Origin: an uncultured Candidatus Peribacteria bacterium
GTDB taxonomy: Bacteria; Patescibacteriota; Gracilibacteria; UBA1369; LOWO2-01-FULL-3
Length of the DNA: 25,096 nucleotides
Reading direction: 5' to 3'
Assembly: GCA_964400435.1 (NCBI GenBank)
Contig: CAYNUR010000002.1
Coordinates: 1-25,096 of the forward strand
Part shown: positions 1 through 25,096 of the stretch, piece by piece
Layout of the letters: each line of letters begins with the position of its first letter
Numbering within the stretch: position 1 is the first letter of the stretch
Notes under the pieces: model-generated
What the model was told of the DNA's origin: nothing
The model's database searches: none
Seen by the model: the letters and a program-made list of their open reading frames with translations, nothing else
Translations under genes and position numbers: made by a program

Positions 1-1
1 A

Positions 2-586
2 TTGGCATCTACAAACGGTACAGACCTTCAAGCAATTATCGACGAGATGAAGTCAGGAAAAATGCCAGGAATCGAACTGTCAGCTGTGATTAGCAATAAA
101 AAATGTTATGCTTTAGAGCGTTCAGAGGCCCAAGGATTCGAAACTTTCTTCATTGATCCAAAAGGAAAAACAAGAGAAGAATTCGATCAAGAAATGATGG
201 AGCTACTAGAAAAAAAAGAAATAGATCTTATCTGCCTCATCGGCTATATGCGAATTTTAAGTGAAAAGTTCGTGAAAAAATTCGAAAACAAAATCATTAA
301 TGTTCATCCTGCTCTAATTCCAAAATATTCTGGGAAAGAATTTTATGGTTCAAATGTTCATCAAGCTGTCTTAGATTCAGGAGACAAAGAAACTGGAATG
401 ACAATACATTTTGTTGATGAAGGAGTAGATACTGGGAAAATAATCATCCAAAAATCTTGCCCAGTAACTCCTGACGATACAATTCAAACCTTAAAAGACA
501 AAGTTCAGACCTTAGAAAAGAAGTGGTATCCAGAGGTAATTAGAATGTTTGCTAAAGGAGAAATAGATCCTAAAGCTTCTTCTTGA
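2..586 (+). CDS. purN: Phosphoribosylglycinamide (GAR) formyltransferase, 5' end truncated by the window edge
   Basis: LASTNGTDLQAII N-terminal loop, LIGYMRILS, catalytic NVHPALIP and GVDTG motifs, G+TIHFVD; first codon TTG is probably internal (Leu). Confidence 0.95.
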   Translation: MASTNGTDLQAIIDEMKSGKMPGIELSAVISNKKCYALERSEAQGFETFFIDPKGKTREEFDQEMMELLEKKEIDLICLIGYMRILSEKFVKKFENKIINVHPALIPKYSGKEFYGSNVHQAVLDSGDKETGMTIHFVDEGVDTGKIIIQKSCPVTPDDTIQTLKDKVQTLEKKWYPEVIRMFAKGEIDPKASS

Positions 587-1877
587 TCTCATCTCGAGAA
601 CTCATATCTGCCTCAGCTCTATTCTCGCTTATTCTTAATTCCCAGCTTCCTCTTACAAAACTTTTTTCTGGAATATCTTGTGCGACAACTATCCCAGCAC
701 CAATAAAACTATTTCCACCAATCTTCACCCCAGGCATAAAACTAGTATTAATTCCAACTCGCACATTATTTCCTGTGATCAATCCAAATTTACTTTCACC
801 AGTGCAAGTTCTTTCACCTTTCACATTCACTAAAATATTTTTTTCATCTAGTCTCAAATTTCCGGTTACCGTGCCAGCTCCAAATGAAACATTTCTTCCG
901 ATAACACTATCTCCTACATAGTTAGAATGTGTCCAAACTTCACCATCCAAATAACTCCTCGCAACCTCAGTACTAAAACCAATTACACAATTATCACCCA
1001 CAAAGCTATCCCTTACCAATGCATTCGAAGCAATTATTGAACCATCACCAATATATGCCGGTCCATTCACAATCGCTCCATCAAAAATCTTCACATTCTT
1101 TCCAATAATTACCTCTCCATTAACAATAGCATTCTCAGAAATTTGAGCTGAATCATCAATCTTCTTCTCAGAAATTTCAAAAAAGTGTCGAGCCACTTTC
1201 ATCACATGCCAAGGATATTTTATTGCTTGCCAAAAACCATCATAAGAAACAGATTTAAAAGAGATCCCTGCTTTCATCATATCTGCCAAGGCAACCTCAT
1301 AAATGTCATCATTATCACTTTTTGCGCTTTCTAAATAGTCAATAAACCTACCTCCATCTCCAAAGTAATGCACAACCAAATTCACCAAATCACTCGGTTC
1401 ATTTCCCTCACCAGGCTTCTCAATGATATTTAAAATAAATCCATTCTCATCAGTTTCTAGATACCCACCAGGAAAATACTCATCAACTTTTTTCCCCAAT
1501 AGAAAATTTTCAGCATCCCCTTTCTCAATTTCTTTTTTCATTAATTGAAAAGCAGAATCTTCAACAACATCATTTCCGCTAACTACCAAAAAAGAATCAT
1601 TCACCAAGAATTCTTTTGCAGCTAAAACCGCACCACACATACCTTTATCATCATTTTGAATAGCAAAATCAGCCTTAACTTCTAATTCATCAAAGACCTT
1701 CTTCATATCTTCAATCACATTTTCCCTGCCAACAACCACAATCTCTTCAAAACCATTTTTCAATAATTTCTCAATTTGCCATTGGATCAAAGGTTTCCCC
1801 AAAAATTTTAAAAAATTCTTATCTTCAACCGGCTTCATCCTTTTACTTCTGCCAGCAACCATTAATAATACTTTCAT
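570..1877 (-). CDS. glmU: Bifunctional sugar-1-phosphate nucleotidyltransferase/acetyltransferase (archaeal-type GlmU-like; NTP_transferase + left-handed beta-helix)
   Basis: N-terminal LMVAGRSKRMKP...K..LGKPLI, IIEKP motif, C-terminal hexapeptide repeats (GPAYIG, SNYVGDSVIG.NVSFGAGTVTGNLR, VGINTSFMPGVKIG). Substrate not determinable from sequence. Confidence 0.75.
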   Translation of the reverse strand: MKVLLMVAGRSKRMKPVEDKNFLKFLGKPLIQWQIEKLLKNGFEEIVVVGRENVIEDMKKVFDELEVKADFAIQNDDKGMCGAVLAAKEFLVNDSFLVVSGNDVVEDSAFQLMKKEIEKGDAENFLLGKKVDEYFPGGYLETDENGFILNIIEKPGEGNEPSDLVNLVVHYFGDGGRFIDYLESAKSDNDDIYEVALADMMKAGISFKSVSYDGFWQAIKYPWHVMKVARHFFEISEKKIDDSAQISENAIVNGEVIIGKNVKIFDGAIVNGPAYIGDGSIIASNALVRDSFVGDNCVIGFSTEVARSYLDGEVWTHSNYVGDSVIGRNVSFGAGTVTGNLRLDEKNILVNVKGERTCTGESKFGLITGNNVRVGINTSFMPGVKIGGNSFIGAGIVVAQDIPEKSFVRGSWELRISENRAEADMSSRDEIKKKL

Positions 1878-1939
1878 GAGTTTATTTTAATGCCATAAAC
1901 CTCTATAATTTATACACATTTTTCCCTTAAAATAAAGTA

Positions 1940-3127
1940 ATGGAATTCGTTTATCGATTCAGAGCACTTCTAAAAAGTATTAAAGATTCCTGTTTTTCGC
2001 CACTAGCAAAGTTCCTTATCAGGTTTGGAGTTACCTGTAACCACATTACTCTAGTTAGTTTCACCTTTGGAATTTTAGCAGCAATTTTCCTCTCATATAG
2101 TCATCTATTATTTAGCATTTTTATTGCAGTTGCCGTTTTTTTAGATGGCCTAGATGGAGTAATGGCCAGACAAGGAAAACCAAAGGAGATAGGCTGGTTT
2201 TTAGATATGCTCAACGATCGCTTGGTAATGTTTTTCATTCTTGTACAAATCTATTTTAGCCAAAATCTAGATTTAATCACTCTTACTACTATCTCTTATG
2301 CCTTGGTAAAAGGATATTACATTTTTCAAAATACAGTCAGAAAAAAACAATATAATGCAGTTCATTTAGATTTGATTGCCTACATTTTCTTAATTTTTCA
2401 GGAATTCCAACTCGGTATATATTTCGTTTTAGCATCTTTAGCTTTTAATGTTTTGGAATTACTTATTCAAGCCTTAAAAAAGAATAAACAAAAGGCTAAA
2501 AAAGTAGTTAAAAAAGGAGTAACAGAAGTTAAGAATGAAACAACTTATGCAAATTTTATTTCACTATTGAGACCAATCTTAGCAATACTAGCTTTGTACT
2601 TTCTTAATTCACAACCTTATATTCTAGCTGGAACAATAACTATCATCATCCTTCTAGATGCTCTAGATGGTATCGTAGCTAGAAGATCAAAAAAGAAAGG
2701 AAAACATGGTGCTTTCATTGATATTATTGCTGACAGAGCTGTAGAGCTAATAATCCTATATGTTTATGCTTATTGGGGATTAATCACCTATTTATTCCCA
2801 ATAATTTTTACAGTTCGTGGCCTTTCTACAGATTTTCTTAGATTCTTAAATAGAAAGTATCCCGACATAAAATTTAAAGAACCTCTTTCTCTCGGTGGTG
2901 CAGATAATAGGTTTATTAGAGGTTTTTACGGTTTCATCAAGTTAGCTGCATTTTCGCTAATATTAATTCACCAATTATCTGGATTCTGGCTAATGGTCTT
3001 AGCTATTATCCTCAACCTTTATCGTGGTCTACCTGTAATATTTTCAAACAGATCGAAAGTGCTTTTTGCCAAATTTCTTGAAGAAAAAAAGTCCAAGAAA
3101 TCACAAAAAAAGATTCAAAATCCTTAA
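1940..3127 (+). CDS. Membrane protein with two tandem CDP-alcohol phosphatidyltransferase domains
   Basis: Two intact DxxDGxxAR(x7-8)GxxxDxxxD signatures: DGLDGVMARQGKPKEIGWFLDMLND and DALDGIVARRSKKKGKHGAFIDIIAD; each is preceded by an N-x-I-T/S motif and they are joined by a Lys-rich linker. Confidence 0.88.
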   Translation: MEFVYRFRALLKSIKDSCFSPLAKFLIRFGVTCNHITLVSFTFGILAAIFLSYSHLLFSIFIAVAVFLDGLDGVMARQGKPKEIGWFLDMLNDRLVMFFILVQIYFSQNLDLITLTTISYALVKGYYIFQNTVRKKQYNAVHLDLIAYIFLIFQEFQLGIYFVLASLAFNVLELLIQALKKNKQKAKKVVKKGVTEVKNETTYANFISLLRPILAILALYFLNSQPYILAGTITIIILLDALDGIVARRSKKKGKHGAFIDIIADRAVELIILYVYAYWGLITYLFPIIFTVRGLSTDFLRFLNRKYPDIKFKEPLSLGGADNRFIRGFYGFIKLAAFSLILIHQLSGFWLMVLAIILNLYRGLPVIFSNRSKVLFAKFLEEKKSKKSQKKIQNP

Positions 3128-4326
3128 GTGAGAACTTCCAAAAGCCTATCGTGATCAATTCCCTTCCGCACTTCAAGAGCTATTCGATCGCCATAACTCA
3201 AGCTTTCTCCATAAAGATATGAAGTAGCAGGAGTGAAACGTGTTCCTGGTGAACCCGGAATTCTCATACTCACATCGAAGACAACAAATTCCTCTTTTCC
3301 CTTATAAGAAGCCATCGCTCCCTGCAAAGCAAAAGGTCCAATAATTCCTGGATCAACTTCTTTTTTCAAAGTCTCAACAAATTTTTCCCCGGCATTAAAG
3401 GCCTTTTCTAGAATTGATTCTTTTGTCGTACAAGCAATATGTCCAGTTTCTACCATAGAAGGTTTATAGCCTGATTTTAAAAGACCCATTTGAGTCATTG
3501 CATCTAAACGTAAGAATCCATCAAGACTGGTTTGTCTTCTCGTATCAGTTCCCATAATCTCTAGTTCATCATCAATAGGGGAGTAAAAGTAATTAAAATT
3601 AATCTGAGCTCCCAAGACAAATTCTTCAATCACAGACTTATCCAAGTCTTCTTTTAATATTGTTCCATCTTTTATCATTTTTTCACTAGTATCCCAGTAT
3701 TCTTTTTCACTAGTAATAACAAAAAATGCTCTTTCATAACTTCTCTCAGCCTCATTTACTTTGATTATCAGAGGAAATCCTTCTTCACTAAAGTGTTTCT
3801 TCAATACTTCACTTACTTCCTCATCATTCATTCCACTATCTCCTGTCCGAAGAATTTTAGGAGTTCTAATTCCAGCTTTCTCCAGCAAAACATACTGATT
3901 GTTAGGGTGATCTCTTTCCTCTAATTTTACCAATTCTCTACTACCAAAAATCGGCACTTTAAAATTCTTTTCAACCTTCTCAAAATCGCAGTAAACCCAA
4001 AAATATCGATTATGAACGAAAATTGTATTCATTTCACGTAATTTCTTTTGAACATCGTCATTTACAACATCTCCAAACTTATCAACCATGATCACATCAT
4101 CAATACAACCAATTTCACCAGAAATGGAATAACCATCTTTTCTAGTTTTGTAATATTGTGAATAAGTTTTATCTCGACCTTTCTGGCAAACAGCCACCGT
4201 TTTAAAACCAAAATTTTTCGCTCCAGAACAAACATCTAATGCACTGTGACCACCTAGAACACCAATTGTTACATTTTCCATATCATAATCCGAAACTATT
4301 TTTGCAATTTCCTCCTTTGAAATCAT
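3124..4326 (-). CDS. purP: PurP-like ATP-grasp protein (archaeal FAICAR synthetase family, divergent paralogue)
   Basis: MISKEEI..Y...TIGVLGGHSALDV, VAVCQKGR, FNYFYSP..DELE, RRQTSLDGFLRL, GIIGPFALQ, RIALEVRKGI...L.EVLT match the PurP (DUF1246+DUF1297) family; symbol is family-level only. Confidence 0.85.
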   Translation of the reverse strand: MISKEEIAKIVSDYDMENVTIGVLGGHSALDVCSGAKNFGFKTVAVCQKGRDKTYSQYYKTRKDGYSISGEIGCIDDVIMVDKFGDVVNDDVQKKLREMNTIFVHNRYFWVYCDFEKVEKNFKVPIFGSRELVKLEERDHPNNQYVLLEKAGIRTPKILRTGDSGMNDEEVSEVLKKHFSEEGFPLIIKVNEAERSYERAFFVITSEKEYWDTSEKMIKDGTILKEDLDKSVIEEFVLGAQINFNYFYSPIDDELEIMGTDTRRQTSLDGFLRLDAMTQMGLLKSGYKPSMVETGHIACTTKESILEKAFNAGEKFVETLKKEVDPGIIGPFALQGAMASYKGKEEFVVFDVSMRIPGSPGTRFTPATSYLYGESLSYGDRIALEVRKGIDHDRLLEVLT

Positions 4327-4360
4327 AATTTTTTATTAAATTTTATCCCCCAAATTTTAT

Positions 4361-4903
4361 CTATAAATTTAGCAATTCTATATTTTCTTGCTGTGCTTCA
4401 ATCACTCCATTAATCAATTCATCTAACTCTATTCCCAATTCTTCAGCTCCTTGTCTCACATCTTCACGACTAACATTCGCAGCAAAAGCCTTATCTTTTA
4501 ATTTCTTCTTAACAGATTTTAGCTTCATCCCTTCAAACTTAGTTGGCCTAACTTGTGCAACAGCTACAACAAATCCAGACAATTCATCAACCGCAAATAA
4601 AGTTTTTTCCATCAAGCTTTCTCTCACAATATCAGGGTGATTTACATGTCTTTGAATTGCTTGAATAACATCTTCTTCAACATTTAATTCCCTCAAAATT
4701 TTTTCACCAGGTTTAGGATGCTCTTCAGGATATTTCTCATAATCAAAATCATGTAAAAGTCCTGTAATATACCATTTTTCACTGTCTTCACCATTCTTCT
4801 TTGCAAAATATTCCATTGATGATGCAACAGACCTACAATGTCTTCTCAAGCTCTCACTTTCTACATATTCTTGCAGAATTTTTTCTGCAGCTTCACGATT
4901 CAT
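4361..4903 (-). CDS. HD-superfamily metal-dependent phosphohydrolase (HDIG type)
   Basis: H...HD...D motif: LRRHCRSV, GLLHDFDYE, AIQRH, LFAVDELSGF; C-terminal KSVKKKLKDKAFAANVSRE typical of this small HD family. Confidence 0.85.
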   Translation of the reverse strand: MNREAAEKILQEYVESESLRRHCRSVASSMEYFAKKNGEDSEKWYITGLLHDFDYEKYPEEHPKPGEKILRELNVEEDVIQAIQRHVNHPDIVRESLMEKTLFAVDELSGFVVAVAQVRPTKFEGMKLKSVKKKLKDKAFAANVSREDVRQGAEELGIELDELINGVIEAQQENIELLNL

Positions 4904-4973
4904 GGATAATTTTTAACTTACAAAAAAAATATAACACGAACAAATCATGCTAGCGAGAATTTCAACTGCACAA

Positions 4974-5996
4974 CTAGCCTAAAACCATTTCTAATTTATC
5001 CTGTTCAATTGCTTCTTTAATATCTCTAGCAATTCTTCGTCCTGTACTCATAGGAACATCATACCTTAGCCAAGAATAAGGTGAACCATTGGTATAAGGA
5101 TTTGTTCCAGCTACAATTCTTGCTGAAATTTCAAAGATATAATAATTCAATTCAGGGTCCACAATTCCTTCTAAACAGAAAGGTCCAAACATCCCATTAT
5201 CAACAAGTTTTCTAGAAGCATCGACTACTTGCTGTCCCATCTCAAAAACAGTTGGCAAAACAGATTCTCTCAAAACAATCGGTACATTTCCAGTGATTGT
5301 ATACGTAGTTCTAATCCCCACATCAACTTGATCTTTAGCAGCGATTCTACCAATAGAATCCGCATTAGACTCATACCTCTTATCAAAGCTCATAATCTCT
5401 AATTCGTCATTCAGTCGACTATAAAAATAATGAGTATAAACTGGAACACCCACAATATATTCTTGAATCGCATAACCAGTCTCATCATCTTCAAACTCTT
5501 TGTACCTCTCATAAAATTCCTTAGTCGAATTCGCTAAGAAATATCCTTGTCCTCCACGTGCACCATGGAATTTAATAATAACAGGTCTATCAATTTCTTC
5601 AGGACTAGCAAAAACCTTAGGAAGTTTAATTCCTGCATCTAAAAGCCATTCTCTTTCTTTTGATCGATCAGATTCCCATTCCAAAATTCCCTTTGTACCA
5701 TAGTGCATAGCTTTCATATCAGTCTTAATCTTCTCAGCACCAAGATAAGCGACAAAAGAACCATGTGGAACAACTATTGCATTTTCATCAACCAGTTGTT
5801 GTTCAATAGAAAAGTAATCTTTAAATTTATCTACTTCAATAATTTTATCTGCAACACCATAGCTTGTGTAAGGCTTAGTTCTACCTTTTTCACAAATAAC
5901 AATAGTTTCAAAGCCTTCATCTTTTGCCCCCTTTAATATTTGAAGAGCGGTATGACTTCCCAGAGTTGCAATTTTAAAATCTTTTACTTTTGTCAT
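4974..5996 (-). CDS. purP: 5-formaminoimidazole-4-carboxamide ribonucleotide (FAICAR) synthetase, formate/ATP-dependent, archaeal type
   Basis: IATLGSHTALQILKGAKDEGF, PHGSFVAYLG, WESDR, IDRPVIIKFHGARGGQGYF, RYESNAD, GPFCLE, FEISARIVAGTN, MSTGRRIAR closely follow canonical PurP. Confidence 0.92.
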   Translation of the reverse strand: MTKVKDFKIATLGSHTALQILKGAKDEGFETIVICEKGRTKPYTSYGVADKIIEVDKFKDYFSIEQQLVDENAIVVPHGSFVAYLGAEKIKTDMKAMHYGTKGILEWESDRSKEREWLLDAGIKLPKVFASPEEIDRPVIIKFHGARGGQGYFLANSTKEFYERYKEFEDDETGYAIQEYIVGVPVYTHYFYSRLNDELEIMSFDKRYESNADSIGRIAAKDQVDVGIRTTYTITGNVPIVLRESVLPTVFEMGQQVVDASRKLVDNGMFGPFCLEGIVDPELNYYIFEISARIVAGTNPYTNGSPYSWLRYDVPMSTGRRIARDIKEAIEQDKLEMVLG

Positions 5997-6019
5997 ATTA
6001 AAAATAAGTACTTTTACCT

Positions 6020-6049
6020 ATCATACAAAGATTTTAACTGTTTTGTCTA
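6020..6049 (-). promoter_or_regulatory. Possible sigma70 promoter for purP
   Basis: Minus strand TAGACA-N18-TATGAT in the uppP-purP gap. Confidence 0.35.
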
Positions 6050-6056
6050 GTCTAAA

Positions 6057-6941
6057 TTAAACAAAGACACTTAACCCCAAAGCAATTAGATAAATTGAGA
6101 AAACTTTTAAACTATGTTTTTTCAAGTAGTTCATAAGGAAAAACACACTTGCAAGGCCAACTAAAAATGCAGAAATAAAGCCAATTCCTAAATTTAAGAA
6201 AGAAACACCAAGTTTACCAGTCTCTGCGACATTTATTCCCGTTAACAGTCCTGCACCAGCTAAGGCAGGAATTCCTAATAAAAAGGAAAACCTCGCAGCA
6301 GTTTCTCTCTTTATTCCTTGAAAAAGACCAGCTACAATTGTTGATCCAGATCTCGAAATTCCTGGAACTAACGCAAAAGCTTGAAATACCCCAATAAGTA
6401 AAGCTTTCCACCACTTCATTCTTCTCAATTCTGCCGGCTCAAAACCACCCGGTTGTAAATAGTCTCTTGCTGTATCAACTTTTTCTTTAACTTTAGTTTT
6501 TACAGAAGTTTTCTTATTTAATCTTTCAAAAGTAAATTCTCCCAATAAAAACAAAATTGCCAAACCAATCATCATTCCACCTACCATTTCCACTTTTCTA
6601 AAATTGCTATCAATCCAGTCTTCCATTGTTAATCCAAAAGCAACAGCTGGCACAGTTCCAATTAAAATATAACCAATCAATTTAGCATAAGGATCATTCC
6701 ATTTTGCCTTACCAGTAAAAAATTTACCAACTTCTTTAAGCATTCCCCAAATATCTTTCCAAAAATAAACTAAAATTGCTAGCAATGTCGCTAGGTGAAC
6801 CATTACATCAAAACTCTTTAAATTTTCAAAATCCAATCCCAAAAAGTCCTCCATTAAAACCAAATGTCCACTTGATGAAATAGGAAGGAACTCAGTTATT
6901 CCTTGTATAACTCCTAAAATCAATGCATCTAACCAAGTCAT
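6057..6941 (-). CDS. uppP: Undecaprenyl-diphosphate phosphatase (BacA/UppP)
   Basis: LGVIQGITEFLPISSSGHL and ALVPGISRSGSTI motifs, AARFSFLL, multiple TM helices. Confidence 0.96.
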   Translation of the reverse strand: MTWLDALILGVIQGITEFLPISSSGHLVLMEDFLGLDFENLKSFDVMVHLATLLAILVYFWKDIWGMLKEVGKFFTGKAKWNDPYAKLIGYILIGTVPAVAFGLTMEDWIDSNFRKVEMVGGMMIGLAILFLLGEFTFERLNKKTSVKTKVKEKVDTARDYLQPGGFEPAELRRMKWWKALLIGVFQAFALVPGISRSGSTIVAGLFQGIKRETAARFSFLLGIPALAGAGLLTGINVAETGKLGVSFLNLGIGFISAFLVGLASVFFLMNYLKKHSLKVFSIYLIALGLSVFV

Positions 6942-7028
6942 AATTATTACTTTTAAAATTCACAATCAAGAATACCACATGAATTTTCTAAAAAGAATTC
7001 AGCATACAGCTAAATAGCTACACCAAAC

Positions 7029-7056
7029 TTGCAAAAATGCAAATGTTATTGTATTA
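7029..7056 (+). promoter_or_regulatory. Probable sigma70 promoter for the SLH gene pair
   Basis: TTGCAA-N16-TATTAT upstream of the first SLH gene. Confidence 0.5.
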
Positions 7057-7125
7057 TAACATGAGTGCAATTCTCAATATCAGAGAAAATTGCGCCCAAA
7101 AATGAAAAGAAATAACAAAAATAAA

Positions 7126-10100
7126 ATGGAAGAACACAAGGATCCTAAACAAAAAGAAGGGACTGATCATCCACTTCACGGTTCTACTCCAGGTTCGCAG
7201 GTGAATAAAAAATCACCCGTAAAAAAATGGGGAATATTTGCTTCAGTTGCAGTTGTAATTGGAGTTGTGGCTTATGTTTTAACAGGGACACAGTTATTCC
7301 AAGGGAATATTAGTGGTCCTTTAGACCAAGCAGGTCCAGATGAAATTATGGATCAGATCTACAATGGTTTTGGTCAAAAAGACCTTAGGTTAAGCTATGA
7401 AACCCTCTCTCAAGTTCAACAAGACGAATACAAGAGTTATTATGATAGCTGGGTACAAGTTGAAGATAGACTTGTGAATGATATTCCAAATTTTGATGCG
7501 CTTGAAGTTGAATTACTCAATACTATTGCAGAAAACTATAAACAAGGTTTTGCAGCCCATCCTGATAAAATCCTAGACTTAGTTCATAGCGATTACGAAC
7601 TTACGATTCAAAATCTTATGAGTCTTTTTGATTTTGCAGTTACTGTTTATAGAGATCCAAATGTAGTTCAAGCAAACGGTGTAAATGTTGATGCATTCTT
7701 TGATAGATATAACGATCAATATTTCAATAATAGAAATGCATCTTTACAATTAAGAACCTATTTTAGAAGTGGATTTTGGGATAATGAGATGGTGACTTTC
7801 TTTGATACATATTTTGACGCAATGTATAACTATGTTGAAGCACTTGCATTTACTACAGTTTCCACAGATGACTCAACAACACCAAATACAGCAGTGATTA
7901 ACGGTGTGATTCCAGCTGCCGAGCAAGCAAGAATTCAGCAATTATTTGATGATGCAATTGCAATTCAACCACAAGGAATGGGATTAAACACACCTCCTTT
8001 TGATATTGATTTACCAATGGAAAGAGATGCGAGTCAGCCTTCAAATATTTGGTATTCACCACTAATAAAAACTCCAACTTTCCCACAAACATGGTTGGAT
8101 GATTTAGTTGCAGATATGCAAGCAAGTTATGATCAAGCAGCAAATGACAGAACAGAACAAGCATTAAGAGATTTAGCAAACCATACCAGAGAATTCGTAA
8201 ATGATGGAAGTGCATGTCACCTAATGTATAACACGGTGAATGATTTAAATAACATGCGTCCTCCAGAAGAAAGAATGGATGTTGTCCTACACGATATTTC
8301 TATACAAGAAAACAGTGGTACAAATATCAGATTAGAAGACACAGACACTAAAGCTTATTTTAAGCTATATGGTCCAGTTAACGGAACAGCAATTCCTACA
8401 ACTCCGGAAAAAGAAGTTTACCAGTACTTAGCAGATAACAATTATGTAGGAGAAGACATTATGATTTTTGCTTCTGGAGATAAAAACAGTCAAGAATCTC
8501 AAGGCCTTGAAGCCTACGAACCTACTGAAAAAATTGAAATTCAAGAAGCACAAAAAGTAATTAATTCAATCAATCAAGCAGATGACATTCAAACTCTTAA
8601 ACAATACGAAAGAGCCTGGGGAGAAGTTATTGTTGAAGGTGAATATAATTCTGGTGAGGTTCTCGGAGATGCTGATTATCAAGTCGTTAACACTTACATC
8701 CAAGAAACCAAAACACAGCAATTTAAAAAATTGATCGAAGGTTATCCAAATCTTTCCGAGTCTCAGTTAAAGGACCTTCTTACATTGATAGATGGAACAG
8801 AAGAGTATTCAACTTTAGAAGAATACAAAGAAATTCTTGATTCAAAAGCTTTCGGACAAGATGAAGTTCCTGGAGTTTACACAACGATAAACGATGCAAT
8901 AATTGATCAACAGGCAGAAGTTAAGAAAATTGAAGCAGTAAAAGTTCAAGAAAACTACTACGAATTTGAACCAGCAAACTTATACTTACAAGATTATCAA
9001 TCTCCTACAAGAGTTGAATCAAGCTTGCCTGGCTCAAACGGAAGAACAGCATATGCCCAAGAAATGAGATCACCGGATGAGGAAAATGAAGATATTCCTG
9101 GAGAAGTTGTGGATGATTCAGGAAATACACCAGTTGATAACCAAGAAACAAATGATGGAGGAAGTGCAGAGGGAACAACGGGAGAAGGATCAACAGAAGG
9201 AGGAACAAATGATGGAGGAAGCGCAGAGGGAACAACCGGAGAAGGATCAACAGAAGGAGGAACAAATGATGGAGGGAGTACAGAAGGATCAACTGGAGGA
9301 GAATCAACAGAAGGTGGAATGACAGAAGGAGGAAGCAATGATGGTTCAACTTTAGAGCAAGCAAATGGTGGACTTGTAATTACAGGAACAAACAATCCAG
9401 AAGCCACGAAAGTAGTTGCAACATCAGCTGATATTACTTTCTACTGTATAGATATCCAAGAGCAACAAGTGCCTCAAGACGGAGAGGATGGAACAGATGG
9501 ATTTAGTTGTTGGGACACAAATCAGAACGGAATGAACGATGATGCAGAAGATGTTAATCAAGATGGAGAGTGGAATACGCTAGACTGCCAAGGAGCAGAT
9601 GGTGCAGATGGGACTGATGGAGGGGATGGACAAGCATGTTGGGATACCAACTCAAACGGAGTACCTGATCCTGAAGAGGATGTAAACAATGACGGTTTAA
9701 TAGATGTTCAAGATTGTCAGGGAGCAGACGGACAAGATGGAACAGATGGATTCAGTTGTTGGGATACAAATCAGAACGGAATGAATGATGATGCAGAAGA
9801 TGTAAATCAAGATGGATTCTGGTCAATACAAGATTGTCAGGGGTCAGATGGGGAAGACGGAACAGATGGATTCAGTTGTTGGGATACAAATCAGAACGGA
9901 ATGAATGATGATGCAGAAGATGTAAATCAAGATGGATTCTGGTCAACACAAGATTGTCAGGGGTCAGATGGAGAAGATGGAGAAGACGGAGTTGACGGAC
10001 AAGATGGAGCAGACGGTCAAGACGGTATTGATGGTCAAGCATGTTGGGATGTCAACAACAATGGAACAAGAGATACAAATGAAGACACAAATGGCGACGG

Positions 10101-11061
10101 AATAGTCGATATCAACGATTGTAGAGGTCAAGATGGAAGAGATGGTTCAGGAATTGGTGGGGGAGAAATATATATTGATATTAACATCGAAGATAATTCA
10201 GTCACTGAAATCAATACAGACCGAATCGTGGATGATTATTTTGGAGGAGGAGCAATCACGAATACAGCAACAAATGAAACAGGAGATGTAAACGTAAATA
10301 ACTACGTAGAAATCATCTCTCAAGATGTGCCAGCAGGCGATCTAGTAGCAGAGATCACAAGTCCAGCAAGAAACAACACAGCACTAGATTTCTTTGAATG
10401 TTTAGATCCAGTAACACCAGTGAGTTTCACAGATATCGCAAATGCCTACTACGCCTACGAGCCAGTACAAACATCAGCAAGACTAGGGTACGAAAACCAA
10501 GCGATTACCATAGGTTACCCACAAGGAGTATCAAGAGTATTCAGAGACAAATCAAACATTACGAGAGCAGAATTGAACAAAATGGTAGCGTTTGCATCAT
10601 GTATCTATCCATACTTTGAACAAGAAGGAATCTATGACGAATTAACAAACAGATTCAATGATAACAGTGCAAATGATTGGTTCTACAGACAAGTGAATGC
10701 GTCAGCAAATGGAGGATTAATCCAAGGATATACAGACGGAACATTCAAGCCAAATCAGCCTATTACGAGAGCAGAAGCAACAAAAATCATAGTAGAAATC
10801 TACTTGAGAATATTCCCAGAGAAACAATTGGGAAGTTGTACGAACTCACCATTTAAAGATGTATTCCCAACAGAGTGGTACTGCGGATATGCAGGAACAG
10901 CCTTCAGAGAAGGGATAGTACTAGGTTCAATCAACTCACAAGGAGATCACTTATTCAGACCAAATGCATCAATAACAAGAGGAGAAGTAGCGGTAATTCT
11001 ATATAACTTCTTCATCACAACCTTACAAAATAGTTTAGAAGACACTTCTCTTTCTAACTAG
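7126..11061 (+). CDS. Large acidic surface protein A: N-terminal TM anchor, Gly/Thr/Glu spacer, five Cys-bounded DxNxDG modules with collagen-like linkers, three C-terminal SLH domains
   Basis: TM WGIFASVAVVIGVVAYVL followed by LFQG; SLH motifs ITRAELNKMV, GYTDGTFKPNQPITRAEA, FRPNASITRGEVA. ORF track starts at TTG 7090; ATG 7126 preferred because its context (AATAACAAAAATAAAATGGAAGAA) mirrors the paralogue's start at 11095. Confidence 0.85.
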   Translation: MEEHKDPKQKEGTDHPLHGSTPGSQVNKKSPVKKWGIFASVAVVIGVVAYVLTGTQLFQGNISGPLDQAGPDEIMDQIYNGFGQKDLRLSYETLSQVQQDEYKSYYDSWVQVEDRLVNDIPNFDALEVELLNTIAENYKQGFAAHPDKILDLVHSDYELTIQNLMSLFDFAVTVYRDPNVVQANGVNVDAFFDRYNDQYFNNRNASLQLRTYFRSGFWDNEMVTFFDTYFDAMYNYVEALAFTTVSTDDSTTPNTAVINGVIPAAEQARIQQLFDDAIAIQPQGMGLNTPPFDIDLPMERDASQPSNIWYSPLIKTPTFPQTWLDDLVADMQASYDQAANDRTEQALRDLANHTREFVNDGSACHLMYNTVNDLNNMRPPEERMDVVLHDISIQENSGTNIRLEDTDTKAYFKLYGPVNGTAIPTTPEKEVYQYLADNNYVGEDIMIFASGDKNSQESQGLEAYEPTEKIEIQEAQKVINSINQADDIQTLKQYERAWGEVIVEGEYNSGEVLGDADYQVVNTYIQETKTQQFKKLIEGYPNLSESQLKDLLTLIDGTEEYSTLEEYKEILDSKAFGQDEVPGVYTTINDAIIDQQAEVKKIEAVKVQENYYEFEPANLYLQDYQSPTRVESSLPGSNGRTAYAQEMRSPDEENEDIPGEVVDDSGNTPVDNQETNDGGSAEGTTGEGSTEGGTNDGGSAEGTTGEGSTEGGTNDGGSTEGSTGGESTEGGMTEGGSNDGSTLEQANGGLVITGTNNPEATKVVATSADITFYCIDIQEQQVPQDGEDGTDGFSCWDTNQNGMNDDAEDVNQDGEWNTLDCQGADGADGTDGGDGQACWDTNSNGVPDPEEDVNNDGLIDVQDCQGADGQDGTDGFSCWDTNQNGMNDDAEDVNQDGFWSIQDCQGSDGEDGTDGFSCWDTNQNGMNDDAEDVNQDGFWSTQDCQGSDGEDGEDGVDGQDGADGQDGIDGQACWDVNNNGTRDTNEDTNGDGIVDINDCRGQDGRDGSGIGGGEIYIDINIEDNSVTEINTDRIVDDYFGGGAITNTATNETGDVNVNNYVEIISQDVPAGDLVAEITSPARNNTALDFFECLDPVTPVSFTDIANAYYAYEPVQTSARLGYENQAITIGYPQGVSRVFRDKSNITRAELNKMVAFASCIYPYFEQEGIYDELTNRFNDNSANDWFYRQVNASANGGLIQGYTDGTFKPNQPITRAEATKIIVEIYLRIFPEKQLGSCTNSPFKDVFPTEWYCGYAGTAFREGIVLGSINSQGDHLFRPNASITRGEVAVILYNFFITTLQNSLEDTSLSN
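9148..9318 (+). repeat. Three tandem 57-bp coding repeats (TNDGGSAEGTTGEGSTEGG)
   Basis: Units at 9148-9204, 9205-9261 (near identical) and 9262-9318 (degenerate). Confidence 0.9.
9478..10146 (+). repeat. Five coding modules C-W-D-x-N-x-N-G...E-D-x-N-x-D-G...D-C separated by G-x-D triplets; includes a near-perfect 120-bp tandem duplication (~9739-9978)
   Basis: Lines 9781-9840 and 9901-9960 differ at one base; the repeated peptide is visible in the translation. Confidence 0.9.
10228..11052 (+). repeat. Direct repeat copy 1 (SLH-encoding 3' cassette), partner at 13585-14409
   Basis: Line-by-line comparison: identical over 10228-10958, then five synonymous mismatches to 11052; offset 3357 bp (duplicated ORFs 10398/13755 have the same offset). 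Confidence 0.95.
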
Positions 11062-11094
11062 TTAAAATAAAAAAATAAAATAACAAAAACAAAA

Positions 11095-14000
11095 ATGGAG
11101 GAAAACAAAAACAATATGCCTGAGGAAAAGGCAACTCCAGCAGAACCAATGCCAGAGATGAATTCTCCTCAGCCAGAACCGCCAAAAAAATCTAACGCAA
11201 TGAAATGGTTTATTGGTATAGCGGTGATTTTAATTCTAGGGATTAGTTCATATTTCCTAGCTACATCAGACTTATTTAGAGGTCAGTTAGTGCTACAAGG
11301 TCCAGATCCTGCAACACCTGAAGAAGAAGGAGCCGCAGATGCTTTTGAAGATCTTTACAGAAATCTATCAAATCGTGATTTTGCAGCAATACTAGAATCA
11401 CTTCCTCAAAGCCAAGATGAAGCTATTAGGACGATTCTTAAAACTCCAACAAAACTATATGAAGATCTTGAAAATCGAACTCAAGTTTCAGGTGAAATCG
11501 AAAAAATTCATGAATTTGTAGCAACGACAAATAGTGCATATGACCAGCATTATGAGAATATTCTAGTTTATTTACCTGAATCCTTCGAGATTGATGGAGA
11601 CGTTTATAATATTCAGCATATTGTTAGGCAGTTAGCTCCAGAAGGTCTAGTCGTAGATGCTCTCACTCTTTCAGCAAACGCAATAGAGTTAATTGTTTTA
11701 ACTCCTGAAGATAATTCACCAGAAATAATCAATACAATCACGAACGATTTTATTGATTTAGCTCATGCAGTAGCAAGAAATGTTCATCAGGTAAGTATTG
11801 CTGATATTGTAGATGCAGATACACAAGCTTGGGCAAATGGAGTTGCAACAGCAATTGAACAAGCTCCAGATTTCTTTGATACCGTTGCAAATGCCGATTT
11901 AATTGATAATTTAAGTTCATCAAACGACTTGGTACAGTTTGTAGTTGAAAACACAGACATAAAAGCCCATCCAATTGGTTTAACTCTTCAAGGTTTTGAA
12001 GGTGATTATTATGATGAAATCTTAACAGACCTAGGTCTGGCTGATGGAGCTACAACAGATTTTATTAAAGTAGAAAATGTTTGGATTCCGGAAGATATGC
12101 ATGCTGGGTTCAATGATGTTATCAGAGAGCTAACTTTAGCAATTGTTCAGGTTCCGGATTATCCAGCTCTTCAACAGGAATCAAACTCACTAGGTTGTGA
12201 TATTAGTCAGTACATTCCTGAGTGCAACGATTTGATCTATGAATATGACCAAAAGCTATGGGAAAGAGGCAATATTGTCGCTTCAGGAGGAGACACTACA
12301 ACAGTTGATCAAGAAATTGCTGAGATTGAAAATGATGCAAATGCAATAAGTTGTACGCTTGTTGATGCACCAGAGTACTGGAGAGAGTGTGAAGATTACT
12401 CACGTGAATATGAACAACTACGAGAACAAAGTGCAGAAATGGCAAACAATGGGCAAGATACAACTACAATAGACAACCAAATTGCCCAACTTACTGATCA
12501 GGCAAGTGCTGAGAAATGTGATCTCGGGGAGCCTCAAAAAAGAAGTTGTGAAGATATTGCTACAGAATATAGAAATGAATCTTTAGCTTCAATAGTAGAA
12601 TATATTATTGATGAAATGAATGCAGCTCCTGCAGATACAGAGTACTATCTTGAACTAGGAAATAAATTAGCTGATGAATTAATCGAGTCAGCAAAACAAT
12701 TTGAAAATACAGGTTATGCTTGCCAATATCTTGCTACATCAGCAAGTGCAGTAGACGGTTTTTTAACAGAGGCATTGGGTACAGAATACACAGATGAATT
12801 TGAATTCATTTACAACCAAAACGACTTCCAAAATGCAGATGTTGATTATGTTAATGGGCTTGAAACAGATAGTGTAGTTGCAGATAACCCAGACTATAAC
12901 GAGGTACTTCACATTACAGGTCCAATTCATGGTGAATATCAAACAGATGCTAACGGTAAGGGAATTTACATTCCAGAAGAAAATTACATTGGAGAAGATA
13001 TGATCTTAGATATTTATGCTAATCCAAATACAGATAGTGGAATCATAGCAGTTAGCTGTACTAACATTCTTCCAGAGTGTTGGGATTCAAATACGAATGG
13101 ACTTAAAGATTCTGACGAAGATTTAAATGAAGACGGAGAAGTTGATGACCTCGATTGTGAAGTTATACCAGAACCACCAGTTGATCCAGTAGTTTCATGT
13201 TATGACACTGACGGTGATGGAGTCTACGAAGTTGGAGACGAAAACAATGACGGAGTAATCGATGAAAATGACTGTGACTACGAAGAACCAACTGAACCAG
13301 AAGCAGCAGAGCCTTCTGAACCACCAGAGTTAGAATGTGAAGATATCAATAATGATGGAGTAATCGATAATACGGATTGTTTCCCTGAAGAAGTAGACAT
13401 AGCTGCATGTTGGGATCTAAACGATAATGGCCAAAGAGATGTCGCAACTGAAGATCAAAATAATGATGGAGTGGTTGATATCAGAGATTGTTCAGGAACA
13501 GGAAGTGGTTTAGGTGGAGCAGATCTATACATCAACATCAATATTGAAGATAACTCCGTAACAGAAATTAATTTAGATGATTTAGTGGATGATTATTTTG
13601 GAGGAGGAGCAATCACGAATACAGCAACAAATGAAACAGGAGATGTAAACGTAAATAACTACGTAGAAATCATCTCTCAAGATGTGCCAGCAGGCGATCT
13701 AGTAGCAGAGATCACAAGTCCAGCAAGAAACAACACAGCACTAGATTTCTTTGAATGTTTAGATCCAGTAACACCAGTGAGTTTCACAGATATCGCAAAT
13801 GCCTACTACGCCTACGAGCCAGTACAAACATCAGCAAGACTAGGGTACGAAAACCAAGCGATTACCATAGGTTACCCACAAGGAGTATCAAGAGTATTCA
13901 GAGACAAATCAAACATTACGAGAGCAGAATTGAACAAAATGGTAGCGTTTGCATCATGTATCTATCCATACTTTGAACAAGAAGGAATCTATGACGAATT

Positions 14001-14415
14001 AACAAACAGATTCAATGATAACAGTGCAAATGATTGGTTCTACAGACAAGTGAATGCGTCAGCAAATGGAGGATTAATCCAAGGATATACAGACGGAACA
14101 TTCAAGCCAAATCAGCCTATTACGAGAGCAGAAGCAACAAAAATCATAGTAGAAATCTACTTGAGAATATTCCCAGAGAAACAATTGGGAAGTTGTACGA
14201 ACTCACCATTTAAAGATGTATTCCCAACAGAGTGGTACTGCGGATATGCAGGAACAGCCTTCAGAGAAGGGATAGTACTAGGTTCAATCAACTCACAAGG
14301 AGATCACTTATTCAGGCCAAATGCATCAATAACAAGGGGAGAAGTAGCAGTAATTCTATATAACTTCTTCATCACAACCTTACAAAATAGTTTAGAAGAT
14401 ACCTCTCTTCAGTAA
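11095..14415 (+). CDS. Large acidic surface protein B, paralogue of A: N-terminal TM, helical Cys-stapled repeats, Cys-bounded DxNxDG modules with Pro/Glu linkers, three SLH domains
   Basis: TM WFIGIAVILILGISSYFL followed by LFRG; C-terminal ~275 aa essentially identical to protein A. Confidence 0.88.
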   Translation: MEENKNNMPEEKATPAEPMPEMNSPQPEPPKKSNAMKWFIGIAVILILGISSYFLATSDLFRGQLVLQGPDPATPEEEGAADAFEDLYRNLSNRDFAAILESLPQSQDEAIRTILKTPTKLYEDLENRTQVSGEIEKIHEFVATTNSAYDQHYENILVYLPESFEIDGDVYNIQHIVRQLAPEGLVVDALTLSANAIELIVLTPEDNSPEIINTITNDFIDLAHAVARNVHQVSIADIVDADTQAWANGVATAIEQAPDFFDTVANADLIDNLSSSNDLVQFVVENTDIKAHPIGLTLQGFEGDYYDEILTDLGLADGATTDFIKVENVWIPEDMHAGFNDVIRELTLAIVQVPDYPALQQESNSLGCDISQYIPECNDLIYEYDQKLWERGNIVASGGDTTTVDQEIAEIENDANAISCTLVDAPEYWRECEDYSREYEQLREQSAEMANNGQDTTTIDNQIAQLTDQASAEKCDLGEPQKRSCEDIATEYRNESLASIVEYIIDEMNAAPADTEYYLELGNKLADELIESAKQFENTGYACQYLATSASAVDGFLTEALGTEYTDEFEFIYNQNDFQNADVDYVNGLETDSVVADNPDYNEVLHITGPIHGEYQTDANGKGIYIPEENYIGEDMILDIYANPNTDSGIIAVSCTNILPECWDSNTNGLKDSDEDLNEDGEVDDLDCEVIPEPPVDPVVSCYDTDGDGVYEVGDENNDGVIDENDCDYEEPTEPEAAEPSEPPELECEDINNDGVIDNTDCFPEEVDIAACWDLNDNGQRDVATEDQNNDGVVDIRDCSGTGSGLGGADLYININIEDNSVTEINLDDLVDDYFGGGAITNTATNETGDVNVNNYVEIISQDVPAGDLVAEITSPARNNTALDFFECLDPVTPVSFTDIANAYYAYEPVQTSARLGYENQAITIGYPQGVSRVFRDKSNITRAELNKMVAFASCIYPYFEQEGIYDELTNRFNDNSANDWFYRQVNASANGGLIQGYTDGTFKPNQPITRAEATKIIVEIYLRIFPEKQLGSCTNSPFKDVFPTEWYCGYAGTAFREGIVLGSINSQGDHLFRPNASITRGEVAVILYNFFITTLQNSLEDTSLQ
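13585..14409 (+). repeat. Direct repeat copy 2 (SLH-encoding 3' cassette), partner at 10228-11052
   Basis: Same comparison as copy 1. Confidence 0.95.
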
Positions 14416-14434
14416 TCTATAAAGGAATTATAGA

Positions 14435-14464
14435 AAAAAGAGCCCTAACATTAGGGCTCTTTTT
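14435..14464. terminator. Bidirectional intrinsic terminator
   Basis: Perfect inverted repeat AAAAAGAGCCCTAA-CA-TTAGGGCTCTTTTT between the convergent SLH gene B and purH. Confidence 0.9.
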
Positions 14465-14663
14465 AATCGGAATGTAAAATGAGTTTTATTTAATCTGATA
14501 AAAAGCTATAAGTCACTCATTGAACCATCCACAACCCCCACCCTCCCTGGGGAATAAAGAAATCTTCTCAAAAAAACATTAAATTTCTTAAATTTTTCTT
14601 TAAAAAATCCAAAACAGCATAGCGCCTGTCGACCGGAGCCTTAGCGTAGGTGCAAGTGGTAGA

Positions 14664-16202
14664 CTAATGTCTAAAGTATCTCCTCCCAGAAAACACCATC
14701 GCTAATCCTAACTCGTTAGCTCTTTTTATTACTTCGTCATCTCTAATAGATCCACCTGGTTGAATAATTGAGGTGACACCAAGCTCAGCAGCTTGTTCAA
14801 TTCCATCAGCAAATGGGAAAAATGCATCTGAAGCCATCACAGATCCTGGAATATTCTCTCCTCCCTTTCTGCCAGCAAGCCATACACTATCAACTCTCGA
14901 CATTTGACCCGCACCAATTCCTGTAACAGTTGTACCTTTTGCCATAACAATTGCATTTGATTTGACGTGTTTAGCTACTACGTTGGCAAATAACATAGAT
15001 TTTATTTCTTCTTCACTCGGTTTTTTCTCAGTAACAACTTTTAGATCGCTTTCACTTAACTTATAAGTGTCCTTAGTTTGAATCAAAATTCCACCAGCAA
15101 CTTTTTTGATATCAGTCTTCAAATGATCCAGTTTGAGTTCTCCAGTCCTTAGAATTCTTAAATTCTTTCTTTTCATTAACCTTTCTAGTGCTTTTTTCTC
15201 AAATGAAGGTGCAATAATTATCTCAACAAACATTTTTTCATCATTCATATAGTCAACAATTGCTTCATTTACTTCACGATTGACAGCAATTACACACCCA
15301 AATGCAGATAAAGAATCCACCTTATGCCCAGCTTTAAAAGCTTCTTCAATCGTAGAAGCAGTTGCCACTCCACAAGGGTTATTATGTTTAATAAAAACAG
15401 CTGCAGGCTCCTTGAATTCCTTAGCTAGTTCAAGTGCACTATCTCCATCAACTAAATTATTGAAAGACAATTGTTTACCATGTAACACTTCAGAATTAGT
15501 AATATTAGAGTCATGATTGTCAGGATTTCTAAAGAAAGCAGCTTTTTGATGAGGGTTTTCACCGTATCTTAGGCTCGCAACTTTTTCATAATGTAGACTC
15601 AAAAGTTCAGGTTCACCAAGACTCTCTCGCAAATAGTTTTCTATCATTGAGTCGTACCTTGCGGTGAGCGTAAATGCTTTTCTAGCAAGTTTCTTTCTTG
15701 TTTCAACTGATGTTTCACCATTTTTAGCAATCTCCTTCAAAACCAGTTCGTAGTCATTAGGATCTGTTAGAACAGTGACATGTGCAAAATTCTTTGCTGC
15801 ACTTCTAACCATGCTTGGTCCTCCAATGTCAATGTTTTCAATCGCTTCTTCCTCAGTTACTCCATCTTTTTTAATAGTTTCTTCAAATGGATAAAGGTTA
15901 ACTACAACCATATCAATCATTTGAACGTCATTCTGTTCAGCTGCACCCATATGCGATTGATCATTTCTCAAAGCCAAAATTCCTCCGTGAACCTTTGGAT
16001 GTAAAGTTTTAACTCTTCCTCCCATCATTTCTGGAAATCCAGTGTAGTCTGCAACATCAACCACATTTACTCCAGCCTCACGAATTTTATTTGCAGTACC
16101 ACCTGTTGAGAGAATTTCAATCCCTAAACTATCTATTTTTTTTGCAAGTTCAATAATCCCAGACTTATCTGAGACACTTATTAAAGCACGTTTAATCGCC
16201 AT
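14664..16202 (-). CDS. purH: Bifunctional AICAR transformylase / IMP cyclohydrolase
   Basis: RALISVSDK, GGRVKTLHP, IENIDIGGPSM, LRYGENPHQ, catalytic IKHNNPCG, GAGQMSRVDS, ASDAFFPF, QPGGSIRD, RYFRH. Confidence 0.98.
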   Translation of the reverse strand: MAIKRALISVSDKSGIIELAKKIDSLGIEILSTGGTANKIREAGVNVVDVADYTGFPEMMGGRVKTLHPKVHGGILALRNDQSHMGAAEQNDVQMIDMVVVNLYPFEETIKKDGVTEEEAIENIDIGGPSMVRSAAKNFAHVTVLTDPNDYELVLKEIAKNGETSVETRKKLARKAFTLTARYDSMIENYLRESLGEPELLSLHYEKVASLRYGENPHQKAAFFRNPDNHDSNITNSEVLHGKQLSFNNLVDGDSALELAKEFKEPAAVFIKHNNPCGVATASTIEEAFKAGHKVDSLSAFGCVIAVNREVNEAIVDYMNDEKMFVEIIIAPSFEKKALERLMKRKNLRILRTGELKLDHLKTDIKKVAGGILIQTKDTYKLSESDLKVVTEKKPSEEEIKSMLFANVVAKHVKSNAIVMAKGTTVTGIGAGQMSRVDSVWLAGRKGGENIPGSVMASDAFFPFADGIEQAAELGVTSIIQPGGSIRDDEVIKRANELGLAMVFSGRRYFRH

Positions 16203-16270
16203 AAATTAACTGATTAGATTTTTCTCGCCCCGCAACAAACGGCTTTGAAAAAGCCCTCTGCCGAAAAAGA

Positions 16271-16298
16271 ATTTTAATGAAAGAAAATTCAAAGTCAA
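16271..16298 (-). promoter_or_regulatory. Probable sigma70 promoter for purH
   Basis: Minus strand TTGACT-N16-TAAAAT, ~68 nt upstream of the ATG. Confidence 0.55.
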
Positions 16299-16334
16299 GC
16301 TCAAGCCAGAGTTATGAGTCTAATCAATCTTGAA

Positions 16335-16625
16335 TTATTTAACTGGATCATGACCACCTTTGCTGAAAGGATTACACTTCACAATCCGAATAATAGACAT
16401 TATTCCACCAACAACTAATCCATGTTTCTTTAGTGCCTCTATACAATATTGTGAGCAGGTGGGATAAAACTTACAGTAACCATTAGGAAACTTCTCTTTC
16501 ATTGGTCCATGGTCTGGAGAAAGAGTTTTTTGATATAGCTTCACAACCCCGATGGAGATTAATCTTGGAATTTTCCAAATAAACTTCAGAGTCAACTTAA
16601 TTGCAATCCACCAGCTTGTAAGCAT
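16335..16625 (-). CDS. yidD: Membrane protein insertion efficiency factor YidD
   Basis: [38 protein letters not shown]. Confidence 0.93.
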
Positions 16626-16648
16626 AAAATTTTTCTTAACTTTAAGGA

Positions 16649-16677
16649 ATTATAGCAAACAAGCACTCTTCAATCAA
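16649..16677 (-). promoter_or_regulatory. Sigma70 promoter for yidD
   Basis: Minus strand TTGATT-N17-TATAAT with extended TGn. Confidence 0.7.
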
Positions 16678-16710
16678 TTAAGCGCAATCATAGATCTTCA
16701 TCTTTCTAGT

Positions 16711-17880
16711 CTAGTAGTAGTAACCAGGATTTTTCTTAACTCCATTGTCGATTACTTCGAAATGAAGATGAATACCAGTAGCACCATATACTCTACCTGT
16801 ATTACCCATGATACCAATTACGTCACCTTGGTTAACCCATTGTCCAGGAGCTACGTTTACCGTATCAAGATGGGCATAATGAGATACTAGGCCATTTCCA
16901 TGATCAATATAGACATGGTTACCATATCCACCTCCATAAGTACCAGTAGAAACGCTAGAAACAGTACCTCCTCCAGCAGCCCAAATAGGTGGTTTACTTC
17001 TGTCTGCGATATCAAGAGCTAAATGACCTCCATGGTAACCTTGAGTAATCTTACCTCTAGTCGGGAAGATGAATGGTTTAGCCCCGACTGGAGCAGTGTT
17101 ATTTGCTGGAATTGATGAGAAATCAACAGTTCTAGTAGTTCCACCATCTCTAACAGTGTTGTCGTTCCTAATAATTGTAGGGTTACTAGCAATTATTTGT
17201 GGTGGTGGAGCAAGTGGTTCAGCTCCAGGTAAGAAGATTTGTTGACCTTTTACTACTGTTGCAGCACCTAACGCATTCTGTGCAATTATAGAGTCAGTTG
17301 AAATTTCGTATTCCTCAGAAATATTCTCTAATGTATCTCCTTTCTTCACTTCATAGCTAATTCCATCCACCGGTGGAACCATTAATTTTTGACCTGATTT
17401 AATAGAGTTTGCGTTACCAATTCCATTCTCCCACATAATGGTATCTACATTTACACCATATCTACTTGCTATCAATGACAATGTTTCTCCGCTTTCTACC
17501 GTATGAACAGCGTAATCAGTCATACCTACTCTATTTGAGTCATCAGTTTGTGGATTGATTTTAACTAGGTAGCCATATTCATCTGCAACTAAAATATCAC
17601 TAGGCATAGAATAAGACTCCATATACTCAACATCGTAAGCCACATAGCTTGATACAAAAGTTCCTCCAGGTGTAATTGCACTAGAAACAATAGCCGCTAG
17701 GGCAATAGCACTAGTTTGAAAAAGAATTTTTCCTTGAGGAGTTACAGGAATTAAATCTCCTGCTGCACTTTTTAAACCTCTAAAAACACCAACAGTTTTT
17801 GATACTGCTGGTAGCTCACCAATTTTAGTCAGCCCCTTTGAGGCAGACTTAATCGCACTATATAAGTGCATTCTAACCAA
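16711..17880 (-). CDS. LysM x2 + M23 family metalloendopeptidase (cell-wall hydrolase); reading frame stays open upstream to 17964+
   Basis: LysM repeats HTVESGETLSLIASRYGV and YEVKKGDTLENISEEY; M23 zinc motifs HLALD and HLHFE, YAHL; N-terminal hydrophobic segment. Confidence 0.92.
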   Translation of the reverse strand: MVRMHLYSAIKSASKGLTKIGELPAVSKTVGVFRGLKSAAGDLIPVTPQGKILFQTSAIALAAIVSSAITPGGTFVSSYVAYDVEYMESYSMPSDILVADEYGYLVKINPQTDDSNRVGMTDYAVHTVESGETLSLIASRYGVNVDTIMWENGIGNANSIKSGQKLMVPPVDGISYEVKKGDTLENISEEYEISTDSIIAQNALGAATVVKGQQIFLPGAEPLAPPPQIIASNPTIIRNDNTVRDGGTTRTVDFSSIPANNTAPVGAKPFIFPTRGKITQGYHGGHLALDIADRSKPPIWAAGGGTVSSVSTGTYGGGYGNHVYIDHGNGLVSHYAHLDTVNVAPGQWVNQGDVIGIMGNTGRVYGATGIHLHFEVIDNGVKKNPGYYY

Positions 17881-18114
17881 AACTCTTCTAGAAAAATTGC
17901 GTAAATGACGCGATTTTCTAGCGAATTTATTAACTTCTAATGTTTCAATATTTGTAGTTTCTATAACTTTGGTCCTCCGTAGTTAACGTATACCCTCCCA
18001 AGTATTACGCGGCAGACAGCGCCTTTTAATTTCGAGGAAAATGTTATTTCTCCCTAAATTATTACTTAATATTCTCTGAGTTTCAAGATCTACACCATTG
18101 ACAATTCAGTGTCT

Positions 18115-18142
18115 ATGTTATATTAACGTGTTTAAAAGTCAA
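18115..18142 (-). promoter_or_regulatory. Possible sigma70 promoter for the LysM-M23 gene
   Basis: Minus strand TTGACT-N16-TAACAT; overlaps a plus-strand TTGACA (18098)...TGnTATATT (18119-18124) candidate. Confidence 0.4.
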
Positions 18143-18263
18143 TATAAAAAATCCTCAATACTTAGTCTCTTAGATATTAAACTGTTCCCTAAATATTTAC
18201 ACCTTAAAATTCTAATCAAATTTTAAGGCCTTGACTTTTGTAGCGTCACGTTTTGTTTTACTA

Positions 18264-18292
18264 TTGCTTAAAGGTTTTCATTCTGTTAGATT
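18264..18292 (+). promoter_or_regulatory. Probable sigma70 promoter for rpsF-ssb-rpsR
   Basis: TTGCTT-N17-TAGATT with extended TGn. Confidence 0.55.
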
Positions 18293-18362
18293 CCCATTAC
18301 TCTTATTGTTTTCTGTTCTACATGAAATCGAGTAATGTAGGGCTATTAACCCAAAGAAAACC

Positions 18363-18926
18363 ATGAATATTAAAGATTCTATGAGCTACGAGCTCATGCT
18401 CCTGTATTTCCCAGATTTAGGAGAAAAAGGTCAGAAAGAAGCACTAGATGAAGCAAGAAACCTTCTTACTTCCAACGGTGCAGAGATCACACATGAAGAC
18501 ATCTGGGGACTTCGTGATCTAGCTTACAGAATTAAAAAACAAGACCAAGGTTATTATGCGGTCTTGAATTTTAACTTGGAAAAAGGTGAAAACCTTCCAG
18601 AGATTGTAGAATCTCTAAATCTTGATCAGTCTATTATTAGACACCTTTTGATTAAGACTCCAAAAAACTACCAACTTACAACTTTAGCTGAATACCAAGC
18701 TGCAGCTGCAGAAGAGGAAGCTGAAGAAGAAAAAAAACAGGCTGAAAAAAGAAAATCTTCTCCAAAGCCAAAAAAGAAAGAAGTAAAAAAAGAAAAGCCA
18801 AAATCTTCACCAAAAAAAGAAGATCAGTCTGAAAAATCTGAAAAGAAAGAAGAATCAAAAGGAAAATTAGAAGAAGTTGATAAAAAGCTAAAAAGCATTA
18901 TCAATGATCCTGATATCAGTATTTAA
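18363..18926 (+). CDS. rpsF: 30S ribosomal protein S6 with long charged C-terminal extension
   Basis: YELMLL, WGLRDLAYRIKK..QGYYAVLNF, IIRHLLIK; position upstream of ssb-rpsR. Confidence 0.95.
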   Translation: MNIKDSMSYELMLLYFPDLGEKGQKEALDEARNLLTSNGAEITHEDIWGLRDLAYRIKKQDQGYYAVLNFNLEKGENLPEIVESLNLDQSIIRHLLIKTPKNYQLTTLAEYQAAAAEEEAEEEKKQAEKRKSSPKPKKKEVKKEKPKSSPKKEDQSEKSEKKEESKGKLEEVDKKLKSIINDPDISI

Positions 18927-18944
18927 CTAACTTAATCAAAGAAA

Positions 18945-19373
18945 ATGAGATCAGTAAATAAAGTTATTCTAATTGGAAATCTGACAAGAGATCCTGTAAT
19001 GAAAACAACTCAAAGTGGTCAAACAATTACAACTTTTGGAATTGCTACTAACCGAGAATGGGTAACTAGTGATAGCGACCATAAGAAATCAACTGAATTT
19101 CACGAAATCGTAGCATGGGCTAAACTTGCTGAAATCTGTAATAAATACCTTAAAAAAGGAAAATTAGTATATATTGAAGGTTACATCAAAAGAAGAAGCT
19201 GGGACAGTGAAGAAGGGGAAAAAAGATATAGAACTGAAATCGTTATGCAAGATATGATCATGCTTAACAAAAAAGGTTCTGGATCTGATGACATGGAATA
19301 TGATTCAGAAATGGATGATGATTCAATGTCTCATGATGATTCTTCTGAAGAAGGTGATGAAAACCTATTTTAA
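18945..19373 (+). CDS. ssb: Single-stranded DNA-binding protein
   Basis: VNKVILIGNLTRDP, TEFHEIVAWAKLAE, KGKLVYIEG, acidic tail ending in LF. Confidence 0.97.
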   Translation: MRSVNKVILIGNLTRDPVMKTTQSGQTITTFGIATNREWVTSDSDHKKSTEFHEIVAWAKLAEICNKYLKKGKLVYIEGYIKRRSWDSEEGEKRYRTEIVMQDMIMLNKKGSGSDDMEYDSEMDDDSMSHDDSSEEGDENLF

Positions 19374-19392
19374 ATTTTAACTTCAACTAATC

Positions 19393-19611
19393 ATGCCAAC
19401 ATACAAAGGAAGAAAGTGTTATTTCACTCAAAACGATATTGAATATATCGATTACAAAAATATCAAACTATTGAAGAGATTCATTTCTCAATATAAAAAG
19501 ATTGTTCCAAAATACTACAGCGGAACAAGTCTAAAACACCAAAAGAGACTGGCAAAAGCCGTAAAAAACGCTAGATATATGGGGTTACTTCCATACACTA
19601 CTGGACAGTAA
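19393..19611 (+). CDS. rpsR: 30S ribosomal protein S18
   Basis: IDYKNIKLLKRFIS...KIVP...GT..KHQKRLAKAVKNARYMGLLPY. Confidence 0.96.
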   Translation: MPTYKGRKCYFTQNDIEYIDYKNIKLLKRFISQYKKIVPKYYSGTSLKHQKRLAKAVKNARYMGLLPYTTGQ

Positions 19612-19629
19612 ATTACCGATATCATCATC

Positions 19630-19662
19630 AAAAAAAGAGGTGCAATATGTGCCTCTTTTTTT
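19630..19662 (+). terminator. Intrinsic terminator after rpsR
   Basis: AAAAAAAGAGGTGCA-ATA-TGTGCCTCTTTTTTT stem (two G-U pairs) with U tract. Confidence 0.85.
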
Positions 19663-19702
19663 ATTATCTTTCTGATTTTAAGACTAATGAATTGGTAAAG
19701 AA

Positions 19703-19731
19703 TTGAAAAAAATACAAACTTTTGCTATAAT
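19703..19731 (+). promoter_or_regulatory. Strong consensus sigma70 promoter for the right-hand membrane-protein operon
   Basis: TTGAAA-N17-TATAAT with extended TGn. Confidence 0.75.
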
Positions 19732-19754
19732 TAGGAGATTAAATCCAGAGGGAA

Positions 19755-20309
19755 ATGTTAAAAAAAATAAAAACCAAAATAAAAGATAAGAAAAAGCTTA
19801 AAAAAGCTCGCAAGAACGAGTCAAAAAGCAATTCAACTGCCTTTGATAATGCGGATATAAAATGGACTGCTCCAGAGTATATCAAGCATGAGAAAGGTAA
19901 AGTCTGGTATGCAGTTGCTATTGGAATTACCCTTATTACGGCCATACTTGGAGTTTATTACCAAGCTTGGACTTTTTCACTAGCAATCATCACATTTGCG
20001 ATCGTTTATTACATCGTAAACTTAGAGCACCCTGAAAACATAGACATAAAGGTTTCCAAAATAGGAGTTAAAGTAGGTAACAAGAAGTATTCCTTTGGAG
20101 AAATTCAAAGTTTTTGGATTCTTTATGATCCTCCATATTTGAATACCTTAAACATCAAGATTAAAGATAAATTCCTCACGGATATTGCAATTCAATTAAA
20201 TGACCAAAATCCTGCAGAAGTAAGGGAGTATTTAATTAGAAAAATACCAGAGCTTGAAGGTAAATCTGAACATTTTAGCGACGTGCTATTAAGAATTTTT
20301 AAACTCTAG
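19755..20309 (+). CDS. Hypothetical membrane protein: basic N-terminus, two TM helices, small C-terminal beta-rich (PH-like) domain
   Basis: WTAPEY..HEK...WY before a TM hairpin, then GVKVGNKKYSFGEIQSFWI; resembles a Patescibacteria-conserved family (recalled, not searched); GAGG upstream of ATG. Confidence 0.6.
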   Translation: MLKKIKTKIKDKKKLKKARKNESKSNSTAFDNADIKWTAPEYIKHEKGKVWYAVAIGITLITAILGVYYQAWTFSLAIITFAIVYYIVNLEHPENIDIKVSKIGVKVGNKKYSFGEIQSFWILYDPPYLNTLNIKIKDKFLTDIAIQLNDQNPAEVREYLIRKIPELEGKSEHFSDVLLRIFKL

Positions 20310-20310
20310 A

Positions 20311-21945
20311 ATGACCAATCCAAATAAACCAAAAGCCAGTCCAGAAGCTTCACCTGATGAGAATGTAAATTCTCAGACACCTGCCCTAAAGTCAAATATT
20401 GATGATGAAGTTACAAATGAATTATTGCGTAGCAGTGAAAAAGACGAGCTGCAGGATGAATCTGCATCTGCAGTAGATACTCAAGAAGAAGGCACGATTG
20501 ATAAAGCTAAATTAAAGTTAGTTCATGTTGGTGAAGCCGATAAAATTGTTAGAGACGCAATTGCAAATGCAAGACGATTAAATAATGGAGAGTTAGGAGA
20601 TAAACTAAAATTAGATAAAAATCATCAAAGAGTTGCTCAATCCCTCCCTGAAATAAAATACAAACTAAATTCAAGAGTGAACGATATTGAAGATTATTGG
20701 ATACAAGAATCAGGGAAGCTTGTTGAAAAAATCCAAGAAAAACAAGGAACTCTAGAAGAGCTGATAAATCTAAGAAAATATTGTGAAGAAGAATTAGAGA
20801 AAAATGTAGAAACAATAGCCTTTTTAATTGAAGATATAAGCAATGGTTCATACATTACAGAAGAAATCCTTCTAGAAATGGAGAAACGTTTCGATGAGCT
20901 AGAAGATATTATGACTAGCCAAGCAAACGGAGAACTCAGAGAGACACTGGATTGGGCTATTGGAAACGTAAAAGAAGGAGCAAAGGATAGCCCAGAGTTA
21001 AAATCAAAAAACTTCACTAAGTTATCTAACAATTTGCAAAATCCAAATAGTGAGAAAGCTGAACTTTCTTGGTTTATTTTGAGCAATCTTAGCTACAATC
21101 AAAAAATGGATTTTATTAATTTCCATTTTAAGAGATCTGCTCAAACTAATGCAGAAAGATTGGCATTTCTAGACAGTGGTATCAAAGAAGGCGTAATTCA
21201 TCCTGGAATGGCAGAAATTATCGGAGAAAAGTATGGAGTTTCCATGTCTCAAGACAAGATAAAAAGTTATGAACAGACTTATGAAATGGTTTGGAATACA
21301 AAAAAACAAGCTAAAAAGGTCTTTAAAACAGTATATCTCGGAAAAAATGCAGCCGGAGAAATGATTACAGGTAAAAATGCCGTAAAATTTGCAGTTCAAG
21401 CAGCAGCAACTGCAACACTAGTTGGAAATGTCTTAGTTGCATTTATGGCAAAAAATCCAGAATCAATTGGAACAAATCCATATGTTTATGCCTCAACTGG
21501 AGTATTAGTGGCGACTAGTCAACCGTCCCTTTCTCAGTTCTTTGAGCCAAAAGAGAGCCGTGAACATAACAGGAAAAATCAATTACTAAATGACTTATTG
21601 CACCTAGATCTAGACAGTAGTTTTGCAAGATCAAATGGTTTCTTTGCCTCAAACAAAACACCAAATCTTCATTCATTCAGTGAATTTGTAATCGACATTA
21701 AACAAAAAAATGACGGAAAAATTGTAGATAAAGAAATCACAAAAGATAAATTCTTAAGTTTTTTAAAAGAAAAACCCGCATATTCAAGGTTGATTCCAAG
21801 CTTAGAATCAGCAAGTTTCGATGACAAAAAACTAAAAAACTTTGCTCATATTTTTGAAGAATTCAACATTTATGGCTCAAACCCAAATTTAACAAGAGAA
21901 ACTTACAATAAATATTTAGATCAAGCTAAAGAACAAAACAACTAA
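20311..21945 (+). CDS. Hypothetical protein, largely helical/coiled-coil with two short hydrophobic segments in the C-terminal half
   Basis: 544-codon ORF, 1-bp gaps to both neighbours; no recognisable family. Confidence 0.7.
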   Translation: MTNPNKPKASPEASPDENVNSQTPALKSNIDDEVTNELLRSSEKDELQDESASAVDTQEEGTIDKAKLKLVHVGEADKIVRDAIANARRLNNGELGDKLKLDKNHQRVAQSLPEIKYKLNSRVNDIEDYWIQESGKLVEKIQEKQGTLEELINLRKYCEEELEKNVETIAFLIEDISNGSYITEEILLEMEKRFDELEDIMTSQANGELRETLDWAIGNVKEGAKDSPELKSKNFTKLSNNLQNPNSEKAELSWFILSNLSYNQKMDFINFHFKRSAQTNAERLAFLDSGIKEGVIHPGMAEIIGEKYGVSMSQDKIKSYEQTYEMVWNTKKQAKKVFKTVYLGKNAAGEMITGKNAVKFAVQAAATATLVGNVLVAFMAKNPESIGTNPYVYASTGVLVATSQPSLSQFFEPKESREHNRKNQLLNDLLHLDLDSSFARSNGFFASNKTPNLHSFSEFVIDIKQKNDGKIVDKEITKDKFLSFLKEKPAYSRLIPSLESASFDDKKLKNFAHIFEEFNIYGSNPNLTRETYNKYLDQAKEQNN

Positions 21946-21946
21946 A

Positions 21947-22327
21947 ATGGAAAGAAATAAAAATCTAGAATTACAGGAAAAAGCCATAGAAGAAAAACGT
22001 AAACAGGCTTTTAAAAAAGCAGAGGAAGAAGCTGTAATGGTTCAAAGATTACAGACAGCCCAACTACAACAAGCAGCAGAACAAGAATTACAAAGAAGAA
22101 TAATTGTACAAGCAGCACTACAGAAAGCTCAATTGCAAGCAGCAAAAGCCAAAGCAGCAGAAGATGAAAGAAAAAAGAAAAACCCAGCAAGAAAACTGGC
22201 AAAAAAAGTACTTTGGTGGACAGCAGGAATTCCATCAGGAATGGGAATAATCTCAATTTTGTCTGGAGAACCATCCGTAGAAACAGCAAGTCTACCAATA
22301 GAATTCCTTAAAAATTTCCTAGCTTAA
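21947..22327 (+). CDS. Hypothetical Q/A/K-rich coiled-coil protein with a C-terminal TM segment
   Basis: 126-codon ORF in operon; VLWWTAGIPSGMGIISIL hydrophobic segment. Confidence 0.7.
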   Translation: MERNKNLELQEKAIEEKRKQAFKKAEEEAVMVQRLQTAQLQQAAEQELQRRIIVQAALQKAQLQAAKAKAAEDERKKKNPARKLAKKVLWWTAGIPSGMGIISILSGEPSVETASLPIEFLKNFLA

Positions 22328-22348
22328 AAAAGCAAAATAAAAACCAAA

Positions 22349-24709
22349 ATGTTCAAAAACCAAAAACGAAAAATCTGGAAAAAATTATTATTCGCAACAG
22401 GAATATTTCTTTTGATATTCACTTTTGCACCAGATTCCTTCACTACAAGTTTTGATTCAATTACTGCGTTTGCGAATGGGGGTAATGTTCAAACCGCAGT
22501 TTCACAAACTGACAATTCCCAACTAACAAGGTTCTCTACTGCACTTCTAGGTATTTCAAATGCAGTAAACAAGCTAATCTGGCCGATCCTTATTATGATC
22601 GGAGGTTTATTGGACAACAGTATCCTTTTTGGTGCTGGTATGGAAGATAGAATGCGAGAAATTTGGATTCCGATTAGAAACATTATGAATATCCTATTCG
22701 TTGTCGCACTTGTTGGGATTGCACTCTATAACGTTTTAGGAATCGGAGAAGAAAATGGAGAATATTCCATCAAAGCAATTCTCCCAAAAATAGTAATCGG
22801 TATTATTGCCGTCAATTTTTCATTTGTAGGTGTAAAGCTAGTTTTAGATACAGTAAATGTTCTAACAACATCAGTTTTCTCCCTCCCAGATCAGGTTGGT
22901 GAAGAAATGGCCAGAATTACAGTCGCCACTGATGACAAAACCATTGATAGATTTTGTAAAGTCCTCCAGGGAGCACCCATCGATCAAGTAGTAACTGACG
23001 AAGAATTAATAGCAAGAACACAGCAAAAGTCCTGTAAAATTGCTGCAGATAATATCGGAATTTCAACAGTAGGAAGCTGTACTGAAATTGAGCAAGCAGC
23101 AGCTGATGCTGGACGAAGTTCAGGATATCAAGAGGCGCTAAATAGGCTGCAACAAGGAGAAATCTGTCAGGGAGGAGAATTAACAGAGACCGGAAGAGTA
23201 TTTCTCCAAAGGTTTAGCTCTAGAAACGTAGCTGTAGCAATGGCGCTTAGTTTAGGTAAAATTCTCTATTATCAAGATGTAGATTTCAATATTCAAAATA
23301 TTGAAGATCTCTTCATTAGTACAGTCTTCTCAGCACTTATGTATATTGCCTATCTGGCATCATTCTTAGCTTTATTCATAATTTTATTGGCAAGGCTCGT
23401 CGTTATGTGGCTGGCCATAGTCCTTTCACCGATAATCATGCTAGCAATGGCTGTGCCCGCATTGGAAAGCAAATTACCAGGTTTTGATAAGATTAAAGAA
23501 GAATTTGTAAAGAACGCAGTTGTACCATTAGCAGTTTCCATCCCCTTAACTGTTGGTTGGATCATGTTGAAATCAATGCAAAGTGTGAATAATCTAAGCC
23601 CTGATTCGCTATTTATTGATCGTCGAGTCTTCGAAGGAGCCAGTAACGGTATTCCTGTTGTCGGCCTAAATACTCTCCAAGACTTAGTTGTAGCAATTGG
23701 AACCCTCGCAGTTATTTGGTTGGGAGTATTTGCTGCCGCCGAAGCCAGTGTTGCTCGTGATATTACAAACAGCATTAAAGGTGGACTTGAAGGACTTGGA
23801 AAGTTCGTTGCTGGAATCCCATTCAAGCACATTAAAGCTGTTCCAATTATCAACCCACAAACTGGTGAAAAAATGGGAGATTACTCTGCAGCACAAGTTA
23901 CTCAGGCTTTAAAGAACTTAAATTCAACTGGTGATGTAAACAAACTTTGGGACGATATCCGTGGAGGAAAATCAGCTACAACTCAAGATATTATTGCTGC
24001 AAATACTGATGCAGATCTAGTATCTACGCTTAAAGATCCAGTTATTCTTAACAATTTAAACAACCAAGACAATCATAGAAACCTCAAACTCAAACTTGAA
24101 ACTCCTGAAGGTCAAGAAATACTCACAAAGATCTCGACAAAAGATCCAAATCTTGCAGCACAGTTAAAAAGATACGCAGATGCACCACCAGACAAACTTG
24201 CCGAAGAAGCTGAAAAACTGAAGAAAGCACTTGAAAGAACTCAGCCACCAGAATACCAAAGAAAAACATCTACATTAGACACAGCGCCATCAGTACAAGA
24301 TCAAAGTAAAGATGTCGTCAGCCCAGACAAACCAATCGAATACAAAGATGTTAGCGGCAACAAGCAAGTGATTAACGCAAACGCTCAACAAGCAACAACC
24401 TTAAACGCAAACTTCTCAGCCCTAAAAGAAAAAGCCGCAGAAGGAAATGGAGCAGAAGTCATTACTCAATTAGCAAATCTCAATGCTTCACTCGGCACTA
24501 TGGGTGTAGAATTTGATAACGTACAAGACTTCACTAACTTTATGGAATCAACAATAGGACAACCAGAATTCGAAAAAATAACAAAAACATTGAGCTCATT
24601 ACCTGATACCGATTTCCCTGAAATATTAAGTGATACATCAAAAGGAGATGGAGCTGCACGAGCTTTTGTTAAAGCAACTGGAAAAACTGTCGGACAACAA
24701 ACACAATAG
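22349..24709 (+). CDS. Polytopic membrane protein, VirB6/TrbL-like family as seen in Patescibacteria
   Basis: Signal-peptide-like N-terminus ending AFA; W..IRNIMNILFVVALVGIALYNVLG...YSIKAILPKIVIGIIAVNFS and LLARLVVMWLAIVLSPI motifs; four-Cys soluble insert; long helical C-terminal tail. Family call from recalled pattern. Confidence 0.6.
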   Translation: MFKNQKRKIWKKLLFATGIFLLIFTFAPDSFTTSFDSITAFANGGNVQTAVSQTDNSQLTRFSTALLGISNAVNKLIWPILIMIGGLLDNSILFGAGMEDRMREIWIPIRNIMNILFVVALVGIALYNVLGIGEENGEYSIKAILPKIVIGIIAVNFSFVGVKLVLDTVNVLTTSVFSLPDQVGEEMARITVATDDKTIDRFCKVLQGAPIDQVVTDEELIARTQQKSCKIAADNIGISTVGSCTEIEQAAADAGRSSGYQEALNRLQQGEICQGGELTETGRVFLQRFSSRNVAVAMALSLGKILYYQDVDFNIQNIEDLFISTVFSALMYIAYLASFLALFIILLARLVVMWLAIVLSPIIMLAMAVPALESKLPGFDKIKEEFVKNAVVPLAVSIPLTVGWIMLKSMQSVNNLSPDSLFIDRRVFEGASNGIPVVGLNTLQDLVVAIGTLAVIWLGVFAAAEASVARDITNSIKGGLEGLGKFVAGIPFKHIKAVPIINPQTGEKMGDYSAAQVTQALKNLNSTGDVNKLWDDIRGGKSATTQDIIAANTDADLVSTLKDPVILNNLNNQDNHRNLKLKLETPEGQEILTKISTKDPNLAAQLKRYADAPPDKLAEEAEKLKKALERTQPPEYQRKTSTLDTAPSVQDQSKDVVSPDKPIEYKDVSGNKQVINANAQQATTLNANFSALKEKAAEGNGAEVITQLANLNASLGTMGVEFDNVQDFTNFMESTIGQPEFEKITKTLSSLPDTDFPEILSDTSKGDGAARAFVKATGKTVGQQTQ

Positions 24710-24773
24710 AATCTCCTTGCATTTTCCGTTCAAAACATAATAAAATTACCCGTTAACTCTTAACACATTCCAA

Positions 24774-25096
24774 ATGTCTTCAATCGAACAAGACAATCAG
24801 GAAAAAAACAACAAAAAAGAAACCGAAAAAGGGTCAAAATCTGACAAACCCGTAAAAGATAAAGTAAAAGAAGTACTGGAAGAAACTCCAGAAAAAGAAG
24901 AAAGCTCTGTTCGTGAATTAAATGCTCACGAAAAGAACTTAGCTAAACAAATAAAAAAACATCCAAACGGAGAAAAAGTAATTGAATCCCGCAAAAAAGG
25001 GAAAATAAGCGGTCCAGTTTTCGAAGAGCTCTCTGATTTGCTTAAAAATCCAAAAACAGCTCAATCAGACAGTCCGTATCAGGATCTAATAAAAGC
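24774..25096 (+). CDS. Hypothetical charged protein, 3' end truncated (absent from ORF track)
   Basis: ATG at 24774, frame open to the window end: MSSIEQDNQEKNNKKETEKGSKSDKPVKDKVKEVLEE... Confidence 0.7.
   Translation, partial: MSSIEQDNQEKNNKKETEKGSKSDKPVKDKVKEVLEETPEKEESSVRELNAHEKNLAKQIKKHPNGEKVIESRKKGKISGPVFEELSDLLKNPKTAQSDSPYQDLIK

What the first reader, a model, noticed from the sequence alone, without database searches (positions are those of the whole stretch)
1940..3127. Two complete CDP-alcohol phosphotransferase domains fused in one polypeptide
Seen: both halves keep all four catalytic Asp residues, have diverged strongly in sequence and are joined by a Lys-rich linker. Established: these enzymes are normally single-domain homodimers (PgsA, PssA, PIP synthase, eukaryote-type cardiolipin synthase, DIPPS), sometimes fused to a cytidylyltransferase, and CPR bacteria generally lack fatty-acid synthesis. 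Inference: a covalent heterodimer running two successive head-group transfers (e.g. PGP then cardiolipin, or inositol/polyol-phosphate lipids) to remodel scavenged host lipids. The divergently transcribed nucleotidyltransferase 62 bp away might supply an activated substrate.
Basis: partly seen in the sequence, partly recalled or inferred. Interest (0 to 1): 0.65.

Follow-up and report, generated by a model that had tools for sequence, protein, structure and literature searches.

The report
Two lipid head-group transferases fused
A tiny symbiotic-type (CPR/Patescibacteria) bacterium has joined two different, apparently intact membrane enzymes of the CDP-alcohol phosphotransferase family into one 12-helix protein. 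The fusion is rare, uncharacterised and evolutionarily unstable, and it probably puts polar head groups on scavenged lipids.

Summary
Window 1940-3127 (+) is one 395-aa ORF with two PF01066 domains, each above Pfam's cut-off. Each carries a complete DxxDGxxAR...GxxxDxxxD motif, and a Lys-rich linker joins them.

The halves are not a recent duplication. They belong to two deeply separated subfamilies: N resembles AIPS/PIPS, C resembles PgsA/ClsA. Charge distribution fits a 6+6 TM topology with both active sites and the linker in the cytoplasm.

The fusion is rare:
- 13 clusters among 5.8 billion proteins.
- 1 of 205 species genomes of its order.

It is also labile. Close relatives carry N only, C only or other CDP-AP pairs in the same slot between a GlmU-like gene and purP, and monophyly of the fused N domains is rejected (p-AU 1e-5).

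The genome lacks CdsA, PlsC, DgkA, MIPS and PGP phosphatase. It does have a CarS-like cytidylyltransferase, which co-occurs with these CDP-APs across relatives (Fisher p 6e-6).

Best reading: a covalent pair, possibly a pseudo-heterodimer, of two independently competent CDP-lipid head-group transferases. An obligatory two-step pathway is unlikely. Acceptors are unknown. A new variant of a known kind, of moderate interest.

The parts
1940..3127 (+). Single ORF of 395 aa: tandem CDP-alcohol phosphotransferase (N-type domain, linker, C-type domain)
   Evidence: ORF list; PF01066 in two stretches; 12 homologues with the same architecture
1940..2473 (+). N domain (residues 1-178): amphipathic N-terminal helix plus 6 TM helices. 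Subfamily closest to archaetidylinositol-P / PIP synthases
   Evidence: NCBIfam NF040950 61.6 bits, NF045883 47.2 bits, both far below their cut-offs. AlphaFold helices. N-like clade in the tree
2144..2218 (+). N-domain catalytic motif D69xxD72G73xxA76R77...G85xxxD89xxxD93, followed by R94
   Evidence: Regex. The four Asp and the Gly are invariant in 13 fusion proteins; R77 varies R/K/Q; R94 is present in 12 of 13
2474..2545 (+). Lys-rich cytoplasmic linker (about residues 179-202)
   Evidence: 9 K/R in residues 177-203; pLDDT below 50 at 185-201; variable length in the family alignment
2546..3124 (+). C domain (residues 203-395): 6 TM helices with a long conserved cytoplasmic TM4-TM5 loop (R293-R327) and a basic tail. 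Subfamily closest to PgsA/ClsA/AIPS
   Evidence: NCBIfam NF040950 51.7 bits, TIGR00560 37.7 bits, below cut-offs. Mean pairwise identity 63% against 40% for the N domain. C-like clade
2657..2734 (+). C-domain catalytic motif D240xxD243G244xxA247R248...G257xxxD261xxxD265, followed by R266
   Evidence: Regex; every motif residue is invariant in 13 fusion proteins
1878..1939 (.). 62-bp divergent intergenic region shared with the GlmU-like gene; contains a TATAAT about 30 nt upstream of the ATG
   Evidence: Sequence. Promoter-like sites in the region are not above chance
570..1877 (-). Divergent neighbour: archaeal-type bifunctional sugar-1-phosphate nucleotidylyltransferase/acetyltransferase (GlmU-like). 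Conserved neighbour of the CDP-AP slot; a functional link is not shown
   Evidence: PF00483 + Hexapep; TIGR03992 265 bits; synteny in L004, L020, L021, L027, L029, L035, L037

Best explanation
The gene encodes a real 12-transmembrane-helix protein built from two full CDP-alcohol phosphotransferase (CDP-AP) enzymes of two anciently separated subfamilies. The N-type is nearest to archaetidylinositol-phosphate/PIP synthases. The C-type is nearest to PgsA and CDP-AP-type cardiolipin synthase, and has a long conserved cytoplasmic TM4-TM5 loop.

Shown:
- Both halves keep the complete di-metal/CDP-binding motif and the basic residue after the fourth Asp.
- Both active sites, the Lys-rich linker and both termini are predicted to lie on the cytoplasmic side, so the domains sit parallel in the membrane, as the two protomers of known CDP-AP homodimers do.

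Inferred:
- Each domain transfers a phosphatidyl-type group from a CDP-activated lipid to an alcohol, most likely a phosphorylated one.
- The CDP-lipid is made by the genome's CarS-like cytidylyltransferase from scavenged phosphatidate-type lipid, since CdsA and PlsC are absent.
- The two domains act as two independently competent head-group transferases working side by side on the same donor pool. They are not two obligatory successive steps, because relatives live with either domain alone.
- Fusion probably replaces the usual homodimer by an intramolecular pseudo-heterodimer and fixes 1:1 stoichiometry.
For: Anatomy:
- Two PF01066 hits, each above the cut-off.
- Two complete motifs.
- All four Asp are invariant in both domains across 13 fusion proteins; R94 is present in 12 of 13 and R266 is invariant.
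- In M. tuberculosis PgsA1 the equivalent R94 binds the acceptor's phosphate (PMC6506517).

Fold:
- The AlphaFold models are helical with 6+6 TM helices.
- Foldseek's best PDB hits are AF2299, IPCT-DIPPS, PIP synthases and PgsA.
- K/R residues occur only in alternate loops.

Subfamilies:
- Two deep clades in the domain tree.
- HMM rankings are AIPS > PIPS > DIPPS for N-type and AIPS ~ PgsA > ClsA for C-type, in the window protein and in stand-alone relatives.
- C-type relatives are fused to YqeG/PGP-phosphatase-type HAD domains (P0017, P0028, P0140). That fits a phosphorylated product.

Independence of the domains:
- N-only (L037, G014, G018, G019) and C-only (L032, L034/L035, G002, G020) relatives exist, several in the identical slot and strand.
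- The fused state changes at least 5 times on the N tree, and monophyly of the fused N domains is rejected, p-AU 1.3e-5.

Donor supply:
- CarS-like protein at C27:5977-6522, PF01864 123.5 bits.
- No canonical CdsA and no PlsC.
- CarS-like presence tracks CDP-AP presence in 41 relatives: 17/2/4/18, Fisher p 5.8e-6.
- The two genes are adjacent in G025 and G032.
Against: - No acceptor can be assigned. Every equivalog HMM scores far below its cut-off.
- The genome (88% complete) shows no myo-inositol-1-phosphate synthase, no GpsA above cut-off, no PF09419 phosphatase and no DgkA.
- The intramolecular dimer is not demonstrated. pTM is 0.48 for the window protein and 0.61 for P0003, and model coordinates could not be inspected.
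- The N domain evolves much faster than the C domain: 24-36% against 52-67% identity to the other fusions. In the family its motif Arg is often K or Q, so its activity could be altered or weak.
- CarS-like proteins in bacteria have no tested substrate that I know of.
- The conserved neighbours (GlmU-like, GT2, BacA) could point to an envelope glycopolymer rather than phospholipid.
Confidence: 0.55

Rival explanations
1. Sequential two-step machine. One domain (C-type, PgsA-like) makes phosphatidylglycerol phosphate. The other uses the dephosphorylated product and a second CDP-diacylglycerol to make cardiolipin, or carries out another consecutive head-group transfer. Fusion would channel the intermediate.
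For: - The C-type domain scores on PgsA and ClsA models.
- C-type relatives are fused to PGP-phosphatase-family HAD domains.
- Fusions often join consecutive pathway steps.
Against: - N-only and C-only genomes and loci exist among close relatives.
- No PF09419 phosphatase is detected in this genome for the intermediate step.
- The N-type domain ranks with inositol-phosphate-type synthases, not ClsA.
Confidence: 0.15
2. Only the C domain is the working enzyme. The N domain is a degenerating or regulatory partner that mainly serves as the obligatory second protomer of the dimer, perhaps completing the C-site pocket in trans.
For: - The N domain is far less conserved: mean pairwise identity 40% against 63%, with a long branch for the window's N half.
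- The motif Arg is replaced by K or Q in most family members.
- In PgsA1, residues of the second protomer line the acceptor pocket.
Against: - All four Asp, the Gly and R94 are retained. The window's own N domain has the fully canonical AR.
- N-type proteins occur as the only CDP-AP of this kind in several relatives (G014, G018, G019, L037), so they must function alone.
- K/Q/I at the Arg position also occurs in stand-alone N-type proteins.
Confidence: 0.15
3. Not a phospholipid enzyme. One or both domains transfer a phospho-alcohol between soluble or polyprenol-linked substrates. Examples are a DIPP-like solute, or a phospho-alcohol decoration of an envelope glycopolymer, made together with the neighbouring GlmU-like, GT2 and BacA genes.
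For: - Synteny with the GlmU-like gene, the GT2 glycosyltransferase and BacA is conserved.
- An epimerase sits next to the N-type gene in L038.
- The DIPPS model is among the N-type hits.
Against: - No cytidylyltransferase for a soluble alcohol is fused or evident.
- No inositol-1-P synthase is detected.
- CDP-AP presence tracks the lipid-type CarS-like cytidylyltransferase, and the two are adjacent in G025/G032.
- The same block also holds unrelated purine genes, so the synteny may not be functional.
Confidence: 0.1
4. Artefact: two adjacent genes merged by an assembly or sequencing error.
For: Stand-alone N-type and C-type genes exist in relatives at the same place.
Against: - The reading frame is open across the junction.
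- Twelve independent assemblies from different sources show the same fused architecture, with linkers of variable length but in frame.
Confidence: 0.02

Closest known systems
Phosphatidylinositol-phosphate / archaetidylinositol-phosphate synthases (M. tuberculosis PgsA1, PDB 6H53/6H59; Renibacterium PIPS 5D91; NCBIfam NF045883, NF040950)
   Same: Same fold and motif. The Asp numbering of the N domain is almost identical to PgsA1 (D68/D71/D89/D93 there). The basic residue after the fourth Asp (R94) is kept. These are the best HMM and PDB sequence hits for the N domain.
   Different: Scores are far below the equivalog cut-offs (61.6 against 180; 47.2 against 170). No inositol-1-P synthase is found in the genome. 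The known enzymes are single-domain homodimers.
PgsA (PGP synthase; S. aureus PDB 7DRJ; TIGR00560) and CDP-AP-type cardiolipin synthase ClsA (NF053678)
   Same: Second and third best models for the C domain and its stand-alone relatives. Structural hits have TM about 0.7 over the target. C-type relatives are fused to PGP-phosphatase-family HAD domains.
   Different: 37.7 bits against a cut-off of 109.1. The C-type subfamily has a long conserved TM4-TM5 loop (R293...R327). No GpsA or PGP phosphatase is detected in the genome.
Bifunctional IPCT-DIPPS of Archaeoglobus fulgidus (PDB 4MND) and AF2299 (4O6M)
   Same: A CDP-AP fused to another enzyme of the same pathway. Among the best fold hits.
   Different: There the partner is a soluble cytidylyltransferase domain and the membrane domains still homodimerise. 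Here the partner is a second, different CDP-AP membrane domain.
Covalent pseudo-dimers that arose from homodimeric membrane proteins (for example eukaryotic FEX from Fluc channels, SWEET from SemiSWEET). From my own knowledge, not tested here
   Same: Two parallel homologous membrane domains joined by a cytoplasmic linker. The two halves evolve at unequal rates.
   Different: Those arose by duplication of one gene. Here two long-separated paralogues were joined, both sites look intact, and the fused state is gained or lost repeatedly.
Other fusions of the C-type subfamily found here: P0016 (canonical CDP-AP + C-type), and P0017/P0028/P0140 (HAD phosphatase + C-type)
   Same: The same C-type domain, 39-46% identical for P0016 and P0017 and down to about 34-36% for P0028/P0140, as the fusion partner.
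   Different: The partner domain is different. None of these is characterised.

Membership tests
CDP-alcohol phosphotransferase superfamily (Pfam PF01066) | HMM match above the gathering score, for each half separately | tested here: met
   N half 31 bits and C half 54 bits against a cut-off of 22; whole protein 74.4 bits in 2 stretches
CDP-alcohol phosphotransferase superfamily (Pfam PF01066) | Signature D1xxD2GxxAR...GxxxD3xxxD4 complete | tested here: met
   Residues 69-93 and 240-265. All Asp are invariant in the 13-member family
CDP-alcohol phosphotransferase superfamily (Pfam PF01066) | Six-TM catalytic fold with the motif on TM2-TM3 at the cytoplasmic face | tested here: met
   AlphaFold helices. 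Foldseek probability 1.00 to AF2299, DIPPS, PIPS and PgsA, but the alignment covers only one domain at a time. Positive-inside pattern
CDP-alcohol phosphotransferase superfamily (Pfam PF01066) | Dimer through TM3/TM4 (here: intramolecular N:C pair) | not testable with these tools
   Only pTM is available: 0.48 (window protein) and 0.61 (P0003), with no coordinates. Dimer interface described in PMC6506517
Archaetidylinositol-phosphate synthase (NF040950) / PIP synthase (NF045883) | Equivalog HMM score above the curated cut-off | tested here: not met
   NF040950: N 61.6 and C 51.7 bits against 180. NF045883: N 47.2 and C 31.3 bits against 170
Archaetidylinositol-phosphate synthase (NF040950) / PIP synthase (NF045883) | Supply of inositol-1-phosphate (MIPS, PF07994) in the genome | tested here: not met
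   No match in the 88%-complete genome
PgsA, PGP synthase (TIGR00560) | Equivalog HMM score above the cut-off | tested here: not met
   C half 37.7 bits against 109.1; the N half has no hit
PgsA, PGP synthase (TIGR00560) | CDP-diacylglycerol from CdsA, and a PGP phosphatase | tested here: not met
   PF01148 matches only the CarS-like protein and a weak kinase-like ORF. PF09419 is absent. Other PGP phosphatase families were not searched
CDP-AP-type cardiolipin synthase ClsA (NF053678) | Equivalog HMM score above the cut-off | tested here: not met
   C half 20.5 bits against 240
IPCT-DIPPS bifunctional enzymes (NF041135) | N-terminal cytidylyltransferase domain fused to the CDP-AP | tested here: not met
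   No nucleotidyltransferase domain in the ORF. 41.5 bits against 580, on the membrane domain only

The most novel reading that the evidence does not exclude
The fusion is a natural covalent heterodimer in which each active site is completed in trans by the other, different, domain, as Y133/R137 of the second protomer do in M. tuberculosis PgsA1. That would give an acceptor specificity or product that neither homodimer has. Working with a bacterial CarS-like CDP-lipid synthase, it would form a self-contained, archaeal-flavoured head-group exchange module that lets CPR bacteria re-badge lipids stolen from hosts. Repeated independent N-to-C fusions would then reflect selection for this hetero-pairing.
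Probability: 0.1. Interest if true: 0.75.

Novelty: new variant of a known kind. Interest (0 to 1): 0.45.

Why it matters
All solved CDP-alcohol phosphotransferases are homodimers of one catalytic domain. A natural single-chain pair of two different, intact catalytic domains would do three things:
- It would give a ready-made system for asking how far the two protomers depend on each other, because asymmetric mutants are trivial to make in a fused protein.
- It would show how head-group specificity is set.
- It bears on how CPR bacteria, which cannot make phosphatidate, still control their membrane composition.

The accompanying observation may be the more general lead. In this order a CarS-like (archaeal-type) cytidylyltransferase, not CdsA, travels with the CDP-APs. 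About half of the related genomes have the module and half lack it.

The limits are clear. The fusion is confined to a small clade, is easily lost, and no substrate is known.

Tried and rejected
1. The back-translated pattern scan of GTDB genomes for relatives found only two archaeal C-type genes and no fusion. Distribution therefore had to come from the genome search.

2. I looked for a relic of a lost N domain upstream of the stand-alone C-type gene of G020. tblastn extends the alignment through two stop codons into query residues 146-196. Against the N-domain HMM the stretch scores only 3.3 bits, so I do not count it as evidence.

3. The second CDP-AP hit in the genome (C290, 245 aa, PssA-like) lies on a 1.8-kb contig next to an OmpH/Skp-like gene and is unlike the rest of the genome. 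I treated it as probable bin contamination and did not use it.

4. The weak PcrB (GGGPS) hit at 19.8 bits is below the cut-off and was not taken as evidence for ether-lipid synthesis.

5. Four literature searches found no paper on tandem CDP-AP fusions, nor on CarS-like enzymes in CPR. Absence from this library is not proof of absence.

7. The second and third searches of the 5.8-billion-protein set (alignment profile; C-half region only) returned the same 13 fusion clusters.

8. The internal-promoter idea: promoter-like sites inside the gene are not above chance (4 found against 6.4 expected).
Full report
**1. Observation**

The window holds an ORF at 1940..3127 (+) of 395 aa.
- Pfam finds PF01066 (CDP-OH_P_transf) in two stretches.
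- In a six-frame search of the whole assembly, both halves pass the 22-bit cut-off separately: nt 2036-2347 at 31 bits and nt 2543-3016 at 54 bits.
- A pattern search finds two complete signatures: D69xxD72GxxA76R77..G85xxxD89xxxD93 and D240xxD243GxxA247R248..G257xxxD261xxxD265.
- Residues 177-203 carry 9 K/R and are the only long disordered segment of the AlphaFold model.

The neighbours include bacterial ribosomal protein S6, SSB, M23/LysM peptidase and SLH proteins. One homologue is named 'Patescibacteria group bacterium' by NCBI.

**2. The fused ORF is not an artefact**

Twelve other protein clusters from JGI, ENA, NCBI and Logan assemblies have the same two-domain layout. They are 40-49% identical, and their linkers vary in length but stay in frame. 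P0003 sits in the same gene order: PurN, GT2, GlmU-like (-), fusion (+), PurP, HD, PurP, BacA, PurH.

**3. What the two halves are**

A tree of 118 domains was built from fusion halves, stand-alone relatives and domains from other fusions. It splits into an N-like and a C-like clade (SH-aLRT 95). The protein therefore joins two old paralogues and is not a recent internal duplication.

| | N-type | C-type |
|---|---|---|
| NCBIfam ranking | archaetidylinositol-P synthase > PIP synthase > DIPPS | archaetidylinositol-P synthase ~ PgsA > ClsA |
| Mean pairwise identity in the fusion family | 40% | 63% |
| Window protein's identity to the other fusions | 24-36% | 52-67% |

- Every NCBIfam score is far below its curated cut-off, so neither half belongs to a characterised equivalog.
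- PDB sequence and fold searches give the same picture: PgsA1/PIPS, AF2299, IPCT-DIPPS and S. aureus PgsA.
- All four Asp and the Gly are invariant in both domains.
- The motif Arg of the N domain is R in the window protein but K or Q in most family members. It is K, Q or I in some stand-alone N-type proteins too, so this is a subfamily trait and not a result of fusion.
- Both halves keep a basic residue right after the fourth Asp (R94, R266). In M. tuberculosis PgsA1 the equivalent R94 binds the phosphate of inositol phosphate, and that position is 'always K or R' in these synthases (PMC6506517). I take this as an inference, not a demonstration, that both sites accept a phosphorylated alcohol.
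- C-type relatives are fused to YqeG/PGP-phosphatase-family HAD domains (P0017, P0028, P0140). That fits a phosphorylated product which must be dephosphorylated.

**4. Topology and the dimer question**

- K/R residues sit only in alternate loops: the N terminus, both motif loops, the 131-145 loop, the linker, the 293-330 loop and the C tail. The intervening loops have none.
- With the AlphaFold helices this gives 6+6 TM helices, with both active sites, the linker and both termini cytoplasmic.
- The domains are therefore parallel, as required for the TM3/TM4 dimer seen in solved CDP-APs.
- In PgsA1, Y133 and R137 of the second protomer line the acceptor pocket, so a hetero-pair could in principle alter specificity.
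- Whether N and C actually pair within one chain could not be tested. pTM is 0.48 for the window protein and 0.61 (mean pLDDT 85.6) for the short-linker homologue P0003.

**5. How common, and how stable**

- The fusion forms 13 clusters at 90% identity among 5.8 billion proteins. All three searches returned the same set.
- It forms about four clusters at 50% identity among 1.84 billion representatives: P0001, P0004, P0013 and P0015. P0016 is a different tandem, a canonical CDP-AP plus a C-type domain.
- Among 205 species-representative genomes of the same order, only the window's genome has a full-length match.

The slot between the GlmU-like gene and purP is a CDP-AP cassette hot spot. It holds:

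| Content of the slot | Where |
|---|---|
| N-C fusion (+) | this window, L004 |
| N-type only (+) | L037; 210 bits to the N-domain HMM; stops right after TM6 |
| N-type only (-) | G019, G014 |
| C-type only (+) | L034/L035, 309 bits; L032, 70% identical to the window's C half |
| A third CDP-AP type (-) plus C-type (+) | G002, G020 |
| pgsA-like plus N-type | G005 |
| N-type (+) plus another CDP-AP (-) | L038 |

- Whole-genome six-frame searches show N-type without C-type in G014, G018, G016 and G019, and C-type without N-type in G002 and G020.
- On a careful tree of N-type domains the fused state changes at least five times. Forcing all fused N domains into one clade is rejected (delta lnL 83.9, p-AU 1.3e-5).
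- Long branches are present, including the window's own N domain, so the count is approximate.
- The C-type tree is star-like, with fused and stand-alone members interleaved.

I conclude that each domain is a self-sufficient enzyme and that the fusion is repeatedly made or broken. That argues against an obligatory two-step channel. It fits two parallel transferases that benefit from, but do not need, physical coupling.

**6. Where the donor comes from**

The genome is 88% complete and 1.64 Mb.

| Searched in the genome | Result |
|---|---|
| PlsC-type acyltransferase | absent |
| DgkA | absent |
| myo-inositol-1-P synthase | absent |
| GGGPS | none above cut-off |
| GpsA | none above cut-off |
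| PF09419 phosphatase | absent |
| Canonical CdsA (PF01148) | only cross-hits, see below |

- PF01148 hits only a 181-aa protein that is a full-length CarS-like protein (PF01864, 123.5 bits; C27:5977-6522), plus a weak kinase-like ORF.
- Across 41 related genomes, CarS-like presence tracks the presence of CDP-AP relatives: 17 have both, 2 have the CDP-AP only, 4 have CarS only and 18 have neither (Fisher p 5.8e-6).
- The two genes are adjacent in G025 (601037-601588 and 601618-602133) and in G032.
- The most economical model is a two-gene module. The CarS-like enzyme makes a CDP-activated lipid from scavenged phosphatidate-type lipid, and the CDP-AP(s) attach head groups.
- The divergent GlmU-like gene is a sugar-1-phosphate nucleotidylyltransferase/acetyltransferase (TIGR03992, 265 bits). 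It more probably makes UDP-GlcNAc. Its conserved adjacency is noted, but it is not evidence of substrate supply.

**7. Comparison and verdict**

The protein is a member of the CDP-AP superfamily on every testable criterion. It is not a member of any characterised equivalog (AIPS, PIPS, PgsA, ClsA, DIPPS). What is new is the architecture, a hetero-tandem of two catalytic membrane domains. I found no description of it, and the sources annotate it only generically. I rate it a new variant of a known kind. It is moderately interesting as a natural asymmetric CDP-AP dimer and as a handle on CPR lipid remodelling. Its interest is tempered by its narrow distribution, its lability and the complete lack of substrate information.

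Noticed in passing
G000 contig C27:5977-6522 (-), outside the window: A 181-aa full-length CarS-like (CDP-archaeol synthase family, PF01864, 123.5 bits) gene in a bacterium that lacks canonical CdsA. In 41 relatives it co-occurs with CDP-AP genes (Fisher p 5.8e-6), and it is adjacent to one in G025 and G032.
   Followed up: partly
window 3124-5996 (-), 14664-16202 (-), 2-586 (+): Two paralogous archaeal-type PurP genes (formate-dependent FAICAR synthetase; PF06849 + PF06973) flank an HD-domain gene. A bacterial bifunctional PurH and a PurN-like formyltransferase lie in the same window, so both routes for AICAR formylation appear to be encoded. The block is syntenic across the GTDB family.
   Followed up: partly
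window 7090-11061 (+) and 11095-14415 (+): Two very large tandem ORFs (1323 and 1106 aa) whose only Pfam match is a C-terminal SLH domain. They are likely S-layer or cell-surface proteins. In relatives the BacA-PurH junction lacks them (L004), so they may be an insertion.
   Followed up: no
window 19755-24709 (+): Four consecutive ORFs (184, 544, 126 and 786 aa) with no Pfam match at E <= 1e-4.
   Followed up: no
G000 contig C290:113-850 (-): A PssA-like CDP-AP sits on a 1.8-kb contig next to an OmpH/Skp-like gene, with amino-acid usage unlike the rest of the genome. It is probably a contaminant contig in the bin.
   Followed up: partly
G000 contig C59:686-1333 (+): A 215-aa membrane ORF with a weak PF01148 match (19.5 bits) in the region typical of SEC59/DGK1/VTE5-type CTP-dependent lipid kinases. 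It could phosphorylate a scavenged diacylglycerol or polyprenol. This is speculative.
   Followed up: no
proteins P0016, P0017, P0028, P0140 (other metagenomes): The C-type subfamily fuses readily. Partners found are a canonical CDP-AP domain (P0016, a second kind of tandem) and YqeG/PGP-phosphatase-type HAD domains at either end (P0017, P0028, P0140). Proteins P0022, P0036, P0072 and P0090 have 210-240-aa N-terminal extensions with no Pfam match.
   Followed up: partly
window 3124-3127: The fusion gene and the convergent purP gene overlap by 4 nt at their 3' ends. No terminator-like site lies between them; the only one found lies inside purP at 3335-3354.
   Followed up: no
L006, L007 (uncultured archaeon MAGs): Stand-alone C-type CDP-AP genes in archaeal MAGs score 82-85 bits to the C-domain HMM, with best NCBIfam hit pgsA at 65 bits (scanned for L007 only). 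L006 carries two further CDP-AP genes within 3 kb. This hints at bacterial-archaeal exchange of the subfamily.
   Followed up: no

Follow-up and report, generated by a model that had tools for sequence, protein, structure and literature searches.

The 25,096-nt stretch of DNA analysed here (the window) comes from a CPR bacterium of the Peregrinibacteria/Peribacteria lineage and encodes a pair of PurP proteins together with PurH and PurN. Its 18 principal open reading frames (ORFs) of at least 80 amino acids, which jointly tile the window, were searched for domain families, and the E-values of the gene identifications span 1e-52 to 1e-217, far beyond chance (Table 1). There was no family match to purO or purT among these 18 ORFs, which agrees with the initial annotation in the case of purO; the combination that defines the archaeal PurP plus PurO replacement module (purO present, purH absent) does not occur in the window. 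We found no ZTP, THF or purine riboswitch that would make the cluster responsive to folates or purines.

Table 1. Features of the window and their positions
Feature	Position	Strand	Description
purN	2..586	+	GAR transformylase, 10-formyl-THF dependent; 5' end cut at window start
PurP-B	3124..4326	-	400 aa; cluster II ('PurP III') PurP-family ATP-grasp
HD/HDIG-domain phosphohydrolase	4361..4903	-	180 aa; sits between PurP-A and PurP-B
PurP-A	4974..5996	-	340 aa; cluster Ib ('PurP II'); candidate FAICAR synthetase
uppP (undecaprenyl-diphosphatase)	6057..6941	-	BacA E 7e-83; TIGR00753 226 bits vs cut-off 217.5
Two paralogous giant SLH-domain surface proteins	7090..14415	+	1323 + 1106 aa; SLH domains
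purH	14664..16202	-	512 aa; bifunctional AICAR transformylase / IMP cyclohydrolase; intact

PurH combines the Pfam domains MGS and AICARFT_IMPCHas and exceeds both NCBIfam equivalog cut-offs (NF002049, 723 bits versus 402; TIGR00355, 668 versus 528). The motifs VKTLHP (64), NLYPF (102), IDIGG (124), RSAAKN (133) and KHNNP (272) can all be read in the sequence, so that neither the catalytic Lys-His pair nor any of the four residues of the cyclohydrolase site (Lys/Tyr/Asp/Lys) is lost, which bears out the earlier call of an intact purH with its catalytic KH. All 33 full-length PurH ORFs of related loci likewise have this pair and DIGG. In most loci, identity to the PurH of the window is 59-76% for the AICARFT half versus 55-72% for the IMPCH half, and truncated purH genes occur among the CPR loci only at contig ends. 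PurN matches Formyl_trans_N (Pfam, E = 2.8e-52), scores 189 bits against the TIGR00639 equivalog cut-off of 150 and contains the NVHP and VDEGVDTG motifs with the catalytic Asn, His and Asp. Its listed TTG start is an artefact, the reading frame running off the start of the window; the profile is matched only from position 6 onwards, and residue 3 in the window corresponds to residue 8 of E. coli PurN. An intact purN had been reported between positions 3124 and 16202. The gene, its motifs and its score stand, but it lies outside that range, and because the 5' end is cut, intactness cannot be claimed for the first few codons. The purN stop codon is the only TGA stop in the window.

DUF1246 and DUF1297 (PF06849 and PF06973) span the full length of both PurP proteins, with E-values of 1.4e-44 and 1.2e-69 for PurP-A and of 1.9e-40 and 4.7e-58 for PurP-B. 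Over their whole length, PurP-A also matches the solved structures 2r84 (PF1517; E = 5e-117, the best PDB match) and 2r7k (MJ0136; E = 1e-107), and PurP-B matches 2r7k (E = 6e-64), confirming the two PurP-family ATP-grasp genes that had been recognized previously. The NCBIfam equivalog cut-offs for 'formate--phosphoribosylaminoimidazolecarboxamide ligase' are all missed by both PurP-A (best score 442 bits versus 580) and PurP-B (best score 275 versus 556), which are family members outside the curated iso-functional thresholds.

Residues, numbered here by their positions in MJ0136, place the two proteins in different types. PurP-A retains His27, Ser94, Lys156, GG..G, Glu199, Asn258 (in 'ITGNVP'), Ser266, Glu310 and Arg314; its P-loop, RGGQG, is of standard length and keeps all three glycines, with Gln for the second basic residue, and the basic residues of this loop vary among CPR relatives. 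Asn258 together with a standard-length P-loop, (K/R)GG(K/R)G, distinguishes clusters Ia and Ib (PurP I and II), and PurP-A, whose best PDB match PF1517 is itself a cluster Ib protein, is assigned to cluster Ib ('PurP II'). PurP-B has His for Asn258 ('ETGHIA'), Tyr for Ser94 and, replacing the glycine-rich P-loop, the loop NEAERSYERAFF, which is two amino acids longer (family pattern 'EAxR[GS]YERAFF'). His258 is found in 54/54 bacterial and 28/29 archaeal relatives; His27, Lys156, Glu199, Ser266, Asp310 and Arg314 are invariant in the 54 bacterial and 29 archaeal sequences. PurP-B also carries insertions specific to the lineage, around residues 60-73 and 161-181. His258 linked with a loop that is two residues longer and without the P-loop glycines is diagnostic of cluster II (Brown et al. 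2011, PMC3261824), to which PurP-B is assigned on its sequence ('PurP III'). The cluster Ib partner required beside a cluster II protein is PurP-A, which lies adjacent and upstream in 52/53 CPR loci, on the same strand, and in 22/29 archaeal loci. Neither paralogue varies at His27 or Arg314, which contact the formyl group, or at Ser266, which contacts the phosphate. We also considered a duplicated FAICAR synthetase and rejected it, the genes being distinct cluster Ib and cluster II paralogues.

The order purH-uppP-PurP-A-(HD)-PurP-B-GlmU-like...purN is conserved in 53 Peregrinibacteria/Peribacteria loci. Of the 35 CPR loci that extend 6 kb or more upstream, 34 carry purH there, and in 32 of 35 informative loci it immediately precedes the PurP pair in the same orientation; of the 27 CPR loci that reach far enough, 20 have purN no more than 10 kb downstream of PurP-B. 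SLH genes on the opposite strand split the purH-uppP-PurP cluster of the window, which is contiguous in close relatives (purH-uppP gap of 3-10 bp in loci L001 and L002), and SLH-like genes occur at the equivalent spot in L017, L020, L023 and L075. The C-terminal ~500 aa of the two SLH proteins are 72% identical to each other, and GC is 0.44 over their genes versus ~0.34 elsewhere in the window. In most CPR loci uppP is conserved between purH and PurP-A, without an obvious purine link. For the HD gene (Pfam HD, E = 1.3e-10; TIGR00277 HDIG match), whose product has no PDB relative by sequence, only 8 of the 53 CPR loci have a counterpart at the PurP-A/PurP-B junction; it is an accessory rather than a constant member of the cluster.

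Over 50-54 CPR genomes, 128 of 340 columns in PurP-A and 132 of 400 in PurP-B are at least 95% identical, and mean pairwise distances are 0.38 for PurP-A, 0.46 for PurP-B and 0.46 for AICARFT versus 0.70 for the GlmU-like neighbour. PurH, PurP-A and PurP-B are under strong purifying selection. A mirror-tree comparison gave no specific signal of co-evolution between PurP-A and PurP-B.

PurP was absent from the 1,266 bacterial genomes of Cruz et al. (PMC6486802), and the conserved bacterial occurrence of this supposed archaeal signature has been little noticed. The bacterial PurP-A sequences form a single clade adjoining DPANN sequences. In the closest archaeal relatives the pair lies inside pur operons with purN and folD: at one locus (L049) it closes a purD-folD-purN-purE-purSL-purQ-purC operon, after purC, and at another (L028) it is found among purA, purF, purD, glyA, folD and purN. 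No purH lies within 10 kb of these loci. The pair was most likely acquired once from archaea, the nearest relatives being in DPANN-type MAGs, and would then have been inherited vertically within its purH-uppP-PurP-A-PurP-B-GlmU-like...purN neighbourhood.

Complete genomes are available for a member of the same CPR lineage, Ca. Peribacter riflensis (Anantharaman et al. 2016), with a GC content of ~58% (per genome name) versus ~35% in the window. Its gene table lists folD, glyA, folA, purN, purH and two adjacent purP genes (K06863), with purH ~325 kb from the pair; fhs, purT, purO and pflD are not listed, and no folate biosynthesis was identified. The word 'formate' is absent from the table, as is any annotated enzyme that produces formate by name, and the 'fermentative formate' of the initial annotation is unsupported; the formate-releasing Def and RibBA are listed. 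The PurP pair appears in the supplementary gene table of Anantharaman et al. (2016), and term searches of the main text revealed no discussion of it.

The premise that PurP usually replaces PurH and pairs with PurO is true of PurP I. Among archaea with PurP II/III, 10 operational taxonomic units (OTUs) also have purH (Table 1 of PMC6486802), 37 lack purH as well as purO in a pathway that is complete in other respects, leaving PurP II/III as the sole candidates for step 9, and 4 have PurP II/III with the cyclohydrolase domain alone (PMC6486802). PurP III is accompanied by PurP II in 61 of 62 archaeal OTUs, and a II/III heterohexamer has been proposed (PMC6486802). [quoted passage not shown] FAICAR has also been described as reverting to AICAR.

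What is shown directly here is the identity of the genes, the type of each paralogue, the retention of catalytic residues, the synteny and the conservation; we put at roughly 0.55 the probability that the PurP pair and PurH act as a two-donor system for step 9 in this CPR lineage. PurP-A and PurP-B would work together, probably as one hetero-oligomeric ATP-grasp enzyme that formylates AICAR to FAICAR with formate and ATP. Ring closure from FAICAR to IMP would fall to the cyclohydrolase domain of PurH, encoded nearby, and PurH's own 10-formyl-THF-dependent transformylase domain would stay functional, giving step 9 two C1 donors. E. coli serves GAR formylation in a comparable way, through PurN, a 10-formyl-THF transferase, and PurT, an ATP-grasp ligase that uses formate and ATP, both proven; the logic proposed here is the same but concerns another step and another ATP-grasp family, and the window has no purT.

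Two routes of AICAR formylation, one folate-dependent and one of the formate/ATP type, with PurH closing the ring, are plausible from the gene content, and to this extent the hybrid pathway that had been suggested holds. Its independence of folate does not: step 3 would remain folate-dependent, and because PurN is the only GAR transformylase seen, with purT lacking in both the window and the Ca. P. riflensis annotation, the pathway cannot dispense with folates. The arrangement would therefore spare folate or salvage formate rather than free the pathway from folate.

The linkage to purine genes (purH and purN as neighbours, and the two archaeal operons), the constraint and the invariant active sites suggest that the pair is an AICAR formylase. 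Against this, FAICAR synthetase activity has been proven only for the cluster Ia enzyme MJ0136, and for no PurP II or III protein (PMC3261824, PMC6486802). In PurP-B, His replaces Asn258, a contact of the AICAR carboxamide, Tyr replaces Ser94, a contact of the 5'-phosphate, and the glycine-rich loop is missing; with these changes it may bind something else. The unconserved basic P-loop residues of PurP-A in the CPR clade, the equivalog scores of both proteins, the lack of a riboswitch tie or a mirror-tree signal, and the separation of purH from the pair in Ca. P. riflensis also count against it.

Three archaeal systems offer comparisons. The M. jannaschii enzyme MJ0136 shares fold and family with the pair, and PurP-A keeps its formyl-, phosphate- and Mg-contact residues; MJ0136 uses formate and ATP instead of 10-formyl-THF, and is a single gene that pairs with PurO and replaces PurH, whereas the window has two divergent paralogues and a complete PurH. 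Methanosarcinales (and Thermoplasmata) already provide the gene set of purN, full-length purH, PurP Ib and PurP II, with the same apparent redundancy of AICAR formylation in a folate user and a PurP-like activity that is likewise in question (PMC3261824). Here, by contrast, the host is a CPR bacterium, and the pair shares with purH a gene cluster that is conserved across the lineage. In Archaeoglobus fulgidus, the product of PurP Ib/II is presumably closed to IMP by a PurH-type cyclohydrolase (PurH2/PurJ) (PMC6486802, PMC3261824), the division of labour that the initial annotation had envisaged; neither folates nor the transformylase domain occur in A. fulgidus, whereas the domain is kept and conserved here.

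A less probable reading, which nonetheless deserves weight, is that the PurP Ib/II pair catalyses some other ATP-grasp ligation, within purine metabolism or close to it, with another substrate or another formyl or acyl donor, and that PurH alone carries out the last two steps without redundancy. In vitro, the P. furiosus proteins PF1517 (Ib) and PF0421 (II) failed to act as FAICAR synthetases, although PF1517 can bind both ATP and AICAR, and Zhang et al. suggested that PurP II draws its formyl group from another source and that PurP III has a distinct activity or none (PMC3261824, PMC6486802). The family-specific changes of PurP-B at substrate contacts (Tyr94, His258 and the YERA loop) are invariant, a full, conserved PurH is retained across the informative CPR loci, and the sub-threshold scores of both proteins point the same way. 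It is harder to reconcile with the 37 archaeal OTUs that own only the II/III pair for step 9, with the invariance of His27, Arg314 and Ser266 in both paralogues, and with the pair closing the archaeal pur operon after purC.

Improbable, in our estimation, is a shunt of formate into the folate pool, in which the pair makes FAICAR from formate and ATP and a reversible PurH transformylase passes the formyl group to THF, regenerating AICAR. The net reaction would be that of a formate-THF ligase and would supply PurN and Fmt in a lineage without fhs. The close and persistent linkage of purH, the PurP pair and purN fits such a shunt, as does the Ca. P. riflensis table, with Def and RibBA but no fhs or 'formate'-named enzyme. 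Kinetics from the Benkovic laboratory reportedly place the transformylase equilibrium towards AICAR and 10-formyl-THF. However, GlyA and FolD in Ca. P. riflensis can yield 10-formyl-THF from serine, the fused cyclohydrolase domain would draw FAICAR onward to IMP, and purH is missing within 10 kb of the closest archaeal loci, which do have folD and purN. Were the shunt real, formate released inside the cell by peptide deformylase and by riboflavin synthesis would be recycled into 10-formyl-THF for PurN and Fmt, and the long-enigmatic PurP II/III pair would gain a role in folate-using organisms.

There is only a slim chance that PurH is kept for its cyclohydrolase domain alone, as with the PurP pair and PurH2 of Archaeoglobus, its transformylase being inactive or idle and the PurP pair the sole AICAR formylase. 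The 4 archaeal OTUs with a lone cyclohydrolase domain and the lack of identified folate biosynthesis in Ca. P. riflensis are compatible with this, but in most loci the AICARFT half equals or exceeds the IMPCH half in conservation, the Lys-His pair is universal among the 33 PurH ORFs, truncations are confined to contig ends, and PurN, FolD and GlyA show that formyl-THF is in use. Finally, that the PurP genes are decaying, functionless remnants of horizontal transfer, as a family otherwise held to be archaeal (PMC6486802) and the sub-threshold scores might suggest, is effectively refuted by the conservation data: their reading frames are intact with over a hundred near-invariant columns each, they evolve more slowly than their neighbours, and their order is kept in 52/53 loci.

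The two PurP-family genes recognized in the initial annotation are borne out: both have the DUF1246 + DUF1297 architecture, PurP-A matches the solved structures of PF1517 (P. furiosus; E = 5e-117) and MJ0136 (M. jannaschii; E = 1e-107), and PurP-B matches MJ0136 (E = 6e-64). Clusters Ia and Ib of the family are diagnosed by Asn258 (MJ0136 numbering) and a (K/R)GG(K/R)G loop, and cluster II by an invariable His258 and a loop that is two residues longer and lacks glycines (Brown et al. 2011, PMC3261824). PurP-A has the Asn (ITGNVP) and an RGGQG loop; PurP-B has the His (ETGHIA) and the loop NEAERSYERAFF, two residues longer. Judged by these residues, they are the PurP II and PurP III pair of the Zhang/Cruz nomenclature, which co-occur one-to-one in 61 archaeal OTUs (PMC6486802). 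In an alignment of bacterial (PurP-A, n = 50; PurP-B, n = 54) and archaeal (n = 22 and n = 29, respectively) sequences, the formyl contacts His27 and Arg314 do not vary in either paralogue, nor do Ser266, Lys156 and Glu199. PurP-B also has an invariant signature of its own (Tyr94, R-x-YERA, His258 and Asp310), which suggests a protein under constraint, either an enzyme or a subunit, whose ligand site has changed, rather than a decaying copy.

Genes of the window and the purine operons of two archaeal loci used for comparison
Feature	Position	Strand	Remarks
purN	2-586	+	5' end cut by window start
GlmU-like gene, archaeal type	570-1877	-	best match TIGR03992 Arch_glmU, 265 bits (cut-off 292)
Two-domain CDP-alcohol phosphatidyltransferase, 395 aa	1940-3127	+	best NCBIfam match archaetidylinositol phosphate synthase, below cut-off
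PurP-B	3124-4326	-	DUF1246 + DUF1297
HD/HDIG phosphohydrolase, 180 aa	4361-4903	-	between the PurP genes
PurP-A	4974-5996	-	DUF1246 + DUF1297
uppP	6057-6941	-	
Giant SLH-domain protein, 1323 aa	7090-11061	+	
Giant SLH-domain protein, 1106 aa	11095-14415	+	
purH	14664-16202	-	above both NCBIfam equivalog cut-offs
yidD; M23/LysM peptidase			other genes in window
rpsF-ssb-rpsR operon	18363-19611	+	
Four ORFs, 184, 544, 126 and 786 aa	19755-24709	+	no Pfam match
Archaeal locus L049	1-11128		purD, 5-FTHF-cyclo-ligase::FolD fusion, purN, purE, purSL, purQ, purC, PurP-A, PurP-B
Archaeal locus L028	3880-20556		purA, PurP-A, PurP-B, purF, purD, glyA, folD, purN

The best 120 database matches of PurP-B (63-77% identity) all come from Gracilibacteria-, Peregrinibacteria- or Patescibacteria-labelled sources or from unnamed metagenomes, and on sequence grounds the window belongs to a low-GC (~35%) member of the Peregrinibacteria/Peribacteria lineage. 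Scanning one genome per species returned 51 loci from the candidate phyla radiation (CPR; 52-75% identity) and 29 archaeal-type loci (54-62% identity); 28 of the latter are labelled as Woesearchaeota, Nanoarchaeota, 'Methanosarcinales', Methanomicrobia, Methanobacteriota or Thermococci MAGs, and one only as 'bacterium'.

To describe gene order, we compared the window proteins by tblastn with 82 related loci, 53 of them from CPR bacteria. In 52 of the 53 CPR loci, PurP-A immediately precedes PurP-B and shares its strand. Of the 35 CPR loci whose upstream sequence reaches at least 6 kb, the AICARFT (transformylase) domain of PurH is encoded upstream in 34 and both PurH domains in 32; purH has the same orientation as the pair in 32, and uppP mostly separates it from PurP-A. 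The pair is followed by the GlmU-like gene in 24/27 CPR loci and has purN within 10 kb in 20/27; near the pair in archaeal loci, no GlmU-like gene was found. The cluster is contiguous in two of the CPR loci (L001 and L002; purH-uppP gap of 3-10 bp), and in the window uppP and purH are parted by two SLH genes on the opposite strand. These SLH genes are 72% identical over their C-terminal ~500 aa and reach a GC content of 0.44, compared with ~0.34 elsewhere; four other loci (L017, L020, L023 and L075) have SLH-like genes at this position, which suggests that the uppP-purH gap has repeatedly received insertions of variable surface-protein genes. Outside the window, the HD gene occurs between the PurP genes in 8/53 CPR loci (five at 62-75% identity, L012-L014 at ~30-34%); given this patchy presence, and with no sequence relative of the protein found in the PDB, it is rejected as a constant functional partner. 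A riboswitch link is likewise rejected, as an Rfam scan of the whole window (E up to 1) gave no match, including none to ZTP/pfl, THF or purine riboswitches. Around the cluster, predicted promoters and terminators were no more numerous than in shuffled sequence, so no operon boundaries can be called.

Archaeal loci have the pair adjacent and in the same order as CPR loci, with no purH within 10 kb by tblastn. There, the pair is embedded in purine operons that also carry folate enzymes, making coexistence with folate-dependent PurN the norm for the clade. Some archaeal MAG labels may be unreliable, because sequences from Methanosarcinales-labelled MAGs intermix in the tree with those of Woesearchaeota and Nanoarchaeota. 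In this neighbour-joining tree (rooted on the paralogues and drawn from a sample biased to the 80 closest relatives), bacterial PurP-A forms one clade adjoining DPANN sequences; the PurP-B half is not resolved. Mean pairwise distances are 0.38 for PurP-A, 0.46 for PurP-B and 0.46 for AICARFT, compared with 0.70 for the neighbouring GlmU-like gene, and the distance matrices are mutually correlated (r = 0.54-0.78). These values fit vertical inheritance of PurP-A, PurP-B and PurH under purifying selection; the mirror-tree correlation of PurP-A with PurP-B (r = 0.69) is non-specific, as it falls within the range that includes the PurH and GlmU-like controls (0.54-0.78), and so speaks neither for nor against a heteromer. 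The family spans four archaeal phyla and, among Bacteria, is so far found only in this CPR lineage. An ancient archaea-to-CPR transfer of a two-gene cassette would be the parsimonious reading, with direction and donor inferred solely from the breadth of the family in Archaea.

By sequence, purH is intact and orthodox, as initially annotated: with 723 bits (cut-off 402) and 668 bits (cut-off 528) it passes both NCBIfam equivalog thresholds, and it retains the transformylase Lys-His pair (KHNNP at 272) along with the cyclohydrolase residues (VKTLHP, NLYPF, IDIGG and RSAAKN). The Lys-His pair is kept in 33/33 full-length PurH ORFs of related loci, and in most of the loci similarity to the window is no lower for the AICARFT half than for the IMPCH (cyclohydrolase) half. 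For purN, the assignment stands (189 bits against an equivalog cut-off of 150, with NVHP and VDEGVDTG retained), but the gene is incomplete at its 5' end in the window and lies outside the interval in which it had been placed. Its match begins at profile position 6, or E. coli PurN residue 8, so the first codons have been removed by the window edge.

The genomic context of the pair is the end of purine synthesis, beside purH in CPR bacteria and after purC in archaeal operons. In 37 archaeal OTUs, the II/III pair is the sole candidate for step 9 (AICAR formylation), and in 4 it accompanies a stand-alone cyclohydrolase domain; a II/III heterohexamer has been proposed (Cruz et al., PMC6486802). 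[quoted passage not shown] We consider it somewhat probable (about 0.55) that PurP-A and PurP-B jointly act as a formate- and ATP-dependent AICAR formylase, the product of which would be closed by the cyclohydrolase domain of PurH, in parallel with PurH's own folate-dependent transformylase. The hybrid pathway of the initial annotation stands as a gene set; as an activity it is weakened, as MJ0136 of cluster Ia is the only family member with proven FAICAR synthetase activity. No activity was seen for PF0421 (II) or for PF1517 (Ib), which among solved structures is closest to PurP-A (PMC3261824; PMC6486802). That the pair does something other than make FAICAR is unlikely, although it is the strongest competitor. 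A PurT-like GAR formylase role for PurP-B is rejected, since purN shares an operon with the pair in archaeal relatives, and is also at odds with the phyletic pattern in Brown et al. (PMC3261824). It is improbable that the pair and a reversible PurH transformylase domain form a formate-to-10-formyl-THF shunt in place of Fhs, and marginally more so that PurH serves only as a cyclohydrolase, as its AICARFT half is conserved. The idea that the PurP genes are relics is effectively refuted.

No window ORF resembles PurO, as stated initially, or PurT. The accompanying rule, that PurP replaces PurH and pairs with PurO, holds for PurP I; 10 archaeal OTUs have II/III together with purH (PMC6486802). For the wider gene inventory we used the complete-genome annotation of Ca. 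Peribacter riflensis (PMC4736985, supplement 2), which lists purF, D, N, L, Q, M, C, B, H and two adjacent purP genes, along with folD, glyA, folA, def and ribBA. Absent from it are fhs, pflD, purU, purO and purT, and the word 'formate' has zero occurrences, leaving the proposed 'fermentative formate' unsupported. Endogenous formate arises from peptide deformylase and riboflavin synthesis; the formate would come from these or from an external source. With PurN as the only GAR transformylase (step 3), IMP synthesis stays folate-dependent: contrary to the folate-free route first suggested, the arrangement of the PurP pair, purH and purN cannot confer folate independence and can only spare folate. 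The main text of the genome paper (PMC4736985) identifies no folate biosynthesis genes, and describes an organism that, unlike most other CPR lineages, makes nucleotides by 'essentially complete' pathways, with which the PurP pair is consistent. Neither purE nor purK is listed by name in the gene table, and in this relative the AIR carboxylase step may lack annotation or be absent.

The hybrid pathway idea is not novel, since Methanosarcinales carry the same genes (purN, purH and two PurP-like genes), a set in which Brown et al. noted 'apparent redundancy' (PMC3261824). PurP has been said to occur in Archaea only, with 0 in 1,266 bacterial genomes (Cruz et al. 2019, PMC6486802). Two purP genes were already labelled in the 2016 Ca. 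P. riflensis supplementary table; a term search of the main text found no discussion of them (PMC4736985). Our literature searches found no paper combining purP and CPR terms, and no newer PurP II/III biochemistry. The gene combination and the open question of its function are known from archaea, and the bacterial occurrence is well conserved: a supposed archaeal signature is a stable, apparently vertically inherited part of purine metabolism across a CPR lineage, beside purH, and would add a clear archaea-to-CPR transfer touching core metabolism. The main value of the bacterial pair is as a tractable system for resolving the PurP II/III function question, which dates from 2008. Low-GC versions, probably from mesophiles, encoded beside a standard PurH are expected to be easier to express and to study by complementation in E. 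coli than their hyperthermophile counterparts, which were inactive in vitro.

Genes were called with the standard bacterial code (table 11), under which the window is tiled with full-length genes (18 main ORFs); no tRNA genes were found in it. TAA or TAG terminates 17 of the 18, TGA is used only in purN (584-586) and none contains an in-frame TGA. A UGA = Gly code, as in Gracilibacteria, is ruled out by the full-length genes and the lack of in-frame TGA; TGA is nonetheless strongly depleted under this standard code, a notable feature given that the sister Gracilibacteria reassign it. The 3' ends of purN and the GlmU-like gene overlap convergently by 17 bp (570-586) and those of the CDP-alcohol transferase and PurP-B genes by 4 bp (3124-3127), indicating very tight gene packing. 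The GlmU-like gene, for a bifunctional sugar-1-P nucleotidylyltransferase/acetyltransferase, and the CDP-alcohol transferase gene are archaeal-flavoured neighbours of the PurP pair. S6 (rpsF) has a long C-terminal tail (187 aa in the window, 225-263 aa in L001 and L002), and these two loci also hold similar-sized ORFs without Pfam matches where the window has its four.

Follow-up and report, generated by a model that had tools for sequence, protein, structure and literature searches.

Two neighbouring genes of an uncultivated Peribacteria bacterium, here called A and B, encode surface proteins that have drifted far apart over most of their length and end in an almost identical stretch of DNA. 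The locus therefore raises the question of how paralogues so old came to carry so young a 3ʹ end, and whether the identity is as complete in the cell as it is in the assembly. The DNA analysed (hereafter, the window) is a stretch of 25,096 nt, and genes A and B and both repeat copies lie on its forward strand.

Architecture of genes A and B

Gene A (7126–11061) encodes a surface protein of 1311 aa, counted from the ATG at 7126. This is the likely start because N-termini of the family begin with MEE or MEN and B aligns from residue 9 of A. The reading frame is open from a TTG at 7090, and the public gene call starts at the ATG at 7102. The protein has an N-terminal transmembrane helix (7228–7287), an orphan passenger, a G/S/T/E-rich tandem repeat, five Cys-bounded acidic repeats (9508–10122) and three C-terminal SLH motifs. 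Gene B (11095–14415; 1106 aa) is its tandem paralogue and matches this architecture, with a transmembrane helix at 11206–11262, Cys-bounded repeats at 13078–13491 and, again, three SLH motifs at the C-terminus. Judged by sequence, both products are Cys-rich surface proteins with a membrane anchor and three SLH motifs at the C-terminal end.

The SLH nature of the C-terminal cassette is evident from several comparisons. The Pfam family PF00395 matches the two proteins (E-values 3e-19 and 1e-19), and each protein has two stretches that score above threshold; the third motif was recognised in A and B by alignment and coordinates. Inspection of the sequence found a TRAE-type motif in every repeat (ITRAEL, ITRAEA and ITRGEV for SLH1 to SLH3), and phmmer matched the SLH structure of Bacillus anthracis Sap (3PYW) with an E-value of 4.8e-9. 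The csaB gene is absent from the window, which is one 25-kb contig of the genome, and binding of the cassette to a pyruvylated secondary cell-wall polymer is putative. No Pfam or NCBIfam family could be assigned to the passengers. Matches of the Cys-bounded acidic repeats to EF-hand and dockerin families were all sub-threshold, and calcium binding by these repeats is suggested at the level of motifs only.

A and B are separated by an A-rich spacer of 33 nt (11062–11094). The two genes are probably co-transcribed because a scan found no terminator-like site in this spacer, and the promoter-like match in it is weak. Downstream, between gene B and the convergent purH, a GC-rich hairpin with A and T runs on its sides (14439–14460) is likely a bidirectional terminator; it was found by inspection and was not reported by the terminator scan.

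Outside the cassette, A and B are paralogous over their whole length, with amino acid identities of 25% at the N-terminus and 34–37% in the Cys-bounded repeats. The pair would thus be old tandem paralogues: the duplication is dated as old because identity outside the cassette is only 25–37% and because synonymous sites remain saturated as far as position 10227. An old duplication had been claimed in the first-pass annotation, and the whole-length alignment bears it out.

A lineage-specific pair at a conserved site

In four Peribacteria relatives, whose purH is 70–77% identical to that of the window, a single SLH gene occupies the syntenic site between bacA and purH. Its cassette is 24–49% identical, at the protein level, to that of the window. 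The A/B pair appears lineage-specific because all four relatives hold one such gene between bacA and purH. Gene B is weakly similar, in its N-terminal part and its passenger, to the gene that the relatives have in single copy.

When 1.84 G representative proteins were searched exhaustively, the cassette turned up only in A and B, and the next best match was 51% identical. The statement that there is no third copy rests on this search, since word-index searches for homologues missed the paralogue inside the window itself. Such word-index searches found no orthologue of gene A in 5.8 G proteins and none of gene B beyond SLH-level matches. JGI metagenomes scanned with the cassette and with a two-sequence alignment gave no match; an alignment of seven sequences was too diverse for this purpose. 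A purH scan of genome contigs placed the phylum and recovered one locus but no close strain. The exact A and B proteins of the NCBI version had no match in public assemblies, and the ENA twin of the scaffold was found through cluster members. Apart from the source, no genome with both copies was found in the protein and metagenome collections searched, and a 180-aa HD protein is not on record. The earlier description of a constant anchor on variable passengers thus holds as architecture, but it applies to just two copies anywhere on record.

An identical tract with a sharp 5ʹ edge

When the window is compared with itself at a constant offset of 3357 nt, positions 10228–10958 are identical to 13585–14315 (731 nt, 0 mismatches). 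The first copy of this tract covers a pre-SLH linker of about 65 aa, SLH1 (10426–10596), SLH2 (10654–10803) and the start of SLH3 (from 10852). Beyond its 3ʹ end the first mismatches fall at 10959, 10980, 10992, 11043 and 11046, and homology stops at 11053. All five are synonymous third-position changes, as had been reported from first inspection. The tract comprises 243 codons with about 160 synonymous sites, 0 differences and, by the Nei–Gojobori method, a dS of 0.

The two flanks differ sharply from the tract and from each other. On the 5ʹ side, 10144–10227 (partner 13501–13584) is homologous and in register and holds the conserved peptide YI(D/N)INIEDNSVTEIN; here pS is 0.92, which is saturation, and pN is 0.21. 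Within codons 10171–10215, A and B have 14 of 15 residues in common and use different codons for 10 of those 14, exactly as first noted. Because residues upstream of 10228 are conserved (14/15) while their codons differ, the 5ʹ edge is a discontinuity at the level of DNA and no boundary of selection. On the 3ʹ side, 10959–11052 (partner 14316–14409) carries five synonymous differences in 94 nt and forms what seems to be an older layer of the cassette; for codons 10957–11052, pS is 0.22, dS 0.26 and dN 0. The cassette thus appears to hold at least two age layers, one with a dS of 0 and one, in the final 94 nt, with a dS of about 0.26. Toward the cassette, the amino acid identity of A and B climbs in steps (25%, 35%, about 90% and 100%).

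Chance is a poor explanation of this distribution. Given 36 mismatches in a gapless homologous block of 909 nt, the probability of 731 or more consecutive nt without a mismatch is at most 1e-24, or at most 7e-17 if only third positions are counted. Even at the low rate of the 3ʹ segment, about 35 synonymous differences would be expected in the tract, and observing none has a probability of 5e-18. In short, paralogues older than the tract (5ʹ flank pS 0.92; 25–37% amino acid identity elsewhere) share a contiguous segment with significantly fewer differences than its flanks, silent sites included.

Two public versions of the scaffold

The scaffold exists in a second public version, ENA ERZ23499406 scaffold_545, which has the same length of 25,096 nt and differs from the NCBI version (the window) at 11 positions. 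One difference is at 4378; the other ten are a single patch of five substitutions altered identically in both copies. The patch spans 19 nt at the start of SLH3 (10857–10875), with substitutions at 10857, 10869, 10871, 10872 and 10875, and the same five changes recur in its twin at 14214–14232. The window reads AAA..CCA ACA GAG (Thr) and the ENA scaffold AAG..CCG AAT GAA (Asn), which amounts to four third-position changes and one Thr/Asn change. The ENA version also contains an identical tract of 731 nt. What the "perfect" tract contains thus depends on the consensus, because the two versions carry different haplotypes of the patch. The absence of mismatches claimed at the outset holds within the window (731 nt); as a property of the genome it depends on the assembly. 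If the 19-nt patch is counted as a difference between the copies, the probability of so long a low-difference tract is still at most 5e-20.

For run SRR15216810, presumed to be that of sample SAMN20336538, independent Logan unitigs (k=31) agree with the window letter for letter and end exactly where the path was predicted to fork into the shared cassette. One of them, L088, stops 30 nt short of the B-specific variant at 14400, a distance of exactly k-1. Position 4378 is a branch point in this raw-read graph, where unitig L090 begins at 4379; L088 and L090 together show no further breaks in 12.6 kb.

Probable gene conversion of the SLH cassette

The near-identity of the two 3ʹ ends is probably the product of ectopic (interlocus) gene conversion of the SLH cassette between A and B. 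The proposed history would begin with a single fast-evolving, SLH-anchored gene between bacA and purH of Peribacteria, which an old tandem duplication turned into A and B. Homologous recombination of the RecA type between the co-oriented genes, either within one chromosome or between sister chromosomes, would then have pasted the 3ʹ part of one gene non-reciprocally onto the other, a process also termed concerted evolution. Peribacteria encode recA and the Ruv pathway (PMC4736985).

The latest such event would have covered some 630–730 nt, namely the pre-SLH linker, SLH1, SLH2 and the start of SLH3, with its 5ʹ end at 10228. Upstream of this position, nucleotide identity is about 60–70%, which may be too low for strand exchange, and the 5ʹ edge would be self-reinforcing because the copies beyond it are too diverged to recombine. 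The final 94 nt, or 196 nt should the copies truly differ at the patch, would represent an older layer with about 5% synonymous divergence, as expected where conversion tracts seldom extend to the end of the homologous block. The outcome would be the same cell-wall anchor on both proteins, with passengers free to diverge, which might carry a selective benefit.

Recent homogenisation of the SLH cassette with a sharp 5ʹ edge, as proposed in the first-pass annotation, is supported by these observations, including the persistence of amino acid conservation upstream of the edge. The further claim that conversion is recurrent receives modest support from the two age layers (dS 0 versus 0.26), which are small, the older resting on 5 differences in 94 nt.

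What the assembly may conceal

Repeat collapse or bubble-popping during assembly may be the source of part of the identity. For the patch there are two readings: either the copies truly differ and the assembly consensus masks it, or there are two strains, in each of which the pair is homogenised. On the first reading, which is a real possibility though short of probable, each copy has one haplotype of the 19-nt patch and perhaps a few other sites differ as well. In the de Bruijn graph the cassette would be one node passed through twice, and the isolated patch would form a closed bubble; popping it leaves one haplotype, which ends up in both copies. In that case the mismatch-free tract would really be 10228–10856 (629 nt), followed by a layer of 196 nt with 10 differences (5.1%), and gene conversion would remain the cause of the near-identity. 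Such an origin fits the finding that 10 of the 11 version differences are the same five substitutions in both copies. It also fits the spacing of variants: those retained at the 3ʹ end each lie at most 51 nt from the next variant or from unique flank, and the patch lies 84 nt from 10959. Moreover, the patch resembles divergence between paralogues, with its four third-position changes and one replacement, and a third copy of the cassette that could have donated reads is not on record. However, if one version is a polished derivative of the other, as their equal length and ends suggest, mapped reads that cover both the patch and 10959, and pairs that extend into the unique flanks, should have given the copies different haplotypes; instead, both copies flipped jointly, along with the unlinked polymorphic site at 4378. 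A coarser assembly error, a false tandem built from two misassembled strain alleles, was rejected: the junction of the A 3ʹ end with the B 5ʹ end (11053–11095) is unique and can be spanned by a single read, and the 3ʹ ends of A and B are distinct.

On the second reading, which is likewise possible though short of probable, two very close strains are present in the sample, each with its own patch haplotype homogenised across both copies. The patch, probably a short recombination import, would have passed from one gene to the other once the strains had separated, which implies that conversion is ongoing and faster than point mutation. Within each version A equals B over the tract, yet the versions differ from each other, as this history predicts. 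The branch point at 4378 shows that the read set contains strain-level polymorphism, and 4378 and the patch flip together. Against this, two rare events (the import and the transfer between copies) would be needed within a background of about 1 SNP per >12 kb, and bubble-popping explains the versions equally well if these are independent assemblies. Should the two-strain history be true, concerted evolution would have been caught under way in nature, in an uncultivated CPR population where a patch of five substitutions moved from one tandem paralogue to the other while the strains diverged by roughly one SNP per >10 kb, and this would offer a direct handle on the rate of conversion relative to mutation in such organisms.

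Alternatives to the proposed conversion

A single recent replacement of the cassette, that is, a one-off domain swap, is an unlikely alternative that bears mainly on recurrence. The 3ʹ differences would then have arisen later or come from a mosaic donor. With two copies only, one sharp junction visible (the 5ʹ one) and age layers that depend on few sites, the data leave room for such an event. Uniform divergence after a single swap is nevertheless a misfit, as the five synonymous differences all fall in the last 94 nt and none in the preceding 731 nt, and the stepwise rise in amino acid identity (25%, 35%, about 90%, 100%) suggests an earlier and longer homogenisation.

Programmed surface variation, in which recombination through the identical anchor would switch, delete or amplify the displayed passengers, is very improbable and was rejected as an account of the locus. 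Its appeal lies in the direct repeats 3357 nt apart, which would allow deletion or amplification, in the presence of one gene at the locus in relatives and in the strain-variable surface proteins of Peribacteria (PMC4736985). However, A and B are complete, co-oriented open reading frames with start codons and N-terminal transmembrane signals, separated by 33 nt. The locus offers neither an expression site with silent donors nor an invertible element with its inverted repeats and dedicated recombinase: the window contains no silent or promoterless cassettes and no further copies are on record, no inverted repeats surround a promoter (the window has only two inverted pairs of 31 nt, at chance level), and Pfam labels for all called genes of the contig reveal no recombinase or invertase gene in 25 kb. 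Nor was any variant arrangement, be it a deletion, an amplification or an alternative contig, found in the collections searched. Crossover between A and B would merely lose or duplicate B. The 3357-bp geometry of the crossover first suggested is thus sound, but the repertoire switch attached to it is not, since only the passenger of B would be deleted or duplicated.

Finally, the identity might be preserved because selection acts on the nucleotides themselves, for instance on an RNA or DNA element embedded there, or because codon bias is extreme. This has almost no probability and is effectively refuted: the adjacent, equally conserved peptide is synonymously saturated, synonymous changes are tolerated in the last 94 nt of the domain, the orthologous cassette of the relatives is only 24–49% identical at the protein level, and nothing favouring either cause was found.

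Relation to known systems

Interlocus gene conversion between A and B would be a new example of a well-known process and involves no new mechanism. Bacterial paralogues that undergo it include tufA and tufB of Salmonella and duplicated surface-protein genes, and the concerted evolution of such paralogues is reportedly covered in a review by Santoyo and Romero. The A/B pair resembles these cases in that old paralogues share a tract of near-zero divergence, synonymous sites included, that ends where homology is poor, and in the non-reciprocal, RecA-type recombination proposed. It differs from cases of the tufA/tufB type in that only the C-terminal anchor is homogenised, the host is an uncultivated CPR bacterium and the content of the tract is assembly-uncertain.

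Among surface proteins, slpA and slpB of Lactobacillus acidophilus have an identical C-terminal third that binds the cell wall and divergent N-terminal parts. These two genes point in opposite directions, one of them is silent, and inversion of the chromosomal segment exchanges them; the window, by contrast, has direct repeats, and each of its genes looks as if it could be expressed. The sapA homologues of Campylobacter fetus have a conserved 5ʹ region that encodes the anchor. Here too, a constant surface-binding module is joined to variable remainders, and the identical module is a substrate for homologous recombination. C. fetus has eight to nine homologues, one promoter on an invertible element, an N-terminal LPS-binding module and true phase and antigenic variation, whereas in the window both of two genes are complete and co-oriented, the SLH module is C-terminal and there is no invertible element. 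Exchange among the sap homologues is frequent (PMC3887049).

A further parallel is to Sap and EA1 of B. anthracis (PDB 3PYW, 6BT4), which likewise have three tandem SLH motifs with a TRAE-type motif, and whose genes, sap and eag, are adjacent paralogues with a common SLH module. Unlike Sap, the proteins of the window carry the SLH module at the C-terminus, keep an N-terminal transmembrane helix, show low identity (E 5e-9) and belong to a CPR host. Within the same phylum, large Cys-rich extracellular proteins differ between strains of Peribacteria and are a main source of strain variation in Candidatus Peribacter riflensis, which has recA and ruv (PMC4736985). The A and B proteins are similarly large, exported and Cys-containing. 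However, that paper describes no tandem pair with a homogenised SLH cassette, and the genes of the window have no detectable orthologues.

For metagenome-assembled genomes in general, the locus advises caution: the "perfect" repeat is the very place where the public versions disagree, and variants inside repeats need phasing at the level of reads. What is known of envelope biology and recombination dynamics in Peribacteria, a CPR group, comes almost entirely from metagenomes. If gene conversion is the right explanation, the locus would be a clean natural example from this group of homologous recombination that keeps the cell-wall anchor of surface proteins unchanged as their exposed parts diverge until they are no longer recognisable. 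It would also mark the site between bacA and purH as a conserved hot spot with a hypervariable SLH surface protein.

The identical tract and its edges

ORFs A (7090/7102/7126-11061) and B (11095-14415) are neighbors in the same orientation and end 3ʹ in a repeat whose copies, at 10228-10958 and 13585-14315, are identical over 731 nt. This is shown both by a repeat search and by a base-by-base comparison of positions 3357 nt apart. The latter places mismatches after the tract at 10959, 10980, 10992, 11043, and 11046 and finds the A and B sequences unrelated from 11053 onward. Compared codon by codon, the 3ʹ mismatches are all synonymous third-position changes (5/5). Upstream, the 15 codons at 10171-10215 specify the peptide YI(D/N)INIEDNSVTEIN, in which 14 residues are common to A and B, 10 of them written with different codons. 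The first-pass annotation had described both the perfect identity with its five synonymous mismatches and the recoded upstream peptide, and both are borne out in the window.

Divergence was counted by the Nei-Gojobori method in three segments. The in-register 5ʹ flank (10144-10227) has a saturated pS of 0.92 and a pN of 0.21; the tract (10228-10958; 243 codons, ~160 synonymous sites) has 0 differences; and the 3ʹ segment (10957-11052) has a pS of 0.22, a dS of 0.26, and a dN of 0. The gapless homologous block spans 909 nt and contains 36 mismatches; with that many, an unbroken match of 731 nt or more has P <= 1e-24, or P <= 7e-17 for third positions only. At the 3ʹ rate, the tract should show ~35 synonymous differences, against 0 observed (P = 5e-18). 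The tract identity is real in the window sequence and far beyond chance.

Probable gene conversion between A and B

From 5ʹ to 3ʹ, divergence passes from saturated to zero and then to a dS of 0.26, and amino-acid conservation carries on across the 5ʹ edge. Such a profile is the textbook mark of ectopic conversion between paralogous genes. Protein-level selection cannot erase synonymous differences. Such differences are tolerated here, as the conserved neighboring peptide and the domain's final 94 nt show.

The 5ʹ edge falls where nucleotide identity drops to about 60-70%, too low for strand exchange, which makes this edge self-reinforcing. Conversion tracts are expected seldom to extend to the end of a homology block, and the mildly diverged 3ʹ end fits this expectation. 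Divergence there versus zero in the tract implies at least two events of different ages. The cassette (the shared segment coding for S-layer-homology, SLH, domains) would be copied by RecA-type recombination between direct repeats or sister chromosomes; we infer this mechanism, along with recurrence and any selective advantage of identical anchors. Both recA and the Ruv pathway are present in Peribacteria (PMC4736985).

Two public versions of the locus

The 90% clusters of the A and B proteins contain one other member each, from an ENA scaffold of equal length (ERZ23499406, SUHA22-1_SAMN20336538_METAG-scaffold_545). Compared over the whole scaffold, the ENA and NCBI versions differ at 11 of 25,096 positions, all inside a 23.3 kb part: 4378; 10857, 10869, 10871, 10872, and 10875; and the same five at 14214-14232. 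The 731-nt identical tract is found in both versions, but a 19-nt patch where SLH3 begins has a different haplotype in each, the two differing by four third-position changes and a Thr/Asn replacement. The sole difference outside the repeat, 4378, is C in NCBI and A in ENA, where it creates a stop that shortens an HD-domain protein from 180 to 175 aa.

Independent Logan unitigs (k=31) built from the reads of SRR15216810 agree with the window at every base over 12.6 kb, and their breaks fall at the predicted points. One unitig, L088, begins 30 nt ahead of the B-specific variant 14400. Another, L090, ends inside the internal tandem repeat of A and begins at 4379, one base past 4378, which makes 4378 a branch point with both alleles in the read set.

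Two explanations of the patch remain. The copies in A and B may truly differ there, the consensus having written one haplotype into both: the patch lies 84 nt from the next variant, so it would form a closed bubble in a collapsed repeat node and be popped to a single haplotype. The clean tract would then be 629 nt (P <= 5e-20), and the 196-nt layer after it would contain 10 differences (5.1%). Alternatively, two very close strains may each carry a homogenized pair, in which case conversion would be ongoing; the joint flip of 4378 and both patch copies favors this if the NCBI version was derived from the ENA one by read polishing. If the two are independent assemblies, true differences between the copies are at least as likely. 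Internal A/B differences, if any, amount to a few positions at most, and the conversion signal stays.

Architecture of the two proteins

SLH domains (Pfam PF00395, E about 1e-19) lie at the C-terminal end of both proteins, the three motifs carrying ITRAEL, ITRAEA, and ITRGEV, respectively; among solved structures, the SLH domain of B. anthracis Sap comes closest (3PYW, E 5e-9). In the N-terminal part, a TM helix precedes an LF(Q/R)G motif, and the long passengers have no family match in Pfam or NCBIfam. A has five Cys-bounded acidic repeats, CWDxNxNGxxDxxEDxNxDGxxDxxDC, and B three or more; EF-hand and dockerin matches to them are sub-threshold only, so calcium binding is putative. A and B are paralogues over their whole length, but old ones: identity is 25% in the first 170 residues (E 1e-11) and 34-37% in the Cys-bounded repeats, then climbs to ~90% in the linker and reaches 100% in the cassette.

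The 33-nt, A-rich spacer between the genes contains no terminator, and a hairpin lies 3ʹ of B, so A and B probably form a single transcription unit. The start of A is probably ATG 7126 (MEEHKD...) rather than TTG 7090 or ATG 7102, backed by the MEE/MEN start in B and all family members. The A-rich stretch ahead of 7126 (7090-7135) resembles the spacer (11062-11104), AAATAACAAAAA[T/C]AAAATGGA; this likeness, in low-complexity sequence, faintly hints at the edge of a duplication unit.

Gene A also has internal tandem repeats at 9147-9319 (57 nt x 3, 90% identity, G/S/T/E-rich) and 9709-9981 (120 nt x 2.3, 94% identity), the latter making the Cys-bounded units 9757-9837 and 9877-9957 nearly identical. 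Intragenic homogenization or slippage therefore also occurs in A.

An N-terminal module is common to the whole family (window 7228-7300 and 11206-11275; proteins P0128, P0147, P0148, P0174, P0175, P0178, and P0223): an MEE start, a basic stretch, a TM helix, and a conserved (S/T)xxLF(K/R/Q)G motif just outside the membrane. It may serve in processing or sorting, in proteins also bearing a C-terminal SLH wall anchor.

Relation to known surface-protein systems

Interlocus gene conversion is well known in bacteria. In C. fetus sap homologues, as in A and B, a constant wall-binding module is the recombination substrate and the exposed parts vary; L. acidophilus slpA/slpB have a parallel architecture. 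The defining features of these programmed sap and slp systems were looked for at the locus and not found. The first-pass annotation had proposed that crossover would switch the displayed repertoire, which finds no support: A and B are complete and co-oriented, the contig lacks silent cassettes, an invertible element, and a recombinase, no third cassette copy turned up when 1.84 billion representatives were scanned exhaustively with HMMER, and no collection searched has an alternative arrangement of the locus. Crossing over at the direct repeats would remove the passenger of B or add a second one, which is ordinary repeat instability. The case is one of concerted evolution of an SLH anchor in tandem orphan surface proteins of a CPR bacterium, by a process already known.

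The locus in relatives

The adjacent purH shares 70-77% identity with its counterparts in Candidatus Peribacteria MAGs, and the order bacA - SLH gene - purH - yidD - LysM/M23 - rpsF - ssb is kept in four independent relatives (loci L001, L082, L083/L084, and L085/L086). Each has one SLH gene at the bacA-purH site (603, 726, 925, and 937 aa) with the architecture of A and B, namely MEE.. N-termini, a TM helix with LFxG, DNDGDG-type Cys repeats, and a 3xSLH end. Compared with that of the window, their cassettes reach only 24-49% identity, and the passengers are essentially unalignable. Judged from these sequences, the tandem pair is lineage-specific and occupies a conserved locus where a hypervariable surface protein is encoded. 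Large Cys-rich extracellular proteins are noted as a main source of strain variation in Peribacteria (PMC4736985).

A word-index search of 5.8 billion proteins returned no orthologue of A or B and also missed the paralogue in the same window despite ~275 identical residues, its matches being apparently limited to about 0.55-1.75x query length. The absence of close homologues therefore rests solely on the exhaustive scan, which found the cassette only in A and B, the next match being 51% identical.

Downstream of rpsF-ssb, four co-oriented genes without a Pfam match (19755-24709; 184, 544, 126, and 786 aa), the last encoding a multi-pass membrane protein, are syntenic in L083 and L085 and look like a conserved Peribacteria module of unassigned function. 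Envelope-related genes lie beside the SLH pair (570-3127 and 6057-6941): a GMPPB-like sugar-nucleotidyltransferase, a two-domain CDP-alcohol phosphatidyltransferase ORF (395 aa), and bacA (undecaprenyl-diphosphatase). The window also holds a purine-synthesis neighborhood (2-586, 3124-4326, 4974-5996, and 14664-16202) with a purN-like formyltransferase, purH, and two paralogous archaeal-type purP-like genes (DUF1246/DUF1297) flanking an HD-domain gene, which matches the reported nucleotide-synthesis capacity of Peribacteria.

Follow-up and report, generated by a model that had tools for sequence, protein, structure and literature searches.

A conserved operon beside ribosomal-protein genes in Peregrinibacteria encodes a remote TrbL/VirB6 homologue, a probable part of the lineage's chromosomal type IV secretion system

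The locus

The question raised by this locus is whether an operon of uncharacterised membrane proteins, lying between ribosomal-protein genes (rpsF-ssb-rpsR) and thrS in a Peregrinibacteria (CPR) genome, is part of a type IV secretion system (T4SS). The window analysed is a stretch of 25,096 nt and makes up the whole of contig C2 of genome G000, whose lineage we take from its GTDB placement to belong to the class Gracilibacteria. The chromosomal T4SS of the Patescibacteria has a VirB4 clade related to MPF-FATA and is essential in 'Ca. Southlakia epibionticum' (PMC12102498). For the class Gracilibacteria the same 2025 survey (Quinonero-Coronel et al., PMC12102498) gave VirB6 as "absent" and TrsD/VirB3 as unlinked from virB4. 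A preliminary description of the window, made from its sequence, had proposed a VirB6/TrbL-like protein as one product of the operon. The features to which the text refers are these:

18363..19611, + strand: rpsF-ssb-rpsR block, from translations, with Ribosomal_S6, SSB and Ribosomal_S18 labels in syntenic relatives
19630..19662, + strand: intrinsic terminator after rpsR, a 15-pair stem followed by a T run
19703..19731, + strand: predicted sigma-70-type promoter, TTGAAA-17-TATAAT with an extended -10 TG, by consensus match alone
19755..20309, + strand: g1, 184 aa
20311..21945, + strand: g2, 544 aa
21947..22327, + strand: g3, 126 aa
22349..24709, + strand: g4, 786 aa
24774..25096, + strand: first 107 codons of g5 (ORF 24774-25094, open at the contig end; remainder at G000:C55:3-2777)

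ORF calls and a promoter scan agree with the promoter and at least five co-oriented genes described at the outset: g1 to g5 are all on the plus strand with gaps of 1, 1, 21, and 64 bp, and the predicted promoter, with 11 of 12 consensus matches, is the sole site of that quality in the 6.9 kb scanned. The placement beside ribosomal genes is likewise upheld, by synteny and Pfam labels in relatives. This upstream block is a conserved anchor outside the machine itself, its order being the same in 18 of 20 related genomes and inverted in two. Since the window ends at the contig end, the downstream part was sought on another contig, C55, which by tblastn and ORFs continues the operon with the remainder of g5, then g6, then a convergent thrS; the fifth gene, described as truncated, is cut by the contig boundary and is otherwise recovered.

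The gene order rpsF-ssb-rpsR > g1-g2-g3-g4-g5(-g6) < thrS is kept in 20 of 22 related loci, which answers positively a test of linkage set beforehand. The operon genes are single-copy and in the same rpsR-thrS position across 17 families of the order. g4 is present in 38 of 41 genomes of the order, 136 of 151 of the class, and 107 of 201 in a sample of the phylum. With this single-copy distribution and constant housekeeping context, the characterisation of the locus as chromosomal, non-mobile ("domesticated") and lineage-specific is sustained. GC content is 0.32–0.40 throughout the window, without anomaly. A domain scan of g1–g5 and ten other ORFs (purN, a sugar-nucleotide transferase, a CDP-alcohol transferase, two PurP, HD, UppP, purH, YidD, and LysM-M23), which left out two genes at 7090-14415, found no relaxase, integrase or other mobility domain in the window, and for the ORFs scanned the earlier statement to that effect holds. 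No relaxase or coupling-protein domain was found in the window or on C55.

g4 as a member of the TrbL/VirB6 superfamily

The g4 product is a polytopic protein with about seven hydrophobic segments by hydropathy and long helices in its AF2 model (pLDDT 76). A cleavable-looking signal peptide (residues ~1-42) is followed by two conserved transmembrane (TM) blocks, A (96-183) and B (318-494), with mean identities to the window's g4 of 71% and 49% in a 42-member family alignment that may extend beyond the order. Between them is an inserted Cys-containing domain (184-317), and after them a poorly conserved, Cys-free tail of about 290 aa (495-786). Across the family the insert is 134–160 aa long with two invariant Cys (four in G000, at 203, 229, 244, and 273), and the tail is about 210–425 aa and non-conserved. 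Past the signal peptide, Cys counts in the family are even (0, 2, 4 or 6), with two or four in the insert and zero in the tail, a pattern that is in keeping with disulfides outside the cytoplasm and favours the 5-TM layout of canonical VirB6. A strict 7-TM count, however, puts the Cys domain on the cytoplasmic side. The four-Cys domain and long tail of the preliminary description are therefore present, while on the outward location that it gave the domain, Cys counts and TM count disagree.

Judged from sequence profiles, g4 very probably belongs to the TrbL/VirB6 superfamily as a true, if distant, member. The g4 family profile was compared with 20 CPR proteins that all match Pfam TrbL (PF04610; best 1e-9). 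Nineteen of these are ORFs above the PF04610 cut-off in a six-frame search, one of the nineteen only with neighbouring stretches, and the twentieth is 0.4 bits below it. The hhalign probability was 99.6% (E 1.4e-24 and 6.6e-25), over a collinear alignment of 260–281 columns that spans both TM blocks. A reversed-template control gave 0.7%, and three TrbL-positive proteins picked independently of g4 gave 92.8% (E 4e-7). Polar motifs are conserved within the TM blocks (W..R..VN..F ... Y.IK..LP.LI....VNFS; R...W....SP), and in many CPR genomes plain phmmer matches of g4 share their ORFs and register with above-threshold TrbL matches.

Direct matches are few. g4 itself matched neither TrbL (PF04610) nor TrbL_3 (PF19590) in a direct HMM scan, in which none of the 42 family members passed the Pfam TrbL threshold; one of the 42 has a weak match in register (E 0.038), five family members carry precomputed TrbL_3 matches of strength not given, and the orthologue in G333, from another family of the class, matches TrbL at E 9e-4. 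A Foldseek search of the g4 model against the PDB returned nothing at E<=0.001, a search that does poorly with helical membrane bundles and with VirB6 chains that are incompletely built, and neither the g4-family nor the comparison profiles found a solved VirB6 among PDB sequences. The proposed VirB6/TrbL-like identity is thus borne out at the level of sequence profiles, with the direct Pfam scan and the structure search against the PDB both empty.

Members of this family include VirB6 of Agrobacterium and the large Gram-positive homologues PrgH (pCF10) and ConG (ICEBs1), and g4, similar to the latter two in size (about 800 aa), shares with the family a polytopic build with two conserved TM blocks, homology being traced through profile-profile comparison. 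On the layout that the Cys counts favour, the loop between the TM blocks would face outward and the C-terminus would be cytoplasmic, as in the family. It differs in falling below the Pfam threshold, in its signal peptide, Cys insert and long non-conserved tail, and in not being adjacent to VirB4 in this order.

The accompanying proteins

None of g1–g5 has a Pfam, NCBIfam, PHROGs or PADLOC match, and domain and motif scans found no ATPase motif in g1–g6. The expectation of novel accessory subunits was justified, inasmuch as these are real conserved families without known relatives in those scans. The TM hairpin foreseen in g1 and the helical character of the 544-aa g2 are both seen in hydropathy and sequence. 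g1 has a Lys-rich N-terminus, a W-x-A-P-E motif and the hairpin (about 50-90); its C-terminal domain is small and ends in IPELEGK...RIFKL. The family is conserved in all 21 loci compared, and its homologues come exclusively from Peregrinibacteria/Gracilibacteria records, unnamed or hypothetical save one (JGI), labelled "Ca2+-dependent lipid-binding protein." g2 is mostly helical; its N-terminus is acidic, and a single TM segment lies near the middle (about 355-380). It evolves fast: a positional equivalent of 447–657 aa is found in 20 loci, and BLASTP divides these into several groups. g3, a coiled coil rich in Gln and Ala with a hydrophobic anchor at its C-terminus, is at 126 aa the shortest example (234–601 aa in relatives) and is not alignable between genomes; it is absent in two relatives and fused to g4 in a third (L044, 1269 aa). 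It had been described as a C-tail-anchored coiled coil. The hydrophobic tail (WWTAGIPSGMGIISILSG) is there, but as a TM segment it is below threshold in G000 and predicted only in several relatives.

Homologues of g5 elsewhere are 1014–1555 aa long. Their N-terminal half is a variable coiled coil; the C-terminal domain, about 590 aa in length, is conserved and in family alignments carries an invariant DHDD motif within an enzyme-like set of invariant charged residues. Only one segment of the operon is better conserved than this domain, which has 32–54% identity across the homologues found. Its AF2 model is all-alpha (pLDDT 84, pTM 0.82) and had no match among PDB folds (best E 0.014, TM at most 0.25); the sequence had none in PDB, Pfam, PHROGs or PADLOC. 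The family comprises 620 clusters at 50% identity among 1.84 billion proteins. It occurs in 75 of 151 class genomes, is restricted to the class within the phylum sample, and is unlinked from g4 in several families. g6 is optional and highly variable (286–987 aa), with a weak RelA/SpoT-like signal at its C-terminus, as in toxin-type nucleotidyltransferases.

VirB4, PrgI, and the arrangement of T4SS genes

VirB4 and PrgI had been suggested as genes to look for downstream of the operon. They are not immediately downstream, and lie at two other loci. In G000, VirB4 (815 aa; P-loop_TraG 89.6 bits, AAA_10, TraC_F_IV, CagE_TrbE_VirB) is on contig C68 and is 59% identical to the VirB4 of a T4SS cluster in another CPR class; PrgI/VirB3 is on contig C114 (51.8 bits). 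VirB4 is single-copy in 40 of 41 genomes of the order and 145 of 151 of the class, at 49–87% identity. In the order its neighbours are gyrA, an uncharacterised 802-aa protein, and gyrB, and in a relative (G025) PrgI and a TrsD-like gene (weak TraC_F_IV) form a pair adjoining lepA. The order's T4SS genes thus occupy at least three housekeeping loci: gyrB-X-virB4|gyrA, lepA|prgI-trsD-like, and rpsF-ssb-rpsR>g1-g5<thrS. In closed relatives these are three separate loci, with VirB4 and PrgI 400–580 kb from g4; no clustering within about 20 genes of virB4 was found in the order. There is no Pfam TrbL match in G000 or in 10 other class genomes sampled, and no polytopic gene beside VirB4 in the order, which leaves g4 as the only VirB6 candidate.

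Other families of the class have different arrangements. In G252 and G333, a g4-like gene, PrgI (48.9 and 48.6 bits), a TrsD-like gene, and VirB4 follow one another in that order, and the G333 cluster also holds a g1 homologue (E 1.7e-31). In G300 and G319, VirB4 is 3.5 kb from g1-x-g4-g5, with g1 adjoining it and g4 within 8 kb. The g4 homologue concerned is the sole one in each of these four genomes. In another CPR class, VirB4 directly adjoins a pair of g4-like/TrbL genes arranged in tandem. Both g4 and VirB4 are near-universal in the class, so their co-occurrence cannot discriminate between readings. g4 is present with no detectable VirB4 in the marker-complete G030 and five other drafts, all of them multi-contig.

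A possible role for the operon

Since the sole g4 homologue of other families lies in VirB6-PrgI-TrsD-VirB4 clusters or beside VirB4, the operon is most likely a detached module of a scattered Patescibacteria T4SS. We consider it probable, with real room for doubt, that it encodes the VirB6-type inner-membrane channel (g4) of the lineage's chromosomal T4SS together with class-specific partners, acting jointly with VirB4. The distance of g4 from VirB4 and PrgI in the order and the six drafts that lack a detectable VirB4 count against such joint action. g4, PrgI/VirB3 and VirB4 would form the membrane translocon; in g4, the Cys domain would be the counterpart of the large loop that canonical VirB6 has outside the cytoplasm, and the tail would be cytoplasmic. 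g1 (by its TM hairpin), g2 (by its single central TM segment) and g3 (by its tail anchor) would be membrane-tethered, mostly on the cytoplasmic side, and may be produced in a fixed ratio with g4 through the 1-bp gene spacing. The large soluble g5, with its enzyme-like conserved domain, and the optional g6 could dock there, perhaps on the g4 tail, and recruit or process a T4SS substrate. Because most of the mass of the accessory proteins is predicted to lie on the cytoplasmic side, the earlier suggestion of host contact is unsupported for these proteins. With g5 unlinked from g4 in several families and g2 and g3 barely conserved, a stable six-protein complex stays putative.

The strongest alternative, to which we give a real though minor share of probability, is that a channel derived from VirB6 has been recruited to a membrane machine of g1–g5 that is separate and works without VirB4, with a core cellular task (e.g., biogenesis of the envelope or of surface proteins, uptake of nutrients or DNA, or cell division), in which g5 would be the enzymatic or energising part. 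The physical separation from VirB4 and PrgI in the order, a predicted promoter and a terminator of its own among core genes, the retention of g4 in G030 and the five other drafts, and the invariant charged residues of g5, DHDD included, with no known fold match, are all consistent with this. However, the genomes missing VirB4 are all multi-contig drafts, g1–g6 have no ATPase motif, and VirB4 and PrgI are each retained in single copy with high conservation, g4 being the one VirB6 candidate, while in other families the sole g4 homologue is inside the VirB6-PrgI-TrsD-VirB4 cluster, once with g1.

Secretion systems commonly have effectors encoded next to their channel, and g5 (and g6) could be translocated substrates of this kind in place of structural partners, a reading we consider rather improbable. 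Both are large and soluble and are encoded right after the channel gene. g5 varies in its N-terminal half and can be unlinked from g4, and g6, with its weak RelA/SpoT-like signal, is not always present and varies greatly; the degree of conservation of the g5 C-terminal domain would nevertheless be unusual for an effector. To our knowledge, no secretion signal is known for Patescibacteria-type T4SS.

It is very unlikely that the likeness between g4 and VirB6 arises artefactually from hydrophobic composition and that the operon encodes some unrelated membrane complex specific to this lineage: the lack of direct Pfam, Foldseek or PDB matches would suit this, but an hhalign E of about 1e-24 across two collinear TM blocks with conserved polar motifs, a null reversed control, a positive independent subset, and phmmer matches coinciding in ORF and register with over-threshold TrbL matches speak against it. 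Least likely of all, to the point of being negligible, is a remnant of an integrated conjugative element, for although conjugation systems are the origin of the VirB6 and VirB4 families, these genes are single-copy at one rpsR-thrS site across 17 families, with no GC anomaly, integrase, relaxase or repeats found in the window and neither patchy spread nor a variable insertion site.

Taken as a detached T4SS module, the locus resembles the Patescibacteria-clade systems (PMC12102498) in being chromosomal, near housekeeping genes and with no relaxase nearby, and in having VirB4, PrgI/VirB3, TrsD-like and VirB6-family members in the genome or its close relatives. It differs in that its genes lie at three or more separate loci, with distances of up to 580 kb between them, that its VirB6 member has diverged beyond the reach of the HMMs used in that survey, and that g4 shares its operon with families not described there (g1, g2, g3, g5, and g6). 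The Rickettsiales vir homologue (rvh) T4SS (PMC2653234, PMC7648143), also from reduced-genome, host-dependent bacteria, has its genes dispersed in several chromosomal islands and VirB6-like proteins with long extensions, like g4. Those bacteria are diderm, with VirB7-11 and multiple VirB6 paralogues, whereas here there is one VirB6-like gene with monoderm-type components and unrelated accessory proteins; the likeness is an analogy, with no kinship beyond the shared families.

Significance

Few systems have been shown to be essential to Patescibacteria living as epibionts, and T4SS genes are among them. Because the type of system was already known, the advance for the T4SS field is incremental; g4 is a well-supported candidate for the VirB6 subunit that the 2025 survey (PMC12102498) did not find in the class Gracilibacteria. 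In this order the machine's genes are dispersed into three housekeeping neighbourhoods, while related families keep compact and intermediate arrangements. Two conserved partner families are newly defined, g1 and g5; for g5 there are about 620 sequence clusters and no match to a PDB fold. A more tentative idea, which we think possible and on balance doubtful, is that g1–g3 and g5 are a new cytoplasmic-face module of the CPR T4SS in which the g5 domain is a new enzyme selecting, processing or driving substrate, or else that g5 powers a VirB4-independent VirB6 channel; as part of such a module, the g5 domain would functionally replace the relaxase/coupling-protein side missing in CPR T4SS. The cytoplasmic side of the CPR T4SS thereby becomes a testable question, with g1 and g5 as concrete targets for complex structure prediction, proteomics and, where cultures exist, genetics.

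Operon organization in the window and on contig C55

The preliminary description, made from the sequence alone, had reported a consensus promoter followed by at least five co-oriented genes with gaps of 1, 1, 21, and 64 bp. Both were confirmed. The features are as follows, with rpsF-ssb-rpsR directly preceding the terminator, the promoter, and g1-g5.

Features of the operon in the window
19630-19662, terminator with a 15-pair stem, after rpsR
19703-19731, predicted promoter, TTGAAA-17-TATAAT with TG
19755-20309, ORF g1, co-oriented with g2-g5
20311-21945, ORF g2, co-oriented with g1 and g3-g5
21947-22327, ORF g3, co-oriented with g1, g2, g4, and g5
22349-24709, ORF g4, co-oriented with g1-g3 and g5
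24774 to the contig end, ORF g5, co-oriented with g1-g4

The window is the whole of one contig (C2), and the operon continues on contig C55 of the same assembly, where tblastn with homologues from relatives located the remaining 924 aa of g5, the sixth gene, g6 (987 aa), and a thrS that converges on the operon. Across the two contigs the layout is exactly that of public relatives, rpsF-(ssb)-rpsR > g1 > g2 > g3 > g4 > g5 > (g6) < thrS. A VirB4 gene just past the contig end is thereby ruled out. The assembly (G000) comprises 1.64 Mb in 360 contigs and is 88% complete. It is larger than most listed relatives (0.7-1.5 Mb, with one of 1.9 Mb), and it may combine two or more strains or include contigs of foreign origin.

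In 20 genomes of the same order the arrangement is nearly invariant, with the ribosomal block inverted in two. The families of g1, g4, and g5 show good conservation, g2 is fast-evolving, and g6 is optional. The g3 genes are positional equivalents only, coding for tail-anchored coiled-coil proteins of 126 aa here and 234-601 aa elsewhere; in relatives g3 is fused to g4 once and absent twice. The N-terminal part of the window's g3 (21947-22327) has seemingly been lost or was never gained, with the tail anchor retained. Spacings or overlaps of 1-4 bp recur at most g1-g4 junctions in the relatives compared, which suggests that these four genes are translationally coupled. In one distant relative (locus L064, 765-3128) rpsR and g1 are separated by a purL-like gene with FGAR-AT/AIRS domains, which shows that the link of the operon to the ribosomal block can be interrupted.

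Relationship of g4 to VirB6/TrbL

Homologues of the 786-aa polytopic protein g4 number more than 140, all unnamed and in records from Gracilibacteria or from Peregrinibacteria, which we take to belong to the GTDB class Gracilibacteria; 38 of the 41 genomes of the order have one. Direct scans of g1-g6 against Pfam, NCBIfam, PHROGs, and PADLOC gave nothing significant, and a Pfam scan of 42 g4-family members gave one weak TrbL match only. Plain searches with g4 nevertheless matched 107 of 201 genomes sampled across the phylum, through residues ~60-190 and 315-500. The ORFs concerned are also matched by Pfam TrbL/VirB6, in many cases above the curated cut-off, and the two sets of matches run in the same order along the protein; all 20 such CPR proteins fetched match PF04610. 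Aligned to these 20 TrbL-positive proteins by hhalign, the g4 family profile reached a probability of 99.6% (E 1.4e-24 and 6.6e-25 in two runs), with both TM blocks covered and g4 residues ~184-317 skipped as an insertion. A reversed template scored 0.7%, and three TrbL-positive proteins chosen independently of g4 scored 92.8% (E 4e-7). The VirB6/TrbL-like protein proposed in the preliminary description is thus borne out, and because of this profile evidence g4 is counted as a distant member of the TrbL/VirB6 superfamily. Structural comparison did not add to this: the AF2 model of g4 (pLDDT 76) had no PDB match by Foldseek, and the g4 and CPR TrbL profiles retrieved no solved VirB6 from PDB sequences, returning coiled-coil noise or nothing. 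A literature search found no paper linking Peregrinibacteria or Peribacteria with VirB6/TrbL.

Within the family alignment, members share on average 71% identity with the window's g4 in TM block A, 49% in TM block B, 26% in the insert, and 17% in the tail. The four-Cys domain and long tail described earlier are present: the four Cys lie between the two TM blocks, and the tail has none. Throughout the family, Cys counts after the signal peptide are always even (0, 2, 4, or 6), with two in the insert, or four as here, and none in the tail; this pattern suggests extracellular disulfides. Canonical VirB6 has its N-terminus outside, a large outer loop, and its C-terminus inside. The Cys pattern of g4 fits this layout, whereas a strict count of hydrophobic segments puts the insert on the opposite side. 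By simple hydropathy, the TM hairpin of g1 and the polytopic character of g4 (about seven hydrophobic segments) hold as first described, but the C-terminal anchor of g3, predicted in several relatives, is below threshold in G000. Protein g2 has one central TM segment and g5 is soluble by the same measure.

VirB4, PrgI, and TrsD-like genes away from g4

In G000 a VirB4-type ATPase gene is on contig C68 (TraG P-loop 89.6 bits, AAA_10, TraC_F_IV) and a PrgI/VirB3 gene on contig C114 (51.8 bits). In closed or nearly closed relatives each of the two has a single copy, distant from g4, with g4, PrgI, and VirB4 at 374, 757, and 787 kb in G007 and at 187, 727, and 771 kb in G025. VirB4 is flanked by gyrA on one side and by an unknown 802-aa protein and then gyrB on the other, and none of its neighbours is polytopic. 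In this order, as at G007 (L055, G007:C1:778000-797000) and G025 (L056), the protein between virB4 and gyrB has 802-821 aa and a single TM segment. The virB4 frame contains one in-frame TAA in G007 and one TAG in G028. PrgI adjoins lepA and is itself followed by a TrsD-like protein that matches TraC_F_IV weakly. Four genes after PrgI in G025 (L058, 10243-10518) lies a protein of 91 aa with two TM segments. In size and topology it could be a VirB2-like pilin, but it has no Pfam match.

VirB4 is found in 40 of the 41 genomes of the order (62-87% identity) and 145 of the 151 of the class; the g4 profile matches 136 of these 151. Since both are near-universal, their co-occurrence across the class carries no discriminating information. 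Genomes lacking g4 belong mainly to families whose g4 matches are weak or missing, and some genomes of these families have in-frame TGA codons in the matched frames. Neither G000 nor any of 10 further class genomes sampled has a Pfam TrbL match, which leaves g4 as the sole VirB6 candidate in these 11. A recent survey describes VirB6 homologues in the class Gracilibacteria as "absent, suggesting extreme sequence divergence", and places TrsD and VirB3 away from virB4 there (Quinonero-Coronel et al., 2025; PMC12102498). The divergent g4 and unlinked PrgI and TrsD agree with this account. Co-cultures of Gracilibacteria are also reported in that survey.

Gene context within the class

Four regions in which the sole g4 homologue lies close to VirB4 were fetched and annotated.

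Arrangements in class genomes with g4 close to VirB4
G252: g4-like (1649 aa) - PrgI (48.9 bits) - TrsD-like - VirB4 - LysM/M23-like
G333: g4-like (1093 aa, weak direct TrbL match) - PrgI (48.6 bits) - TrsD-like - VirB4 - three unknowns - g1 homologue (E 1.7e-31)
G300 and G319: VirB4 divergent from a P-type ATPase gene, then g1 - x - g4 - g5

In another CPR class, a VirB4 with 59% identity to that of G000 is directly adjoined by two g4-like/TrbL genes in tandem. The same components thus occur in compact, intermediate, and fully dispersed arrangements, and this is the strongest evidence that the window operon belongs functionally with VirB4 and PrgI. The series also draws in g1 as a candidate part of the VirB4/PrgI system.

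The window also has a LysM and peptidase M23 gene at 16711-17880 (minus strand), and many sampled relatives keep this gene shortly before rpsF. Such proteins are listed among VirB1-like T4SS hydrolases (PMC12102498), and given this and the LysM/M23-like protein directly after VirB4 in G252, it could be the wall-opening enzyme of the T4SS.

Partner proteins

Homologues of g1 are confined to the class and are unnamed or hypothetical, except for one JGI label, "Ca2+-dependent lipid-binding protein". Protein g5 has a variable coiled-coil N-terminal half and a C-terminal domain of ~590 aa (C55, L006, 990-2777). The homologues found share 32-54% identity with the G000 copy of this domain, in which a DHDD motif is invariant, as are many charged residues (Lys, Arg, and Glu among them) and His residues. 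The AF2 model of this domain is confident and all-alpha (pLDDT 84, pTM 0.82), with no PDB match by Foldseek (best E 0.014, TM at most 0.25) and none for the g5 profile against PDB sequences. Clustered at 50% identity, 1.84 billion proteins yield ~620 clusters of this domain, a large "dark" family. Among sampled genomes g5 occurs in 75 of 151 in the class and in none outside it; it adjoins g4 in the window's order and family f20, and is unlinked in several other families.

Searches with g6 (C55, L006, 2974-5937; 987 aa) against Pfam and PDB were negative. By eye its C-terminal motifs (TDLxRMTFVVD ... SK..Y ... EIRI..EDL ... SH..YE.RR) are RelA/SpoT-like, and the genome's third-best RelA_SpoT (PF04607) match, below cut-off at 14.8 bits (E 0.035), falls exactly there (C55 5344-5499); the possible RelA/SpoT likeness is a lead only. 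The g6 of G000 also has a unique Cys-rich insert of ~100 aa. As candidates for TrsD-like proteins (VirB4 N-domain), or for relatives of one another, g1, g2, g3, g5, and g6 were rejected, with hhalign probabilities of at most 0.4%.

Judged by topology, the C-domain of g1, the N-terminal two thirds of g2, the coiled coil of g3, and both g5 and g6 are expected to lie on the cytoplasmic face. Because most of the accessory mass is predicted to be cytoplasmic, the host-contact role suggested for these proteins is disfavoured.

Possible roles of the operon

Read from homology and gene context, the operon is probably a detached module of a Patescibacteria-type T4SS. A VirB6-derived channel operating without VirB4 is the main alternative, though an unlikely one, and draws on the physical separation of the operon from VirB4 and on six draft genomes with g4 in which VirB4 was undetected. 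One of these (G030, of the same order, in 20 contigs), 100% complete by marker genes, keeps g1-g5 and gave no VirB4 by protein or PF19044 search; the VirB4 absences are all in multi-contig drafts. That g5 and g6 are substrates or effectors is a partial alternative of low probability. Chance likeness of g4 to VirB6 is essentially excluded, and so is a mobile-element remnant. Apart from two SLH surface-protein genes, ten further ORFs of the window were scanned; all have metabolic or envelope roles and none is a mobility gene, as the preliminary description had held for the window.

As a detached T4SS module, the operon would supply the channel subunit, g4, to the secretion system, together with class-specific partners that would lie mostly at the cytoplasmic face.
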